Origin: an uncultured Nitrososphaerota archaeon | GTDB lineage: Archaea; Korarchaeota; Korarchaeia; Korarchaeales; Korarchaeaceae | Assembly: GCA_964480775.1 (NCBI GenBank) | Contig: CAYZRF010000006.1 | Coordinates: forward strand, 1 to 32,000 | Length of the DNA stretch: 32,000 nucleotides | Direction of reading: 5' to 3' | In this document: positions 1 to 32,000 of the stretch, one piece after another | How positions within the stretch are numbered: position 1 is the first letter of the stretch | Layout of the letters: each line of letters begins with the position of its first letter | The notes under the pieces: model-generated | The model's database searches: none | Told to the model about the DNA's origin: nothing | What the model saw: only the letters and a program-made list of their open reading frames with translations | Position numbers and translations under genes: made by a program

Positions 1-533
1 GTTGCGTCAGGAACTGACCGATTCAATTCGTCAAGCACTTTAACAGTAATTGATGCATTAGCACTCTCACCGGGTTTAAGCCTTAGGATGGATGGTTCTA
101 TATCTATGGTGGCTGAGATGTTGGCACCAGTAGTTATCGGAAAATATGCCTCCCTTACAACATTCCTTCCTTTGAAGTTTGCCTCTACACGTGCTATGTG
201 TAGCCCTATGGAATAGATTTCTTCGTCTACAAAAAAGCTGGCGACAAGATCCTTTTGATCAACATTAGAGAACTCTTTTTTTCCCAATACCCTGCCGGTA
301 GCTCCATCCACTATACTCAAGACACATGAGGTTGGAATCTCGTTAAACTTAATCTCAACACTGAATTCAGATCCTAACGGAACTTTTTCTGGCTTAACTT
401 GTATCTCAAACATGTGTCTCTCTGGTAGGTTGGGCACTATCAGGATCAGTAGCAATATTACTACGTTGAAGGCTATTGCTATTTTGAGTCTGTTATCCAC
501 CTTCATATATGATCGGATCTGCTCTCTTTTCAT
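1..533 (-). CDS. Partial CDS (C-terminus lies outside the window): N-terminally membrane-anchored protein, function unknown
   Basis: Absent from the ORF track because it runs off the window. My reverse-strand translation from the ATG at 533..531 gives MKREQIRSYMKVDNRLKIAIAFNVVILLLILIVPNLPERHMFEIQVKPEKVPLGSEF... and stays open to base 1. It has one hydrophobic helix (IAIAFNVVILLLILIV) followed by hydrophilic, beta-rich sequence. Confidence 0.5.
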   Translation of the reverse strand, partial: MKREQIRSYMKVDNRLKIAIAFNVVILLLILIVPNLPERHMFEIQVKPEKVPLGSEFSVEIKFNEIPTSCVLSIVDGATGRVLGKKEFSNVDQKDLVASFFVDEEIYSIGLHIARVEANFKGRNVVREAYFPITTGANISATIDIEPSILRLKPGESANASITVKVLDELNRSVPDA

Positions 534-636
534 CTCTTTTAAGGTTGTTGCATCAAATGATCATCCAGGTGAATCTATGTCATTCCATTAAACTAAGCTT
601 CTAGGCGCCGATACCGTGAACTCATGAAGGATTTTT

Positions 637-1785
637 ATGGAAGAGACCATAACTTTATGGACACAGTTGGCCCCCTTAGTGAAGAAATACATAGACAAGC
701 TTGAGTTCATAGAGAGTCCAAGGTATATATTTTTCGGTCCAAAGGCTCTGGAGAAAACTCCTTTAATCCTCAAATCTCTAGAAATAAAAGGAACTATAAT
801 GATAATAACAGGAGGTACTCATACAAGTAAAATAGCTGAAAGATTGGCTGATAAGCTAGATGATGAAGGATGGGTCTATGATATTCAAAAGGTTACGACC
901 AAAATGCCTAAGACCAAAGACATCGAGGATTTGGTGGAAAAAGCAAAGAAAGTTCATCCAGAGATTCTTATTGGGGTTGGAGGTGGAAGAGTTCTTGACG
1001 TAACTAAGCTCACGGCTGCATGGCTCGGATTGAAGTACTTGAGCGCTCCAACATCTGCAAGCCATGATGGGGTAGCCTCTCCATGCATTAACTTCCTGCT
1101 TTCAAGGCAAATTGAGAGCACAAAGGGACCAGAGTGGGCTATTGCAGAGGCACCTTTTGCCATAATCGCAGACACGGAAATCATAAAGAACGCTCCTCCA
1201 GAAACGTTTAAGGCAGGGTTTGGCGACCTAATATCTAAGATCACAGCTGTTAAAGACTGGGAGCTGGCTTCTAAGCTTCGTGCGGAAAGATATAGCGAGT
1301 ATGCTGCTTCGATGGCAATTCTAAGCGCAAAAATAGTAATGGATCACGCCAGCGAGGTGAGACCTGGCTTTGAGGAAAGTGCCAGGATAGTTGTTAAGGC
1401 GTTAATAGGTAGTGGGGTGGCAATCAGCATTGCTGGAAGCTCAAGACCTGCAAGTGGAAGCGAACACTTATTCAGCCACGCGCTAGACATATTGGCAGAG
1501 GAGAAAGGGTACATGAATACACATCACGGCATACAGGTTGCTTTAGGAACGATAATGATGGCCGATCTTCAAGGACAGAATTGGAAGAAAATAAGAGAGA
1601 AACTAGTGGAAGCTGGTGTGCCAGTCACTGCTGAAGAAGCTGGCTTAGACAGAGAGGCAGTGATAGAGGCCCTAACTATTGCTCACAAGGTGAGAGACAG
1701 GTTTACCATATTAGGTACGAGCGGCTTAACTGAGACAGCGGCAAGAAAGCTGGCAGAAAGGACCGAGATAATATCCACTATCTAA
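637..1785 (+). CDS. egsA: Glycerol-1-phosphate dehydrogenase [NAD(P)+] (archaeal lipid backbone synthesis)
   Basis: 382-aa ORF with iron-type alcohol/glycerol dehydrogenase-fold motifs: GVGGGRVLDVTKL, APTSASHDGVASP, SGSEHLFSHALD. Size and motifs are typical of archaeal G1PDH. Confidence 0.85.
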   Translation: MEETITLWTQLAPLVKKYIDKLEFIESPRYIFFGPKALEKTPLILKSLEIKGTIMIITGGTHTSKIAERLADKLDDEGWVYDIQKVTTKMPKTKDIEDLVEKAKKVHPEILIGVGGGRVLDVTKLTAAWLGLKYLSAPTSASHDGVASPCINFLLSRQIESTKGPEWAIAEAPFAIIADTEIIKNAPPETFKAGFGDLISKITAVKDWELASKLRAERYSEYAASMAILSAKIVMDHASEVRPGFEESARIVVKALIGSGVAISIAGSSRPASGSEHLFSHALDILAEEKGYMNTHHGIQVALGTIMMADLQGQNWKKIREKLVEAGVPVTAEEAGLDREAVIEALTIAHKVRDRFTILGTSGLTETAARKLAERTEIISTI

Positions 1786-1800
1786 AAGTAAAAAGAGGGC

Positions 1801-3582
1801 TTAAGCATAGTAGACTCCAGAAGACCTCGCTAGTTGATCCATCTTGGATTTAGGTTTATTCACTCTAGGTCTCCCTGTAGATGGATCTCTTCGTATAGTT
1901 ATGCCTACATCCATCAGAAACTTGTTCATGCCCTTGGATACTTCCAGCGGACCTTTTGCAGATCCATGAATCCCAGGTTGACCTCTGAAAACTATCACTC
2001 TATCTGCTAGAGATTCAGCCATTAGAAGGTCATGTTCTACTACTATAGCAGCTCTGCCCTCGCCTTCAATCCTCCTTTTTATCGCTTTCGCTGCAGCAAG
2101 CCTCATTTCAACATCTAGAAAAGCACTAGGCTCGTCTAAGAGGTATATATCAGCATCTCTAGCTAATGTGATTGCTATAGCCACCCTTTGAAGCGCGCCA
2201 CCACTTAACTCCTCAACTCTCCTATCAAGAAGGCCAGTAAGCCTCAACCTGTGTAGAACTTCCGTTTTAAAATAGCTTGAGGAGTAGAAAGACCCAGCAA
2301 CCTTCCTAAGTAAATCCTCAACCGTTCCCTCATAATCTGAACGCAGATATTGAGGTTTATATGCCACCTTCAGACCAGACGTCAAAACGTCTCCTGAGTC
2401 TGGACTCAGCTCGCCTGCTAATATGCGGACAAATGTCGTCTTTCCTATTCCATTAGGACCAAGGGCCACCACCACCTCTCCGGCAACTATTTCTCCCTCT
2501 TCAACATCTAGCCTAAAACTTTCATCGTACCTCTTTGTTAGATTTGTGTAAACGACAAGAGGGCTCCTTTCAGTTGGCTTTGCTGCACCTTTCTTCACGA
2601 ACTTAATCGAGTAGTCCCTGAACCTCACGTTATCTTCCGGCAGATATCCGTCTAAGAATATGTTTATGCCGTCTCTAGAAGAGTGAGGAAAGCTAACAAC
2701 ACCGTATACATCGGGAAGGCCATATATTATGTGAACATAGTCGCTCAAATAGTCTAACATCGCAAGGTCGTGTTCCGCAAGCAGAACTGATCTATCTTCC
2801 CTTATTATAGATCTTATGGCTCTGGCTACACTCATTCTCTGATAAATGTCCAAGTAGTTACTTGGCTCATCAAACACGTATAGATCAGCGTCCTTCAAAC
2901 AAGCAACTCCAACAGCTAACCTTTGAAGCTCGCCTCCGCTGAGCTGGTCGACTTGCCTATCCTCTAGCCCATCAAGACCTAAGAGTTCAACTATCTCGTC
3001 TACCCTACCAATTTGATCGGCCCTTCTAAGGATCTTAGAAACGGTTCCTTTTGCAACCTCCGGAATAAGATCTATTCTCTCTGGCTTCATTGAGACAATT
3101 ATGCCTCTTTCTGCGATCCTCTTGAAATGATCTTGGAGCTCAGACCCTCTAAATTTCTCAATTATTTCGTCCCAAGAAGGTTCCTCTTCTAATTTGCCAA
3201 GATTTGGCTTAAGAGCCCCTGAAAGTATTCTTAGCACAGTTGTCTTGCCTACCCCGTTAGGACCTATCAAACCTACAATTGCCGCTTTTCTTGGGATGGG
3301 TAGCCTATAGAGCACGAACCCATTCCTGCCATACCTGTGTATGTCCTCACCTACCACAGGGGCGGGCAGGTTAACGATGGAAATGGCACCAAAGGGACAG
3401 ACTCGAACGCATATGCCACATCCGGTGCAAAGATCCTCATCAATGACCAATAAACCTTCTTCATTGAGTTTTATCGTGTCTTCTTGTCCAGATTTCACCT
3501 GTGGGCAGTATTTGATGCATTCTAGCCCGCATTTTTTAGGATTACATTTGTCTCTGGAAACTACAGCTATCCTGCGTCTTAT
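1801..3582 (-). CDS. abce1: ABCE1 / RNase L inhibitor-type ribosome recycling ATPase (2x[4Fe-4S] domain plus twin ABC domains)
   Basis: Two Walker A motifs (GPNGVGKTT, GPNGIGKTT), two ABC signatures (LSGGELQR, LSGGALQR) and a ferredoxin motif (CTGCGICVRVCPFGAISIVNLP). The track ORF starts at GTG 3498. However, the same frame stays open to 3585 and encodes the first Fe-S motif, RIAVVSRDKCNPKKCGLECIKYCP, so I extend the CDS to the ATA codon at 3582..3580. The start is uncertain. Confidence 0.9.
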   Translation of the reverse strand: MRRRIAVVSRDKCNPKKCGLECIKYCPQVKSGQEDTIKLNEEGLLVIDEDLCTGCGICVRVCPFGAISIVNLPAPVVGEDIHRYGRNGFVLYRLPIPRKAAIVGLIGPNGVGKTTVLRILSGALKPNLGKLEEEPSWDEIIEKFRGSELQDHFKRIAERGIIVSMKPERIDLIPEVAKGTVSKILRRADQIGRVDEIVELLGLDGLEDRQVDQLSGGELQRLAVGVACLKDADLYVFDEPSNYLDIYQRMSVARAIRSIIREDRSVLLAEHDLAMLDYLSDYVHIIYGLPDVYGVVSFPHSSRDGINIFLDGYLPEDNVRFRDYSIKFVKKGAAKPTERSPLVVYTNLTKRYDESFRLDVEEGEIVAGEVVVALGPNGIGKTTFVRILAGELSPDSGDVLTSGLKVAYKPQYLRSDYEGTVEDLLRKVAGSFYSSSYFKTEVLHRLRLTGLLDRRVEELSGGALQRVAIAITLARDADIYLLDEPSAFLDVEMRLAAAKAIKRRIEGEGRAAIVVEHDLLMAESLADRVIVFRGQPGIHGSAKGPLEVSKGMNKFLMDVGITIRRDPSTGRPRVNKPKSKMDQLARSSGVYYA

Positions 3583-3585
3583 CTC

Positions 3586-4206
3586 CTAACCCTCCCCTTC
3601 TAGAATCCTCTTAACCTCTTTATATCCTAAATCAAAAGCTCTCACATTTGATTCCTTATATTTCTCAGGGACTAGAGACTGCAAGACTCCTCTAATATCT
3701 TGAGCTGAGAATGGCAAAATTCCAGTCGCTGAGATTCCTCCAAGCATAACTGAGTTCGTGACAATAGGGTCTCCAACTTGCTTTGAAGCTATTTCTGTGG
3801 CATCAAACATAATTAAACCTCTTGGGTTGAGGGAAAGAAGGAGATCTTTGACCTCATCAATGCTTGGTATCGGAAATCTCTCCAAGAAGGCAGACTGGGG
3901 GGGCACTATGTGACTGTTTGAAATTATGGTAGTCCTTTCACTAACATAGTTTGCATATCTCATGGCTTCTAAAGGCTCCATTGCAATTAACAAGTCAAGA
4001 GTACCTTCCAGTATAAGAGGACTCTTGATTTTTGGTCCTATTCTGATTTCTGTATGAATGGATCCGTATCTCTGGGATAGTCCATGAACCTCGCTTTGTG
4101 CGAAGTTTAATCCCTTTTTGAGAGCAGTCCTTATGATAACGTTTGTTGCAAACAGAATACCTTGGCCTCCTACGCCTGAAACTATTACATTTATCTCGTC
4201 GTCCAT
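3586..4206 (-). CDS. iorB: Indolepyruvate:ferredoxin oxidoreductase, beta subunit
   Basis: 206-aa ORF with the SGVGGQGILFATNVI motif of the 2-oxoacid:ferredoxin oxidoreductase gamma-like family. It lies immediately downstream of iorA with a 2-nt gap. Confidence 0.85.
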   Translation of the reverse strand: MDDEINVIVSGVGGQGILFATNVIIRTALKKGLNFAQSEVHGLSQRYGSIHTEIRIGPKIKSPLILEGTLDLLIAMEPLEAMRYANYVSERTTIISNSHIVPPQSAFLERFPIPSIDEVKDLLLSLNPRGLIMFDATEIASKQVGDPIVTNSVMLGGISATGILPFSAQDIRGVLQSLVPEKYKESNVRAFDLGYKEVKRILEGEG

Positions 4207-4208
4207 TT

Positions 4209-6110
4209 TTACTCAACCTCCTCTAGCCATGATTTTGCTCCTTCTGACGGCTCTATAGCGCCAAACGGACAGATAGCAACGCAAGATCCACATCCAAAAC
4301 AGACCGAGGGATCTATCATCATCTTCTCTCCGGTATCGACGAATGCAGGGCACGCATAGGTGTTAATACAAACCAAGCAATGAGTGCATTTTTCAGGGTC
4401 GACTCGGAAAGGTACAATTTTCTCTCCTTCCCTTCTCTTTCTTCTAACTGTGAGAAGAGCGCACTCTCTCTTAGCTATTATTACCGATAGACTGTCTCTG
4501 TCTAACGCCTCTTTAAGAGCTCTCTCCATCTCTTTAAAATTGTATGGATCTATTTCCTTTACAAACTCAACCCCCATTGATCTAACTAGCTTTCCTATGT
4601 CAATCATGGGTGCTTCTTCACCCATAGCATCTACCGGAACTCCTGGATGGGATTGGTGTCCTGTCATGGCTGTTATCCTGTTGTCCAAAATGACCGCTAC
4701 AAAAGTGTGCTTATTATGAATAGCGTTTATCATGGCAGGTATTCCAGCGTGGAAGAACGTTGAGTCTCCTATAAGAGCCACGATTGGCTGATCTGTCGCA
4801 ATGCTGAAACCATTAGCGAAACCTACTGAGGAACCCATTGCGTGTGTTATGTGTTCTATTTCAAATGGCTTTTGGAATAGAAGAGCATAACATCCTATAT
4901 CGCCCACGTAAATTGTGGGTCTGCCAGAAGTAACCCTTCTAATGGAATAACCTGTGGCTCTATGAGGACAAGCCGGACACAACACAGGAGGTCTACTAGG
5001 AACTCTTTCAAGAACTAGTTTAGCCTGATCTTCAATTTTTTCAAGATCTAATTGTAGGGGGGTGTTCGTAACCTCTGATAGGGCTTTAACAACTACTTTT
5101 GGGGTGTATTCAGCCACTCTGGGAAAGTGACCAGTTAATTTACCTATAATTTTCAGATTGGGAGCATGATCCTTAGCCAAAGCCTTCACTTGCATCTCTA
5201 AGAAGGGTTCTAGCTCCTCTACAACAATCAAAGTCTCTAATCCTTCCATAAATTTGGAAACAAGATCTTTTGGAAAGGGAAAAGTTAGGCCAAGCTTTAG
5301 CAACTTAACCTTTAATTCTAGCCGATTTATAGCCTCCCAAGTATACGAGTAAGAGATTCCGGATGTAATTATTCCTAGAGGAGATTTTTCCTCTCCTTCT
5401 AACTTAAAGAACCTTGAATCCTTTCCAAGATCCCTTTCAATACTCTCTAATTTTTGAAGGAGCATTCTGTGATGTTTTCTCGCAATCGCACCGACCTGCA
5501 GATACTGGTCAAATTCCTCTGGCTTAAAACTTCCTTTACCTCTACCTTTTTTGATCTCTCCAAGCAAAACAGGTCCTCTGGAGTGACTTACTCTTGTCGT
5601 TGTCCTCAAAATAAATGGAATTTTATATCTTTCGGAGAGATCAAACGCTTCTTTCGTGTAATCCTTAGCTTCTTGGGAATTTGATGGCTCCAACATCGGA
5701 ATACCCATAGAAACGGCATAATACCTATTGTCTTGCTCATTTTGAGAGCTATGAGCTGATGGATCGCCAGCATTAACTACAACAAGCCCTCCTTTCGTTC
5801 CAGCATAAGCCAAAGTAAATAGGGCGTCAGAGGCAACGTTAAGGCCAACATGTTTCATACAAGTTAGAGCCCTTAATCCAGACCAAGCCGCAGCCGTAGC
5901 TACCTCTACAGCCACTTTCTCATTTGTTGACCACTCAAAGTATACACCAACTCTTTTTGCTACTGATCCAAGAGTACCACCAATTTCTGTGCTCGGCGTA
6001 CCAGGGTAAGCCGCAGCAACATCTAATCCTGCCTCTAGGGCGCCTCTAACAATGGCTTCATTTCCTAGTAGTGCCTCTACTCTACCAGCTGGAGCTAAAA
6101 CGCTTAACAT
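4209..6110 (-). CDS. iorA: Indolepyruvate:ferredoxin oxidoreductase, alpha subunit
   Basis: 633-aa ORF. It has a TPP-binding region (GDIGCY...GDSTFFHAGIPAMINA) and a C-terminal 2x[4Fe-4S] ferredoxin motif (CTHCLVCINTYACPA...CFGCGSCVAICPFGAI). Confidence 0.9.
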   Translation of the reverse strand: MLSVLAPAGRVEALLGNEAIVRGALEAGLDVAAAYPGTPSTEIGGTLGSVAKRVGVYFEWSTNEKVAVEVATAAAWSGLRALTCMKHVGLNVASDALFTLAYAGTKGGLVVVNAGDPSAHSSQNEQDNRYYAVSMGIPMLEPSNSQEAKDYTKEAFDLSERYKIPFILRTTTRVSHSRGPVLLGEIKKGRGKGSFKPEEFDQYLQVGAIARKHHRMLLQKLESIERDLGKDSRFFKLEGEEKSPLGIITSGISYSYTWEAINRLELKVKLLKLGLTFPFPKDLVSKFMEGLETLIVVEELEPFLEMQVKALAKDHAPNLKIIGKLTGHFPRVAEYTPKVVVKALSEVTNTPLQLDLEKIEDQAKLVLERVPSRPPVLCPACPHRATGYSIRRVTSGRPTIYVGDIGCYALLFQKPFEIEHITHAMGSSVGFANGFSIATDQPIVALIGDSTFFHAGIPAMINAIHNKHTFVAVILDNRITAMTGHQSHPGVPVDAMGEEAPMIDIGKLVRSMGVEFVKEIDPYNFKEMERALKEALDRDSLSVIIAKRECALLTVRRKRREGEKIVPFRVDPEKCTHCLVCINTYACPAFVDTGEKMMIDPSVCFGCGSCVAICPFGAIEPSEGAKSWLEEVE

Positions 6111-6148
6111 CTCACACCTCCTATGAGGTTCCTTTATGAGAAAAAAAG

Positions 6149-7525
6149 TTATCTCACATGGTTAGAAAGAGATCTCCTTTCTGACCACCTTACAAGAGCC
6201 GCCATGGCAGAAACAGCTCTTTCAGTATCAGGATATACTGGAACCTCCTCTTCCTTAAGTAAAGCCATAGCTTTACTCACTTTTTCTCCACCAATCATAG
6301 CTACTGTTATTGGTTTGTAGCTAGAATCGAAAACTTTCTTGATCATTTCTGCTATCTTAATGGGATCACTCACAGCCGTTTCACAATACAAAGTAATTAT
6401 GCAATCTACTGATTTGTGCTTCACAGCTGATCTTAGAGCCCCTTCAAACTCTTTGTAAGTAGCCATACCAGTTAAATCAATTGGATTCTTTGCGCTACCA
6501 AATTCTGGCATATATCTCTTAAACTCTCGTTTTAAATCCTCTGGAGGGTCAATAACTTCTAAACCAGAAGCTTCACAGGAATCTGTTGCCATAACTCCAA
6601 CTCCGCCTCCATTGGTTATTATTACAGTTCTTTTTCCCCTCGGAATTTTGTGAGCCGAAAACGCTACGGCCCAGTCGAAAGCCTGTTCCAGATTTTCGGC
6701 ACGCAAAACACCAGCTTGTTTGAACGATGCAGAATAAACCACATCCGAACCAGCTATTGATCCGGTATGAGAGGAGGCAGCAGCCATTCCTCTCTTACTT
6801 CTACCAGCCTTGAGTACGATAATTGGCTTAAACTGGGTTGTTAAACGTGCTTCTTGCATAAACTTTCTTCCGTCAGAAACACCCTCCATGTATATCAGGA
6901 CTACCCTTGTGTTTTCATCGTTTCTAAACCAGCTTAACAAGTCTGAATCATCAATATCGGCTTTGTTGCCTACGCTTACGACTGCTGAAAGACCTATCTT
7001 CTCAGTTACTGTCCACCCCATTAAGGCAATCCCCAGAGCTCCTGACTGGGTTATAAAGGCTATGCTTCCTGGTCTAACATCTTTGGGACCAAACGTAGCA
7101 TTTAATCTAGTTGGAGAATAAAGGACGCCGAAGACATTTGGTCCAATTATCCTTATACCAGCTCTTCTAGCCCTCTTAATAAGATCCTCCTCTAGCTCTT
7201 TGTTTCCTACCTCAGAAAATCCACTAGAAATCACAACAGCTGCCTTCGTATCTTTCTCTGCTAACTGATCAATGACTGGAGGAACAAACTTAGCAGGTAT
7301 TGATATTATTGCTAAATCTATGGTTCCTGGCACGTCTAGAACACTATGATAACATTTGATATCGAGTATCTCCTCTGCTGCCGGATTTACAGGATAAATC
7401 TTTCCTTTGTAGCCGTACTCCTTTATATTTCTCAATATCTCATAGCCTATTTTCCCTGGTGTTCTTGAAGCCCCTATTACAGCCACTGATTTTGGCTTGA
7501 AGATACTGTCTAGTGCGTTGGCCAT
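6149..7525 (-). CDS. acdA: ADP-forming acetyl/acyl-CoA synthetase, alpha subunit (CoA-binding plus succinyl-CoA synthetase-like domains)
   Basis: 458-aa ORF. N-terminal CoA-binding motif KSVAVIGASRTPGKIGYEILRNI, and a phosphohistidine-loop-like region AASSHTGSIAGSD. No beta subunit is adjacent. Confidence 0.8.
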   Translation of the reverse strand: MANALDSIFKPKSVAVIGASRTPGKIGYEILRNIKEYGYKGKIYPVNPAAEEILDIKCYHSVLDVPGTIDLAIISIPAKFVPPVIDQLAEKDTKAAVVISSGFSEVGNKELEEDLIKRARRAGIRIIGPNVFGVLYSPTRLNATFGPKDVRPGSIAFITQSGALGIALMGWTVTEKIGLSAVVSVGNKADIDDSDLLSWFRNDENTRVVLIYMEGVSDGRKFMQEARLTTQFKPIIVLKAGRSKRGMAAASSHTGSIAGSDVVYSASFKQAGVLRAENLEQAFDWAVAFSAHKIPRGKRTVIITNGGGVGVMATDSCEASGLEVIDPPEDLKREFKRYMPEFGSAKNPIDLTGMATYKEFEGALRSAVKHKSVDCIITLYCETAVSDPIKIAEMIKKVFDSSYKPITVAMIGGEKVSKAMALLKEEEVPVYPDTERAVSAMAALVRWSERRSLSNHVR

Positions 7526-7745
7526 CTGCTATTTCCGCCTTAAGAAATAGTCCAAATATTTAACTAAAGCTTTGCCCTAGAGGTGCTATTAAACATCCCT
7601 TCCTCTTTCTATTGTACTGGTGCCTGCTAAAACCGAGCCCCCTTTTCTTGATATTTTGAAATTCTGGCATATTGAATTATTGCCCTATAATAATAGGTTT
7701 CTTAGTGTATACATCGAATTCTAATATGTTTAAAAAGAGAATGAA

Positions 7746-8334
7746 CTACTCTTTCGACGCGATAAATACCATCACTCCTATAAAGCCGATAAAAGAGGCA
7801 ACCACGAATGGAATTTGCGGTGAAAGCGACCATAAAAGACCTCCTATGAGAGAAGCAGGTATCATAATCGCCTCCCTTACAAGATAATATAAGCCTATTA
7901 TTCTACCTTGATAATCCCCTTCTGCAAGATCAACTATGAGGGCTTTTCTGGCTGGCTCTCCTATCTCTCTAAGACCATTTATCACAAAGGCCAGAGGTAG
8001 TAATGTAGTATTAGGTATGGCCACTAAGACTCCTGGGAACATGGCGAAAAAAATAAAGGTAGATGCTACAAACGGCCGCCTACCGTAGATATCAGCGAAC
8101 TTAGCCGCTGGAAGGTATGATAGTATGGATGTAACCATCTGTGTTGATATTAGAAACCCACATTCTATCGGCTAAAACACCTCCTGGGTACTGATAAAGC
8201 GCGGACAGCGCCGATTCAAGGGAGCCATATAGACCAATGATTAGTGTAGAGGCGTTTAGCAGCTCGAGATATTTTGGCACATATTTTGACCAAAGCTGAG
8301 TACCTAATGTGAGCATAGATATTGCAACTACCAT
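7746..8334 (-). pseudogene. MFS transporter remnant (frameshifted and apparently internally deleted)
   Basis: Two overlapping minus-strand ORFs in different frames (8101..8334 and 7746..8138). The first carries a TM1-2-like region plus a motif-A-like sequence, YPGGVLADR. The second looks like a C-terminal half (FADIYGRRP ... GEPARKALIVDL). Together they total about 200 aa, against about 400 aa for intact MFS proteins. Confidence 0.55.
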
Positions 8335-8667
8335 AACTAATACGTCGCGTTCTAACCGAGTTCGTAGAGGAATCTCCTAAGCGACAGCTTGAGGACCTCC
8401 TACCGTACTAAACGAAATTGTATTTAAAGCATCTAAACTTGATAAAAAGCGGACTCTCTCTATTATCAAGTCCCAGCTAAAAATTGAAACAAGAGAGCAA
8501 GAAGAGAAACTTTAACAACTCAAAGCAGTATTTTACTATGAGAAATACCCTTCTATCTTAAGTTTATTGTAGGTTTAGAATGAAGAAGGCCGAATATAGG
8601 ATTTTAATGAATATTAAATCAGGCAAATGCCTTTAATAAAGCGTAGAAGTTAAATTAATTATAGAAA

Positions 8668-8744
8668 TGGCGCCCCGGCCGGGATTTGAACCCGGGTCTG
8701 GGGCTCGACAGGCCCCTATGCTAACCGGACTACACCACCGGGGC
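8668..8744 (-). tRNA. tRNA-Asp (anticodon GUC), CCA encoded
   Basis: Reverse complement: GCCCCGGTGGTGTAGTCCGGTTAGCATAGGGGCCTGTCGAGCCCCAGACCCGGGTTCAAATCCCGGCCGGGGCGCCA. Hand-folded cloverleaf: 7-bp acceptor stem (GCCCCGG/CCGGGGC), anticodon stem GGGGC/GCCCC with loop CTGTCGA, T arm CCGGG-TTCAAAT-CCCGG. Confidence 0.9.
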
Positions 8745-8767
8745 TCATTTGAGAGCAACGAAGGGCG

Positions 8768-8776
8768 TATATAAAA
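8768..8776 (-). promoter_or_regulatory. Candidate TATA box for tRNA-Asp
   Basis: Minus strand reads TTTTATATA, ending 23 nt upstream of tRNA position 1. This matches the usual archaeal spacing of about -26. Confidence 0.4.
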
Positions 8777-8848
8777 CTTTGTTGGCTTATAGCATACATC
8801 TACCTTAAAAATACTTTTTAAATCTATTTTTTTGGTGGAAGAAGGGAT

Positions 8849-9376
8849 TTGAAGAAGAAGCTCAAGAGATACAGATTGAAATCGAGCGAAAGTCGCGATT
8901 TTGTAGGAAATCTCCTTCAGAATTGCCCAAAATTAGGTCCTTTATTCCCAAAAAAGAAAGTAGGACTGGAAGTAGTCGAATTTCAAACAACGAAAGGATC
9001 ACAGAGGATTTTCTTCATCGAAGATTTTCCTGTACTAGTGGAGCTTTATGATAAAGAGGTTGTTCCATACATCGATGCAGCTGAACAAATTAACCTAGAA
9101 CTTCCAAGGATTGTTGTTGATCTCGGGGCAGTACCACACATAGCCAATGGAGCAGACGTGATGGGCCCAGGAATAGTTGAGATTGACGGAGATGTAAAAA
9201 AAGGAGATTTGGTGCTAGTAGCTGACGAGAGGTACGGCAGGATAATAGCCATCGGCCGGGCTCTGAGAAACAAAGAAGAACTAATAAGTAAAGGTAAGAG
9301 CGTAAGGAACTTGCATTATGCTGGAGATGTCTTCTGGAAAGTAGTTATGAGTCTTAAAAATAGGTCAAAGAAGTAA
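8849..9376 (+). CDS. PUA-domain RNA-binding protein (MCT-1/Tma20-like architecture)
   Basis: 175-aa ORF with a C-terminal PUA-like pattern: VVDLGAVPHIANGADVMGPGIVEIDGDVKKGDLVLVADERYGRIIAIGRAL...VRNLHYAGDVFW. The start is TTG; there is no in-frame ATG before the domain. Confidence 0.7.
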   Translation: MKKKLKRYRLKSSESRDFVGNLLQNCPKLGPLFPKKKVGLEVVEFQTTKGSQRIFFIEDFPVLVELYDKEVVPYIDAAEQINLELPRIVVDLGAVPHIANGADVMGPGIVEIDGDVKKGDLVLVADERYGRIIAIGRALRNKEELISKGKSVRNLHYAGDVFWKVVMSLKNRSKK

Positions 9377-9384
9377 AGACCCCA

Positions 9385-10245
9385 TTACTTATTTGCCCTT
9401 TTCAAGGCTCTCAAGTAAATCTTTTTCATTTTCAATGAATCCTCTTCAAGAAGCGGGCTTTCTGATATAACCAACCACTTAACATCTCTCTCTACCATTT
9501 CCATAGCCAAAGGAACGAAGTTAGGACCATAACCAGACCCTAGTTCGTGATGCATTCTTTCTCCTTTGCCTGAGGCAGTGAGTTCTACCTCTGTAAAATG
9601 GACAACAAGACCATTTAACGAATTTAATCTTCTTTCTATTTCATCTAATATTCTGGAATAATCATCTCTTTCTTTAATAGATCCTCCCTCTCTTGCGTGT
9701 ATGTGTGCAAAGTCTATCGTTGGAAGAACCCAGTCCACTTCTTCAGCCATCCTCAAGACCTCATCCAAAGAACCAAGTTGAGAAGGTTTACCTGTCGTCT
9801 CAGGACCTAACTCCACTCGCACATTCTCGTCCTTTAATCGCCGAACAAGTTCATTTAATCCACTTATGGCGAGTCTTAAAGCCTCCCCAGGATCTCTTCC
9901 GCTATAATATCCAGGATGAAACGTGACATGCGTGGCTCCGATGGCTTCTGCGGCCTTTGCGGATAAGTATAATCTCTCAATGCTTTTTATCAGTTTTTCT
10001 TCGTCTTTAGATGCGAGATTTATTGCATATGGAGCATGAAGGGTTAGGATAACGTCTTTCTCCTTTGCCTTTTTCCCGACCTCTATAAGCGAATCTAACT
10101 TTGTAGGAACTCTTCTTACTGCTTGATATTCCATAGCCCCAAGTTTTAGCTTGTGCAAGTAGTCAAAAGCCTCTTCTTTTGGGCAACCCATTGGAAATCC
10201 AGCTGGACCAAATCTAGTCTTATCTACCCTCACACCATCTCCCAC
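9385..10245 (-). CDS. AP endonuclease family 2 / endonuclease IV-like TIM-barrel protein
   Basis: 286-aa ORF with metal-ligand-like motifs in the expected order: LHAPYAINL, HVTFHPGYY, LGPETTGK, IDFAHIHAREGG, VHFTEVE. GTG start. Confidence 0.6.
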   Translation of the reverse strand: MGDGVRVDKTRFGPAGFPMGCPKEEAFDYLHKLKLGAMEYQAVRRVPTKLDSLIEVGKKAKEKDVILTLHAPYAINLASKDEEKLIKSIERLYLSAKAAEAIGATHVTFHPGYYSGRDPGEALRLAISGLNELVRRLKDENVRVELGPETTGKPSQLGSLDEVLRMAEEVDWVLPTIDFAHIHAREGGSIKERDDYSRILDEIERRLNSLNGLVVHFTEVELTASGKGERMHHELGSGYGPNFVPLAMEMVERDVKWLVISESPLLEEDSLKMKKIYLRALKRANK

Positions 10246-10491
10246 CTAACATGCCATGAGTATGCATAAATCTAACTTTTCTGGTTAAGACATGCATGTT
10301 GAGATAATCTCTTAGAACAAACTAGAGTAAGTAAGCTATTTAGAGATCTAATAGACCTGTAGCAAATACAATCACATTTCTAGTTGTCTATGAATAAGGA
10401 CAAGGGCTAATCTCCTGCTATAGTGCGCCTTTCCCATTTGAGAGAAATTTTAACCTAAATCTTAAAATATCCGTAACGAGAATATTTAATT

Positions 10492-10620
10492 GCCGCCCGG
10501 CGCCACCGTTCTGGGCCCGACTTGGCGGGCAGGGTTACACTGCTGGGAGACGGGCCCCATTTAGCCCGTCCTCAGCGACCCTAGCTCGCAGAACTTGGCC
10601 CATCGATCGCCGGGCGGCCC
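10492..10620 (+). ncRNA. Unclassified GC-rich structured RNA candidate (rod-like, about 128 nt)
   Basis: A GC-rich block in an AT-rich intergenic region. Perfect 11-bp terminal helix, GCCGCCCGGCG (10492-10502) with CGCCGGGCGGC (10608-10618). Nested helices: 10513-17/10597-601, 10525-30/10584-89, 10532-35/10578-81. A 14-bp apical hairpin spans 10541-10577, with loop CCCATTTA. A TATA-like TTAAAATAT lies at 10462-10470, about 22-30 nt upstream on the + strand. Strand assignment is tentative. Confidence 0.5.
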
Positions 10621-10636
10621 ATTCTTCTTAAACTTC

Positions 10637-11728
10637 ATGGGGTTGGTATTTCTGATGTGGTTGATTAGAACCGATATACTGACGGCTTTCCAAAACGAGG
10701 AGATAAAATCCTCAATTCCAAGGTATATCTCGGTCGTTGGGGACAAGAAACCTGCCTTGTTCTTGATAGCATCCAGATTCCCCATTGATCGACCATCAAA
10801 TGTGGAAGAATTATGGTCTTTGCATGATATACTTATGGACGAATTTTGGGAGTTTGTAGATACATTTGATAGCATGAACTTGCCTCCAAAACCACCATAT
10901 TCGCTTCTTGATTTGAAGGCAGACATTGCAAAGCAGATTCTAACATCTTGTGAACTATGTGAAAGGAGATGTTTGGTAGATAGGACAAAGGGGGAGCTGG
11001 GTGCTTGTAGAGTCCCTGGAGAACCCAGAGTATCAACATATTTCATTCATATGGGTGAAGAAGCACCCATATCCCCTTCAGGCACTATTTTCTTTTCATC
11101 GTGTAACTTCAGATGTGTTTTCTGCCAAAACTGGGATATATCACAGAACCCAGATTCTGGCCGTTTAGTTGGCCCTGCAGAACTTTCAAATATGTTTGTA
11201 AAACTGAGAAAAGAAGGAGCAAGGAACATAAACCTTGTGGGGGGCGAACCAACTCCCAACATCCCTACCATTCTAGAAGCTCTAAGGTTAACTAACATAA
11301 ATGTACCAATAATCTGGAACTCCAATATGTACCTAACTCCTGAATCTATGAAGCTTCTGATCGGAATAATTGACCTTTGGCTACCAGATTTCAAATACTG
11401 GAATGAAGAGCATGCATTAAAGCTAAGTGGAATACTAAATTATACGAATGTTGTCAGAAGAAATCTTAAGATGGCATATAATGCTAGGGGAGAAATGGTG
11501 ATAAGACATCTAGTTCTTCCAAATCATGTTGAATGCTGCACAAAACCAATTTTGAAATGGATATCAGAGAACATACCAAAGGCTTTAGTGAATGTCATGG
11601 CTCAGTATAGACCTGAATACAAGGCTTTAACCTATCCAGAGATCTCTAGAAGACCAAGCACCGATGAAATGAAAGAAGCCTATAAAGAAGCCGAAAAACT
11701 AGGTCTAAAGTGGAGATCTGTATCATAA
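10637..11728 (+). CDS. Radical SAM protein, PflX-like (pyruvate formate-lyase activating enzyme-related)
   Basis: CxxxCxxC cluster motif in SSCNFRCVFCQNWDIS, preceded by the CELCERRCLVDR motif typical of the PflX/COG1313 group. I start the CDS at ATG 10637, not at the track's TTG 10595, which would overlap the structured RNA. Confidence 0.8.
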   Translation: MGLVFLMWLIRTDILTAFQNEEIKSSIPRYISVVGDKKPALFLIASRFPIDRPSNVEELWSLHDILMDEFWEFVDTFDSMNLPPKPPYSLLDLKADIAKQILTSCELCERRCLVDRTKGELGACRVPGEPRVSTYFIHMGEEAPISPSGTIFFSSCNFRCVFCQNWDISQNPDSGRLVGPAELSNMFVKLRKEGARNINLVGGEPTPNIPTILEALRLTNINVPIIWNSNMYLTPESMKLLIGIIDLWLPDFKYWNEEHALKLSGILNYTNVVRRNLKMAYNARGEMVIRHLVLPNHVECCTKPILKWISENIPKALVNVMAQYRPEYKALTYPEISRRPSTDEMKEAYKEAEKLGLKWRSVS

Positions 11729-11736
11729 GAAGGAAT

Positions 11737-12381
11737 CTAGGAATCGTCAAATAATGCAGAGAATAACTTCTTTTCAAGTTCCTCTATACTACCTTCATTT
11801 ATGATGAATATATCCGCCCATGCTATTGCCCTACCCATATCAAACAGCTGAAGCTCCTCCCTATCTTGCTTTAAGAAATCTTCGTAGCTCATTGGCTTGA
11901 TTCTATGCATTAAATCAAAGCCTTTGCGACCCCTTTTTCTGATTCGATTGAACCTAACCTTTTTTGAGGCAAGTATGGCTATGGTTATAACAGAATCTCC
12001 AAACCTCTCTTTGAAGGCATCGATTTCTTCGATGTTCCTTACGCCGTTAATCACAAATCCCGCTGGGCTTTGAGTGTCTTCAATCTCCTTAGCTTTATTA
12101 ATGCACAATAAAGCAACAGCCGCAGGCCCAAACTCCTTTCTAAGTTCAAGGCCAACCTTTCTGAAATTTTCTCTTGTCTCAGGTAATCCTTTCTCTATTA
12201 CCTTTTTTCTAACCATTTCACTCATAACTATAACCTTAAAATCACATTTCTTTTCGAGAATTTTAGCGGCAACATCCTTCCCAGACCCAGGAAGGCCCAC
12301 AAGCAGGACATATTTGTACTTTGGCTTTTTGTATTTACTTCTCAATGTAACCCTCCAATAGGGTAAGTGAGTACTTATCAC
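11737..12381 (-). CDS. UPF0200-type P-loop nucleotide kinase-like protein
   Basis: Walker A motif VGLPGSGKD near the N-terminus. The overall pattern (VINGVRNIEEIDAFKERFG..., RFNRIRKRGR, ADIFIINEGSIEEL) resembles the archaeal UPF0200 / dephospho-CoA-kinase-like family. The true start may be TTG at 12345, which is preceded by GGAGGG. Confidence 0.6.
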   Translation of the reverse strand: MISTHLPYWRVTLRSKYKKPKYKYVLLVGLPGSGKDVAAKILEKKCDFKVIVMSEMVRKKVIEKGLPETRENFRKVGLELRKEFGPAAVALLCINKAKEIEDTQSPAGFVINGVRNIEEIDAFKERFGDSVITIAILASKKVRFNRIRKRGRKGFDLMHRIKPMSYEDFLKQDREELQLFDMGRAIAWADIFIINEGSIEELEKKLFSALFDDS

Positions 12382-12456
12382 TTTTTTCTATCATATTCTC
12401 TATTGACTAAATTAGTATAGAGAAGGGTGTGTTCAAACTTGGATATGAGGCTTTTC

Positions 12457-13254
12457 ATGATTAAGCTCTCTCTAATATCGATGGCCGATGGATTACTCCC
12501 CTTCTCAGGAGTGGGTGTTAGATCGGCTATTTTAAAGGCTATATCTTCTGTAGAACCGTTCTTAGCACGTTCTATTAGGTCTGGTGCATTTCAAATACAT
12601 GTAACAAGCATACTTGAGACAGAATCTATCGACTACAGGTGTGGATCTCAGGACATTAATGTGACTAGGGGATCGCCCTATCATGTTAAGATAATCAGCA
12701 ACTCAAAGAAACTTCCTCAAATACTGAGATCTTGGATATTTAGGAACCCCCGTCTTTCCCTCGGTGGAATCACTTTTGACATATCGGATATGAGGGTTAG
12801 CGAGGTATACGTCTCTGAAGTACAAGAAGAGTCCCATAGGAATTTCAGAATCTATTTTTTGTCTCCTACATGTTTTCATAAAGCTCAATCTCCATACTGT
12901 TCACTCTTTCCAGCAGCAGGGTTCATTTTTCAATCCCTTGCATCAAATTGGAGGAAGTTTAATCCTGGGTCTGATATAAACCCAAGACAGTTCAGGCGCT
13001 GGGCTCAATTAAGCCTTGCAGAGACAGGGTATGAATTGTGTACTTCAAAACCATTAAGGCTTCCTGATGGTAGAAACACCGTGGGATTTCTCGGATGGAC
13101 TAATTACAAGCACGTGTTGCATCCTGGATGGACTGAAAGTGATCATGAAAGAATGCTAAAAACAGCTTGGTTCTTGCTTAGATTTGGTGAATATGTAGGC
13201 ATAGGCTTGGGAAACGCCGTTGGTTTTGGTAGGATAAAAGTGGAACCAAAATGA
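12457..13254 (+). CDS. cas6: Cas6-family CRISPR endoribonuclease homolog (stand-alone)
   Basis: C-terminal glycine-rich loop, EYVGIGLGNAVGFGRIKV (G-h-G-x5-G-h-G). Central motif YFLSPTCFHK...SLFPAAGFIFQSLASNWRKFNP, typical of Cas6. N-terminal MIKLSLIS...LP start. I start at ATG 12457; the track's GTG 12427 and ATG 12445 are alternatives. Confidence 0.7.
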   Translation: MIKLSLISMADGLLPFSGVGVRSAILKAISSVEPFLARSIRSGAFQIHVTSILETESIDYRCGSQDINVTRGSPYHVKIISNSKKLPQILRSWIFRNPRLSLGGITFDISDMRVSEVYVSEVQEESHRNFRIYFLSPTCFHKAQSPYCSLFPAAGFIFQSLASNWRKFNPGSDINPRQFRRWAQLSLAETGYELCTSKPLRLPDGRNTVGFLGWTNYKHVLHPGWTESDHERMLKTAWFLLRFGEYVGIGLGNAVGFGRIKVEPK

Positions 13255-13359
13255 TGATTTACGTCCAATAAACCATGGAATTTTGCTGAGACTTCATAAG
13301 TTATAACCGTATCCTCTTAAAAAATACTCTGGAAGGCTTAGGAGTGGGTAGGTGAGTCG

Positions 13360-13923
13360 TTGGTTTACATAAGAGCGTTCATAGCTGTAGATGTGGAGGG
13401 ACCCGAGATAGTATCTAGAATTAGGAGAATCCAAGATAGTCTCTTAGAGACAGGAAGCGAGCTAAAGCTCGTAAAACCCGAGAATCTTCACTTCACAGTG
13501 AAGTTCTTGGACAGGATAGACGAAGAACTCGTGGAAGAAATCGAAAGAGTGTTAAGAGAACTTGAACTAAAGAAATTCTCCATAAACATAGCTGGGATCG
13601 GGACATTTCCAAGCCACAGAAGACCTAGAGTAATTTGGCTTGGCGTAGGGGATGGTGAAAAGGAATTTATTTCTCTCATGAAGGAGGCAGATAATGCCCT
13701 TTCTAAGCTTGGATTTCCGAGAGAACGTCGAGAGCCCACTGCTCATCTAACAATCGCAAGAGTTAAGCGAGTTAGATCTATTGAAGCTATTAAGAAAGTA
13801 TTCTCTACCCTAGCAGATGTGGAAATAGGTAGAATGATTGTAGATCATATCAGAATAAAGAAAAGTACCCTGACTCCCAGAGGACCAATATATGAGACCC
13901 TTGCAAACATAGAACTAGAGTAG
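13360..13923 (+). CDS. thpR: RNA 2',3'-cyclic phosphodiesterase (2H family, LigT/ThpR)
   Basis: Two H-x-T/S-x motifs at the canonical spacing: NLHFTVKFL and AHLTIARV. 187 aa. TTG start preceded by AGGTGA. Confidence 0.85.
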   Translation: MVYIRAFIAVDVEGPEIVSRIRRIQDSLLETGSELKLVKPENLHFTVKFLDRIDEELVEEIERVLRELELKKFSINIAGIGTFPSHRRPRVIWLGVGDGEKEFISLMKEADNALSKLGFPRERREPTAHLTIARVKRVRSIEAIKKVFSTLADVEIGRMIVDHIRIKKSTLTPRGPIYETLANIELE

Positions 13924-13961
13924 AAGTTTATATCACAGGTTTGTAACTCTTACTTTGAAGA

Positions 13962-15176
13962 ATGAAGAAGATTATCTTAATTCTGCTCCTATTGCTGCCA
14001 TTTATCCTTCAAACGCTTGGACAAGGAAATGATCAAAGGACTCTTGTAATTAGAATAAGCGGAGAAATATCACCTGGCGTGGCTGACTTCATAAGTTCAG
14101 CAATTAACCATGCGAACGTAGAAGGATATGGTGCAATTGTTCTCGTAATTAACACAAATGGAGGTCTCCTTGCCGCTACTGAGAAGATAGTAGATTCTAT
14201 GGGCAAGTCATATGTATCGATAGGAGTCTACATTCCAAAGAACGGGAGGGCATTTTCTGCTGGAGCCTATATATTGATGGCATCAGATGTTGCGGGCATG
14301 GCTCGGGGAGCAACCGTTGGAGCAGCTATGCCAATTCCTTCAGAAGAAAAGATTCTCAACGCTATGAGTGGGTGGATGAAAAGTTTAGCGGAGTCAACAG
14401 GAAGACGTGTTGAAATAGCTGAAAAGATGGTTAAAGAAAATCTCGTTTTGACTTCTACGGAAGCACTTGATGCTGGAATAATACAATACATCTCTCCGAC
14501 ACTCTCTGCCTTTGTTAATGATTGTGGCTTTCCAAACGAGGTGGTTGAAATGAGAACAGATCTTGGATCCTATATTCTAATCCTTATATCGAATCCCGTC
14601 ATAGCATGGCTTCTGCTTGTATTGGGGGGCCTAATATTCATAGTGGGACTAAAGACCCCCGGACTCTTCACGGAATGGATAGGAGGAATCATGGTTCTAC
14701 TAGGCCTGTATGGGCTTGGTCAAATTGGAATAGGTCCTGGGGCTTTAGCATTGATGTTGCTAGGCATAGTAGCTATGTTATTAGAGCTAAAAATGGGGCA
14801 GGGATTTCTTGCTGTCGGAGGGATGGCTTTAGCGGTGTTTGGTTTGATTCTAATGTATAGATCTGCCCCTTTACTAAGAACAGACTCTGACATCTATCTT
14901 CTATCCATTACTGGAATCGTTGCCGCTGGGTTAGTAGGACTCTATCTACATAAAATAAAACAGAGCTTATCACTTAAGGAAATGTTATTGGATCCCAAGA
15001 AACTTATTGGCGAGGAAGGTATAGTTAAGAAGAAAATACCTGCTGGGGGAACCGGAATAGTACTAGTAAAATCAGAGCTATGGTCAGCAACATCAGAAGA
15101 AGAGATAGAAGAGGGAGTAAGGGTAAAAGTAACTGACGTAAGTGGTCTGAAGTTAATCGTAAAGAAAATAACTTAG
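13962..15176 (+). CDS. nfeD: NfeD-family membrane-bound ClpP-class serine protease (stomatin-specific protease type)
   Basis: Signal peptide, ClpP-like N-domain (INTNGGLLAATEKIV...GRAFSAGAYILMASD), multiple TM helices and a C-terminal OB-like NfeD domain (GIVLVKSELWSATSEEEIEEGVRVKV). It sits upstream of a stomatin gene, the classic pairing. Confidence 0.85.
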   Translation: MKKIILILLLLLPFILQTLGQGNDQRTLVIRISGEISPGVADFISSAINHANVEGYGAIVLVINTNGGLLAATEKIVDSMGKSYVSIGVYIPKNGRAFSAGAYILMASDVAGMARGATVGAAMPIPSEEKILNAMSGWMKSLAESTGRRVEIAEKMVKENLVLTSTEALDAGIIQYISPTLSAFVNDCGFPNEVVEMRTDLGSYILILISNPVIAWLLLVLGGLIFIVGLKTPGLFTEWIGGIMVLLGLYGLGQIGIGPGALALMLLGIVAMLLELKMGQGFLAVGGMALAVFGLILMYRSAPLLRTDSDIYLLSITGIVAAGLVGLYLHKIKQSLSLKEMLLDPKKLIGEEGIVKKKIPAGGTGIVLVKSELWSATSEEEIEEGVRVKVTDVSGLKLIVKKIT

Positions 15177-15228
15177 AATGTTAGAAAAGGGCATGGTTAT
15201 AAGCGAAAAAGATCTTTAAGGAATAGAG

Positions 15229-16104
15229 GTGAGAGAAACGCAGGTTTTTCCCATATCTTTGGGAACGATATTAACCTTCTTCGTAGGTCTAATAGTTCTT
15301 GCATTAATCGCTTCGGCAATTAAGATAGTTCCAGAATACAAGAGGTTGGTCATACTTAGACTCGGAAGCTTCATAGGAGTTAGAGGTCCCGGGTTGGTAT
15401 TCAGAATTCCTATAATAGACCAGATAATTTGGGTTGATCTAAGAGAAAGCTACTTTGAGATCCCCCATCAAACCTGCATAACAGAGGACAACGCTCCTAC
15501 TGACATAGATTTCGTCGTTTACTTCAAAGTAGTAGATCCTGCCCTTTCCGTGCTTAACGTCGCAAACTTTAGGGGAGCCGCTCTTGCGCTAGCTACTACA
15601 ACCTTAAGGGCGGTCATTGGAGAAATGCAACTAGACGAAGTTCTAGCTAAGAGGGATGATATAAACCAAATTCTAAGGGTAAAGCTTGATGAGGTTACGG
15701 AGAGATGGGGTGTTAAAATAACAAACGTAGAGATAAGAGAAATACTACCTCCAAGGCAAGTCCAGGATGCTATGATCAAACAAATGGCTGCTGAAAGGGA
15801 TAGAAGGGCTATGATTACAGAAGCCGAGGGGAAGAAGACGTCATCAATTCTAATAGCTGAAGGAGAAAAGCAAGCAGCAATTTTGAAGGCAGAGGGTCAG
15901 AGACAGGCAACCATTCTGAGAGCTGAGGGATATGCAGAGGCTCTTAGAACTATTTTCAGCGTTGCCAAAGAGATAGACGTTAACACAATGAGGTTGCAAT
16001 ACTTAGAAACACTCAAAAAAGTGGCGACATCTCGATCAACTAAGATAGTTCTGCCAATGCAGTTAGTAGAACTAGTAAAGGACTTTCTAGGAAAAGAAAA
16101 ATGA
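15229..16104 (+). CDS. SPFH/stomatin (band 7) family protein
   Basis: N-terminal TM segment followed by an SPFH domain (IVPEYKRLVILRLGSFIGVRGPGLVFRIPIIDQI...) and a coiled-coil A/E/K-rich tail. Confidence 0.9.
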   Translation: MRETQVFPISLGTILTFFVGLIVLALIASAIKIVPEYKRLVILRLGSFIGVRGPGLVFRIPIIDQIIWVDLRESYFEIPHQTCITEDNAPTDIDFVVYFKVVDPALSVLNVANFRGAALALATTTLRAVIGEMQLDEVLAKRDDINQILRVKLDEVTERWGVKITNVEIREILPPRQVQDAMIKQMAAERDRRAMITEAEGKKTSSILIAEGEKQAAILKAEGQRQATILRAEGYAEALRTIFSVAKEIDVNTMRLQYLETLKKVATSRSTKIVLPMQLVELVKDFLGKEK

Positions 16105-16940
16105 TTGAACTGAAAAATAAAATGAAAATGTTTGAAAACAAACATTCTAAGAAGATAATAACCCTTACAACGGACTTTGGAACAAAAGATCCCTATGTAT
16201 CGTCGATGAAGGGAGTTATATTGTCTATAGCCCCTGAAGCTACCGTAGTTGACATAACTCATGAAATAGAGCCCTTTAATGTTACACAGGCAGCTTTCAT
16301 ACTATATCAAGCTACGCGTTGGTTTCCTGCCAAAACGATTCATGTGGCTGTCGTGGATCCTGGAGTGGGATCTAAAAGAAGGGCTCTAGCTATTAAAACG
16401 AATCATTGTATGCTAATTGGCCCTGACAACGGAGTTCTAATTCCGACAGCTAAGTACTTTGGTATAGTTGAGATTAGAGAGATTAGAAAGAAGTTCTTCG
16501 ATGAGATAAGTCATACCTTCCACGGTCGAGATATATTTGCACCCACAGCAGCTAAACTATCCGTAGGGATGAAATTCGAGGACTTAGGTCCTACCATATC
16601 TGACCCAAGAGAACATGATTTTGGCCCTATTAAATGGACTAATGAAGGACTAGAAGCAAAAGTTCTGCATGTAGATAGATTTGGTAACTTGATCACCAAT
16701 ATTCCGCGTGAACTATATCCAGAAATAGCTTCTAAGGGAAAAATTATGATAAGTACTGGAGAAAATGCATCTATAATCAGACAAGCACGCTCATATTTTG
16801 AAGGAAAACCAAAAGAACTACTTATGTTACCTGGAAGTGGAGATTTCATCGAGATTTCATGCAATAGAGGTAGTGCTGCTGAACTCTTAGGCATCAAACC
16901 GAACGATACATTTATCCTCAAGTTCGGGTCATCTTTTTAA
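16101..16940 (+). CDS. SAM hydroxide adenosyltransferase (DUF62, chlorinase/fluorinase-related)
   Basis: Motifs ITLTTDFGTKDPYVSSMKGVI, VAVVDPGVGS, FHGRDIFAP, DRFGNLITNI. The start overlaps the stomatin stop codon (ATGA at 16101-16104); a later Met is possible. Confidence 0.8.
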   Translation: MIELKNKMKMFENKHSKKIITLTTDFGTKDPYVSSMKGVILSIAPEATVVDITHEIEPFNVTQAAFILYQATRWFPAKTIHVAVVDPGVGSKRRALAIKTNHCMLIGPDNGVLIPTAKYFGIVEIREIRKKFFDEISHTFHGRDIFAPTAAKLSVGMKFEDLGPTISDPREHDFGPIKWTNEGLEAKVLHVDRFGNLITNIPRELYPEIASKGKIMISTGENASIIRQARSYFEGKPKELLMLPGSGDFIEISCNRGSAAELLGIKPNDTFILKFGSSF

Positions 16941-16947
16941 TCGTCTC

Positions 16948-19329
16948 ATGTCGGAGGGAGTGGGCTCACATATGTCAAGAGAAAGGCGTCTGATCCTATG
17001 GTTCGAAGAAACTAATATGAAAGATGTGCCTTTAGTGGGTGGCAAGTCAGCTAGTCTAGGTGAAATGATATCAATGGGCTTACCTGTCCCCCTGGGCTTC
17101 TCAGTAACTGCTTATGCTTACGAGAGATTTCTTAAGGAAATGGGAATAGCTGAAAGGATCTATGATATCATCAGGGAGGTTGTTGGTGAAGATAAGACCC
17201 CTGCCAATTACAATGAAGCCTCAAGAAGGATAAGAGAACTCATAGAGTCAACACCGATTCCAGAGGACATTGAAGAAGCAATAAAGAAAGCCTATCGGGA
17301 GTTAGAAGAGAGACTAAACATAAAGAACCCCCTAGTTGCTGTCAGAAGTTCAGCGACAGCCGAGGATCTGCCGGATGCTAGCTTTGCTGGCCAACAGGAG
17401 ACTTTTCTAGGAGTTAAGGGCGAAGATGAGTTAGTTGATAGGGTAAGGAAATGTTGGTCAAGTCTTTTTACTCCAAGAGCGATATCATACAGAGAGGACA
17501 AGGGCTTCAAGCATGAGGATGTACTCATAAGCGTGGGAGTTCAGAAAATGGTAAACTCCCGTAGTGCTGGAGTTATGTTTACTATAAACCCCGTTACAGG
17601 TAGAGAGGATGAGTTGGTTATTGAAGCAAGCTGGGGACTAGGAGAAACCGTAGTCGGAGGAAAAGTTACCCCAGACACCTATGTTATAGATAAAAAGACT
17701 ATGGAAATAAAAGAAAAGCACATAGGCGAGAAGAAAATAGAGATACTGTTAACACCAGAAGGAGGGACAATCGAAAGGGAAGTAGAAGAGGAAAGGAGAA
17801 AGATGCAGGCAATCTCAGATGAGGAGATAAAAAAGCTGGCAGAATATGGATTGAAGATCGAAGAACACTATGGGAAACCCATGGATGTTGAGTGGGCCGT
17901 TGATAAAGACTTAAATCCGCCCAATAACGTATTCATACTGCAAGCTAGGCCAGAAACGGTTTGGAGTCAAAGGGAGGCCGTAACGGAAGAAAAACCTAGG
18001 GCAGAGGTCAAAGCAGAACCTATAGTGAAAGGACTTCCAGCTAGTCCTGGAACAGCTGCTAGCGTCGCCAAAGTTGCATTAAGGTTAGAGGATGCTAAGG
18101 AATTGATTAAGGAAGGAGACATTCTAGTCACGAGAATGACGTCTCCTGACTGGGAACCTTACATGAAGATTGTTTCTGCAATAGTCACAGACGAAGGCGG
18201 TATGACCAGTCACGCAGCCATTGTTAGCAGAGAGCTAGGCATTCCATGCATCGTGGGAACAGGAAATGCAACGAAGGTCATGAAAACTGGAAAAGAGTAC
18301 ACGGTTGACGGTAGAACTGGTATGGTCTATGAGGGAATTAGAGAAGATCTTATCCGCAAACCTACTAGAGAGCTTGCTCCAGCGGCAGGAATTGGGTATG
18401 CTGGATTAGAAATCCCCATAACTGCCACAAAGATCTTCATGAACTTAGGAGTTCCTGAGAAGATAGAGGAATACAAAGACCTCCCAATAGATGGCATCGG
18501 ATTGATGAGAATTGAGTTCATAATAGCAAGCTGGATAAAGATGCATCCACTCGTAGCCATAGAACGCGGCAAATCAGATTTCTATGTAGAAAAGCTGGCT
18601 GAAGGTATTGGCATGGTAGCCAGGGCAATCTATCCCAAGCCAGTAGTAGTAAGATTGAGCGACTTCAAGACAAATGAATATGCAAAGCTAGAAGGAGGAG
18701 AAAAGTACGAACCAATAGAGGCTAACCCGATGCTTGGATGGCGTGGGGCCTCTAGATACATATCTCCAGCATTCGAACCAGCCTTCAGGCTTGAAGTAAG
18801 GGCCATAAAGAGATTACATGATCAAGGGTTAAACAACGTTTGGGTCATGATACCATTCGTAAGGACGATTTGGGAAGTTAAGAGGGTACTAGAGATAATG
18901 AAAGAGGAGGGTCTAGAGAGAAGTAAGAACTTCAAAGTCTGGGTAATGGCCGAGATTCCATCTAACGCTCTTCTAGCCGAGGAGTTTGCGGAGCTTGTCG
19001 ATGGCTTCAGCATAGGGTCAAATGACCTAACGCAATTAGTGCTTGGTGTAGACAGAGACAGCGAGGTTCTAGGAAGGGCAGGATATTTTGACGAACGAGA
19101 TCCAGCGGTTCTCAAAGCTATAAAACTTATAATAGAGGGAGCCCACAAGAAAGGAGCTACAGTAAGTATATGCGGTCAAGCACCAAGCGTATATCCTGAA
19201 TTTACCGAATTCTTAGTTAGAAACGGAATTGACAGTATAAGCGTCAATCCAGATGTAGTAGTAGCGACAAGAAGGCTAGTTGCAAGAGTAGAGAGAAGGG
19301 TAATGCTAGAAAAAGCCCTAAATGGCTAA
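16948..19329 (+). CDS. ppsA: Phosphoenolpyruvate synthase (pyruvate, water dikinase)
   Basis: 793 aa. ATP-grasp N-domain (VPLVGGKSASLGEM, VAVRSSATAEDLPDASFAGQQETFL), phosphohistidine domain (GGMTSHAAIVSRELGIPCIVG) and a PEP-utilizing TIM barrel (GSNDLTQL). Confidence 0.95.
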   Translation: MSEGVGSHMSRERRLILWFEETNMKDVPLVGGKSASLGEMISMGLPVPLGFSVTAYAYERFLKEMGIAERIYDIIREVVGEDKTPANYNEASRRIRELIESTPIPEDIEEAIKKAYRELEERLNIKNPLVAVRSSATAEDLPDASFAGQQETFLGVKGEDELVDRVRKCWSSLFTPRAISYREDKGFKHEDVLISVGVQKMVNSRSAGVMFTINPVTGREDELVIEASWGLGETVVGGKVTPDTYVIDKKTMEIKEKHIGEKKIEILLTPEGGTIEREVEEERRKMQAISDEEIKKLAEYGLKIEEHYGKPMDVEWAVDKDLNPPNNVFILQARPETVWSQREAVTEEKPRAEVKAEPIVKGLPASPGTAASVAKVALRLEDAKELIKEGDILVTRMTSPDWEPYMKIVSAIVTDEGGMTSHAAIVSRELGIPCIVGTGNATKVMKTGKEYTVDGRTGMVYEGIREDLIRKPTRELAPAAGIGYAGLEIPITATKIFMNLGVPEKIEEYKDLPIDGIGLMRIEFIIASWIKMHPLVAIERGKSDFYVEKLAEGIGMVARAIYPKPVVVRLSDFKTNEYAKLEGGEKYEPIEANPMLGWRGASRYISPAFEPAFRLEVRAIKRLHDQGLNNVWVMIPFVRTIWEVKRVLEIMKEEGLERSKNFKVWVMAEIPSNALLAEEFAELVDGFSIGSNDLTQLVLGVDRDSEVLGRAGYFDERDPAVLKAIKLIIEGAHKKGATVSICGQAPSVYPEFTEFLVRNGIDSISVNPDVVVATRRLVARVERRVMLEKALNG

Positions 19330-19338
19330 GCTATTAGC

Positions 19339-19776
19339 TTAGCCTACAATTTTTCTTGCCTTAGGTAGAAGATTTTTAATACGCCAACGATCATAGAGAC
19401 CAGAACCCAAATACAGATCTTCGGACTTTACGATTACAAGTCCGGGTTCCAATTCGTCTCTGGGATCAATCTCAATATCTTCCCCACGCATCCATTTGCT
19501 AACCATTTCTCGAGGGATCTCGAATACATTCTTCCTTGCTAAAGGTCCAAAAAGCTGAGTACCTTCAATGCTTAGCATTAATCCAAAAGGCGTCTCTTTT
19601 AGCACATATATTCCAACAAGCTGCGCTCTTTCTATTTTAGCTGCTTCTTTTGTAGTAGCCCTATATTTTCGCTTGCCTGACCTTACAATTACATATGGAA
19701 TATTTGCTATGCCATACCTATCATAGAGCCTTTCTCTGAGTTTCTCTAGCTCTTCTCTATCCAAAATTTCCCACAA
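19339..19776 (-). CDS. Stand-alone PUA-like RNA-binding protein resembling the RsmF C-terminal domains
   Basis: 145 aa. The C-terminal pattern GLVIVKSEDLYLGSGLYDRWRIKNLLPKARK resembles the PUA-like tail of RsmF-type methyltransferases (lGfGk...lKN.yPk.lR). It lies 7 nt downstream of the m5C methyltransferase gene. Confidence 0.5.
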   Translation of the reverse strand: MWEILDREELEKLRERLYDRYGIANIPYVIVRSGKRKYRATTKEAAKIERAQLVGIYVLKETPFGLMLSIEGTQLFGPLARKNVFEIPREMVSKWMRGEDIEIDPRDELEPGLVIVKSEDLYLGSGLYDRWRIKNLLPKARKIVG

Positions 19777-19783
19777 CTTATCA

Positions 19784-20743
19784 TTACCTCTTCGGTTTTT
19801 CTAACAAGCTAACGAAGAAACCCAACGTATCATTGTAATGAGGATATATTCTAAGACATTTCAACATGTCTGAATCGAACTTTCTATCTTTCCATTCGAG
19901 AAGACCTGGCGCAGCACGAAGTTTTGAGATATTTACTTTTAAGACTTCTGCTCCAAGTTCTATAAGGTGCTGTACCACTTCTTCATTCTCCTCTGGATCG
20001 AGTGTACAGGTGGAGTATACCATTATGCCTCCTGGCTTCAATGCAATGTAACCAGCAGTAGCTAACTCTTTCTGTAGTTTTGAGAGGCGAAGCACAAGAC
20101 GAGGACTCCATCGAAGTAGAGGACGCCAATTTCTTCTAGCCTCGCCAATTGAGCTACACGGTGCATCTAGGAGAACCTTATCAAATTTATTTTTACCAAA
20201 CACTTTGTGAACAAACCTTCCATCTAAACGAGTGATAGCTACATTTATCGAACCCATTCTCTGTACGTTCGAACTTAGTACATTTATTCTCGCTATACTT
20301 ATGTCATTGGCTATTATGACTCCTTTCCACTTCATCATCTCAGCCATCTGTGTTGTTTTCGATCCGGGGGCTGCTGTTAGATCAAGAACCACTTCATCTG
20401 GTCTAGGATTAAGAACTAAAGGAGGGACCATTGAGGCAGCATCTTGCACATAAAATAAACCTAATCTATGTTCTACCGTATTTCCAATGTTATCAGGACC
20501 CTCAACTACTTTGTAGCCCAATTCATACCAAGGTACTCTCTCGACATACCAATCCTTTTCATATAACCATTCTATGGATGCCTTCATAGGATTGAGTCTA
20601 ATAAACGTTGGAGACCTCCGAAACAAACATCTTATGAATTCTTCGTACTCAGATTTTAATAGAAACTTATATTTCTCCTTAAAATCATTTTTCAAATTAT
20701 CTTCTGTTAAAAAAGCTCTCCTTTTTTTATCATGTGGGGGCAT
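19784..20743 (-). CDS. NOL1/NOP2/Sun (RsmB/RsmF-like) RNA cytosine-C5 methyltransferase
   Basis: SAM-binding motif VLDLTAAPGSKT, catalytic motifs LLDAPCSSIGE and YSTCTLDPEENE, 319 aa. Confidence 0.85.
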   Translation of the reverse strand: MPPHDKKRRAFLTEDNLKNDFKEKYKFLLKSEYEEFIRCLFRRSPTFIRLNPMKASIEWLYEKDWYVERVPWYELGYKVVEGPDNIGNTVEHRLGLFYVQDAASMVPPLVLNPRPDEVVLDLTAAPGSKTTQMAEMMKWKGVIIANDISIARINVLSSNVQRMGSINVAITRLDGRFVHKVFGKNKFDKVLLDAPCSSIGEARRNWRPLLRWSPRLVLRLSKLQKELATAGYIALKPGGIMVYSTCTLDPEENEEVVQHLIELGAEVLKVNISKLRAAPGLLEWKDRKFDSDMLKCLRIYPHYNDTLGFFVSLLEKPKR

Positions 20744-20954
20744 TATTCAAGATCTCATTCTTAGTTAGTTCTGCTTAAAACTTCAATCTAATAATAACCA
20801 TGATTGTCATTTTTAGAAGGTTGTAGATAATAAATTCCATATTAAGAGAACTCTCTCCAAGAATGAAATATTTAGGACATATTCCTAACTATAATTTAAC
20901 TTTTACTTAAACAGATGATAAAACATAACGTCTTTTGTTTATTAACTTTATGCC

Positions 20955-20961
20955 AAAAAAA
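20955..20961 (-). terminator. Oligo-T termination signal after the island operon
   Basis: A7 on the + strand, which is T7 on the minus strand. It begins 15 nt past the TAG stop of the 721-aa ORF, at the transition to AT-rich spacer. Confidence 0.4.
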
Positions 20962-20975
20962 GAAGGGAGGAGGAG

Positions 20976-23141
20976 CTACTTGCTTTTTCCTCCAAACCCA
21001 AGGACCAGGGCCAGCAGAATAACTCCTATTAGGTAGCGGTACTCGTAGAGCAGGGCTTCAAACTCCTCCCTTTCCTCAGAGAACGGCGGCGTGGGCGTCT
21101 CGGTTGGAGCTGGCGTCGTTACGGACTGAGTACGGGAAGAGCTTCCTCCAGGACCTCCGGCAGGTGCTCCTCCAGGCCCTATGACCTCAAAGGCTTGCTC
21201 CTTCGTAGTGGTTGCGGTTCCTCCGTCTCCATCCTGAACCGTTCCTATGGCTGTGTAGTACCCCAGCTGTGCCTCTTGGGGAACCGTCCAGGCGTAGATA
21301 AAGACGTCGTATGTGGAATCGTAGCTTGCCGTCCCGGAGCTGACTATTGTTCCTGTTAGATCCTTTATCTGAATCGTTACCGTTAGGTTTTCGGTTGCCG
21401 TTTCGTTGTCGCTTGCCGCGAACTCAAGACCAACGACCTCTGCTCTCCTAACGGAGAAGGGAGTTGCTCTTGAGAAGCTTATCGTCGGTAGGTAATTGAC
21501 GTAGAAGCTAAACAGGTCGCTCTGAGTAGTACCTTCGCCATCGCTGACGTTCACATACCAATAATAGGTTTGCCCTCTTGAGACCGTTGCTTGAATCCCT
21601 GTCGTCGTTCCGTTGGCCACGTTTGTTAAGGTCCCGATTAGCGTATCATTTGACCAGTAGAAGCTTAGATTCATCGCATCCCCGTTGGGATCCGTGAAGG
21701 TGCAGTTCAGCCAAGGATTAACCACGCTTATTATCGTTCCATTTGGACTCGGAGAGGCCAAAGAAGGCTTGCTCGGAGGGATGTTCGTCGTGTAGGTAAC
21801 GTTCAGCTGGGGATGGAACTCGGTATAACCAGATTCCTTTGAATAGAAAATATGCCATCCGGAGCCATCGCCTGAGTTCGTGAAGTCCCTTCCTATGTAA
21901 ACTCCGTAATTAGCATAGGATCCGTTTACCCAGCCCTGAACAATCTCCTTTATGTCCCAAGTGTTCCAGCCGGTTGTTGCGTTCAGCTTCCTATAAACTG
22001 GGTCCGAGTAGGAGGGAAACGTGTTGTACGTTATCGTCGATTCGTCCCAGCTCGAAGTGATGCGGTGTATTTCGAGGAAGTCGATTCCCGCGGTCCAATA
22101 GTTCCGCCCATGGGAGTAAAGGCAAAGGAGAGCTTGAGTTATTGTGGCGTCGTTTGGAATCGAGCTTACATCGAATCTTATCGTCGTGTTATAGGGGTTT
22201 GTGTAGTCTCCAGCGTACAAATCGGTCGAGGAGCCGTAATTGGTATCTGGGTTGGCCCCATCACAATAGGCGTCGTCCGTTGGAGGGCTCAGCGTTATCG
22301 TTGTTGGGTCTAACGTGAACGGCTGGTCTTCTTTAGCGTTAAAGGGTCCGAAGACAACCGTCATCTTCTTAGAAGCTTGGGAGAAGGTTATGTTCCCTAT
22401 CCTATCGAGGCAGTCCCTGTAATCCTCCATAACCTTGAGACGTCTGTTTAAAGAGGAAAAAACGATTCTCTTAACTTTCGGAAGCTTGTTCGGCTTTGGC
22501 TTGAGTGCCTTGATTTTGAAAAGACCCGTCTCGTTCTCAAAGATCGGAAACTCCGAGACGTCGTTTGAGAAATCGATCTCCTTCACTATGAAGTGCCTGC
22601 CTCCCTGTAAGTAGTTAATGAATGAAACGGCTTGCTTCGCTCCCTGCCATGGCCTGAACGTGTGCTTTATCTCAAGCTTCCCTTGAGAGCACCACATTTC
22701 CCGCGTTATGTTCACTTCATCCTCATTTACGGTGAGGATCCAGTCCTCAAAAGCAAAACTTGTAGCTTTGAAGCCAGGCATCCAGACGCTCCAGCGCTCG
22801 ACGGCGAGCAGAGAGGTCATGTTAGGATCGTAGTACTCCGCGCGGTCCTCGAATATCTTGCAGGCAACCAAGCCAGTCCTTACTAAGTAATAGCCCTCAT
22901 CGCTGTGGTTCTCGAAGATAAGTGGAGCCCATTTCCCAGCTCTCGGATCGTAAACGTTCGGACGGCCTATTACCATCCTGAAAGCGGTTCCGTTCGTGTA
23001 TTTTATGTAATTGGGTCCGTATTCAACCAAGACCCAACCTTCTCCTTTCTCATTTTCCGCTTTTGTCTCTAAGGTAGTGAGAGCCGTGGACAAAGCAAGG
23101 AGCAGCAAAAGGGGAACGACGAAATGTCCTTTCCTTTCCAT
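20976..23141 (-). CDS. Large secreted, C-terminally membrane-anchored surface protein with a DNRLRE-like domain and Ig/Fn3-like repeats
   Basis: Signal peptide MERKGHFVVPLLLLLALSTALTTLETKA. DNRLRE-type pattern DDAYCDGANPDTNYGSSTDLYAG...TIRFDVSSIPNDATITQALLCLYS...IHRITSSWDESTITYNTFP...WDIKEIVQGWVNGSYANYGVYI. T/P-rich linker TTPAPTETPTPP, then TM helix YLIGVILLALVLGFGG and KSK. About 18 N-x-S/T sequons by my count. Confidence 0.7.
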   Translation of the reverse strand: MERKGHFVVPLLLLLALSTALTTLETKAENEKGEGWVLVEYGPNYIKYTNGTAFRMVIGRPNVYDPRAGKWAPLIFENHSDEGYYLVRTGLVACKIFEDRAEYYDPNMTSLLAVERWSVWMPGFKATSFAFEDWILTVNEDEVNITREMWCSQGKLEIKHTFRPWQGAKQAVSFINYLQGGRHFIVKEIDFSNDVSEFPIFENETGLFKIKALKPKPNKLPKVKRIVFSSLNRRLKVMEDYRDCLDRIGNITFSQASKKMTVVFGPFNAKEDQPFTLDPTTITLSPPTDDAYCDGANPDTNYGSSTDLYAGDYTNPYNTTIRFDVSSIPNDATITQALLCLYSHGRNYWTAGIDFLEIHRITSSWDESTITYNTFPSYSDPVYRKLNATTGWNTWDIKEIVQGWVNGSYANYGVYIGRDFTNSGDGSGWHIFYSKESGYTEFHPQLNVTYTTNIPPSKPSLASPSPNGTIISVVNPWLNCTFTDPNGDAMNLSFYWSNDTLIGTLTNVANGTTTGIQATVSRGQTYYWYVNVSDGEGTTQSDLFSFYVNYLPTISFSRATPFSVRRAEVVGLEFAASDNETATENLTVTIQIKDLTGTIVSSGTASYDSTYDVFIYAWTVPQEAQLGYYTAIGTVQDGDGGTATTTKEQAFEVIGPGGAPAGGPGGSSSRTQSVTTPAPTETPTPPFSEEREEFEALLYEYRYLIGVILLALVLGFGGKSK

Positions 23142-23150
23142 TTAACCCAC

Positions 23151-24095
23151 CTATACAGGAAGGAGCTTTTGGAACGTTCCAAGCCATGGCCTTGGGAAGC
23201 ATACCGAGGACCTTTGAGGTTCAGGCTCTGGAACAACGACGGCAGCTTTAGGCTCCTCTGTACTCTCGTCCGAGCTTTCTTGAGCGTTCAGGATGAGCGT
23301 ATCTAAGAGAACCGCGTTCTCGCTTCCAGGACAATAGACGTTTATGGTTATCGTCTTTTCTTCGAGTAGAACTCCCACGTCGCTGGGATTCTTGGGTTCG
23401 TACCCCGTTATGTTCCCCACTCTTATGGTAATGGTGTAGGTTCCTCCCACGTACCAGCCACTGAGACCAAGGGGATAGACAAATTCGCCGTCTTTCGTGA
23501 AGTCCGTGCTGAAAAGGAGCATCGAATCCGCTTTACCGGTAAAGGTTGCCGTTATCCTATACGTCCCATGTCCCTCTAAGACCCTGTACCCTACCGTAAC
23601 GTCCACGTTGTGGGCTGGAAGCTCAACTTCCCGCGGGAAGTTCTCGTACGCTATCCATCCGTCGTAATAGTGCATTTCTTGGTGAACTTCGGGTCCTCCT
23701 CCTTCTCCGACTTGGATGTAGATCGATACCCTGCTCGTAACCTTGCCATTTGCGTCCTTATCCTGCAGAATCAAGCCGTAGGTGCCGTTCTTTGCATCTG
23801 GAGGGACATGAACCTCTATATAGCAGCTTACCTTTTCCCCTTTCTTCCCCTTGTTCTTCTCTGAGTGAAGGCTACAGTCCCAGTCCTTGACCTTGTCCCC
23901 GTAAAGCTCGTTCGTGGCTTGCTCTTCCTTGTCGAAGTGCATCTTGTACGGAATCCTAACGACATCTCCAGGCTTCGCCTTGTAGTTATGCTTCTCGCAG
24001 ATTATATGATGAGGGCTGGCTAGTACTGGCTTAGTAGCTATGGATCCTATTAGGAGAAGACCCAAGAAAAGGCCAGCTAAAACCTTAGATTTCAT
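23151..24095 (-). CDS. Secreted protein, function unknown
   Basis: Signal peptide MKSKVLAGLFLGLLLIGSIATKPVLASP followed by beta-rich sequence and an acidic/proline-rich tail (ESTEEPKAAVVVPEPEPQ). The start overlaps the upstream ORF's stop (24092-24095). Confidence 0.6.
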   Translation of the reverse strand: MKSKVLAGLFLGLLLIGSIATKPVLASPHHIICEKHNYKAKPGDVVRIPYKMHFDKEEQATNELYGDKVKDWDCSLHSEKNKGKKGEKVSCYIEVHVPPDAKNGTYGLILQDKDANGKVTSRVSIYIQVGEGGGPEVHQEMHYYDGWIAYENFPREVELPAHNVDVTVGYRVLEGHGTYRITATFTGKADSMLLFSTDFTKDGEFVYPLGLSGWYVGGTYTITIRVGNITGYEPKNPSDVGVLLEEKTITINVYCPGSENAVLLDTLILNAQESSDESTEEPKAAVVVPEPEPQRSSVCFPRPWLGTFQKLLPV

Positions 24096-24526
24096 TTCTC
24101 ACAACCTCCCGGGGAATCTCCCTTTGGGAGATCCCTTTCCGAGGGTTCAAGGAGGCTTCCCAGCCTCCTCTCGAAAGAAAGGCGCCTGAACTCCTTGATG
24201 AGCCCAAGACACTCTTCTTTTGCCCCTTTCTTACATAGCTGAATGTCTAGGATTTTCTCAGCAAGCTGAACGGCTTTTTCATCCCTCAGGACTAAGATGC
24301 CAGAGCCTCCATCCAAGCCGTATGACTTCGCAAGATCTAAGAGGAGAAAGCCGAAGTACGATTTCGGAGACCTTGTGTTGTTGGCTATGTTGTAAATCTC
24401 CTTTCTGAGTTGGGGAATCCTGATGCGGTAGGCAAAGCCGTTTTTCTTTATGAGAACTCTCAGCTCCTTTATCTCGCATCCTTTCTCCCTAAGCCATGGA
24501 ACCAACGAAGCTACGGCCCTAGCCAC
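24092..24526 (-). CDS. Hypothetical protein (island operon)
   Basis: 144-aa ORF, co-directional and overlapping both neighbours. GTG start preceded by GGGAGGG. No motif recognised. Confidence 0.45.
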   Translation of the reverse strand: MARAVASLVPWLREKGCEIKELRVLIKKNGFAYRIRIPQLRKEIYNIANNTRSPKSYFGFLLLDLAKSYGLDGGSGILVLRDEKAVQLAEKILDIQLCKKGAKEECLGLIKEFRRLSFERRLGSLLEPSERDLPKGDSPGGCEK

Positions 24527-25166
24527 TCTTATCCCTCCCTTTCCTCACCAATATGGAAGCCCAAGGGTTGTCGAGAAGTTCCTCCATTCCTCCGATTCCT
24601 TTGGGGATCTCGACCTGGACCGGCTCTTCATCAAGCTCTGGCTCGATTGCTGAGGATCCATCAGCGGGAATTGGATCCTTTGGAGTGCCCTGTTCACGTA
24701 TTACGCCATGAGAACCCAGCAAGGCCTTGAGGCGTTCCACTTCAGAAGCCAGCTCCTCGATCCGCTTGTCGTAATACTTGGACCCTATGTAGGGGCCTTT
24801 TTCATAGGATCCATTTCCATCCAAGAAGGAAGTTAGGGCCTGAATTATCAGCTCTGTCATGGTTTTGTCCTCTAATATGGCTCTCCTCCTTAGCTTGCGC
24901 TTGAGATCCCTAGGTATCCTTGCCGTTATGACAACGTCAAGAAAGGGAGGGAGGAATAACAGGGTCAGGTTGAGCTTTCCTTTGAGGAGCTTGGGAACGA
25001 TGAGTAAGAGCAGAACTATTAGGATCAGGGGCTTTAGCTTCCAAGCTATCTTCAGCAAGAGGTAGATGAAGCCCAAGACTGCGAAGAAAACGATTGTTTT
25101 TCTAACTGGATCCGGGAGGGCTTTGATCCACTCAATAAGGCTTAGAATCGTGGTTAGGCCGTCCAT
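24519..25166 (-). CDS. Membrane-anchored ribbon-helix-helix (CopG-like) protein
   Basis: Two predicted TM helices (TIVFFAVLGFIYLLLKIAW, PLILIVLLLLIVPKLL). An RHH-like segment follows, VVITARIPRDLKRKLRRRAILEDKTMTELIIQALTSFL. Then a coiled-coil (RIEELASEVERLKALL) and an acidic tail. Confidence 0.55.
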   Translation of the reverse strand: MDGLTTILSLIEWIKALPDPVRKTIVFFAVLGFIYLLLKIAWKLKPLILIVLLLLIVPKLLKGKLNLTLLFLPPFLDVVITARIPRDLKRKLRRRAILEDKTMTELIIQALTSFLDGNGSYEKGPYIGSKYYDKRIEELASEVERLKALLGSHGVIREQGTPKDPIPADGSSAIEPELDEEPVQVEIPKGIGGMEELLDNPWASILVRKGRDKSG

Positions 25167-25429
25167 CTTTCCGAGATCACCTCCTCAAGCTTAACTTCCC
25201 TCAAAGCCAGCGCAAGAGCCTCTTCCAGCCTCTTAGTTCCCTTTATCTTCAGTACAACGTCAAAGCGAGGCTCGGATTCGGGAAAGCATAGCCTAACGTA
25301 TGTCCGCAGCTTTGGATGTTCTGGCTTAATCCGCTTTCGGTAGATGATGGCAAAAAATCCGGGAAGTTTGAAGCTCTTTGCATAGCGGGCTTTTTTGGGG
25401 ACGAAAGGAACGATTATAGCTTCTTTCAT
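25154..25429 (-). CDS. Hypothetical small basic protein (island operon)
   Basis: 91-aa ORF with a 4-nt start/stop overlap to the upstream gene. No motif recognised. Confidence 0.4.
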   Translation of the reverse strand: MKEAIIVPFVPKKARYAKSFKLPGFFAIIYRKRIKPEHPKLRTYVRLCFPESEPRFDVVLKIKGTKRLEEALALALREVKLEEVISERWTA

Positions 25430-25656
25430 GGAATCACCTCCTCAACAATTTTGTGGTTGAGAAGAATCCTAGCGTTGGTTTCCGGAAGATGGGCAACGTC
25501 TCCAGGGCTGAACGGTCCATAGGTCTGAAGGTCTGGATAGCCTACGAAGGCGGGACATGGCTTTCTGAAGGCAACTAAGACCAAAGCTTTGTTCAATGGA
25601 TCCTTTGGCTCCAGCTTGATTTCCTCTTTCTCTATAAGATAAGCTTCCAAGCTCAT
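25426..25656 (-). CDS. Small protein resembling the GINS B-domain (Psf2/Gins23-like beta domain)
   Basis: Segment FVGYPDLQTYGPFSPGDVAHLPETNARILLNHKIVEEV resembles the GINS B-domain pattern, for example eukaryotic Psf2 ...[28 protein letters not shown]. I start at ATG 25656, 1 nt after the primase stop, rather than at the track's TTG 25698. Confidence 0.4.
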   Translation of the reverse strand: MSLEAYLIEKEEIKLEPKDPLNKALVLVAFRKPCPAFVGYPDLQTYGPFSPGDVAHLPETNARILLNHKIVEEVIP

Positions 25657-25657
25657 C

Positions 25658-27070
25658 TTATCTAACTCCCTCCCTTCTTTGGATTCTGAGATATGCAAGA
25701 GGATTCTTTAGGCCGCAATCAGCCACGCATAAGCCTAACTCCTTCATTCTCTCGCAGGAATGAGGCAAATAGCCCTTTTCGCTTATCTGCTTGATTTGGT
25801 AAGCCGTTATCTTCTCCACGAACCTTGGATCGTTTCTAAAGAGGTCTATGAGCTGCTCTTCGGTCCATCCAGCCTTTTTCAGGTAAGCAACTAACGTAAA
25901 GCGAGCCGTATGAGGAAGGTGCTCTCCACTTTTCGCTCTCTCTATCAGCTTTTTCATGCAAGGAGGCGTTTGTATGGGGCCTTTCGGGATGAATCTCCTT
26001 ACTTTTACCTTCTTGTCTCCCTTTGACTTTACAAATTCCGCAATTTTGAGAAGATCAAGAAAGCTTCTCGCAGAGACAGGATCAAGAGTTCCCCAATAGC
26101 TAACAAACGGTAAAAGATGGCTCTGAGGATCCACTCTCTTAGCTCTCTCTCTGTTAAGCCTGAGTGGCTTCCAAAAGCTGAAATAGATCGATATAAGACC
26201 CTTAGGATGAGGAGAGAACAGAGCCCTTATTGTTCCCCTTTTTCGATAGAGCTGCTTATCGAACACGACAGGAAAGCCCTTCCAAGCCAGCCAATCCTCT
26301 AAATACTCAACTAAGGCTCTGTATTTCGATTGAATCTTCAGATTGAAGCTAAGATATTCTTCCAGATCCATTTCATAGATGAGTTCAGTAATGTCGAGAA
26401 GACCGTGGATTCCATTCCCTGAGATCTTCCAGAGAAGCTCTATTCCGTGCTTCCTTAGTTCTGAGTCTAGAATGGCAAGGGCCCTAACATCCCTCTGCGG
26501 ATCATATTCTTTCTGTGCGTTGAAATCAAGATCGAGGACAAAATCTGTGAATAAGGCATAGAATTGACCATTAAAAGCCTCTGGATGGCTCTTCTTCAAG
26601 TCTTCAACCGTAATAAGCAAGCTTGATGATTCTAAGAGATCCTTTAGGAGAGGGACGTAAATGTAACGTTGCTGGGAGACATGAAGGCATGGAGGACTGA
26701 AGCGGTCCACGTTCTCTATAACGAATCTCTTGAAGTGCTCCTTTTCTGTGAATATGTGCCACTTCGTGAAGCCCTGCTCCTTGTTACCCATTGAAACCTC
26801 TCTATAAGTGACGTAGGTCTTCCTGTTGTAGCGGAAAAAGCGCTGAACTTGGAGCCAATAAAGATCGATGCGGTTCTTGACGAAAGCTCGAAGTTTAATA
26901 GGATCCGCTTCACTATGATCGGTTTGGTTTGTTTGGTAGTTTGGTCGTTTTGGTAATTTGGTAATGTTTGAAGACAGACCTTTATTCTCAGAACATAGTG
27001 TGTCTTTGATTGTTACCAAATTACCAAATTCACCAAATGACCAAAGCGCTTCGTTAGTCCTTGGTTTCAT
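25658..27070 (-). CDS. Archaeo-eukaryotic primase (PriS-like AEP domain) fused to a PriL-type C-terminal Fe-S domain
   Basis: AEP motif I FVLDLDF. Motif II LWKISGNGIHGL. Motif III VVFDKQLYRKRGTIRALFSPHPKG. C-terminal PPCMKKLIERAKSGEHLPHTARFTLVAYLKKAGWTEEQLIDLF matches the PriL/p58 pattern (PxCMxxL...HLxHxxR...LKxxGxxxEQ). Further Cys residues: LPHSCERMKELGLCVADC. The first ~70 codons are low-complexity and coincide with the DNA repeats. Confidence 0.8.
   Translation of the reverse strand: MKPRTNEALWSFGEFGNLVTIKDTLCSENKGLSSNITKLPKRPNYQTNQTDHSEADPIKLRAFVKNRIDLYWLQVQRFFRYNRKTYVTYREVSMGNKEQGFTKWHIFTEKEHFKRFVIENVDRFSPPCLHVSQQRYIYVPLLKDLLESSSLLITVEDLKKSHPEAFNGQFYALFTDFVLDLDFNAQKEYDPQRDVRALAILDSELRKHGIELLWKISGNGIHGLLDITELIYEMDLEEYLSFNLKIQSKYRALVEYLEDWLAWKGFPVVFDKQLYRKRGTIRALFSPHPKGLISIYFSFWKPLRLNRERAKRVDPQSHLLPFVSYWGTLDPVSARSFLDLLKIAEFVKSKGDKKVKVRRFIPKGPIQTPPCMKKLIERAKSGEHLPHTARFTLVAYLKKAGWTEEQLIDLFRNDPRFVEKITAYQIKQISEKGYLPHSCERMKELGLCVADCGLKNPLAYLRIQRREGVR
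26923..27045. repeat. Iteron-like inverted-repeat array (candidate replication origin or Rep-binding site)
   Basis: Five TTTGGT units start at 26923, 26932, 26940, 26949 and 26957. They face four ACCAAA units at 27015, 27023, 27032 and 27040, with 8-9 nt periodicity. Perfect 16-bp inverted repeat: TTTGGTAATTTGGTAA (26949-26964) with TTACCAAATTACCAAA (27013-27028), 48-nt spacer. The spacer holds a nested AAGACA/TGTCTT palindrome (26971-76/27001-06). Confidence 0.75.
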
Positions 27071-29148
27071 GATTTTTCCCCTCCCTGTTCTGCTCCTCCT
27101 TCAATCAGCTTGATCTGATCTCTTTCTCTTGGTAGATCCGTTGAGAGCCTTCCTATCGGTTCAATGTGCTCGCAAGGTTGGGGATCGAGTATTCTAACGT
27201 AGATATCATCATCGTTCTTCTCAAGCTCTATTTTGAGCAGATCTCTAAGCTTCAAATTCAGATTTTCGAGATTCTTTCTTCTTCTTAGAAGACTGATGCA
27301 CTCAGAGAGGTAGTTGTATTCTTGAGGAACATAGGGTATCTCGGCAAGCCGTACCCGATCTCCATCCTCGACGTTTGGAAGGATCTCCCTCCTATAAAGC
27401 TCAATTGCTGAGATTATCTCTCTCAAATAAGCAGGCATCCTCTTGAAGAGTCTCTCGATCCTAAGGCCTATCTCTTCCTCATAGGACCTTGTTATTGCTT
27501 CAATCGAGTCCAAGTTGAGGTCCACAAACTCAGGGAGAAGCTCCTCAGCCTCTTTAAGGATCTCATCTATGGAATACTCTTTGAGGGCTATCCTATCCAA
27601 ATTTTCAACTATTGCAACATTAAGAGCAGCTCCTCTTATTCTGCGCTGTGCTCCCCTCCCATGCTCCCATAAGAAGGCTTTAACTTCCTCATCCTCTATT
27701 GAAGCTATTTTTTCCTCTATCTGATCTTCATATCCTTCAATAGGTTCTCCGAGCCACTTCTCAACTTTCTTGTCATAGTAGATCTTCCTTATCTCTGGAA
27801 GAGCATACTCCTCGACAGCTCTGAAGAACGAGACGGCTTCTCTCCATTCTTCCTCGACGTTTAGAGTTTCAGCCTCAACCCTTTGAAAGTCCTTTCCATA
27901 GACGATTAGGCCAAATCGCCTTCCCATGGCTGGGTTCTTGCTCATAGCCTTGATTATGGACCCAAAAGCCGTGGCTGGATCCTTTGATTCTCCTATCGGA
28001 TTTCCAAGTATCGCCCAAGGAGACCTTGACTTTACCAAAAACTCGGTTGCTGCCGTGGTTACCCTTCCCTCCCCTGTTTCAAGCACTTGGAACAAGAAGC
28101 GAAGGTTCTGCCTGAAGAACTGAGATTCCATCTGGTCGCAAGCTATGACAAGCTCGGAATGATGAATTATTCCAGGATAGACTTCGTCCGGACTCTTAGC
28201 ATAACCGAGGAAGGTGTTCGGACTGATTTTGTCGTATCTATGGCCTATCATCTCGTAAAGAAGAGACTTTCCAGTTCCTCCGTTTGTGAACTCCAAGGCG
28301 TGTGGATTATACTCAGGCCTTACTCCCCTGAGAAGATGGGCTTCCCAAACCAACTTGAGTCTTGAATCTTTCCTAGCTCTGAAAGAGAGGAGCCTATCGA
28401 CGAACGAAAGCCAGTCCATTTCTTTTAGAATGGAAGGGTCCTTAAGCTTGGGGATTGGTTTTAAAAGGAGCCTGGCCTCGGCTACTTCTTTTGCAAGGTC
28501 CAACTCTTCCTCTTTATCATTGCCATCCAGAAAGCCATGTTTACGCAGTAGTTTCTTTATCCTCCTTTTCTCGTTTTCAGGAAGGGCTTCTATGTATGGT
28601 CTAGCTTCCTCTGGATCAAGAACAACCTGTAAGGCCAAATCGTTCCTCCGGGGGCTTACAAAACCATCCGTATCCAGAACTAAGCGAGGAGCAAGGAAGA
28701 GGTCCTCCTTGATGCTCCAGAGCTTCCATAGGATTTCGACGCCGTAATAGAGACCTTTTTGATCGATTTTGGGAATAGTGTGGAAGAAGAAGGGAGAGAT
28801 GGATGCCACTCTAATGGGTTTGTTTACGGCATCCCTCCAATCTCCCCTCGGAATAGGATCCACAATTCTGGCGCCTATTTGTCTCAGAACTTCATTTAGA
28901 GACTTATCAATTTCCTCTAAGTCCAGCGAGGGAAGGAGGGAGTTATCGGCCTCTTTTATTAGCTTGAGAATCTCTTTTTTGAGTTCTCCCACCTTAACCT
29001 CGCTTTGTCTGGTGAATGGGCCCCATTCTCCATGCTTCCCCTTATACTCGAAGATTATGAAGTCTCCTTGCGCTCTGGATTCCTTTGTAAGAAGGAAAGA
29101 TTGCTTCTCGCTCATGAGCACCACCATCGCCCCATTAATTCTGTTCAT
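27067..29148 (-). CDS. Divergent MCM-like AAA+ ATPase (putative replicative helicase)
   Basis: Walker A FTNGGTGKSLL. Walker B-like LVIACDQME. VLETGEGRVTTAATEFLVKSRSPWAILGNPIG parallels the MCM region AMEQQTISIAKAGI..LNAR.SVLAAANP. NPAMGRRFGLIV parallels the arginine-finger region SRFDLIF. The stop overlaps the primase start (ATGA 27067-27070). In-frame ATGs at 29127 and 29115 are alternative starts. Confidence 0.55.
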   Translation of the reverse strand: MNRINGAMVVLMSEKQSFLLTKESRAQGDFIIFEYKGKHGEWGPFTRQSEVKVGELKKEILKLIKEADNSLLPSLDLEEIDKSLNEVLRQIGARIVDPIPRGDWRDAVNKPIRVASISPFFFHTIPKIDQKGLYYGVEILWKLWSIKEDLFLAPRLVLDTDGFVSPRRNDLALQVVLDPEEARPYIEALPENEKRRIKKLLRKHGFLDGNDKEEELDLAKEVAEARLLLKPIPKLKDPSILKEMDWLSFVDRLLSFRARKDSRLKLVWEAHLLRGVRPEYNPHALEFTNGGTGKSLLYEMIGHRYDKISPNTFLGYAKSPDEVYPGIIHHSELVIACDQMESQFFRQNLRFLFQVLETGEGRVTTAATEFLVKSRSPWAILGNPIGESKDPATAFGSIIKAMSKNPAMGRRFGLIVYGKDFQRVEAETLNVEEEWREAVSFFRAVEEYALPEIRKIYYDKKVEKWLGEPIEGYEDQIEEKIASIEDEEVKAFLWEHGRGAQRRIRGAALNVAIVENLDRIALKEYSIDEILKEAEELLPEFVDLNLDSIEAITRSYEEEIGLRIERLFKRMPAYLREIISAIELYRREILPNVEDGDRVRLAEIPYVPQEYNYLSECISLLRRRKNLENLNLKLRDLLKIELEKNDDDIYVRILDPQPCEHIEPIGRLSTDLPRERDQIKLIEGGAEQGGEKS

Positions 29149-29587
29149 CTGGCTCTACCTCTTTCAATGTGAACTCTCGCCCGCATTTTGGACAGAAAAG
29201 CCTTTCTGAGGCAAATTGCTGTTTAACTGGAACTGTGCAGACAGGGCAAAGTGGCACAAAGACATCCTCTTGATCTGTGAGTTCTCTGGCCTCCCTATCT
29301 ACTCTCCAAAGCTCTTCTTCATTATTTCTGTAAACAATTGAAGCAATCAGGAGAGCGAGGAGTTTATTCTGGACTCTAATTTCTTGAATTAGAGCTTCCA
29401 CAAAGGGAAGCGACCGCCCGCCCCCTTCTCGGGCGAAGCTTTTTTTACTTTCCAACGTTTTCATCCTTGGGAAGACCTCCCAGGCCTCCTGTGTGGGGAG
29501 GCTTTCTGGGGGTTGGGGGCTTTGCCCCCTCTTTTTTCTTGGATTTCTACAATGAGTTTTAGCAACTCCACCTTCCATTTTGGCCAT
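29135..29587 (-). CDS. Zinc-ribbon protein (first gene of the island operon)
   Basis: C-terminal CPVC-x15-CPKC zinc-ribbon (LCPVCTVPVKQQFASERLFCPKCGREF). The N-terminal 41 codons are R/K/P-rich and overlap GC-rich hairpins, so the real start may be Met42 (ATG at 29464). Confidence 0.5.
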   Translation of the reverse strand: MAKMEGGVAKTHCRNPRKKRGQSPQPPESLPTQEAWEVFPRMKTLESKKSFAREGGGRSLPFVEALIQEIRVQNKLLALLIASIVYRNNEEELWRVDREARELTDQEDVFVPLCPVCTVPVKQQFASERLFCPKCGREFTLKEVEPDEQN

Positions 29588-29617
29588 ATTTTCTCCAGAA
29601 CAGCCAGCTCCTCAGAA

Positions 29618-29818
29618 CTAAGGTGTTGGGACATTTTCGACTACCTCATGAATTTTTTCGAGATAACCAAGCTCCTGTAGTGTTCTGATAACGCAGAAAC
29701 GATAGAAGCCAGATCTGGATAAGCCAAGGTCTTTTCTTGCTTTTTCGGCCAATTCGAAGACCTTTCGTTTAAGATAAACTAACTCTCTTCGACTTTCCTC
29801 TTGAATGGCTTCAACCAT
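29618..29818 (-). CDS. Ribbon-helix-helix (CopG/Arc-like) DNA-binding protein
   Basis: 66 aa. Pattern ELVYLKRKVFELAEKARKDLGLSRSGFYRFCVIRTLQELG, that is a beta-strand followed by two helices. The palindromic operator lies immediately upstream. Confidence 0.6.
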   Translation of the reverse strand: MVEAIQEESRRELVYLKRKVFELAEKARKDLGLSRSGFYRFCVIRTLQELGYLEKIHEVVENVPTP

Positions 29819-29821
29819 TTA

Positions 29822-29902
29822 TTGATACCTCACTGAAATCGTGAGGTATTAGTGAAATATAAATATTGCATTGATGGTATTATATTGGATGTGAGGTATC
29901 AA
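29822..29902. promoter_or_regulatory. Bidirectional promoter with three copies of a 9-nt operator motif
   Basis: ATACCTCAC (29825-29833) and GTGAGGTAT (29841-29849) form a palindrome with a 7-nt spacer. A third GTGAGGTAT lies at 29891-29899. The 12-mers TTGATACCTCAC (29822-33) and GTGAGGTATCAA (29891-29902) are exact reverse complements. An AT-rich TATA-like AAATATAAATATT sits between them. Confidence 0.6.
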
Positions 29903-30651
29903 TGAGTAGTGAAAAGTCAAGAAGAAAGTCTAGATTGCTACTAAGACCTAGCGAACTCAAGATTCTTTGTTATATCCTTTGTCAGGGTCTTGCTTCGGGT
30001 TACGAGATTGGTAAGGCACTAAAAATGCCTGAATCGACAGTATATACGGCCTTAAAGTTTCTAGAAAGAAGAGGGTTTGTGACTTTTATTGAAGAGGAAA
30101 AAGCAGGACCATTAAAAAAGAAAATATATAGACTAACTCCAAAGGGTCTGCAAGAAGCTTTGAGTTATATACCTCGGGAAAAAGAGGTTTGGGATAACGA
30201 ACTCCTCCGAGAGCTGATTTCTCGTGAAAGTGGAGTTCCCTTTGAGTCCTTGAAGTTCAAAAAAGACCGACTCTTAGAAAATTGGGATGTAATAATGGGA
30301 ATCATTAGAAAAAAGTACAGAGAAATGTGTCCAATCATCTTTGATAATTGGGATCTAATCTCTAAACATCTTGATCTTAGTAGAGGCGAGTTCCTTGATA
30401 ACCTCTTCTACTCCTACAAAGACCCCAAAGAGCGAACGATTGCTTCCTTCCAAGAGTATTTCTTTGTTTCTTTAGTTATTAAGCCATCAGAAGAAGAAAA
30501 AACGAGAATTGAAAAATTCTTGAAGGAAGCTAGTGAGATAAAGCCTTTGAAAGACATCCTTACTATAGCATTTAAAGAATTAGAGGAGCGTGTAGAGAGG
30601 TCCTTAGAAGATATCAAAAAAATAAAGACCCGTCTTTCACAAAGCCCCTAA
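29902..30651 (+). CDS. PadR-like winged-helix transcription regulator with a long helical C-terminal extension
   Basis: N-terminal LKILCYILCQGLASGYEIGKALKMPESTVYTALKFLERRGFVTFIEEEKAGPLKKKIYRLTPKG matches the PadR wHTH pattern. 249 aa and AT-rich (21/60 G+C at 30061-30120). Confidence 0.65.
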   Translation: MSSEKSRRKSRLLLRPSELKILCYILCQGLASGYEIGKALKMPESTVYTALKFLERRGFVTFIEEEKAGPLKKKIYRLTPKGLQEALSYIPREKEVWDNELLRELISRESGVPFESLKFKKDRLLENWDVIMGIIRKKYREMCPIIFDNWDLISKHLDLSRGEFLDNLFYSYKDPKERTIASFQEYFFVSLVIKPSEEEKTRIEKFLKEASEIKPLKDILTIAFKELEERVERSLEDIKKIKTRLSQSP

Positions 30652-31675
30652 CCATTTTTTCGAATCAGAAGAGGATTCAAATCCTTACCAAGAGAATCCA
30701 CAGCATCGAAAGAAAAACACTCCAAAGGCGTTTTCGTGTTAGGACATGCCCCATGACCTATCTAACTTAGATAGGACCACTTCCCATAGCCCATGTTCCT
30801 TAAATATGACTTCCGAAGGTGCACTTGGTTTACTTTTTGCACCACTTTGTGAAGTTTGTATCCTTGAAGATACCATCTCAAGCCTTGATCTCGAACCTAA
30901 AAGAACAGATTTGAACCCTCTGAAGCTTGGATCTCTTAATGGCTTGTAACCATCCCACAAAAGGATAATAGGTTTTATCTGGCCTGCTTAATGCCCTCCC
31001 AAGCCTTAGAGGAGTGAGGAAGAAAGTCCGAGCACGACGGACATCGAGCCCTTCCCTCCCGGTCTATAAGCTGGGGTTCGATTACAAGGCCTAGGATCCG
31101 AGTTCATGCGACTTCCGATTGTGTACAAAGTACGCTACAATCATAACGATACCCACGAACCCCTGAGAACTACCCCAAATCTCGAACCTCCTTCGCCTTG
31201 CGGATCGTGTTGTAAACAGCCAAGTCCTAAACCCTCCCGGCTTCTCTTCACCTTTTCGCAAGAGGATCCAAGCCCTGTAAAAGGGGAAATAAGGGGAGGA
31301 TAAACGTCGCAGGGGATAGCCCTTATTTCCTAAACACCAAGTGTACTTTTTGCACCAAGTTCCATTTCTTTAAAATTTCGTAATAAGGGTACCCCAACCC
31401 CTATTTTCAACGGATGCTAGCGTCAGAGAGTTGTTCTTGTGCCAACCTTTCTGTGGTTTTTTCCAAAACCCCCGGGCCGCCGAGCGAAGATCTTCGAAAC
31501 AACCGACAAAATAGGGAAAAGAGAGAGGAGAGTGAAGAATAAAACCGCGGGAGGATGCCTCGATTTTTCTCCGATTTTCTCCAACCCCTCCTCATGTTTT
31601 CATAGAAAACTTTTAGAGAATAACCTATTTATTGGACGTGAAAATAAATATATAGAAGATTGGAAGGATGTGAAA

Positions 31676-32000
31676 ATGATGAGCAGCAAGGGAGTGAGTC
31701 TCAAACGCTCCCTAATCCTCTGGTTGGTAAGAGAGTTCGAGAAGATGTTTGATAGGGGAATTACGGTAACTAGGCTAATGAAGCTTCTATACATGATAGA
31801 TGTCCGTCTAAAGAGTCTTGGTTTACCAACAACGAATATCAGATGGATTAGGTTTTGGTATGGTCCCTTTTCCGATGAAGTCATAGATCTGATAGAAGGA
31901 ATGGTCAAAGATAAGTCTTTAAGGAAGGAATATATCCCCTACGAAACCAAACTAATTAAAATCCTACATACTAAAGAGAATGTTAAACTGGACTCTAAAG
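31676..32000 (+). CDS. Partial CDS: Panacea (DUF4065, SocA-like antitoxin-type) domain protein, truncated by the window end
   Basis: Absent from the ORF track because no stop lies in the window. My translation from ATG 31676: MMSSKGVSLKRSLILWLVREFEKMFDRGITVTRLMKLLYMIDVRLKSLGLPTTNIRWIRFWYGPFSDEVIDLIEGMV... The KL.KLLY...W.YGP pattern is characteristic of DUF4065. Confidence 0.55.
   Translation, partial: MMSSKGVSLKRSLILWLVREFEKMFDRGITVTRLMKLLYMIDVRLKSLGLPTTNIRWIRFWYGPFSDEVIDLIEGMVKDKSLRKEYIPYETKLIKILHTKENVKLDSK

What the first reader, a model, noticed from the sequence alone, without database searches (positions are those of the whole stretch)
20976..31600. G+C-shifted island: integrase-less plasmid/provirus-like replicon carrying an MCM-like helicase, PriS-PriL primase and GINS-like module
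Seen directly:
- Nine co-directional minus-strand ORFs run from 29587 down to 20976. Their starts and stops overlap or nearly abut, with 4-nt overlaps at 27067-27070, 25426-25429 and 24092-24095. The array ends in a T7 run.
- Composition changes abruptly. Spot counts are 38/60 G+C at 21061-21120, 26/60 at 19381-19440 (host side) and 21/60 at 30061-30120.
- The content pairs a replication set with envelope-directed genes. The replication set is a Zn-ribbon protein, an MCM-like AAA+ ATPase, an AEP primase with a PriL Fe-S domain and a GINS-B-like protein. The envelope-directed genes are a membrane RHH protein and two signal-peptide proteins.

I recognise no tyrosine or serine recombinase, capsid or packaging ATPase. 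I also see no tRNA and no convincing direct repeats at the edges.

Inference: this is a horizontally acquired replicon with a mini CMG-like replication set. I cannot place it in a known archaeal plasmid or virus family.
Basis: partly seen in the sequence, partly recalled or inferred. Interest (0 to 1): 0.85.

Follow-up and report, generated by a model that had tools for sequence, protein, structure and literature searches.

The report
Integrated korarchaeal plasmid-like replicon
This is a foreign, plasmid-like DNA element inserted into the chromosome of a hot-vent archaeon, and it carries its own very unusual copies of the eukaryote-type replication helicase, primase and a fragment of the GINS factor, though integrated elements that carry an MCM-type helicase are already known in archaea.

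Summary
The block deviates strongly in composition (tetranucleotide z of 4-11; GC3 of 0.47-0.59 against 0.33-0.42 in the host).

The functional calls hold:
- The 693-aa protein is a very divergent MCM-fold helicase. It passes no Pfam threshold, but the top 50 Foldseek PDB hits are all MCM.
- The 470-aa protein is a PriS-like AEP fused to a PriL Fe-S domain.
- The 76-90-aa protein is a stand-alone Gins51 C-terminal domain.

It is a mobile element. A 79%-related copy lies in a different host context, and more distant relatives lie next to tyrosine integrases.

"Integrase-less, no repeats" is not established. I found a 17-nt att core (20847-20863) identical to the 3' end of the TFS gene in a syntenic relative, plus a conserved 100-nt terminal arm. 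The TFS gene is not in the window, so the far end, where relatives keep their integrase, probably lies beyond base 32000.

Also new is an inverted iteron array (TTTGGT, 5 + 4 copies) between helicase and primase, a candidate origin.

Verdict: a new variant of a known kind, an archaeal MCM-encoding cryptic integrated element.

The parts
20847..20863 (.). att core (ATTCTTGGAGAGAGTTC as read on the minus strand); left junction of the element
   Evidence: The 16-mer TTCTTGGAGAGAGTTC matches exactly at 20848-20863(-). It is identical to the 3' end of the TFS gene in the syntenic relative L019 (5424-5439). L019 also carries a degenerate copy at 9856-9871, at the position equivalent to the window copy.
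20864..20965 (-). Conserved terminal arm of the element. It contains the T7 terminator-like run at 20955-20961.
   Evidence: About 75% identical to L002 11106-11212, which abuts a different host gene (5-FTHF cyclo-ligase). The T-run is confirmed.
20976..23141 (-). 721-aa secreted, membrane-anchored cargo protein with a DNRLRE/CBM96 domain
   Evidence: NCBIfam DNRLRE_dom 1.6e-34 and Pfam CBM96 1.1e-20. The N-terminal signal-like segment and C-terminal hydrophobic segment are read from the translation. It has no homologue in the part of L002 that was fetched.
23151..24095 (-). 314-aa signal-peptide protein
   Evidence: Translation. 62-72% identical homologues occupy the same position in L002 and L016-L018.
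24092..24526 (-). 144-aa conserved protein of unknown function
   Evidence: 77-78% identical in L002 and L016-L018. L002 has a second copy at 3-350. L019 has a frameshifted copy at 9031-9425.
24519..25166 (-). 215-aa protein: N-terminal membrane segment plus a weak ribbon-helix-helix
   Evidence: Pfam RHH_1 0.026 and PHROG Arc-like repressor 1.3e-3. Only residues 79-215 are conserved in relatives.
25154..25429 (-). 91-aa protein of unknown function
   Evidence: Homologue in L002/L003 at the same position. No family match.
25426..25698 (-). Stand-alone Gins51 C-terminal (B) domain protein. The longest ORF is 90 aa; the database gene call is 76 aa.
   Evidence: Pfam Gins51_C 1.6e-14, 53.8 bits against a cut-off of 27. 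It aligns to residues 108-179 of T. kodakarensis Gins51 (3anw, 5ghr). Only three close homologues were found, all 76-82 aa.
25658..27070 (-). 470-aa primase: PriS-like AEP domain fused to a PriL Fe-S C-terminal domain
   Evidence: Pfam DNA_primase_lrg 3.2e-19 and NCBIfam PriL 3e-33 for residues 366-467. The AEP motifs D182, S217-G218-x-x-x-H222 and R282/H288 are invariant or nearly so in A2. The profile hits PriS at 4.2e-10 and PriL at 1.9e-7 in the PDB.
26923..27045 (.). Inverted iteron array: TTTGGT x5 (+) and x4 (-), period 8-9 nt, 52-nt spacer. Candidate replication origin inside the 5' end of the primase ORF.
   Evidence: L002 has the same architecture with TTTCGT at 7764-7880. L016 shows a GGCAA/TTGCC version by eye, which the inverted-repeat finder did not report.
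27067..29148 (-). 693-aa very divergent MCM-fold AAA+ helicase
   Evidence: AF2 pLDDT 80.8, pTM 0.72. The top 50 Foldseek PDB hits are all MCM, with E down to 3.4e-9. The profile aligns to MCM3 at E = 0.008 across Walker B, sensor 1 and the arginine finger. No Pfam, PHROG, NCBIfam or PADLOC hit passes threshold.
29135..29587 (-). 150-aa protein with a C-terminal zinc ribbon
   Evidence: CPVC...CPKC in the translation. Only weak Zn-ribbon Pfam hits.
29618..29818 (-). 66-aa first gene of the operon (small regulator-like protein)
   Evidence: Homologues at the same position in L002/L003 and L004.
29819..29901 (.). Divergent promoter/operator region with three copies of GTGAGGTAT
   Evidence: 3 matches against 0.2 expected, all within 29825-29899. 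Inverted repeat I4.
29902..30651 (+). 249-aa winged-helix regulator (TrmB/PadR-like)
   Evidence: Pfam TrmB 2e-10 and PadR 1.7e-7. A divergent HTH regulator holds the same position in L002, L012, L014 and L051.
30652..31675 (.). About 1 kb without ORFs, still compositionally deviant. Role unknown.
   Evidence: No long ORFs. No Rfam match at E <= 1. No fold signal. Tetranucleotide z is 2.8-3.8.
31676..32000 (+). Start of a SocA/Panacea-domain (antitoxin-like) gene cut by the window end. Probably still part of the element.
   Evidence: Pfam SocA_Panacea 5.6e-5, just below the cut-off.

Best explanation
The block is one end and the replication core of a plasmid-like integrative element of at least 11 kb. 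The host is a Korarchaeota-like archaeon from hydrothermal sediment.

Integration (shown in part, inferred in part). The element sits at the 3' end of the host TFS gene. It leaves a 17-nt att copy (20847-20863) about 100 bp upstream of the rRNA methyltransferase gene. The other att copy, the TFS gene and probably a tyrosine integrase lie beyond base 32000.

Expression (inferred). A divergent promoter with three GTGAGGTAT operators is controlled by the winged-helix regulator and/or the 66-aa protein. It drives one long operon: Zn-ribbon protein, MCM-fold helicase, PriS-PriL(Fe-S) primase, Gins51 C-domain protein, four small proteins and two secreted proteins. The operon ends at a T7 run.

Replication (inferred). 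The two inverted TTTGGT iteron arrays at the helicase/primase junction act as the origin. They position two helicase rings head to head, with or without the Zn-ribbon protein. The fused primase makes primers. The element has no polymerase of its own. The free Gins51 C-domain is the part of GINS that binds GAN/Cdc45 and the DP1 subunit of PolD in Thermococcus, and here it couples host polymerase and/or GAN to the element's helicase.
For: Foreign origin:
- Tetranucleotide z of 4-11 and GC3 of 0.47-0.59 against 0.33-0.42.

Host:
- The PEP synthase of the window clusters at >=90% identity with proteins that NCBI names Candidatus Korarchaeota.

Mobility:
- L002/L003 carry the same order (regulator, 66-aa, helicase 79% identical, primase 53%, Gins51C 75%, then homologues of the 91-, 215-, 144- and 314-aa proteins) next to different host genes.
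- L016-L018 are a third variant.
- L019 is syntenic with window 9385-20743 at 65-93% amino-acid identity. At this site it has only a decayed 4.4-kb element, with an integrase SAM-like fragment, a ParE toxin and a frameshifted copy of the 144-aa gene.

att and element end:
- The exact 16-mer lies at 20848-20863 and at the TFS 3' end of L019. A degenerate copy lies at the equivalent L019 junction.
- The 100-nt arm is about 75% identical between the window and L002.

Integrases in the wider family:
- L012, where the integrase overlaps tRNA-Gly.
- L015, L050, L051/L052 (about 11.3 kb with Bac_luciferase-family gene fragments at both flanks) and L053.

Helicase:
-.
- The family has 527 clusters at E <= 1e-3. 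Some members are fused to Prim-Pol or Toprim primases, as expected of a replicative helicase of mobile elements.

Primase.

Gins51C. Its partners GAN and PolD DP1N are taken from PMC9023282 and PMC5100581.

Iterons:
- 9 TTTGGT copies within 123 bp. The window holds 37 copies against 18 +/- 4 expected.
- The same architecture with a changed core (TTTCGT) is kept on both arms in L002.
Against: - No integrase, second att copy, circular junction or free form was seen. The right end is outside the window.
- No empty site was found. The only close syntenic relative is itself occupied, and more distant relatives do not place TFS next to the methyltransferase gene.
- The att core is short (17 nt).
- The helicase has DQxE instead of the MCM DExD Walker B, and its N-terminal part has no cysteines for a zinc motif. 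Activity is therefore not assured.
- The iterons lie inside the primase reading frame. They could instead be an mRNA hairpin or a regulator-binding site.
- Of the two Gins51 residues shown to matter for DP1 binding, one is conservatively replaced (V148 to F51) and one is not (V170 to T74), by my mapping onto PMC9023282.
- No interaction was tested.
Confidence: 0.72

Rival explanations
1. It is a provirus of an unrecognised capsid-less or enveloped archaeal virus (pleomorphic or spindle-shaped type). The two secreted or membrane proteins and the membrane RHH protein would be virion or envelope components.
For: - The distal operon encodes a signal-peptide protein and a large surface-anchored protein with a carbohydrate-binding DNRLRE/CBM96 domain.
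- Archaeal virus structural proteins are often unrecognisable by sequence.
- Part of the element is unseen.
Against: - No capsid, portal, terminase or packaging ATPase match in PHROGs or Pfam.
- No relative of the helicase in IMG/VR or in GenBank phage records.
- The cargo end varies between close relatives. The 721-aa protein has no homologue in the part of L002 that was fetched, and an STT3-like gene follows in L018. This pattern fits accessory cargo better than a structural module.
Confidence: 0.15
2. It is an immobilised remnant. The element has lost its integrase and can no longer excise, so its genes are either decaying or domesticated by the host.
For: - No recombinase trace anywhere in the window.
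- A 1-kb ORF-free stretch lies at 30652-31675.
- The same site in L019 holds a clearly decayed element.
Against: - All ten operon ORFs are intact, tightly coupled and conserved in order with L002.
- The att copy is an exact match to the target sequence.
- Composition is not ameliorated.
- The part of the element where relatives carry the integrase is simply not in the window.
Confidence: 0.2
3. The small Gins51_C-like protein is not a GINS mimic. It is a detached primase accessory domain, the counterpart of the PriS C-terminal domain that shares the GINS B-domain fold, and it acts only within the element's primase.
For: - Its gene is translationally coupled to the 3' end of the primase gene.
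- The archaeal PriS C-terminal domain and GINS B domains share a fold, and priS and gins genes are often adjacent (PMC2861644).
- The fused primase has no such domain between its AEP and PriL parts.
Against: - By sequence it matches the Gins51_C model well above threshold, and it matches T. kodakarensis Gins51 itself.
- No PriS match was reported for it.
Confidence: 0.3
4. It is a vertically inherited core replication locus of the host.
For: It encodes homologues of core replication proteins.
Against: - Composition.
- It is absent from the syntenic relative L019.
- It lies in a different context in L002.
- The helicase family is rare and lacks canonical MCM signatures.
- Relatives are linked to integrases.
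Confidence: 0.02

Closest known systems
MCM-encoding cryptic integrated elements and integrated plasmids of archaea (the Thermococcales TKV2/TKV3/pTN3 type is from my own knowledge; thaumarchaeal CIEs such as NitGar-E6 and NitEve-E3 are from PMC6563490)
   Same: - A small integrated element with no recognisable virion genes.
- An MCM-type helicase as the main replication protein.
- Short att repeats.
- HTH/RHH regulators and variable cargo.
   Different: - In those elements the MCM is recognisably canonical and is thought to be recruited from hosts. Here it passes no sequence threshold for MCM and has a DQxE Walker B.
- Here it is always paired with an AEP primase gene.
- In this subgroup it is also paired with a Gins51 C-domain gene.
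PolpTN2, the PriS-PriL fusion primase-polymerase of pTN2-like Thermococcales plasmids (PMC5862659)
   Same: An AEP catalytic domain fused to a PriL-like Fe-S domain in one polypeptide, encoded by a mobile element.
   Different: - No detectable sequence similarity to any plasmid record, pTN2-type included.
- It is much shorter (470 aa).
- No PriCT-1 domain was detected by Pfam, PHROGs or NCBIfam. A C-terminal winged-helix domain was not examined.
- The partner helicase is MCM-fold. From my own knowledge, the pTN2 partner is a superfamily-1 helicase.
Cellular archaeal CMG (MCM, GINS, GAN) and its link to PolD (PMC9023282, PMC5100581, PMC3307487)
   Same: Homologues of the MCM fold and of the Gins51 C-terminal domain, which is the hub that binds GAN and PolD DP1N.
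   Different: - No GAN/Cdc45 gene.
- No Gins A domain and no Gins23, so no GINS tetramer can be formed by element proteins alone.
- The helicase lacks the zinc motif.
Origins of SV40 large T antigen and papillomavirus E1 (own knowledge); a functional analogy only
   Same: Short repeats in inverted orientation around a central spacer, as used to assemble two hexameric helicases head to head without a separate loader.
   Different: - A different helicase superfamily (SF3).
- No evidence here that the helicase itself binds the iterons.
MCM-like helicases of bacterial mobile elements (BcMCM of a Bacillus cereus prophage, PMC2715239; Cch of SCCmec, cited in PMC5862659)
   Same: A divergent MCM-type AAA+ helicase serving a mobile element, physically or genetically linked to a primase.
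   Different: - Those are bacterial and lack the MCM N-terminal domain.
- Here the Foldseek alignments to full-length MCMs span 500-770 columns.
- The host here is archaeal.

Membership tests
MCM helicase family | Overall fold similar to MCM over the N-terminal, AAA+ and C-terminal parts | tested here: met
   The top 50 Foldseek PDB hits are all MCM, with E from 3.4e-9 to 2e-7, probability 1.00 and 486-776 aligned columns. TM-scores are only 0.22-0.33, as expected for multi-domain models.
MCM helicase family | Sequence match to the Pfam MCM P-loop domain (PF00493) above threshold | tested here: not met
   No hit for the window protein. Only 3 of 20 family members hit PF00493, best E = 0.032. 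One of 34 distant members hits at 3e-4.
MCM helicase family | Walker A GxxGxGKS/T, sensor-1 Asn and an SRFD-type arginine finger | tested here: met
   T288, G293, K294, N383 and R411 are invariant in A1. The profile alignment puts GNP on AANP and GRRFG on SRFD of MCM3.
MCM helicase family | Walker B D-E-x-D (IDEFDKM) | tested here: not met
   The family has D338-Q339-x-E341. Q339 is nearly invariant.
MCM helicase family | Helix-2 insert and pre-sensor-1 beta-hairpin in the AAA+ core | tested here: inconclusive
   The model has strand pairs at 315-325 (between Walker A and Walker B) and at 360-374 (just before sensor 1), which are the expected places. I could not superpose single domains.
MCM helicase family | N-terminal OB fold with a zinc-binding motif | tested here: not met
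   Beta-strands at 116-175 could form an OB-like barrel. However, residues 1-290 contain no cysteine. A separate Zn-ribbon protein is encoded just upstream.
Archaeo-eukaryotic primase (PriS-like) | Motifs I (DxD), II (SGxGxH) and III (hD...R/H) | tested here: met
   D182, S217, G218, H222 and R282 are invariant and H288 is nearly invariant in A2. The profile hits S. solfataricus PriS at 4.2e-10 and eukaryotic PriS at about 5e-6.
PriL C-terminal Fe-S domain | Pfam/NCBIfam match and four cluster-binding cysteines | tested here: met
   PF04104 at 69.7 bits (cut-off 22.4) and NCBIfam PriL at 3e-33 for residues 366-467. Four Cys align in most members of A2. The only confident part of the AF2 model is residues 370-450.
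GINS (Gins51 subunit) | B (C-terminal) domain | tested here: met
   PF22090 at 53.8 bits (cut-off 27). It aligns to Gins51 of T. kodakarensis.
GINS (Gins51 subunit) | A domain that builds the GINS tetramer | tested here: not met
   The protein is 76-90 aa, and only the linker and B domain align (residues 108-179 of a 188-aa Gins51). It is therefore not a complete GINS subunit.
Integrative mobile element | Direct att repeats at both ends | tested here: inconclusive
   One exact copy lies at the left end. The matching sequence is at the TFS 3' end of the relative, and a degenerate second copy flanks the relative's element. The second copy of this element is outside the window.
Integrative mobile element | Site-specific recombinase | not testable with these tools
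   None in the window. The expected location is beyond base 32000, and the longer contig could not be retrieved. Relatives carry tyrosine integrases.
Integrative mobile element | Same element in different chromosomal contexts, with foreign composition | tested here: met
pTN2-like plasmids | Sequence-related PolpTN2 primase | tested here: not met
   No tblastn match of the primase or the helicase in 72,556 plasmid records.
Archaeal or bacterial virus (provirus) | Capsid, portal or packaging genes, or relatives in virus collections | tested here: not met
   No such PHROG or Pfam hits. No relatives in IMG/VR or in phage records.

The most novel reading that the evidence does not exclude
A mobile element has cut the GINS complex down to the one domain that matters for hijacking. 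A free Gins51 C-terminal domain docks host PolD (through DP1) and/or GAN onto an element-encoded MCM-fold helicase. That helicase is Orc1/Cdc6-independent and loads itself as two rings on an inverted iteron origin. If so, this would be a natural minimal archaeal replisome-recruitment module, and a previously unrecognised deep branch of the MCM family (about 500 clusters, no Pfam model).
Probability: 0.25. Interest if true: 0.8.

Novelty: new variant of a known kind. Interest (0 to 1): 0.6.

Why it matters
Few mobile elements of Korarchaeota and Bathyarchaeia appear in the literature I searched. This one defines a family with a conserved core: a divergent regulator, an MCM-fold helicase and an AEP primase. 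The family spans Korarchaeota, Bathyarchaeia and Nitrososphaerota assemblies.

The helicase family is invisible to current domain libraries, yet it folds like MCM. It therefore bears on how often, and how anciently, MCM was taken up by mobile elements.

I found no report of a free Gins51 C-terminal domain on a mobile element in the papers I searched. It offers a directly testable idea for how a polymerase-less element couples to the host PolD/GAN machinery.

The inverted iteron arrays change in concert between relatives. They give a concrete candidate origin for biochemical work on MCM-type helicase loading without Orc1/Cdc6.

Tried and rejected
- I suspected an RNase P-like RNA in 30940-31330 from a GAAAGTCC-like motif. 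Rfam gave no match at E <= 1 and folding z-scores were about 0 on both strands, so I rejected it.
- AF2 of the primase with a 6-sequence alignment gave pLDDT 52. Only the PriL domain was confident, so I ran no fold search on it.
- I searched the window for integrase remnants with integrases from relatives. Only noise came back.
- I looked for an empty site. Of 31 loci carrying the methyltransferase gene, only L019 is close, and it is occupied. None of the others has TFS next to the gene.
- I tried to retrieve the 81-kb parent contig through exact protein look-ups. Only short Logan contigs came back.
- Plasmid, phage and IMG/VR collections gave no relatives of the helicase or primase.
- PADLOC gave no defence-system match except the HTH of the regulator.
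- The ORF-free stretches next to the regulator in the window and in L002 share no significant similarity.
- No canonical MCM was present in any fetched locus to allow a profile-profile comparison.
- The D13 17-nt repeat (30828-30844 and 31341-31357) is about what chance allows, by my estimate.

Full report
**1. Observation**

The nine minus-strand ORFs, their 4-nt overlaps and the closing T7 run are exactly as described. So are the three spot G+C counts.

The shift in composition is real and large:
- G+C is 0.475 for 20976-29818 against 0.418 for the host part.
- The tetranucleotide distance of 2-kb windows to the host part reaches z = 11 at 21-25 kb. It stays at z = 4-6 through the replication genes. 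Host windows lie between -1.3 and 2.5.
- GC3 is 0.47-0.59 for eight of the nine ORFs, against 0.33-0.42 for eight host genes.

One is a tenth co-directional ORF (29618-29818). The other is a divergently transcribed winged-helix regulator (29902-30651; TrmB 2e-10).

**2. The proteins**

*Helicase (693 aa).* It has no hit above threshold in Pfam, PHROGs, NCBIfam, PADLOC or by sequence in the PDB.
- An alignment of 20 homologues (A1) shows an invariant P-loop (T288, G293, K294), D338-Q339-x-E341, N383 and R411.
- The AF2 model built on that alignment is good (pLDDT 80.8, pTM 0.72).
- Its top 50 PDB matches are all archaeal or eukaryotic MCM subunits, with E down to 3.4e-9 and 486-776 aligned columns.
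- The family profile finds MCM3 at E = 0.008. The alignment lays IDQIES on IDEFDK, GNP on AANP and GRRFG on SRFD.
- PF00493 is the Pfam family hit by the most members, but it never reaches threshold.
- I therefore call it an MCM-fold helicase of a separate, very divergent family. It differs from canonical MCM in its Walker B (DQxE) and in having no cysteines in the N-terminal 290 residues.
- An exhaustive profile search finds 527 clusters at E <= 1e-3 and 230 at E <= 1e-30. Among 34 distant members, three are fused to Prim-Pol, two or three to Toprim primases, and two carry inteins. That pattern is expected of a replicative helicase of mobile elements.

*Primase (470 aa).*
- Residues 366-467 are a PriL Fe-S domain (Pfam 3.2e-19, NCBIfam 3e-33).
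- An alignment with the genes that follow the helicase gene in other loci (A2) shows the AEP motifs and four aligned cysteines.
- Its profile hits PriS (4.2e-10) and PriL (1.9e-7) in the PDB.

*GINS fragment (76-90 aa).* It passes the Gins51_C model (53.8 bits against a cut-off of 27). It aligns to the linker and C-terminal domain of T. kodakarensis Gins51. It has no A domain.

*Remaining proteins.*
- A Zn-ribbon protein (150 aa).
- Small proteins of 91 and 144 aa with no family match.
- A membrane protein with a weak RHH.
- A signal-peptide protein.
- A 721-aa surface protein with a DNRLRE/CBM96 domain.

**3. Host and mobility**

The window's PEP synthase clusters at >=90% identity with proteins of Guaymas-type assemblies that NCBI names Candidatus Korarchaeota.

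A metagenome contig, L019, is syntenic with window 9385-20743 at 65-93% amino-acid identity. Beyond the methyltransferase gene it has no helicase or primase. It has a 4.4-kb decayed element, followed by the host genes TFS, NYN and DUF373. That element holds:
- an integrase SAM-like fragment;
- a ParE toxin;
- a nucleotidyltransferase fragment;
- a frameshifted copy of the 144-aa gene.

None of those host genes is in the window.

A second contig, L002/L003, carries the same module next to unrelated host genes. Its helicase is 79% identical, its primase 53% and its Gins51C 75%, and it also has homologues of the 91-, 215-, 144- and 314-aa proteins. L016-L018 are a third variant.

More distant members of the helicase family lie in Bathyarchaeia and Nitrososphaerota assemblies. 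They keep the core order of divergent HTH regulator, small gene(s), helicase, AEP primase. They often lie near a tyrosine integrase:
- L012, where the integrase overlaps tRNA-Gly;
- L015, L050 and L053;
- L051/L052, an 11.3-kb unit with Bac_luciferase-family gene fragments at both flanks.

**4. Ends of the element**

Two observations define the left end.
- The about 100 nt just outside the last gene (20864-20965) are about 75% identical to the DNA just outside the last gene of L002, although the neighbouring host genes differ. This stretch is therefore the end of the element, not host DNA.
- It is followed by ATTCTTGGAGAGAGTTC (20847-20863). That sequence is identical to the last codons of the TFS gene in L019. 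L019 has a degenerate copy of it at the position equivalent to the window copy.

The simplest reading is integration into the 3' end of TFS with a 17-nt core. The window holds the distal att copy. The TFS-proximal copy and any integrase lie beyond base 32000. The element is therefore at least 11.1 kb, and "integrase-less" cannot be claimed. The stretch 30652-32000 (1 kb without ORFs, then a SocA/Panacea-like gene) is still compositionally deviant and probably belongs to the element.

**5. Candidate origin and operator**

Nine TTTGGT hexamers lie within 26923-27045. Five are on one strand and four on the other, with an 8-9-nt period around a 52-nt spacer. The array falls in codons 9-50 of the primase ORF, a part that is not conserved in the closest homologue.

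L002 has the same architecture at the same place with TTTCGT on both arms. L016 has a GGCAA/TTGCC version by eye, which the inverted-repeat finder did not report. The architecture is conserved while the sequence changes in concert on both arms. That points to a protein-binding site with cognate specificity, and I propose it is the origin. An mRNA hairpin between the two genes is the alternative.

Three GTGAGGTAT copies (0.2 expected) lie in the 83-bp divergent promoter region.

**6. Mechanism**

Shown:
- the foreign origin of the block;
- family membership;
- the folds and motifs of the three replication proteins;
- one att copy and the terminal arm;
- the repeats.

Inferred:
- origin function of the iterons;
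- head-to-head helicase loading;
- recruitment of host PolD and/or GAN by the free Gins51 C-domain.

The last point rests on published work in Thermococcus. There, Gins51C binds both GAN and the N-terminus of PolD DP1 (PMC9023282, PMC5100581). Korarchaeota are inferred to have PolD (PMC3914693, Table 1). Of the two Gins51 residues shown to matter for DP1 binding, V148 maps to F51 and V170 maps to T74 in this protein (my mapping). Conservation of the interface is therefore partial.

A rival reading is that the small protein replaces the PriS C-terminal domain, which shares the GINS B fold (PMC2861644).

**7. Comparison and novelty**

MCM-encoding cryptic integrated elements are known in Thermococcales, Crenarchaeota and Thaumarchaeota (PMC6563490 and references therein). 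A PriS-PriL fusion is known from pTN2 plasmids (PMC5862659). What differs here:
- a helicase family that no library recognises;
- its constant pairing with an AEP primase;
- a free Gins51 C-domain, of which I found no report on a mobile element in the papers I searched;
- the korarchaeal host.

I rate it a new variant of a known kind, with moderate to good interest.

Noticed in passing
window 26923-27045; L002 7764-7880; L016 about 70-155: Inverted arrays of 8-9-nt-period iterons lie at the helicase/primase junction. The core sequence differs between related elements (TTTGGT, TTTCGT, GGCAA) but changes on both arms together. The array lies inside the 5' end of the primase reading frame.
   Followed up: partly
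window 30652-31675: About 1 kb without ORFs lies downstream of the regulator gene, with no Rfam match and no fold signal. L002 has a similar 1.4-kb ORF-free stretch in the same relative position (1828-3197) but no sequence similarity to it. A 17-nt direct repeat (30828-30844 and 31341-31357, one mismatch) lies inside the window stretch. By my estimate that is near chance level.
   Followed up: partly
window 31676-32000 (+): A SocA/Panacea-domain (antitoxin-like) gene starts here and is cut by the window end. L002 has a DUF2283/PBECR2 pair on the same side of its element.
   Followed up: no
L019 5424-9871: The closest syntenic genome has a different, decayed element at the same site. It holds an integrase SAM-like fragment, a ParE toxin, a frameshifted copy of the 144-aa gene and a degenerate att. 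The TFS 3' end therefore looks like a recurrent integration hot spot in this lineage.
   Followed up: yes
L002 3-350: A second, 66%-identical copy of the 144-aa gene sits at the very start of the contig, about 3 kb beyond the regulator of the L002 element. This suggests tandem or neighbouring related elements.
   Followed up: no
window 27067-29148 (residues 338-341) and alignment A1: The Walker B motif of the whole helicase family is D-Q-x-E rather than D-E-x-D. The canonical catalytic glutamate is a nearly invariant glutamine.
   Followed up: partly
L014 847-5824: One family member sits directly beside type III CRISPR-Cas genes (Cas10 and RAMP proteins).
   Followed up: no
proteins P0048-P0190: Distant members of the helicase family include fusions to Prim-Pol or Toprim/DnaG-type primase domains. 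Some also carry LAGLIDADG inteins.
   Followed up: partly
L051 574-11843; L052: An apparently complete 11.3-kb relative has an integrase at one end and Bac_luciferase-family gene fragments at both flanks. A 1076-aa ORF of unknown function lies just downstream of the helicase gene, after an 80-aa ORF.
   Followed up: no
window 29902-30651: The winged-helix domain of the regulator matches the HTH part of Csa3/CARF-type CRISPR-associated regulators in PADLOC (3.9e-8) and NCBIfam. It has no CARF domain.
   Followed up: no
window 25658-27070, residues 368-467: The PriL Fe-S domain of the element's primase is 43-52% identical to the same part of two cellular-length PriL proteins (P0025, P0026). This is far closer than the rest of the protein is to anything cellular, and it hints at domain capture from a host.
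   Followed up: no

What the first reader, a model, noticed from the sequence alone, without database searches (positions are those of the whole stretch)
26923..27045. Iteron-like inverted-repeat array embedded in the 5' end of the primase ORF: candidate origin of replication
Five TTTGGT units on one arm face four ACCAAA units on the other, all at 8-9 nt periodicity. The arms include a perfect 16-bp inverted repeat (26949-26964 with 27013-27028). These surround a 48-nt spacer that has its own nested palindrome (AAGACA/TGTCTT).

The geometry, inverted binding-site arrays flanking a central spacer, resembles plasmid iteron origins and archaeal ORB-type origins.

The array sits exactly where the primase ORF translates to low-complexity sequence (WSFGEFGNLV...ITKLPKRPNYQTNQT). 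This suggests the DNA structure, not the protein, is what is conserved. No in-frame ATG, GTG or TTG exists between the repeats and the conserved AEP core. The origin-like element and the coding sequence therefore appear to overlap genuinely.
Basis: seen in the sequence. Interest (0 to 1): 0.75.

Follow-up and report, generated by a model that had tools for sequence, protein, structure and literature searches.

The report
Candidate replication origin inside genes
A two-fold symmetric array of short DNA repeats sits next to a divergent MCM-like helicase gene in a family of uncultured archaeal mobile elements, keeps its geometry while its repeat sequence changes from element to element, and is most likely the element's replication origin, written through protein-coding sequence.

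Summary
Window 26923-26962 holds five TTTGGT units and 27015-27045 holds four ACCAAA units, spaced 9,8,9,8 and 8,9,8 nt. They flank a 52-nt low-GC centre with its own inverted box. The array lies in codons 9-50 of an AEP-PriL primase ORF, whose ATG overlaps the stop codon of the upstream ORF.

That upstream protein has an MCM fold (AF2 model plus Foldseek). I recovered DNA for ten further distinct elements that encode this helicase family. All ten carry the same architecture at the same place:
- 3-5 units per arm
- mirrored start-to-start spacing of (8|9),9,8 - centre - 8,9,(8|9) in nine of them (two have short arms; L165's left arm is 10,8)
- usually a shared CAGACAGAC/GTCTSTCTG box near the centre

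The 6-7-nt unit is element-specific and changes concertedly on both arms (for example TTTGGT to TTTCGT in a relative whose primase is 53% identical). The array is translated as the helicase tail in eight elements and as the N-terminus of the next ORF in three, and its codon phase varies. So DNA, not peptide, is under selection.

The closest known analogue is the iteron origin lying immediately downstream of staphylococcal SaPI/SCCmec self-loading helicases. Origin function and the identity of the binding protein are inferred, not shown. Verdict: new variant of a known kind; interest about 0.65.

The parts
27015..27045 (-). Arm proximal to the helicase gene. Four TTTGGT units on the - (coding) strand, read as ACCAAA on +. 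Start-to-start spacing is 8,9,8 nt. The fuller unit is about ATTTGGTA.
26923..26962 (+). Distal arm. Five TTTGGT units on the + strand, read as ACCAAA on the coding strand. Spacing is 9,8,9,8 nt. It mirrors the other arm, and the inner four units are in register with it.
26963..27014 (.). 52-nt centre with GC 0.33. This is the presumed melting or hairpin region between the two arms.
   Evidence: The 123-nt array is the GC minimum of the helicase and primase genes.
26971..26979 (+). Box AAGACAGAC, 8 nt inside the inner unit. It matches the family-conserved box CAGACAGAC with one mismatch.
26998..27007 (-). Partner box AAAGACACAC on the - strand (GTGTGTCTTT on +), 7 nt inside the other inner unit. 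It forms the nested palindrome with 26971-26979.
25658..27070 (-). 470-aa primase. It has an AEP core (DxD at 'DFVLDLD', 'SGNGIHG') fused to a PriL-type C-terminal domain with four Cys. Codons 9-50 are the array. Conserved protein begins at about residue 55.
27067..29148 (-). 693-aa divergent MCM-like AAA+ protein with Walker A motif GGTGKS. Its stop codon overlaps the primase ATG (ATGA). It is the constant genomic partner of the array in all related elements.
27184..27357 (-). Codes residues ~598-655 of the MCM-like protein. The predicted pattern helix-helix-strand-strand is read here as a possible C-terminal winged-helix domain. It is the candidate iteron reader by analogy with SaPI Rep/Cch2.
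   Evidence: secondary structure, pLDDT 82-89. Searches give weak support only.
25426..25698 (-). 90-aa protein with a Gins51 C-terminal domain, directly downstream of the primase. It is a probable accessory factor of the element's replication module.
   Evidence: PF22090, E 1.6e-14. The gene is syntenic in L001 and L004.

Best explanation
The array is most likely the cis-acting replication origin of an integrative archaeal element.

Proposed mechanism:
- Each 6-8-bp unit is a binding site for one subunit of an element-encoded initiator. The most likely initiator is the MCM-like helicase encoded immediately upstream, reading the units through what is read here as a C-terminal winged-helix domain.
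- Units are spaced about 8.3-8.7 bp apart. Successive sites therefore lie roughly 60-75 degrees apart around the helix. That spacing suits subunits of a hexameric ring or spiral.
- The two arms point in opposite directions. Two helicase assemblies would be nucleated on either side of the low-GC centre, which carries a family-conserved inverted box.
- The centre melts or extrudes a hairpin. The helicases are loaded for bidirectional unwinding. The adjacent AEP-PriL primase, perhaps with the Gins51-like protein, then primes synthesis.

The origin sits in the variable linker between the helicase core and the next gene. It is therefore transcribed and translated: as a disordered helicase tail in most elements, and as a dispensable primase N-terminus in this window.

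Shown here: the anatomy, its conservation, the concerted element-specific unit changes, the linkage to the helicase gene, and the MCM fold.

Inferred: who binds, hexamer geometry, melting, and origin activity.
For: 1. **Architecture conserved in 11 of 11 distinct elements.** They encode this helicase family at 30-80% identity. Each has 3-5 units per arm. Start-to-start spacing is mirrored as (8|9),9,8 | 8,9,(8|9) in most of them, and the centre is 50-78 nt.
2. **Units are element-specific and concerted.** Ten unit types were seen: TTTGGT, TTTCGT, TTATCC, TTTAAC, TTTCTA, TTCACC, TTCTCC, TTACCC, TTCGAC and TTTCTC. The left-arm consensus matches the reverse complement of the same locus's right arm at 5.9 of 6 positions, against 3.2 of 6 across loci. 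In total 188 of 198 unit positions are complementary.
3. **Copies within an arm stay identical.** Inter-unit spacers in the window are complementary at only 2 of 7 positions, counted by hand from the spacers listed. This is what repeated binding of one protein predicts. A simple hairpin does not predict it.
4. **The peptide is not conserved.** The units fall in different codon phases across loci. Eight arrays lie in the helicase tail and three in the next ORF. The N-terminus of the L004 primase aligns with the C-tail of the L170 helicase only because the two share TTTCGT arrays.
5. **The constant neighbour is the MCM-like gene.** The downstream gene varies: AEP-PriL, AEP-PriX, PriS-like, a 1076-aa protein, or none recognisable.
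6. **The helicase has an MCM fold.** The AF2 model has pLDDT 81. All top 50 Foldseek hits are MCMs, best E 3.6e-10. A C-terminal helix-helix-strand-strand module is predicted.
7. **The array is low in GC.** It is the GC minimum of the two genes (0.333, lowest 0.03% of windows).
8. **A known precedent exists.** SaPI Rep helicases are SF3 or MCM-like SF6 proteins. They use a C-terminal WHD to bind 5-6-nt iterons. Six to twelve iterons lie immediately downstream of rep, split around an AT-rich centre, with iterons on the two sides pointing in opposite directions. [quoted passage not shown]
9. **Weak support for the reader domain.** L004 and L170 share the same unit. Their HTH segments are 73% identical, against 42% overall.
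Against: - There is no experimental or read-depth evidence for initiation or binding.
- The window and L004 helicases differ in only four residues in the two predicted HTH helices (E616K, S619D, R622K, L632S), yet their units differ G to C. Nucleotide identity there is 0.90-0.93.
- An unbiased sliding-window scan did not single out the HTH as the segment that co-varies with the unit. The best correlations were r = 0.45 at residues 551-570 and r = 0.41 at residues 430-449.
- Centre GC is not uniformly low across loci (0.25-0.49).
- Lower-GC stretches exist elsewhere in the element, around 29850-30460.
- The region would also fold as a strong RNA or ssDNA hairpin (z about -6.6), so an RNA-level role is not excluded.
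Confidence: 0.68

Rival explanations
1. The element acts at the RNA level. The inverted arms would form a long imperfect hairpin in the polycistronic mRNA, at the helicase/primase junction. That hairpin could set the translation ratio of downstream genes, mRNA stability or processing.
For: - RNA MFE is -43.3 kcal/mol, z = -6.65, with 0 of 200 shuffles folding as well.
- Mirrored spacer lengths keep the arms in register.
- Unit changes are compensatory between arms.
- The array is always inside a transcribed ORF near a gene boundary.
Against: - A hairpin needs complementarity only, not direct repetition. Yet the 3-5 units within each arm are kept identical to each other in nearly every element, and they all change together.
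- Spacers between units are poorly complementary in the window (2 of 7 positions, counted by hand).
- The 8/9/8 rhythm is conserved even though pairing would tolerate any symmetric spacing.
- No Rfam family reaches threshold. The only hits are sub-threshold, generic matches to plant miRNA precursor hairpins.
- L173 carries a duplicated right half (box plus four units) that cannot pair within one hairpin.
Confidence: 0.12
2. The array is a protein-binding site for something other than replication initiation. Examples are a centromere-like partition site, or an operator bound by the element's wHTH/RHH regulators. Plasmid R1 parC, with two sets of iterons, is a recalled example of the former.
For: - Iterated short sites in two sets are typical of plasmid centromeres and of some operators (own knowledge).
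- The element encodes a TrmB/PadR-like wHTH protein at 29902..30651. One ORF also has a weak Arc-like repressor hit.
- These regulators are among the most divergent proteins between the window and L004 (38-41% identity), as a specificity partner might be.
Against: - The array's position is locked to the 3' end of the MCM-like gene in all 11 elements. It is not next to the regulator genes or the divergent promoter region.
- No ParA/ParB/SegAB-type gene was detected among the ORFs scanned.
- L004 and L170 share the same unit, but no wHTH regulator pair between them reached E 1e-3 in BLASTP.
- A separate 19-nt tandem repeat in the divergent intergenic region (29863-29899) is a better operator candidate.
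Confidence: 0.12
3. The array is a single-strand initiation or primase-recognition hairpin. It would be used after unwinding starts elsewhere, as suggested (from memory) for the stem-loop origin region downstream of orf904 in plasmid pRN1. It would not be the site where the helicase is loaded.
For: - The ssDNA fold has z = -6.55.
- The conserved central box contains GTC/GAC motifs on both strands.
- In this window the array abuts the primase gene.
Against: - The primase type is not conserved among elements that carry the array, and some have no recognisable primase next to it.
- Element-specific units would have to be read by non-homologous primases.
- Direct repetition is again left unexplained.
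Confidence: 0.05
4. The array has no function. It would be chance low-complexity sequence, or slippage-generated repeats that encode a tolerated disordered peptide.
For: - The peptide is low-complexity.
- The primase AF2 model gives its lowest confidence at residues 1-56, but the whole model is poor.
Against: - 0 of 300 simulated sequences give a mirrored array.
- The same geometry recurs in 11 of 11 elements whose proteins have diverged to 30-45% identity, with concerted arm-to-arm changes.
Confidence: 0.02

Closest known systems
SaPI (Staphylococcus aureus pathogenicity island) replication origins with Rep self-loading helicases, and the related SCCmec Cch2 site
   Same: - The initiator is itself a hexameric AAA+ helicase. 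Some SaPI Reps are SF6/MCM-like.
- The origin lies immediately downstream of the helicase ORF.
- It is built of 5-6-nt iterons, 6-12 in number, split into two sets around a central AT-rich region.
- Iterons on the two sides point in opposite directions, and their sequence is island-specific.
- A primase gene is adjacent.
(PMC9371898; PMC7581432)
   Different: - The hosts here are archaeal, in MAGs labelled Thermoproteota and Nitrososphaerota.
- The helicase has no detectable sequence match to any Pfam, NCBIfam or PHROG family. Its Foldseek hits are archaeal and eukaryotic MCMs, aligned over about 600 columns.
- The array lies inside coding sequence rather than in an intergenic region.
- The mirrored 8/9/8 spacing is strictly conserved.
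- A family-conserved inverted box (CAGACAGAC...GTCTSTCTG) lies between the arms.
- Binding by the possible C-terminal winged helix is unproven here.
Bacteriophage lambda ori inside the O gene
   Same: The origin, with its iterons, is embedded in the coding sequence of a replication gene and is transcribed through (PMC5043065). Iteron specificity differs among related replicons (own knowledge of lambdoid phages).
   Different: - Lambda has four 19-bp iterons, each an inverted repeat bound by an O dimer, followed by a 40-bp AT-rich region to one side.
- The lambda initiator is not a helicase.
- In the archaeal family the array sits in a terminal tail or N-terminal extension, not in an inter-domain linker of the initiator.
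SV40 large T antigen / papillomavirus E1 core origins
   Same: Short 5-6-nt sites in inverted sets nucleate two oppositely oriented hexamers of an initiator helicase, which melt the flanking or central DNA. This rests on my own knowledge. The functional parallel with SaPI Rep is drawn in PMC7581432.
   Different: - Those helicases are SF3 and read the sites with an N-terminal origin-binding domain.
- Their sites are tightly packed (about 6 bp or overlapping), not spaced 8-9 bp.
- There are four sites in total in SV40, against 4-5 per arm here.
Archaeal chromosomal origins with inverted ORB / mini-ORB elements
   Same: Inverted initiator-binding repeats flank an easily melted centre, and the origin lies next to the initiator gene (own knowledge).
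   Different: - ORB elements are longer and are bound by Orc1/Cdc6.
- No orc1/cdc6 gene was found in this element among the ORFs scanned.
- The units here are 6-8 nt, iterated four to five times, at sub-helical-turn spacing.
PolpTN2-type AEP-PriL fusion primases of Thermococcales plasmids
   Same: The window's primase is an AEP domain fused to a PriL-like Fe-S C-terminal domain, as described for PolpTN2 (PMC5862659).
   Different: No direct sequence comparison with PolpTN2 was made. The window protein has only five other database matches. A C-terminal WH domain as proposed for PolpTN2 was not detected here.

Membership tests
Iteron origin of a self-loading initiator helicase (SaPI Rep / SCCmec Cch2 type) | Multiple short (5-6 nt) repeats of one sequence | tested here: met
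   The window has nine TTTGGT/ACCAAA units. Ten other elements have 5-12 units each.
Iteron origin of a self-loading initiator helicase (SaPI Rep / SCCmec Cch2 type) | Located immediately downstream of the helicase gene | tested here: met
   In the window the first unit starts 21 nt after the helicase stop codon (27067-27069 versus 27045). In eight relatives the array is in the helicase ORF's last ~100-350 nt, after the conserved core ends at the IEP(I/L)G motif.
Iteron origin of a self-loading initiator helicase (SaPI Rep / SCCmec Cch2 type) | Two sets of iterons in opposite orientation flanking an AT-rich centre | tested here: met
   Opposite orientation holds in 11 of 11 elements. Centre GC is 0.33 in the window, against about 0.44 for its surroundings. 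Centre GC ranges 0.25-0.49 across loci, so AT-richness is not universal.
Iteron origin of a self-loading initiator helicase (SaPI Rep / SCCmec Cch2 type) | Helicase carries a C-terminal winged-helix domain that binds the iterons specifically | tested here: inconclusive
   A helix-helix-strand-strand module is predicted at residues ~598-655. The link between this segment and the unit sequence is weak. Binding cannot be tested with these tools.
Iteron origin of a self-loading initiator helicase (SaPI Rep / SCCmec Cch2 type) | Fragment supports helicase-dependent replication initiation | not testable with these tools
   This needs EMSA or footprinting, a minireplicon assay, or marker-frequency analysis.
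MCM family (for the 693-aa neighbour) | MCM-type AAA+ fold with an N-terminal beta-rich domain and a C-terminal helical/WH region | tested here: met
   The AF2 model has pLDDT 81.4 and pTM 0.72. All top 50 Foldseek PDB hits are MCM chains, with E from 3.6e-10 to 5e-8 and 530-770 aligned columns. TM-scores are only about 0.3, which may reflect domain orientation.
MCM family (for the 693-aa neighbour) | Sequence-level match to MCM profiles | tested here: not met
   No Pfam, PHROG or NCBIfam hit. A profile search against PDB gives only E = 0.024 to MCM3, over the Walker B / sensor 1 / arginine finger stretch. It is better described as MCM-like.
Classical plasmid iteron origin (RepA/Pi/TrfA type) | About 17-22-bp direct iterons spaced about two helical turns apart, bound by a WH-WH Rep protein | tested here: not met
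   Units are 6-8 nt at 8-9-nt spacing, in inverted sets. No Rep_3-type protein is found among the ORFs scanned. The defining features are taken from my own knowledge and from PMC4980987 (title and abstract only).
Archaeal ORB-type origin | ORB/mini-ORB repeats bound by Orc1/Cdc6 encoded nearby | tested here: not met
   No Orc1/Cdc6 (AAA+/WH) gene was detected among the element ORFs scanned. The unit was not formally compared with an ORB consensus.
Origin embedded in a replication gene (lambda ori type) | Origin repeats lie within the coding sequence of a replication protein | tested here: met
   The array occupies codons 9-50 of the primase here and the helicase 3' tail in eight relatives. There is no alternative start codon downstream of the array before conserved residues.
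Known structured RNA families (Rfam 15) | Match at or above a family's gathering score | tested here: not met
   The only hits are to plant miRNA precursor hairpins at 21-32.5 bits, against gathering scores of 74-180.

The most novel reading that the evidence does not exclude
A large, unannotated family of archaeal MCM-like proteins (526 cluster representatives at 50% identity) may be sequence-specific, self-loading origin-recognising helicases. Each would carry its own origin written into the 3' end of its own gene or the 5' end of the next.

If so, an MCM-fold protein would select origins directly, without Orc1/Cdc6. A simple, evolvable recognition code would link a few residues of a DNA-binding module to a 3-4-nt variable core. 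The ORF-embedded origin would also serve as the junction at which replication modules are exchanged between elements. The identity step from about 0.8-0.9 to 0.5-0.6 at the array, seen between the window and L004, would fit that.
Probability: 0.4. Interest if true: 0.8.

Novelty: new variant of a known kind. Interest (0 to 1): 0.65.

Why it matters
Replication origins of archaeal plasmids, proviruses and integrative elements are mostly unmapped. In cells, MCM is thought to depend on Orc1/Cdc6 for origin selection.

This finding provides a precisely delimited, comparatively validated candidate origin, paired with a divergent MCM-fold helicase, in at least eleven uncultured archaeal elements. 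Natural specificity variants are available; TTTGGT versus TTTCGT, for example, differ by one base per unit. That makes three things directly testable with short DNA fragments and recombinant proteins:
- self-loading by an MCM-like helicase
- its recognition code
- origin function inside coding sequence

It could also supply minimal replicons for genetic tools in poorly tractable archaea. For annotation, it gives a practical warning: the low-complexity 'tails' of these helicases and the 'N-terminal extension' of the primase are by-products of a DNA element.

Tried and rejected
- **Public pattern scans.** I scanned viral and metagenome contigs with TTTNGTNNTTTNGTNNNTTTNGTNNTTTNGT. The pattern was too permissive. 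None of those loci encodes a relative of the helicase or primase.
- **Protein-guided locus searches.** The genome collection gave only one truncated contig. IMG/VR gave nothing for either protein.
- **The 85%-identical relative (P0002; L001-L003, L009).** It could not be used. All contigs end just 3' of where the array should be, and L001 begins with a Nextera adapter.
- **Primase structure prediction.** The model was too poor to say anything about the N-terminal 52 residues (pLDDT 44, four-sequence alignment).
- **Scan for the iteron-reading segment.** A sliding-window scan for a helicase segment that co-varies with the unit did not single out the predicted HTH. With only nine sequences the test has little power.
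- **Regulator correlation.** No wHTH regulator pair between L004 and L170 reached E 1e-3, so this gave no support for the regulator as reader.
- **Programmed -1 frameshift.** I considered a frameshift that would fuse the helicase to the primase, with the hairpin as stimulator. The primase frame is -1 relative to the helicase. However, there is no X XXY YYZ slippery heptamer in frame before the stop codon, and the hairpin starts more than 20 nt downstream. Rejected by inspection.
- **Integrase arm-type sites.** Rejected. Integrase genes lie 3-5 kb away in the relatives and none is seen in this window.
- **Second iteron cluster.** None found elsewhere in the window.
- **Protein names and host.** Exact-sequence cluster look-ups for four of the proteins, including the window's primase and helicase, returned no names. 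The host is therefore known only through related MAG titles.
Full report
**1. The observation**

The + strand carries TTTGGT at 26923, 26932, 26940, 26949 and 26957. It carries ACCAAA at 27015, 27023, 27032 and 27040. Start-to-start spacing is 9,8,9,8 on one arm and 8,9,8 on the other.

The perfect 16-bp inverted repeat (26949-26964 / 27013-27028), the 48 nt between its arms, and the nested AAGACA/TGTCTT palindrome are all present as described.

The window holds 37 TTTGGT hexamers where shuffles give 18.2 +/- 4.3. Nine of the 37 lie in these 123 nt. None of 300 Markov-simulated 32-kb sequences contains any mirrored array of this type. No second cluster of the unit exists in the window. The 123-nt segment has GC 0.333, which is the minimum within the two genes it separates.

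**2. Coding context**

The array lies on the minus-strand ORF 25658..27070 (470 aa), at codons 9-50. This protein has AEP-type motifs (DFVLDLD, SGNGIHG). Its C-terminal domain is PriL-like (Pfam PF04104, E 3e-19; NCBIfam PriL, E 3e-33 over residues 368-467, below the full-length cutoff).

Its ATG overlaps the stop codon of the upstream 693-aa ORF 27067..29148 (ATGA). GGAGG-like sequence precedes it.

In-frame start-like codons in the first 110 codons are only ATG-1, TTG-18 (inside the array) and ATG-94. Residues that are invariant among homologues begin at P57. The overlap of the array with translated sequence is therefore genuine. The other two reading frames of the array contain stop codons.

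**3. The key comparison**

The primase has very few relatives. The full-length one is P0003, 53% identical (loci L004 and L005). It has the same structure at the same place, but every unit is TTTCGT/ACGAAA instead of TTTGGT/ACCAAA. Its spacing is 8,9,8 on both arms. One base has changed in all eight shared units, G to C on one arm and C to G on the other. The peptide follows the DNA (FG to FR, and so on).

The 85%-identical relative (P0002) is uninformative. All its contigs end just 3' of where the array should be, and one begins with a Nextera adapter that even supplies the called N-terminus.

**4. The array belongs with the upstream gene**

The 693-aa protein has about 20 retrievable homologues. 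An exhaustive profile search finds 526 cluster representatives at 50% identity with E <= 1e-3, and 233 with E <= 1e-30. It has no Pfam, PHROG or NCBIfam match.

An AlphaFold2 model built on 18 sequences has pLDDT 81.4. All top 50 Foldseek PDB matches are archaeal or eukaryotic MCM chains, best E 3.6e-10. A profile search of PDB sequences also touches MCM3 weakly, over the Walker B / sensor 1 / arginine finger stretch (E 0.024). The model ends with a helix-helix-strand-strand module at residues ~598-655. I read this as a possible winged helix. A disordered tail follows.

I fetched DNA for nine more distinct elements that encode this family: L006, L165, L167, L168, L169, L170, L171, L172 and L173. 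The L006 protein is confirmed as a family member by hhalign (E 2e-171). Every one has a mirrored array at the end of the helicase gene.

| Locus | Left-arm unit | Right-arm unit |
|---|---|---|
| L006 | TTATCC | GGATAA |
| L167 | TTTAACC | GGTTAAA |
| L168 | TTTCTA(C) | TAGAAA |
| L169 | TTTCACC | GGTGAAA |
| L170 | TTTCGTA | TACGAAA |
| L171 | TTTACCCGA | CGGGTAA |
| L172 | TTCTCC | GGAGAA |
| L173 | TTTCTC(A/C) | GAGAAA |
| L165 | TTCGAC | GTCGAA |

Features shared across the loci:
- **Spacing.** In seven of the nine inverted-array loci tabulated, spacing is (8|9),9,8 on the left arm and its mirror image 8,9,(8|9) on the right. L168 (left arm 9,8) and L171 (9,9 | 9) have shorter arms that fit the same rhythm.
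- **Centre.** It is 50-78 nt long.
- **Unit matching.** The left-arm unit consensus equals the reverse complement of the right-arm consensus of the same locus at 5.9 of 6 positions on average. Across loci the figure is 3.2 of 6. The only 6-of-6 cross-matches are between L004 and L170, which share a unit.
- **Central box.** In most loci, 7-8 nt inside each inner unit there is a box shared across the family. Next to the left arm it reads CAGACAGAC, with variants GGAGACAGAC, CAGAGAGAGAC, AAGACAGAC and GAAGAGAC. Next to the right arm lies its complement (GTCTCTG, GTCTGTCTT and similar).
- **Exceptions.** L173 carries a second copy of the right half, box plus four units. L165 has a slightly irregular left arm (spacing 10,8) and two extra downstream units.

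**5. DNA, not peptide**

- The unit period (about 8.5 nt) is not a multiple of three.
- The codon phase of the units differs among loci.
- Eight arrays are translated as the C-terminal tail of the helicase. That tail follows the last conserved motif, IEP(I/L)G. Three arrays are translated as the N-terminus of the next ORF: the window, L004/L005 and L165/L166.
[quoted passage not shown] The two proteins share the same TTTCGT array.
- The gene downstream of the helicase is not conserved: AEP-PriL, AEP-PriX, PriS-like, a 1076-aa protein, or small unknown ORFs.

The array is therefore linked to the MCM-like gene, not to the primase.

**6. DNA sites versus RNA hairpin**

As RNA or as ssDNA the region would fold into a long hairpin (z = -6.65 and -6.55). 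Rfam gives only sub-threshold generic hairpin hits. So a hairpin is physically plausible.

However, selection for pairing alone does not explain three things:
- All units within an arm are kept identical and change in concert.
- The 8/9/8 rhythm is fixed.
- Inter-unit spacers are not kept complementary. In the window only 2 of 7 spacer positions pair, counted by hand from the spacers listed. The pooled figure of 31 of 59 is inflated because real units are 7-8 nt long.

Repeated binding of one protein module to duplex DNA, in two orientations, explains all three.

**7. Mechanism proposed**

This is inference, resting on a known precedent.

SaPI Rep proteins are self-loading helicases, and some are SF6/MCM-like. 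Their C-terminal winged-helix domain recognises 5-6-nt iterons. Six to twelve iterons lie immediately downstream of rep, half on each side of an AT-rich centre. Iterons on the two sides point in opposite directions, and one hexamer is thought to bind each side (PMC9371898; PMC7581432, which also shows that SCCmec Cch2 binds repeats downstream of its gene through its C-terminal domain).

The archaeal arrays match this description feature for feature. I therefore propose the following:
- The MCM-like protein reads the units.
- The ~8.3-8.7-bp spacing places successive sites roughly 60-75 degrees apart around the helix, as suits a six-fold ring or spiral.
- Two assemblies form head-on across the centre.
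- The conserved box and low-GC centre are where melting or hairpin extrusion and first priming occur.

An origin inside a replication gene has a precedent in lambda ori within the O gene (PMC5043065).

**8. Weak points**

- Nothing here shows binding or initiation.
- The window and L004 helicases are 80% identical overall. Across the predicted HTH-wing module (about residues 598-655) they differ at eight positions. Four of these fall in the two helices (E616K, S619D, R622K, L632S), and the wing is identical. These four could be the specificity switch for G versus C. They could equally show that another protein reads the units.
- L004 and L170 share a unit. Their HTH segments are 73% identical against 42% overall, and the closer relative L167 (a different unit) is 57% against 54%. 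This is suggestive only. An unbiased sliding-window scan did not pick out the HTH.
- Centre GC varies from 0.25 to 0.49 among loci.

**9. Context in the window**

Host-type genes run up to 20743: Fe-ADH, an ABC ATPase, a POR-type TPP enzyme, a CoA-ligase-type enzyme, radical SAM, NfeD, PEP synthase and RsmB. A tRNA-Asp gene lies at 8668-8744.

The element begins by about 20976, with higher GC (about 0.50 at 21-25 kb). It runs past 30651. No integrase was found among the window ORFs scanned, although relatives L006, L165, L169 and L170 have tyrosine integrases.

Related contigs come from MAGs labelled Thermoproteota and Nitrososphaerota. Two literature searches found no description of such origins in archaeal elements.

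**10. Verdict**

The 'candidate origin' reading is the best-supported explanation (about 0.68). That the array is a protein-bound cis element selected at the DNA level is considerably more secure than its specific origin function.

It works like a SaPI-type iteron origin for a self-loading helicase. It is not a member of the ORB or classical plasmid-iteron classes.

I rate it a new variant of a known kind. The differences are the archaeal hosts, the MCM-fold initiator candidate, the embedding in an ORF, the fixed 8/9/8 mirrored geometry and the conserved central box.

Noticed in passing
window 27095 (boundary); compared region 25000-29700 vs L004 5100-9800: Nucleotide identity between the window and L004 is about 0.7-0.9 across the helicase gene. 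It drops to about 0.5-0.6 exactly at the helicase stop / array, then rises again at the primase 3' end and the Gins-like gene. Protein identity is 80% for the helicase and 53% for the primase. This looks like a module-exchange junction at the array.
   Followed up: partly
window 25426-25698 (-): A 90-aa ORF with a Gins51 C-terminal domain (PF22090, E 1.6e-14) lies directly downstream of the primase and is syntenic in L001 and L004. The element thus encodes an MCM-like protein, a primase and a GINS-like piece together.
   Followed up: no
window 29863-29899: A 19-nt tandem repeat (ATATTGCATGTGAGGTATT x1.9) lies in the divergent intergenic region between the replication operon and the TrmB/PadR-like wHTH gene at 29902..30651. 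It is a plausible operator.
   Followed up: no
L001 1-68 (also L002, L003): Contigs of the 85%-identical relative all end about 10 nt 3' of where the array should end. L001 starts with a complete Nextera i5 adapter, and the called protein N-terminus MCIRDRS is adapter-encoded. The three assemblies yield the identical called protein, so they appear to share the junction. The inverted array apparently breaks assemblies.
   Followed up: partly
L054 2381-2620; L060 1843-1907; L092 2375-2462; L155 35-202; L130 7209-7276: Unrelated high-GC (0.64-0.67) metagenome contigs carry mirrored arrays CACGAAA xN ... TTTCGTG xN at 8-9-nt spacing. Their polarity is opposite to the archaeal family (A-tract inward). 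They encode no relative of the helicase or primase. This may be another class of iteron origin.
   Followed up: no
L096 9105-9255; L079 3060-3236: Further mirrored arrays occur in unrelated contigs. L096 (GC 0.40) has TTTTTGTGG x4 ... CCACAAAAA x4. L079 (GC 0.65) has TTGGTTCG ... CGAACCAA.
   Followed up: no
L173 3901-4095: This element has one left arm and box, but two tandem copies of the right half. Each copy is a GTCTCTG box followed by four GAGAAA units at 8,9,8 spacing. This is an asymmetric origin variant.
   Followed up: partly
window 20976-23141 (-): A 721-aa protein with CBM96 / disaggregatase-repeat and Ig-like domains lies at the edge of the element, in the high-GC part. L171 has a DUF2341/Laminin_G_3 protein in a comparable position. 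The element may have surface-protein cargo.
   Followed up: no
window 898-935 and 13183-13250: Two loose groups of three TTTGGT/ACCAAA hexamers lie in host genes. Their spacing is irregular, with no 8/9 rhythm. Judged to be chance.
   Followed up: partly
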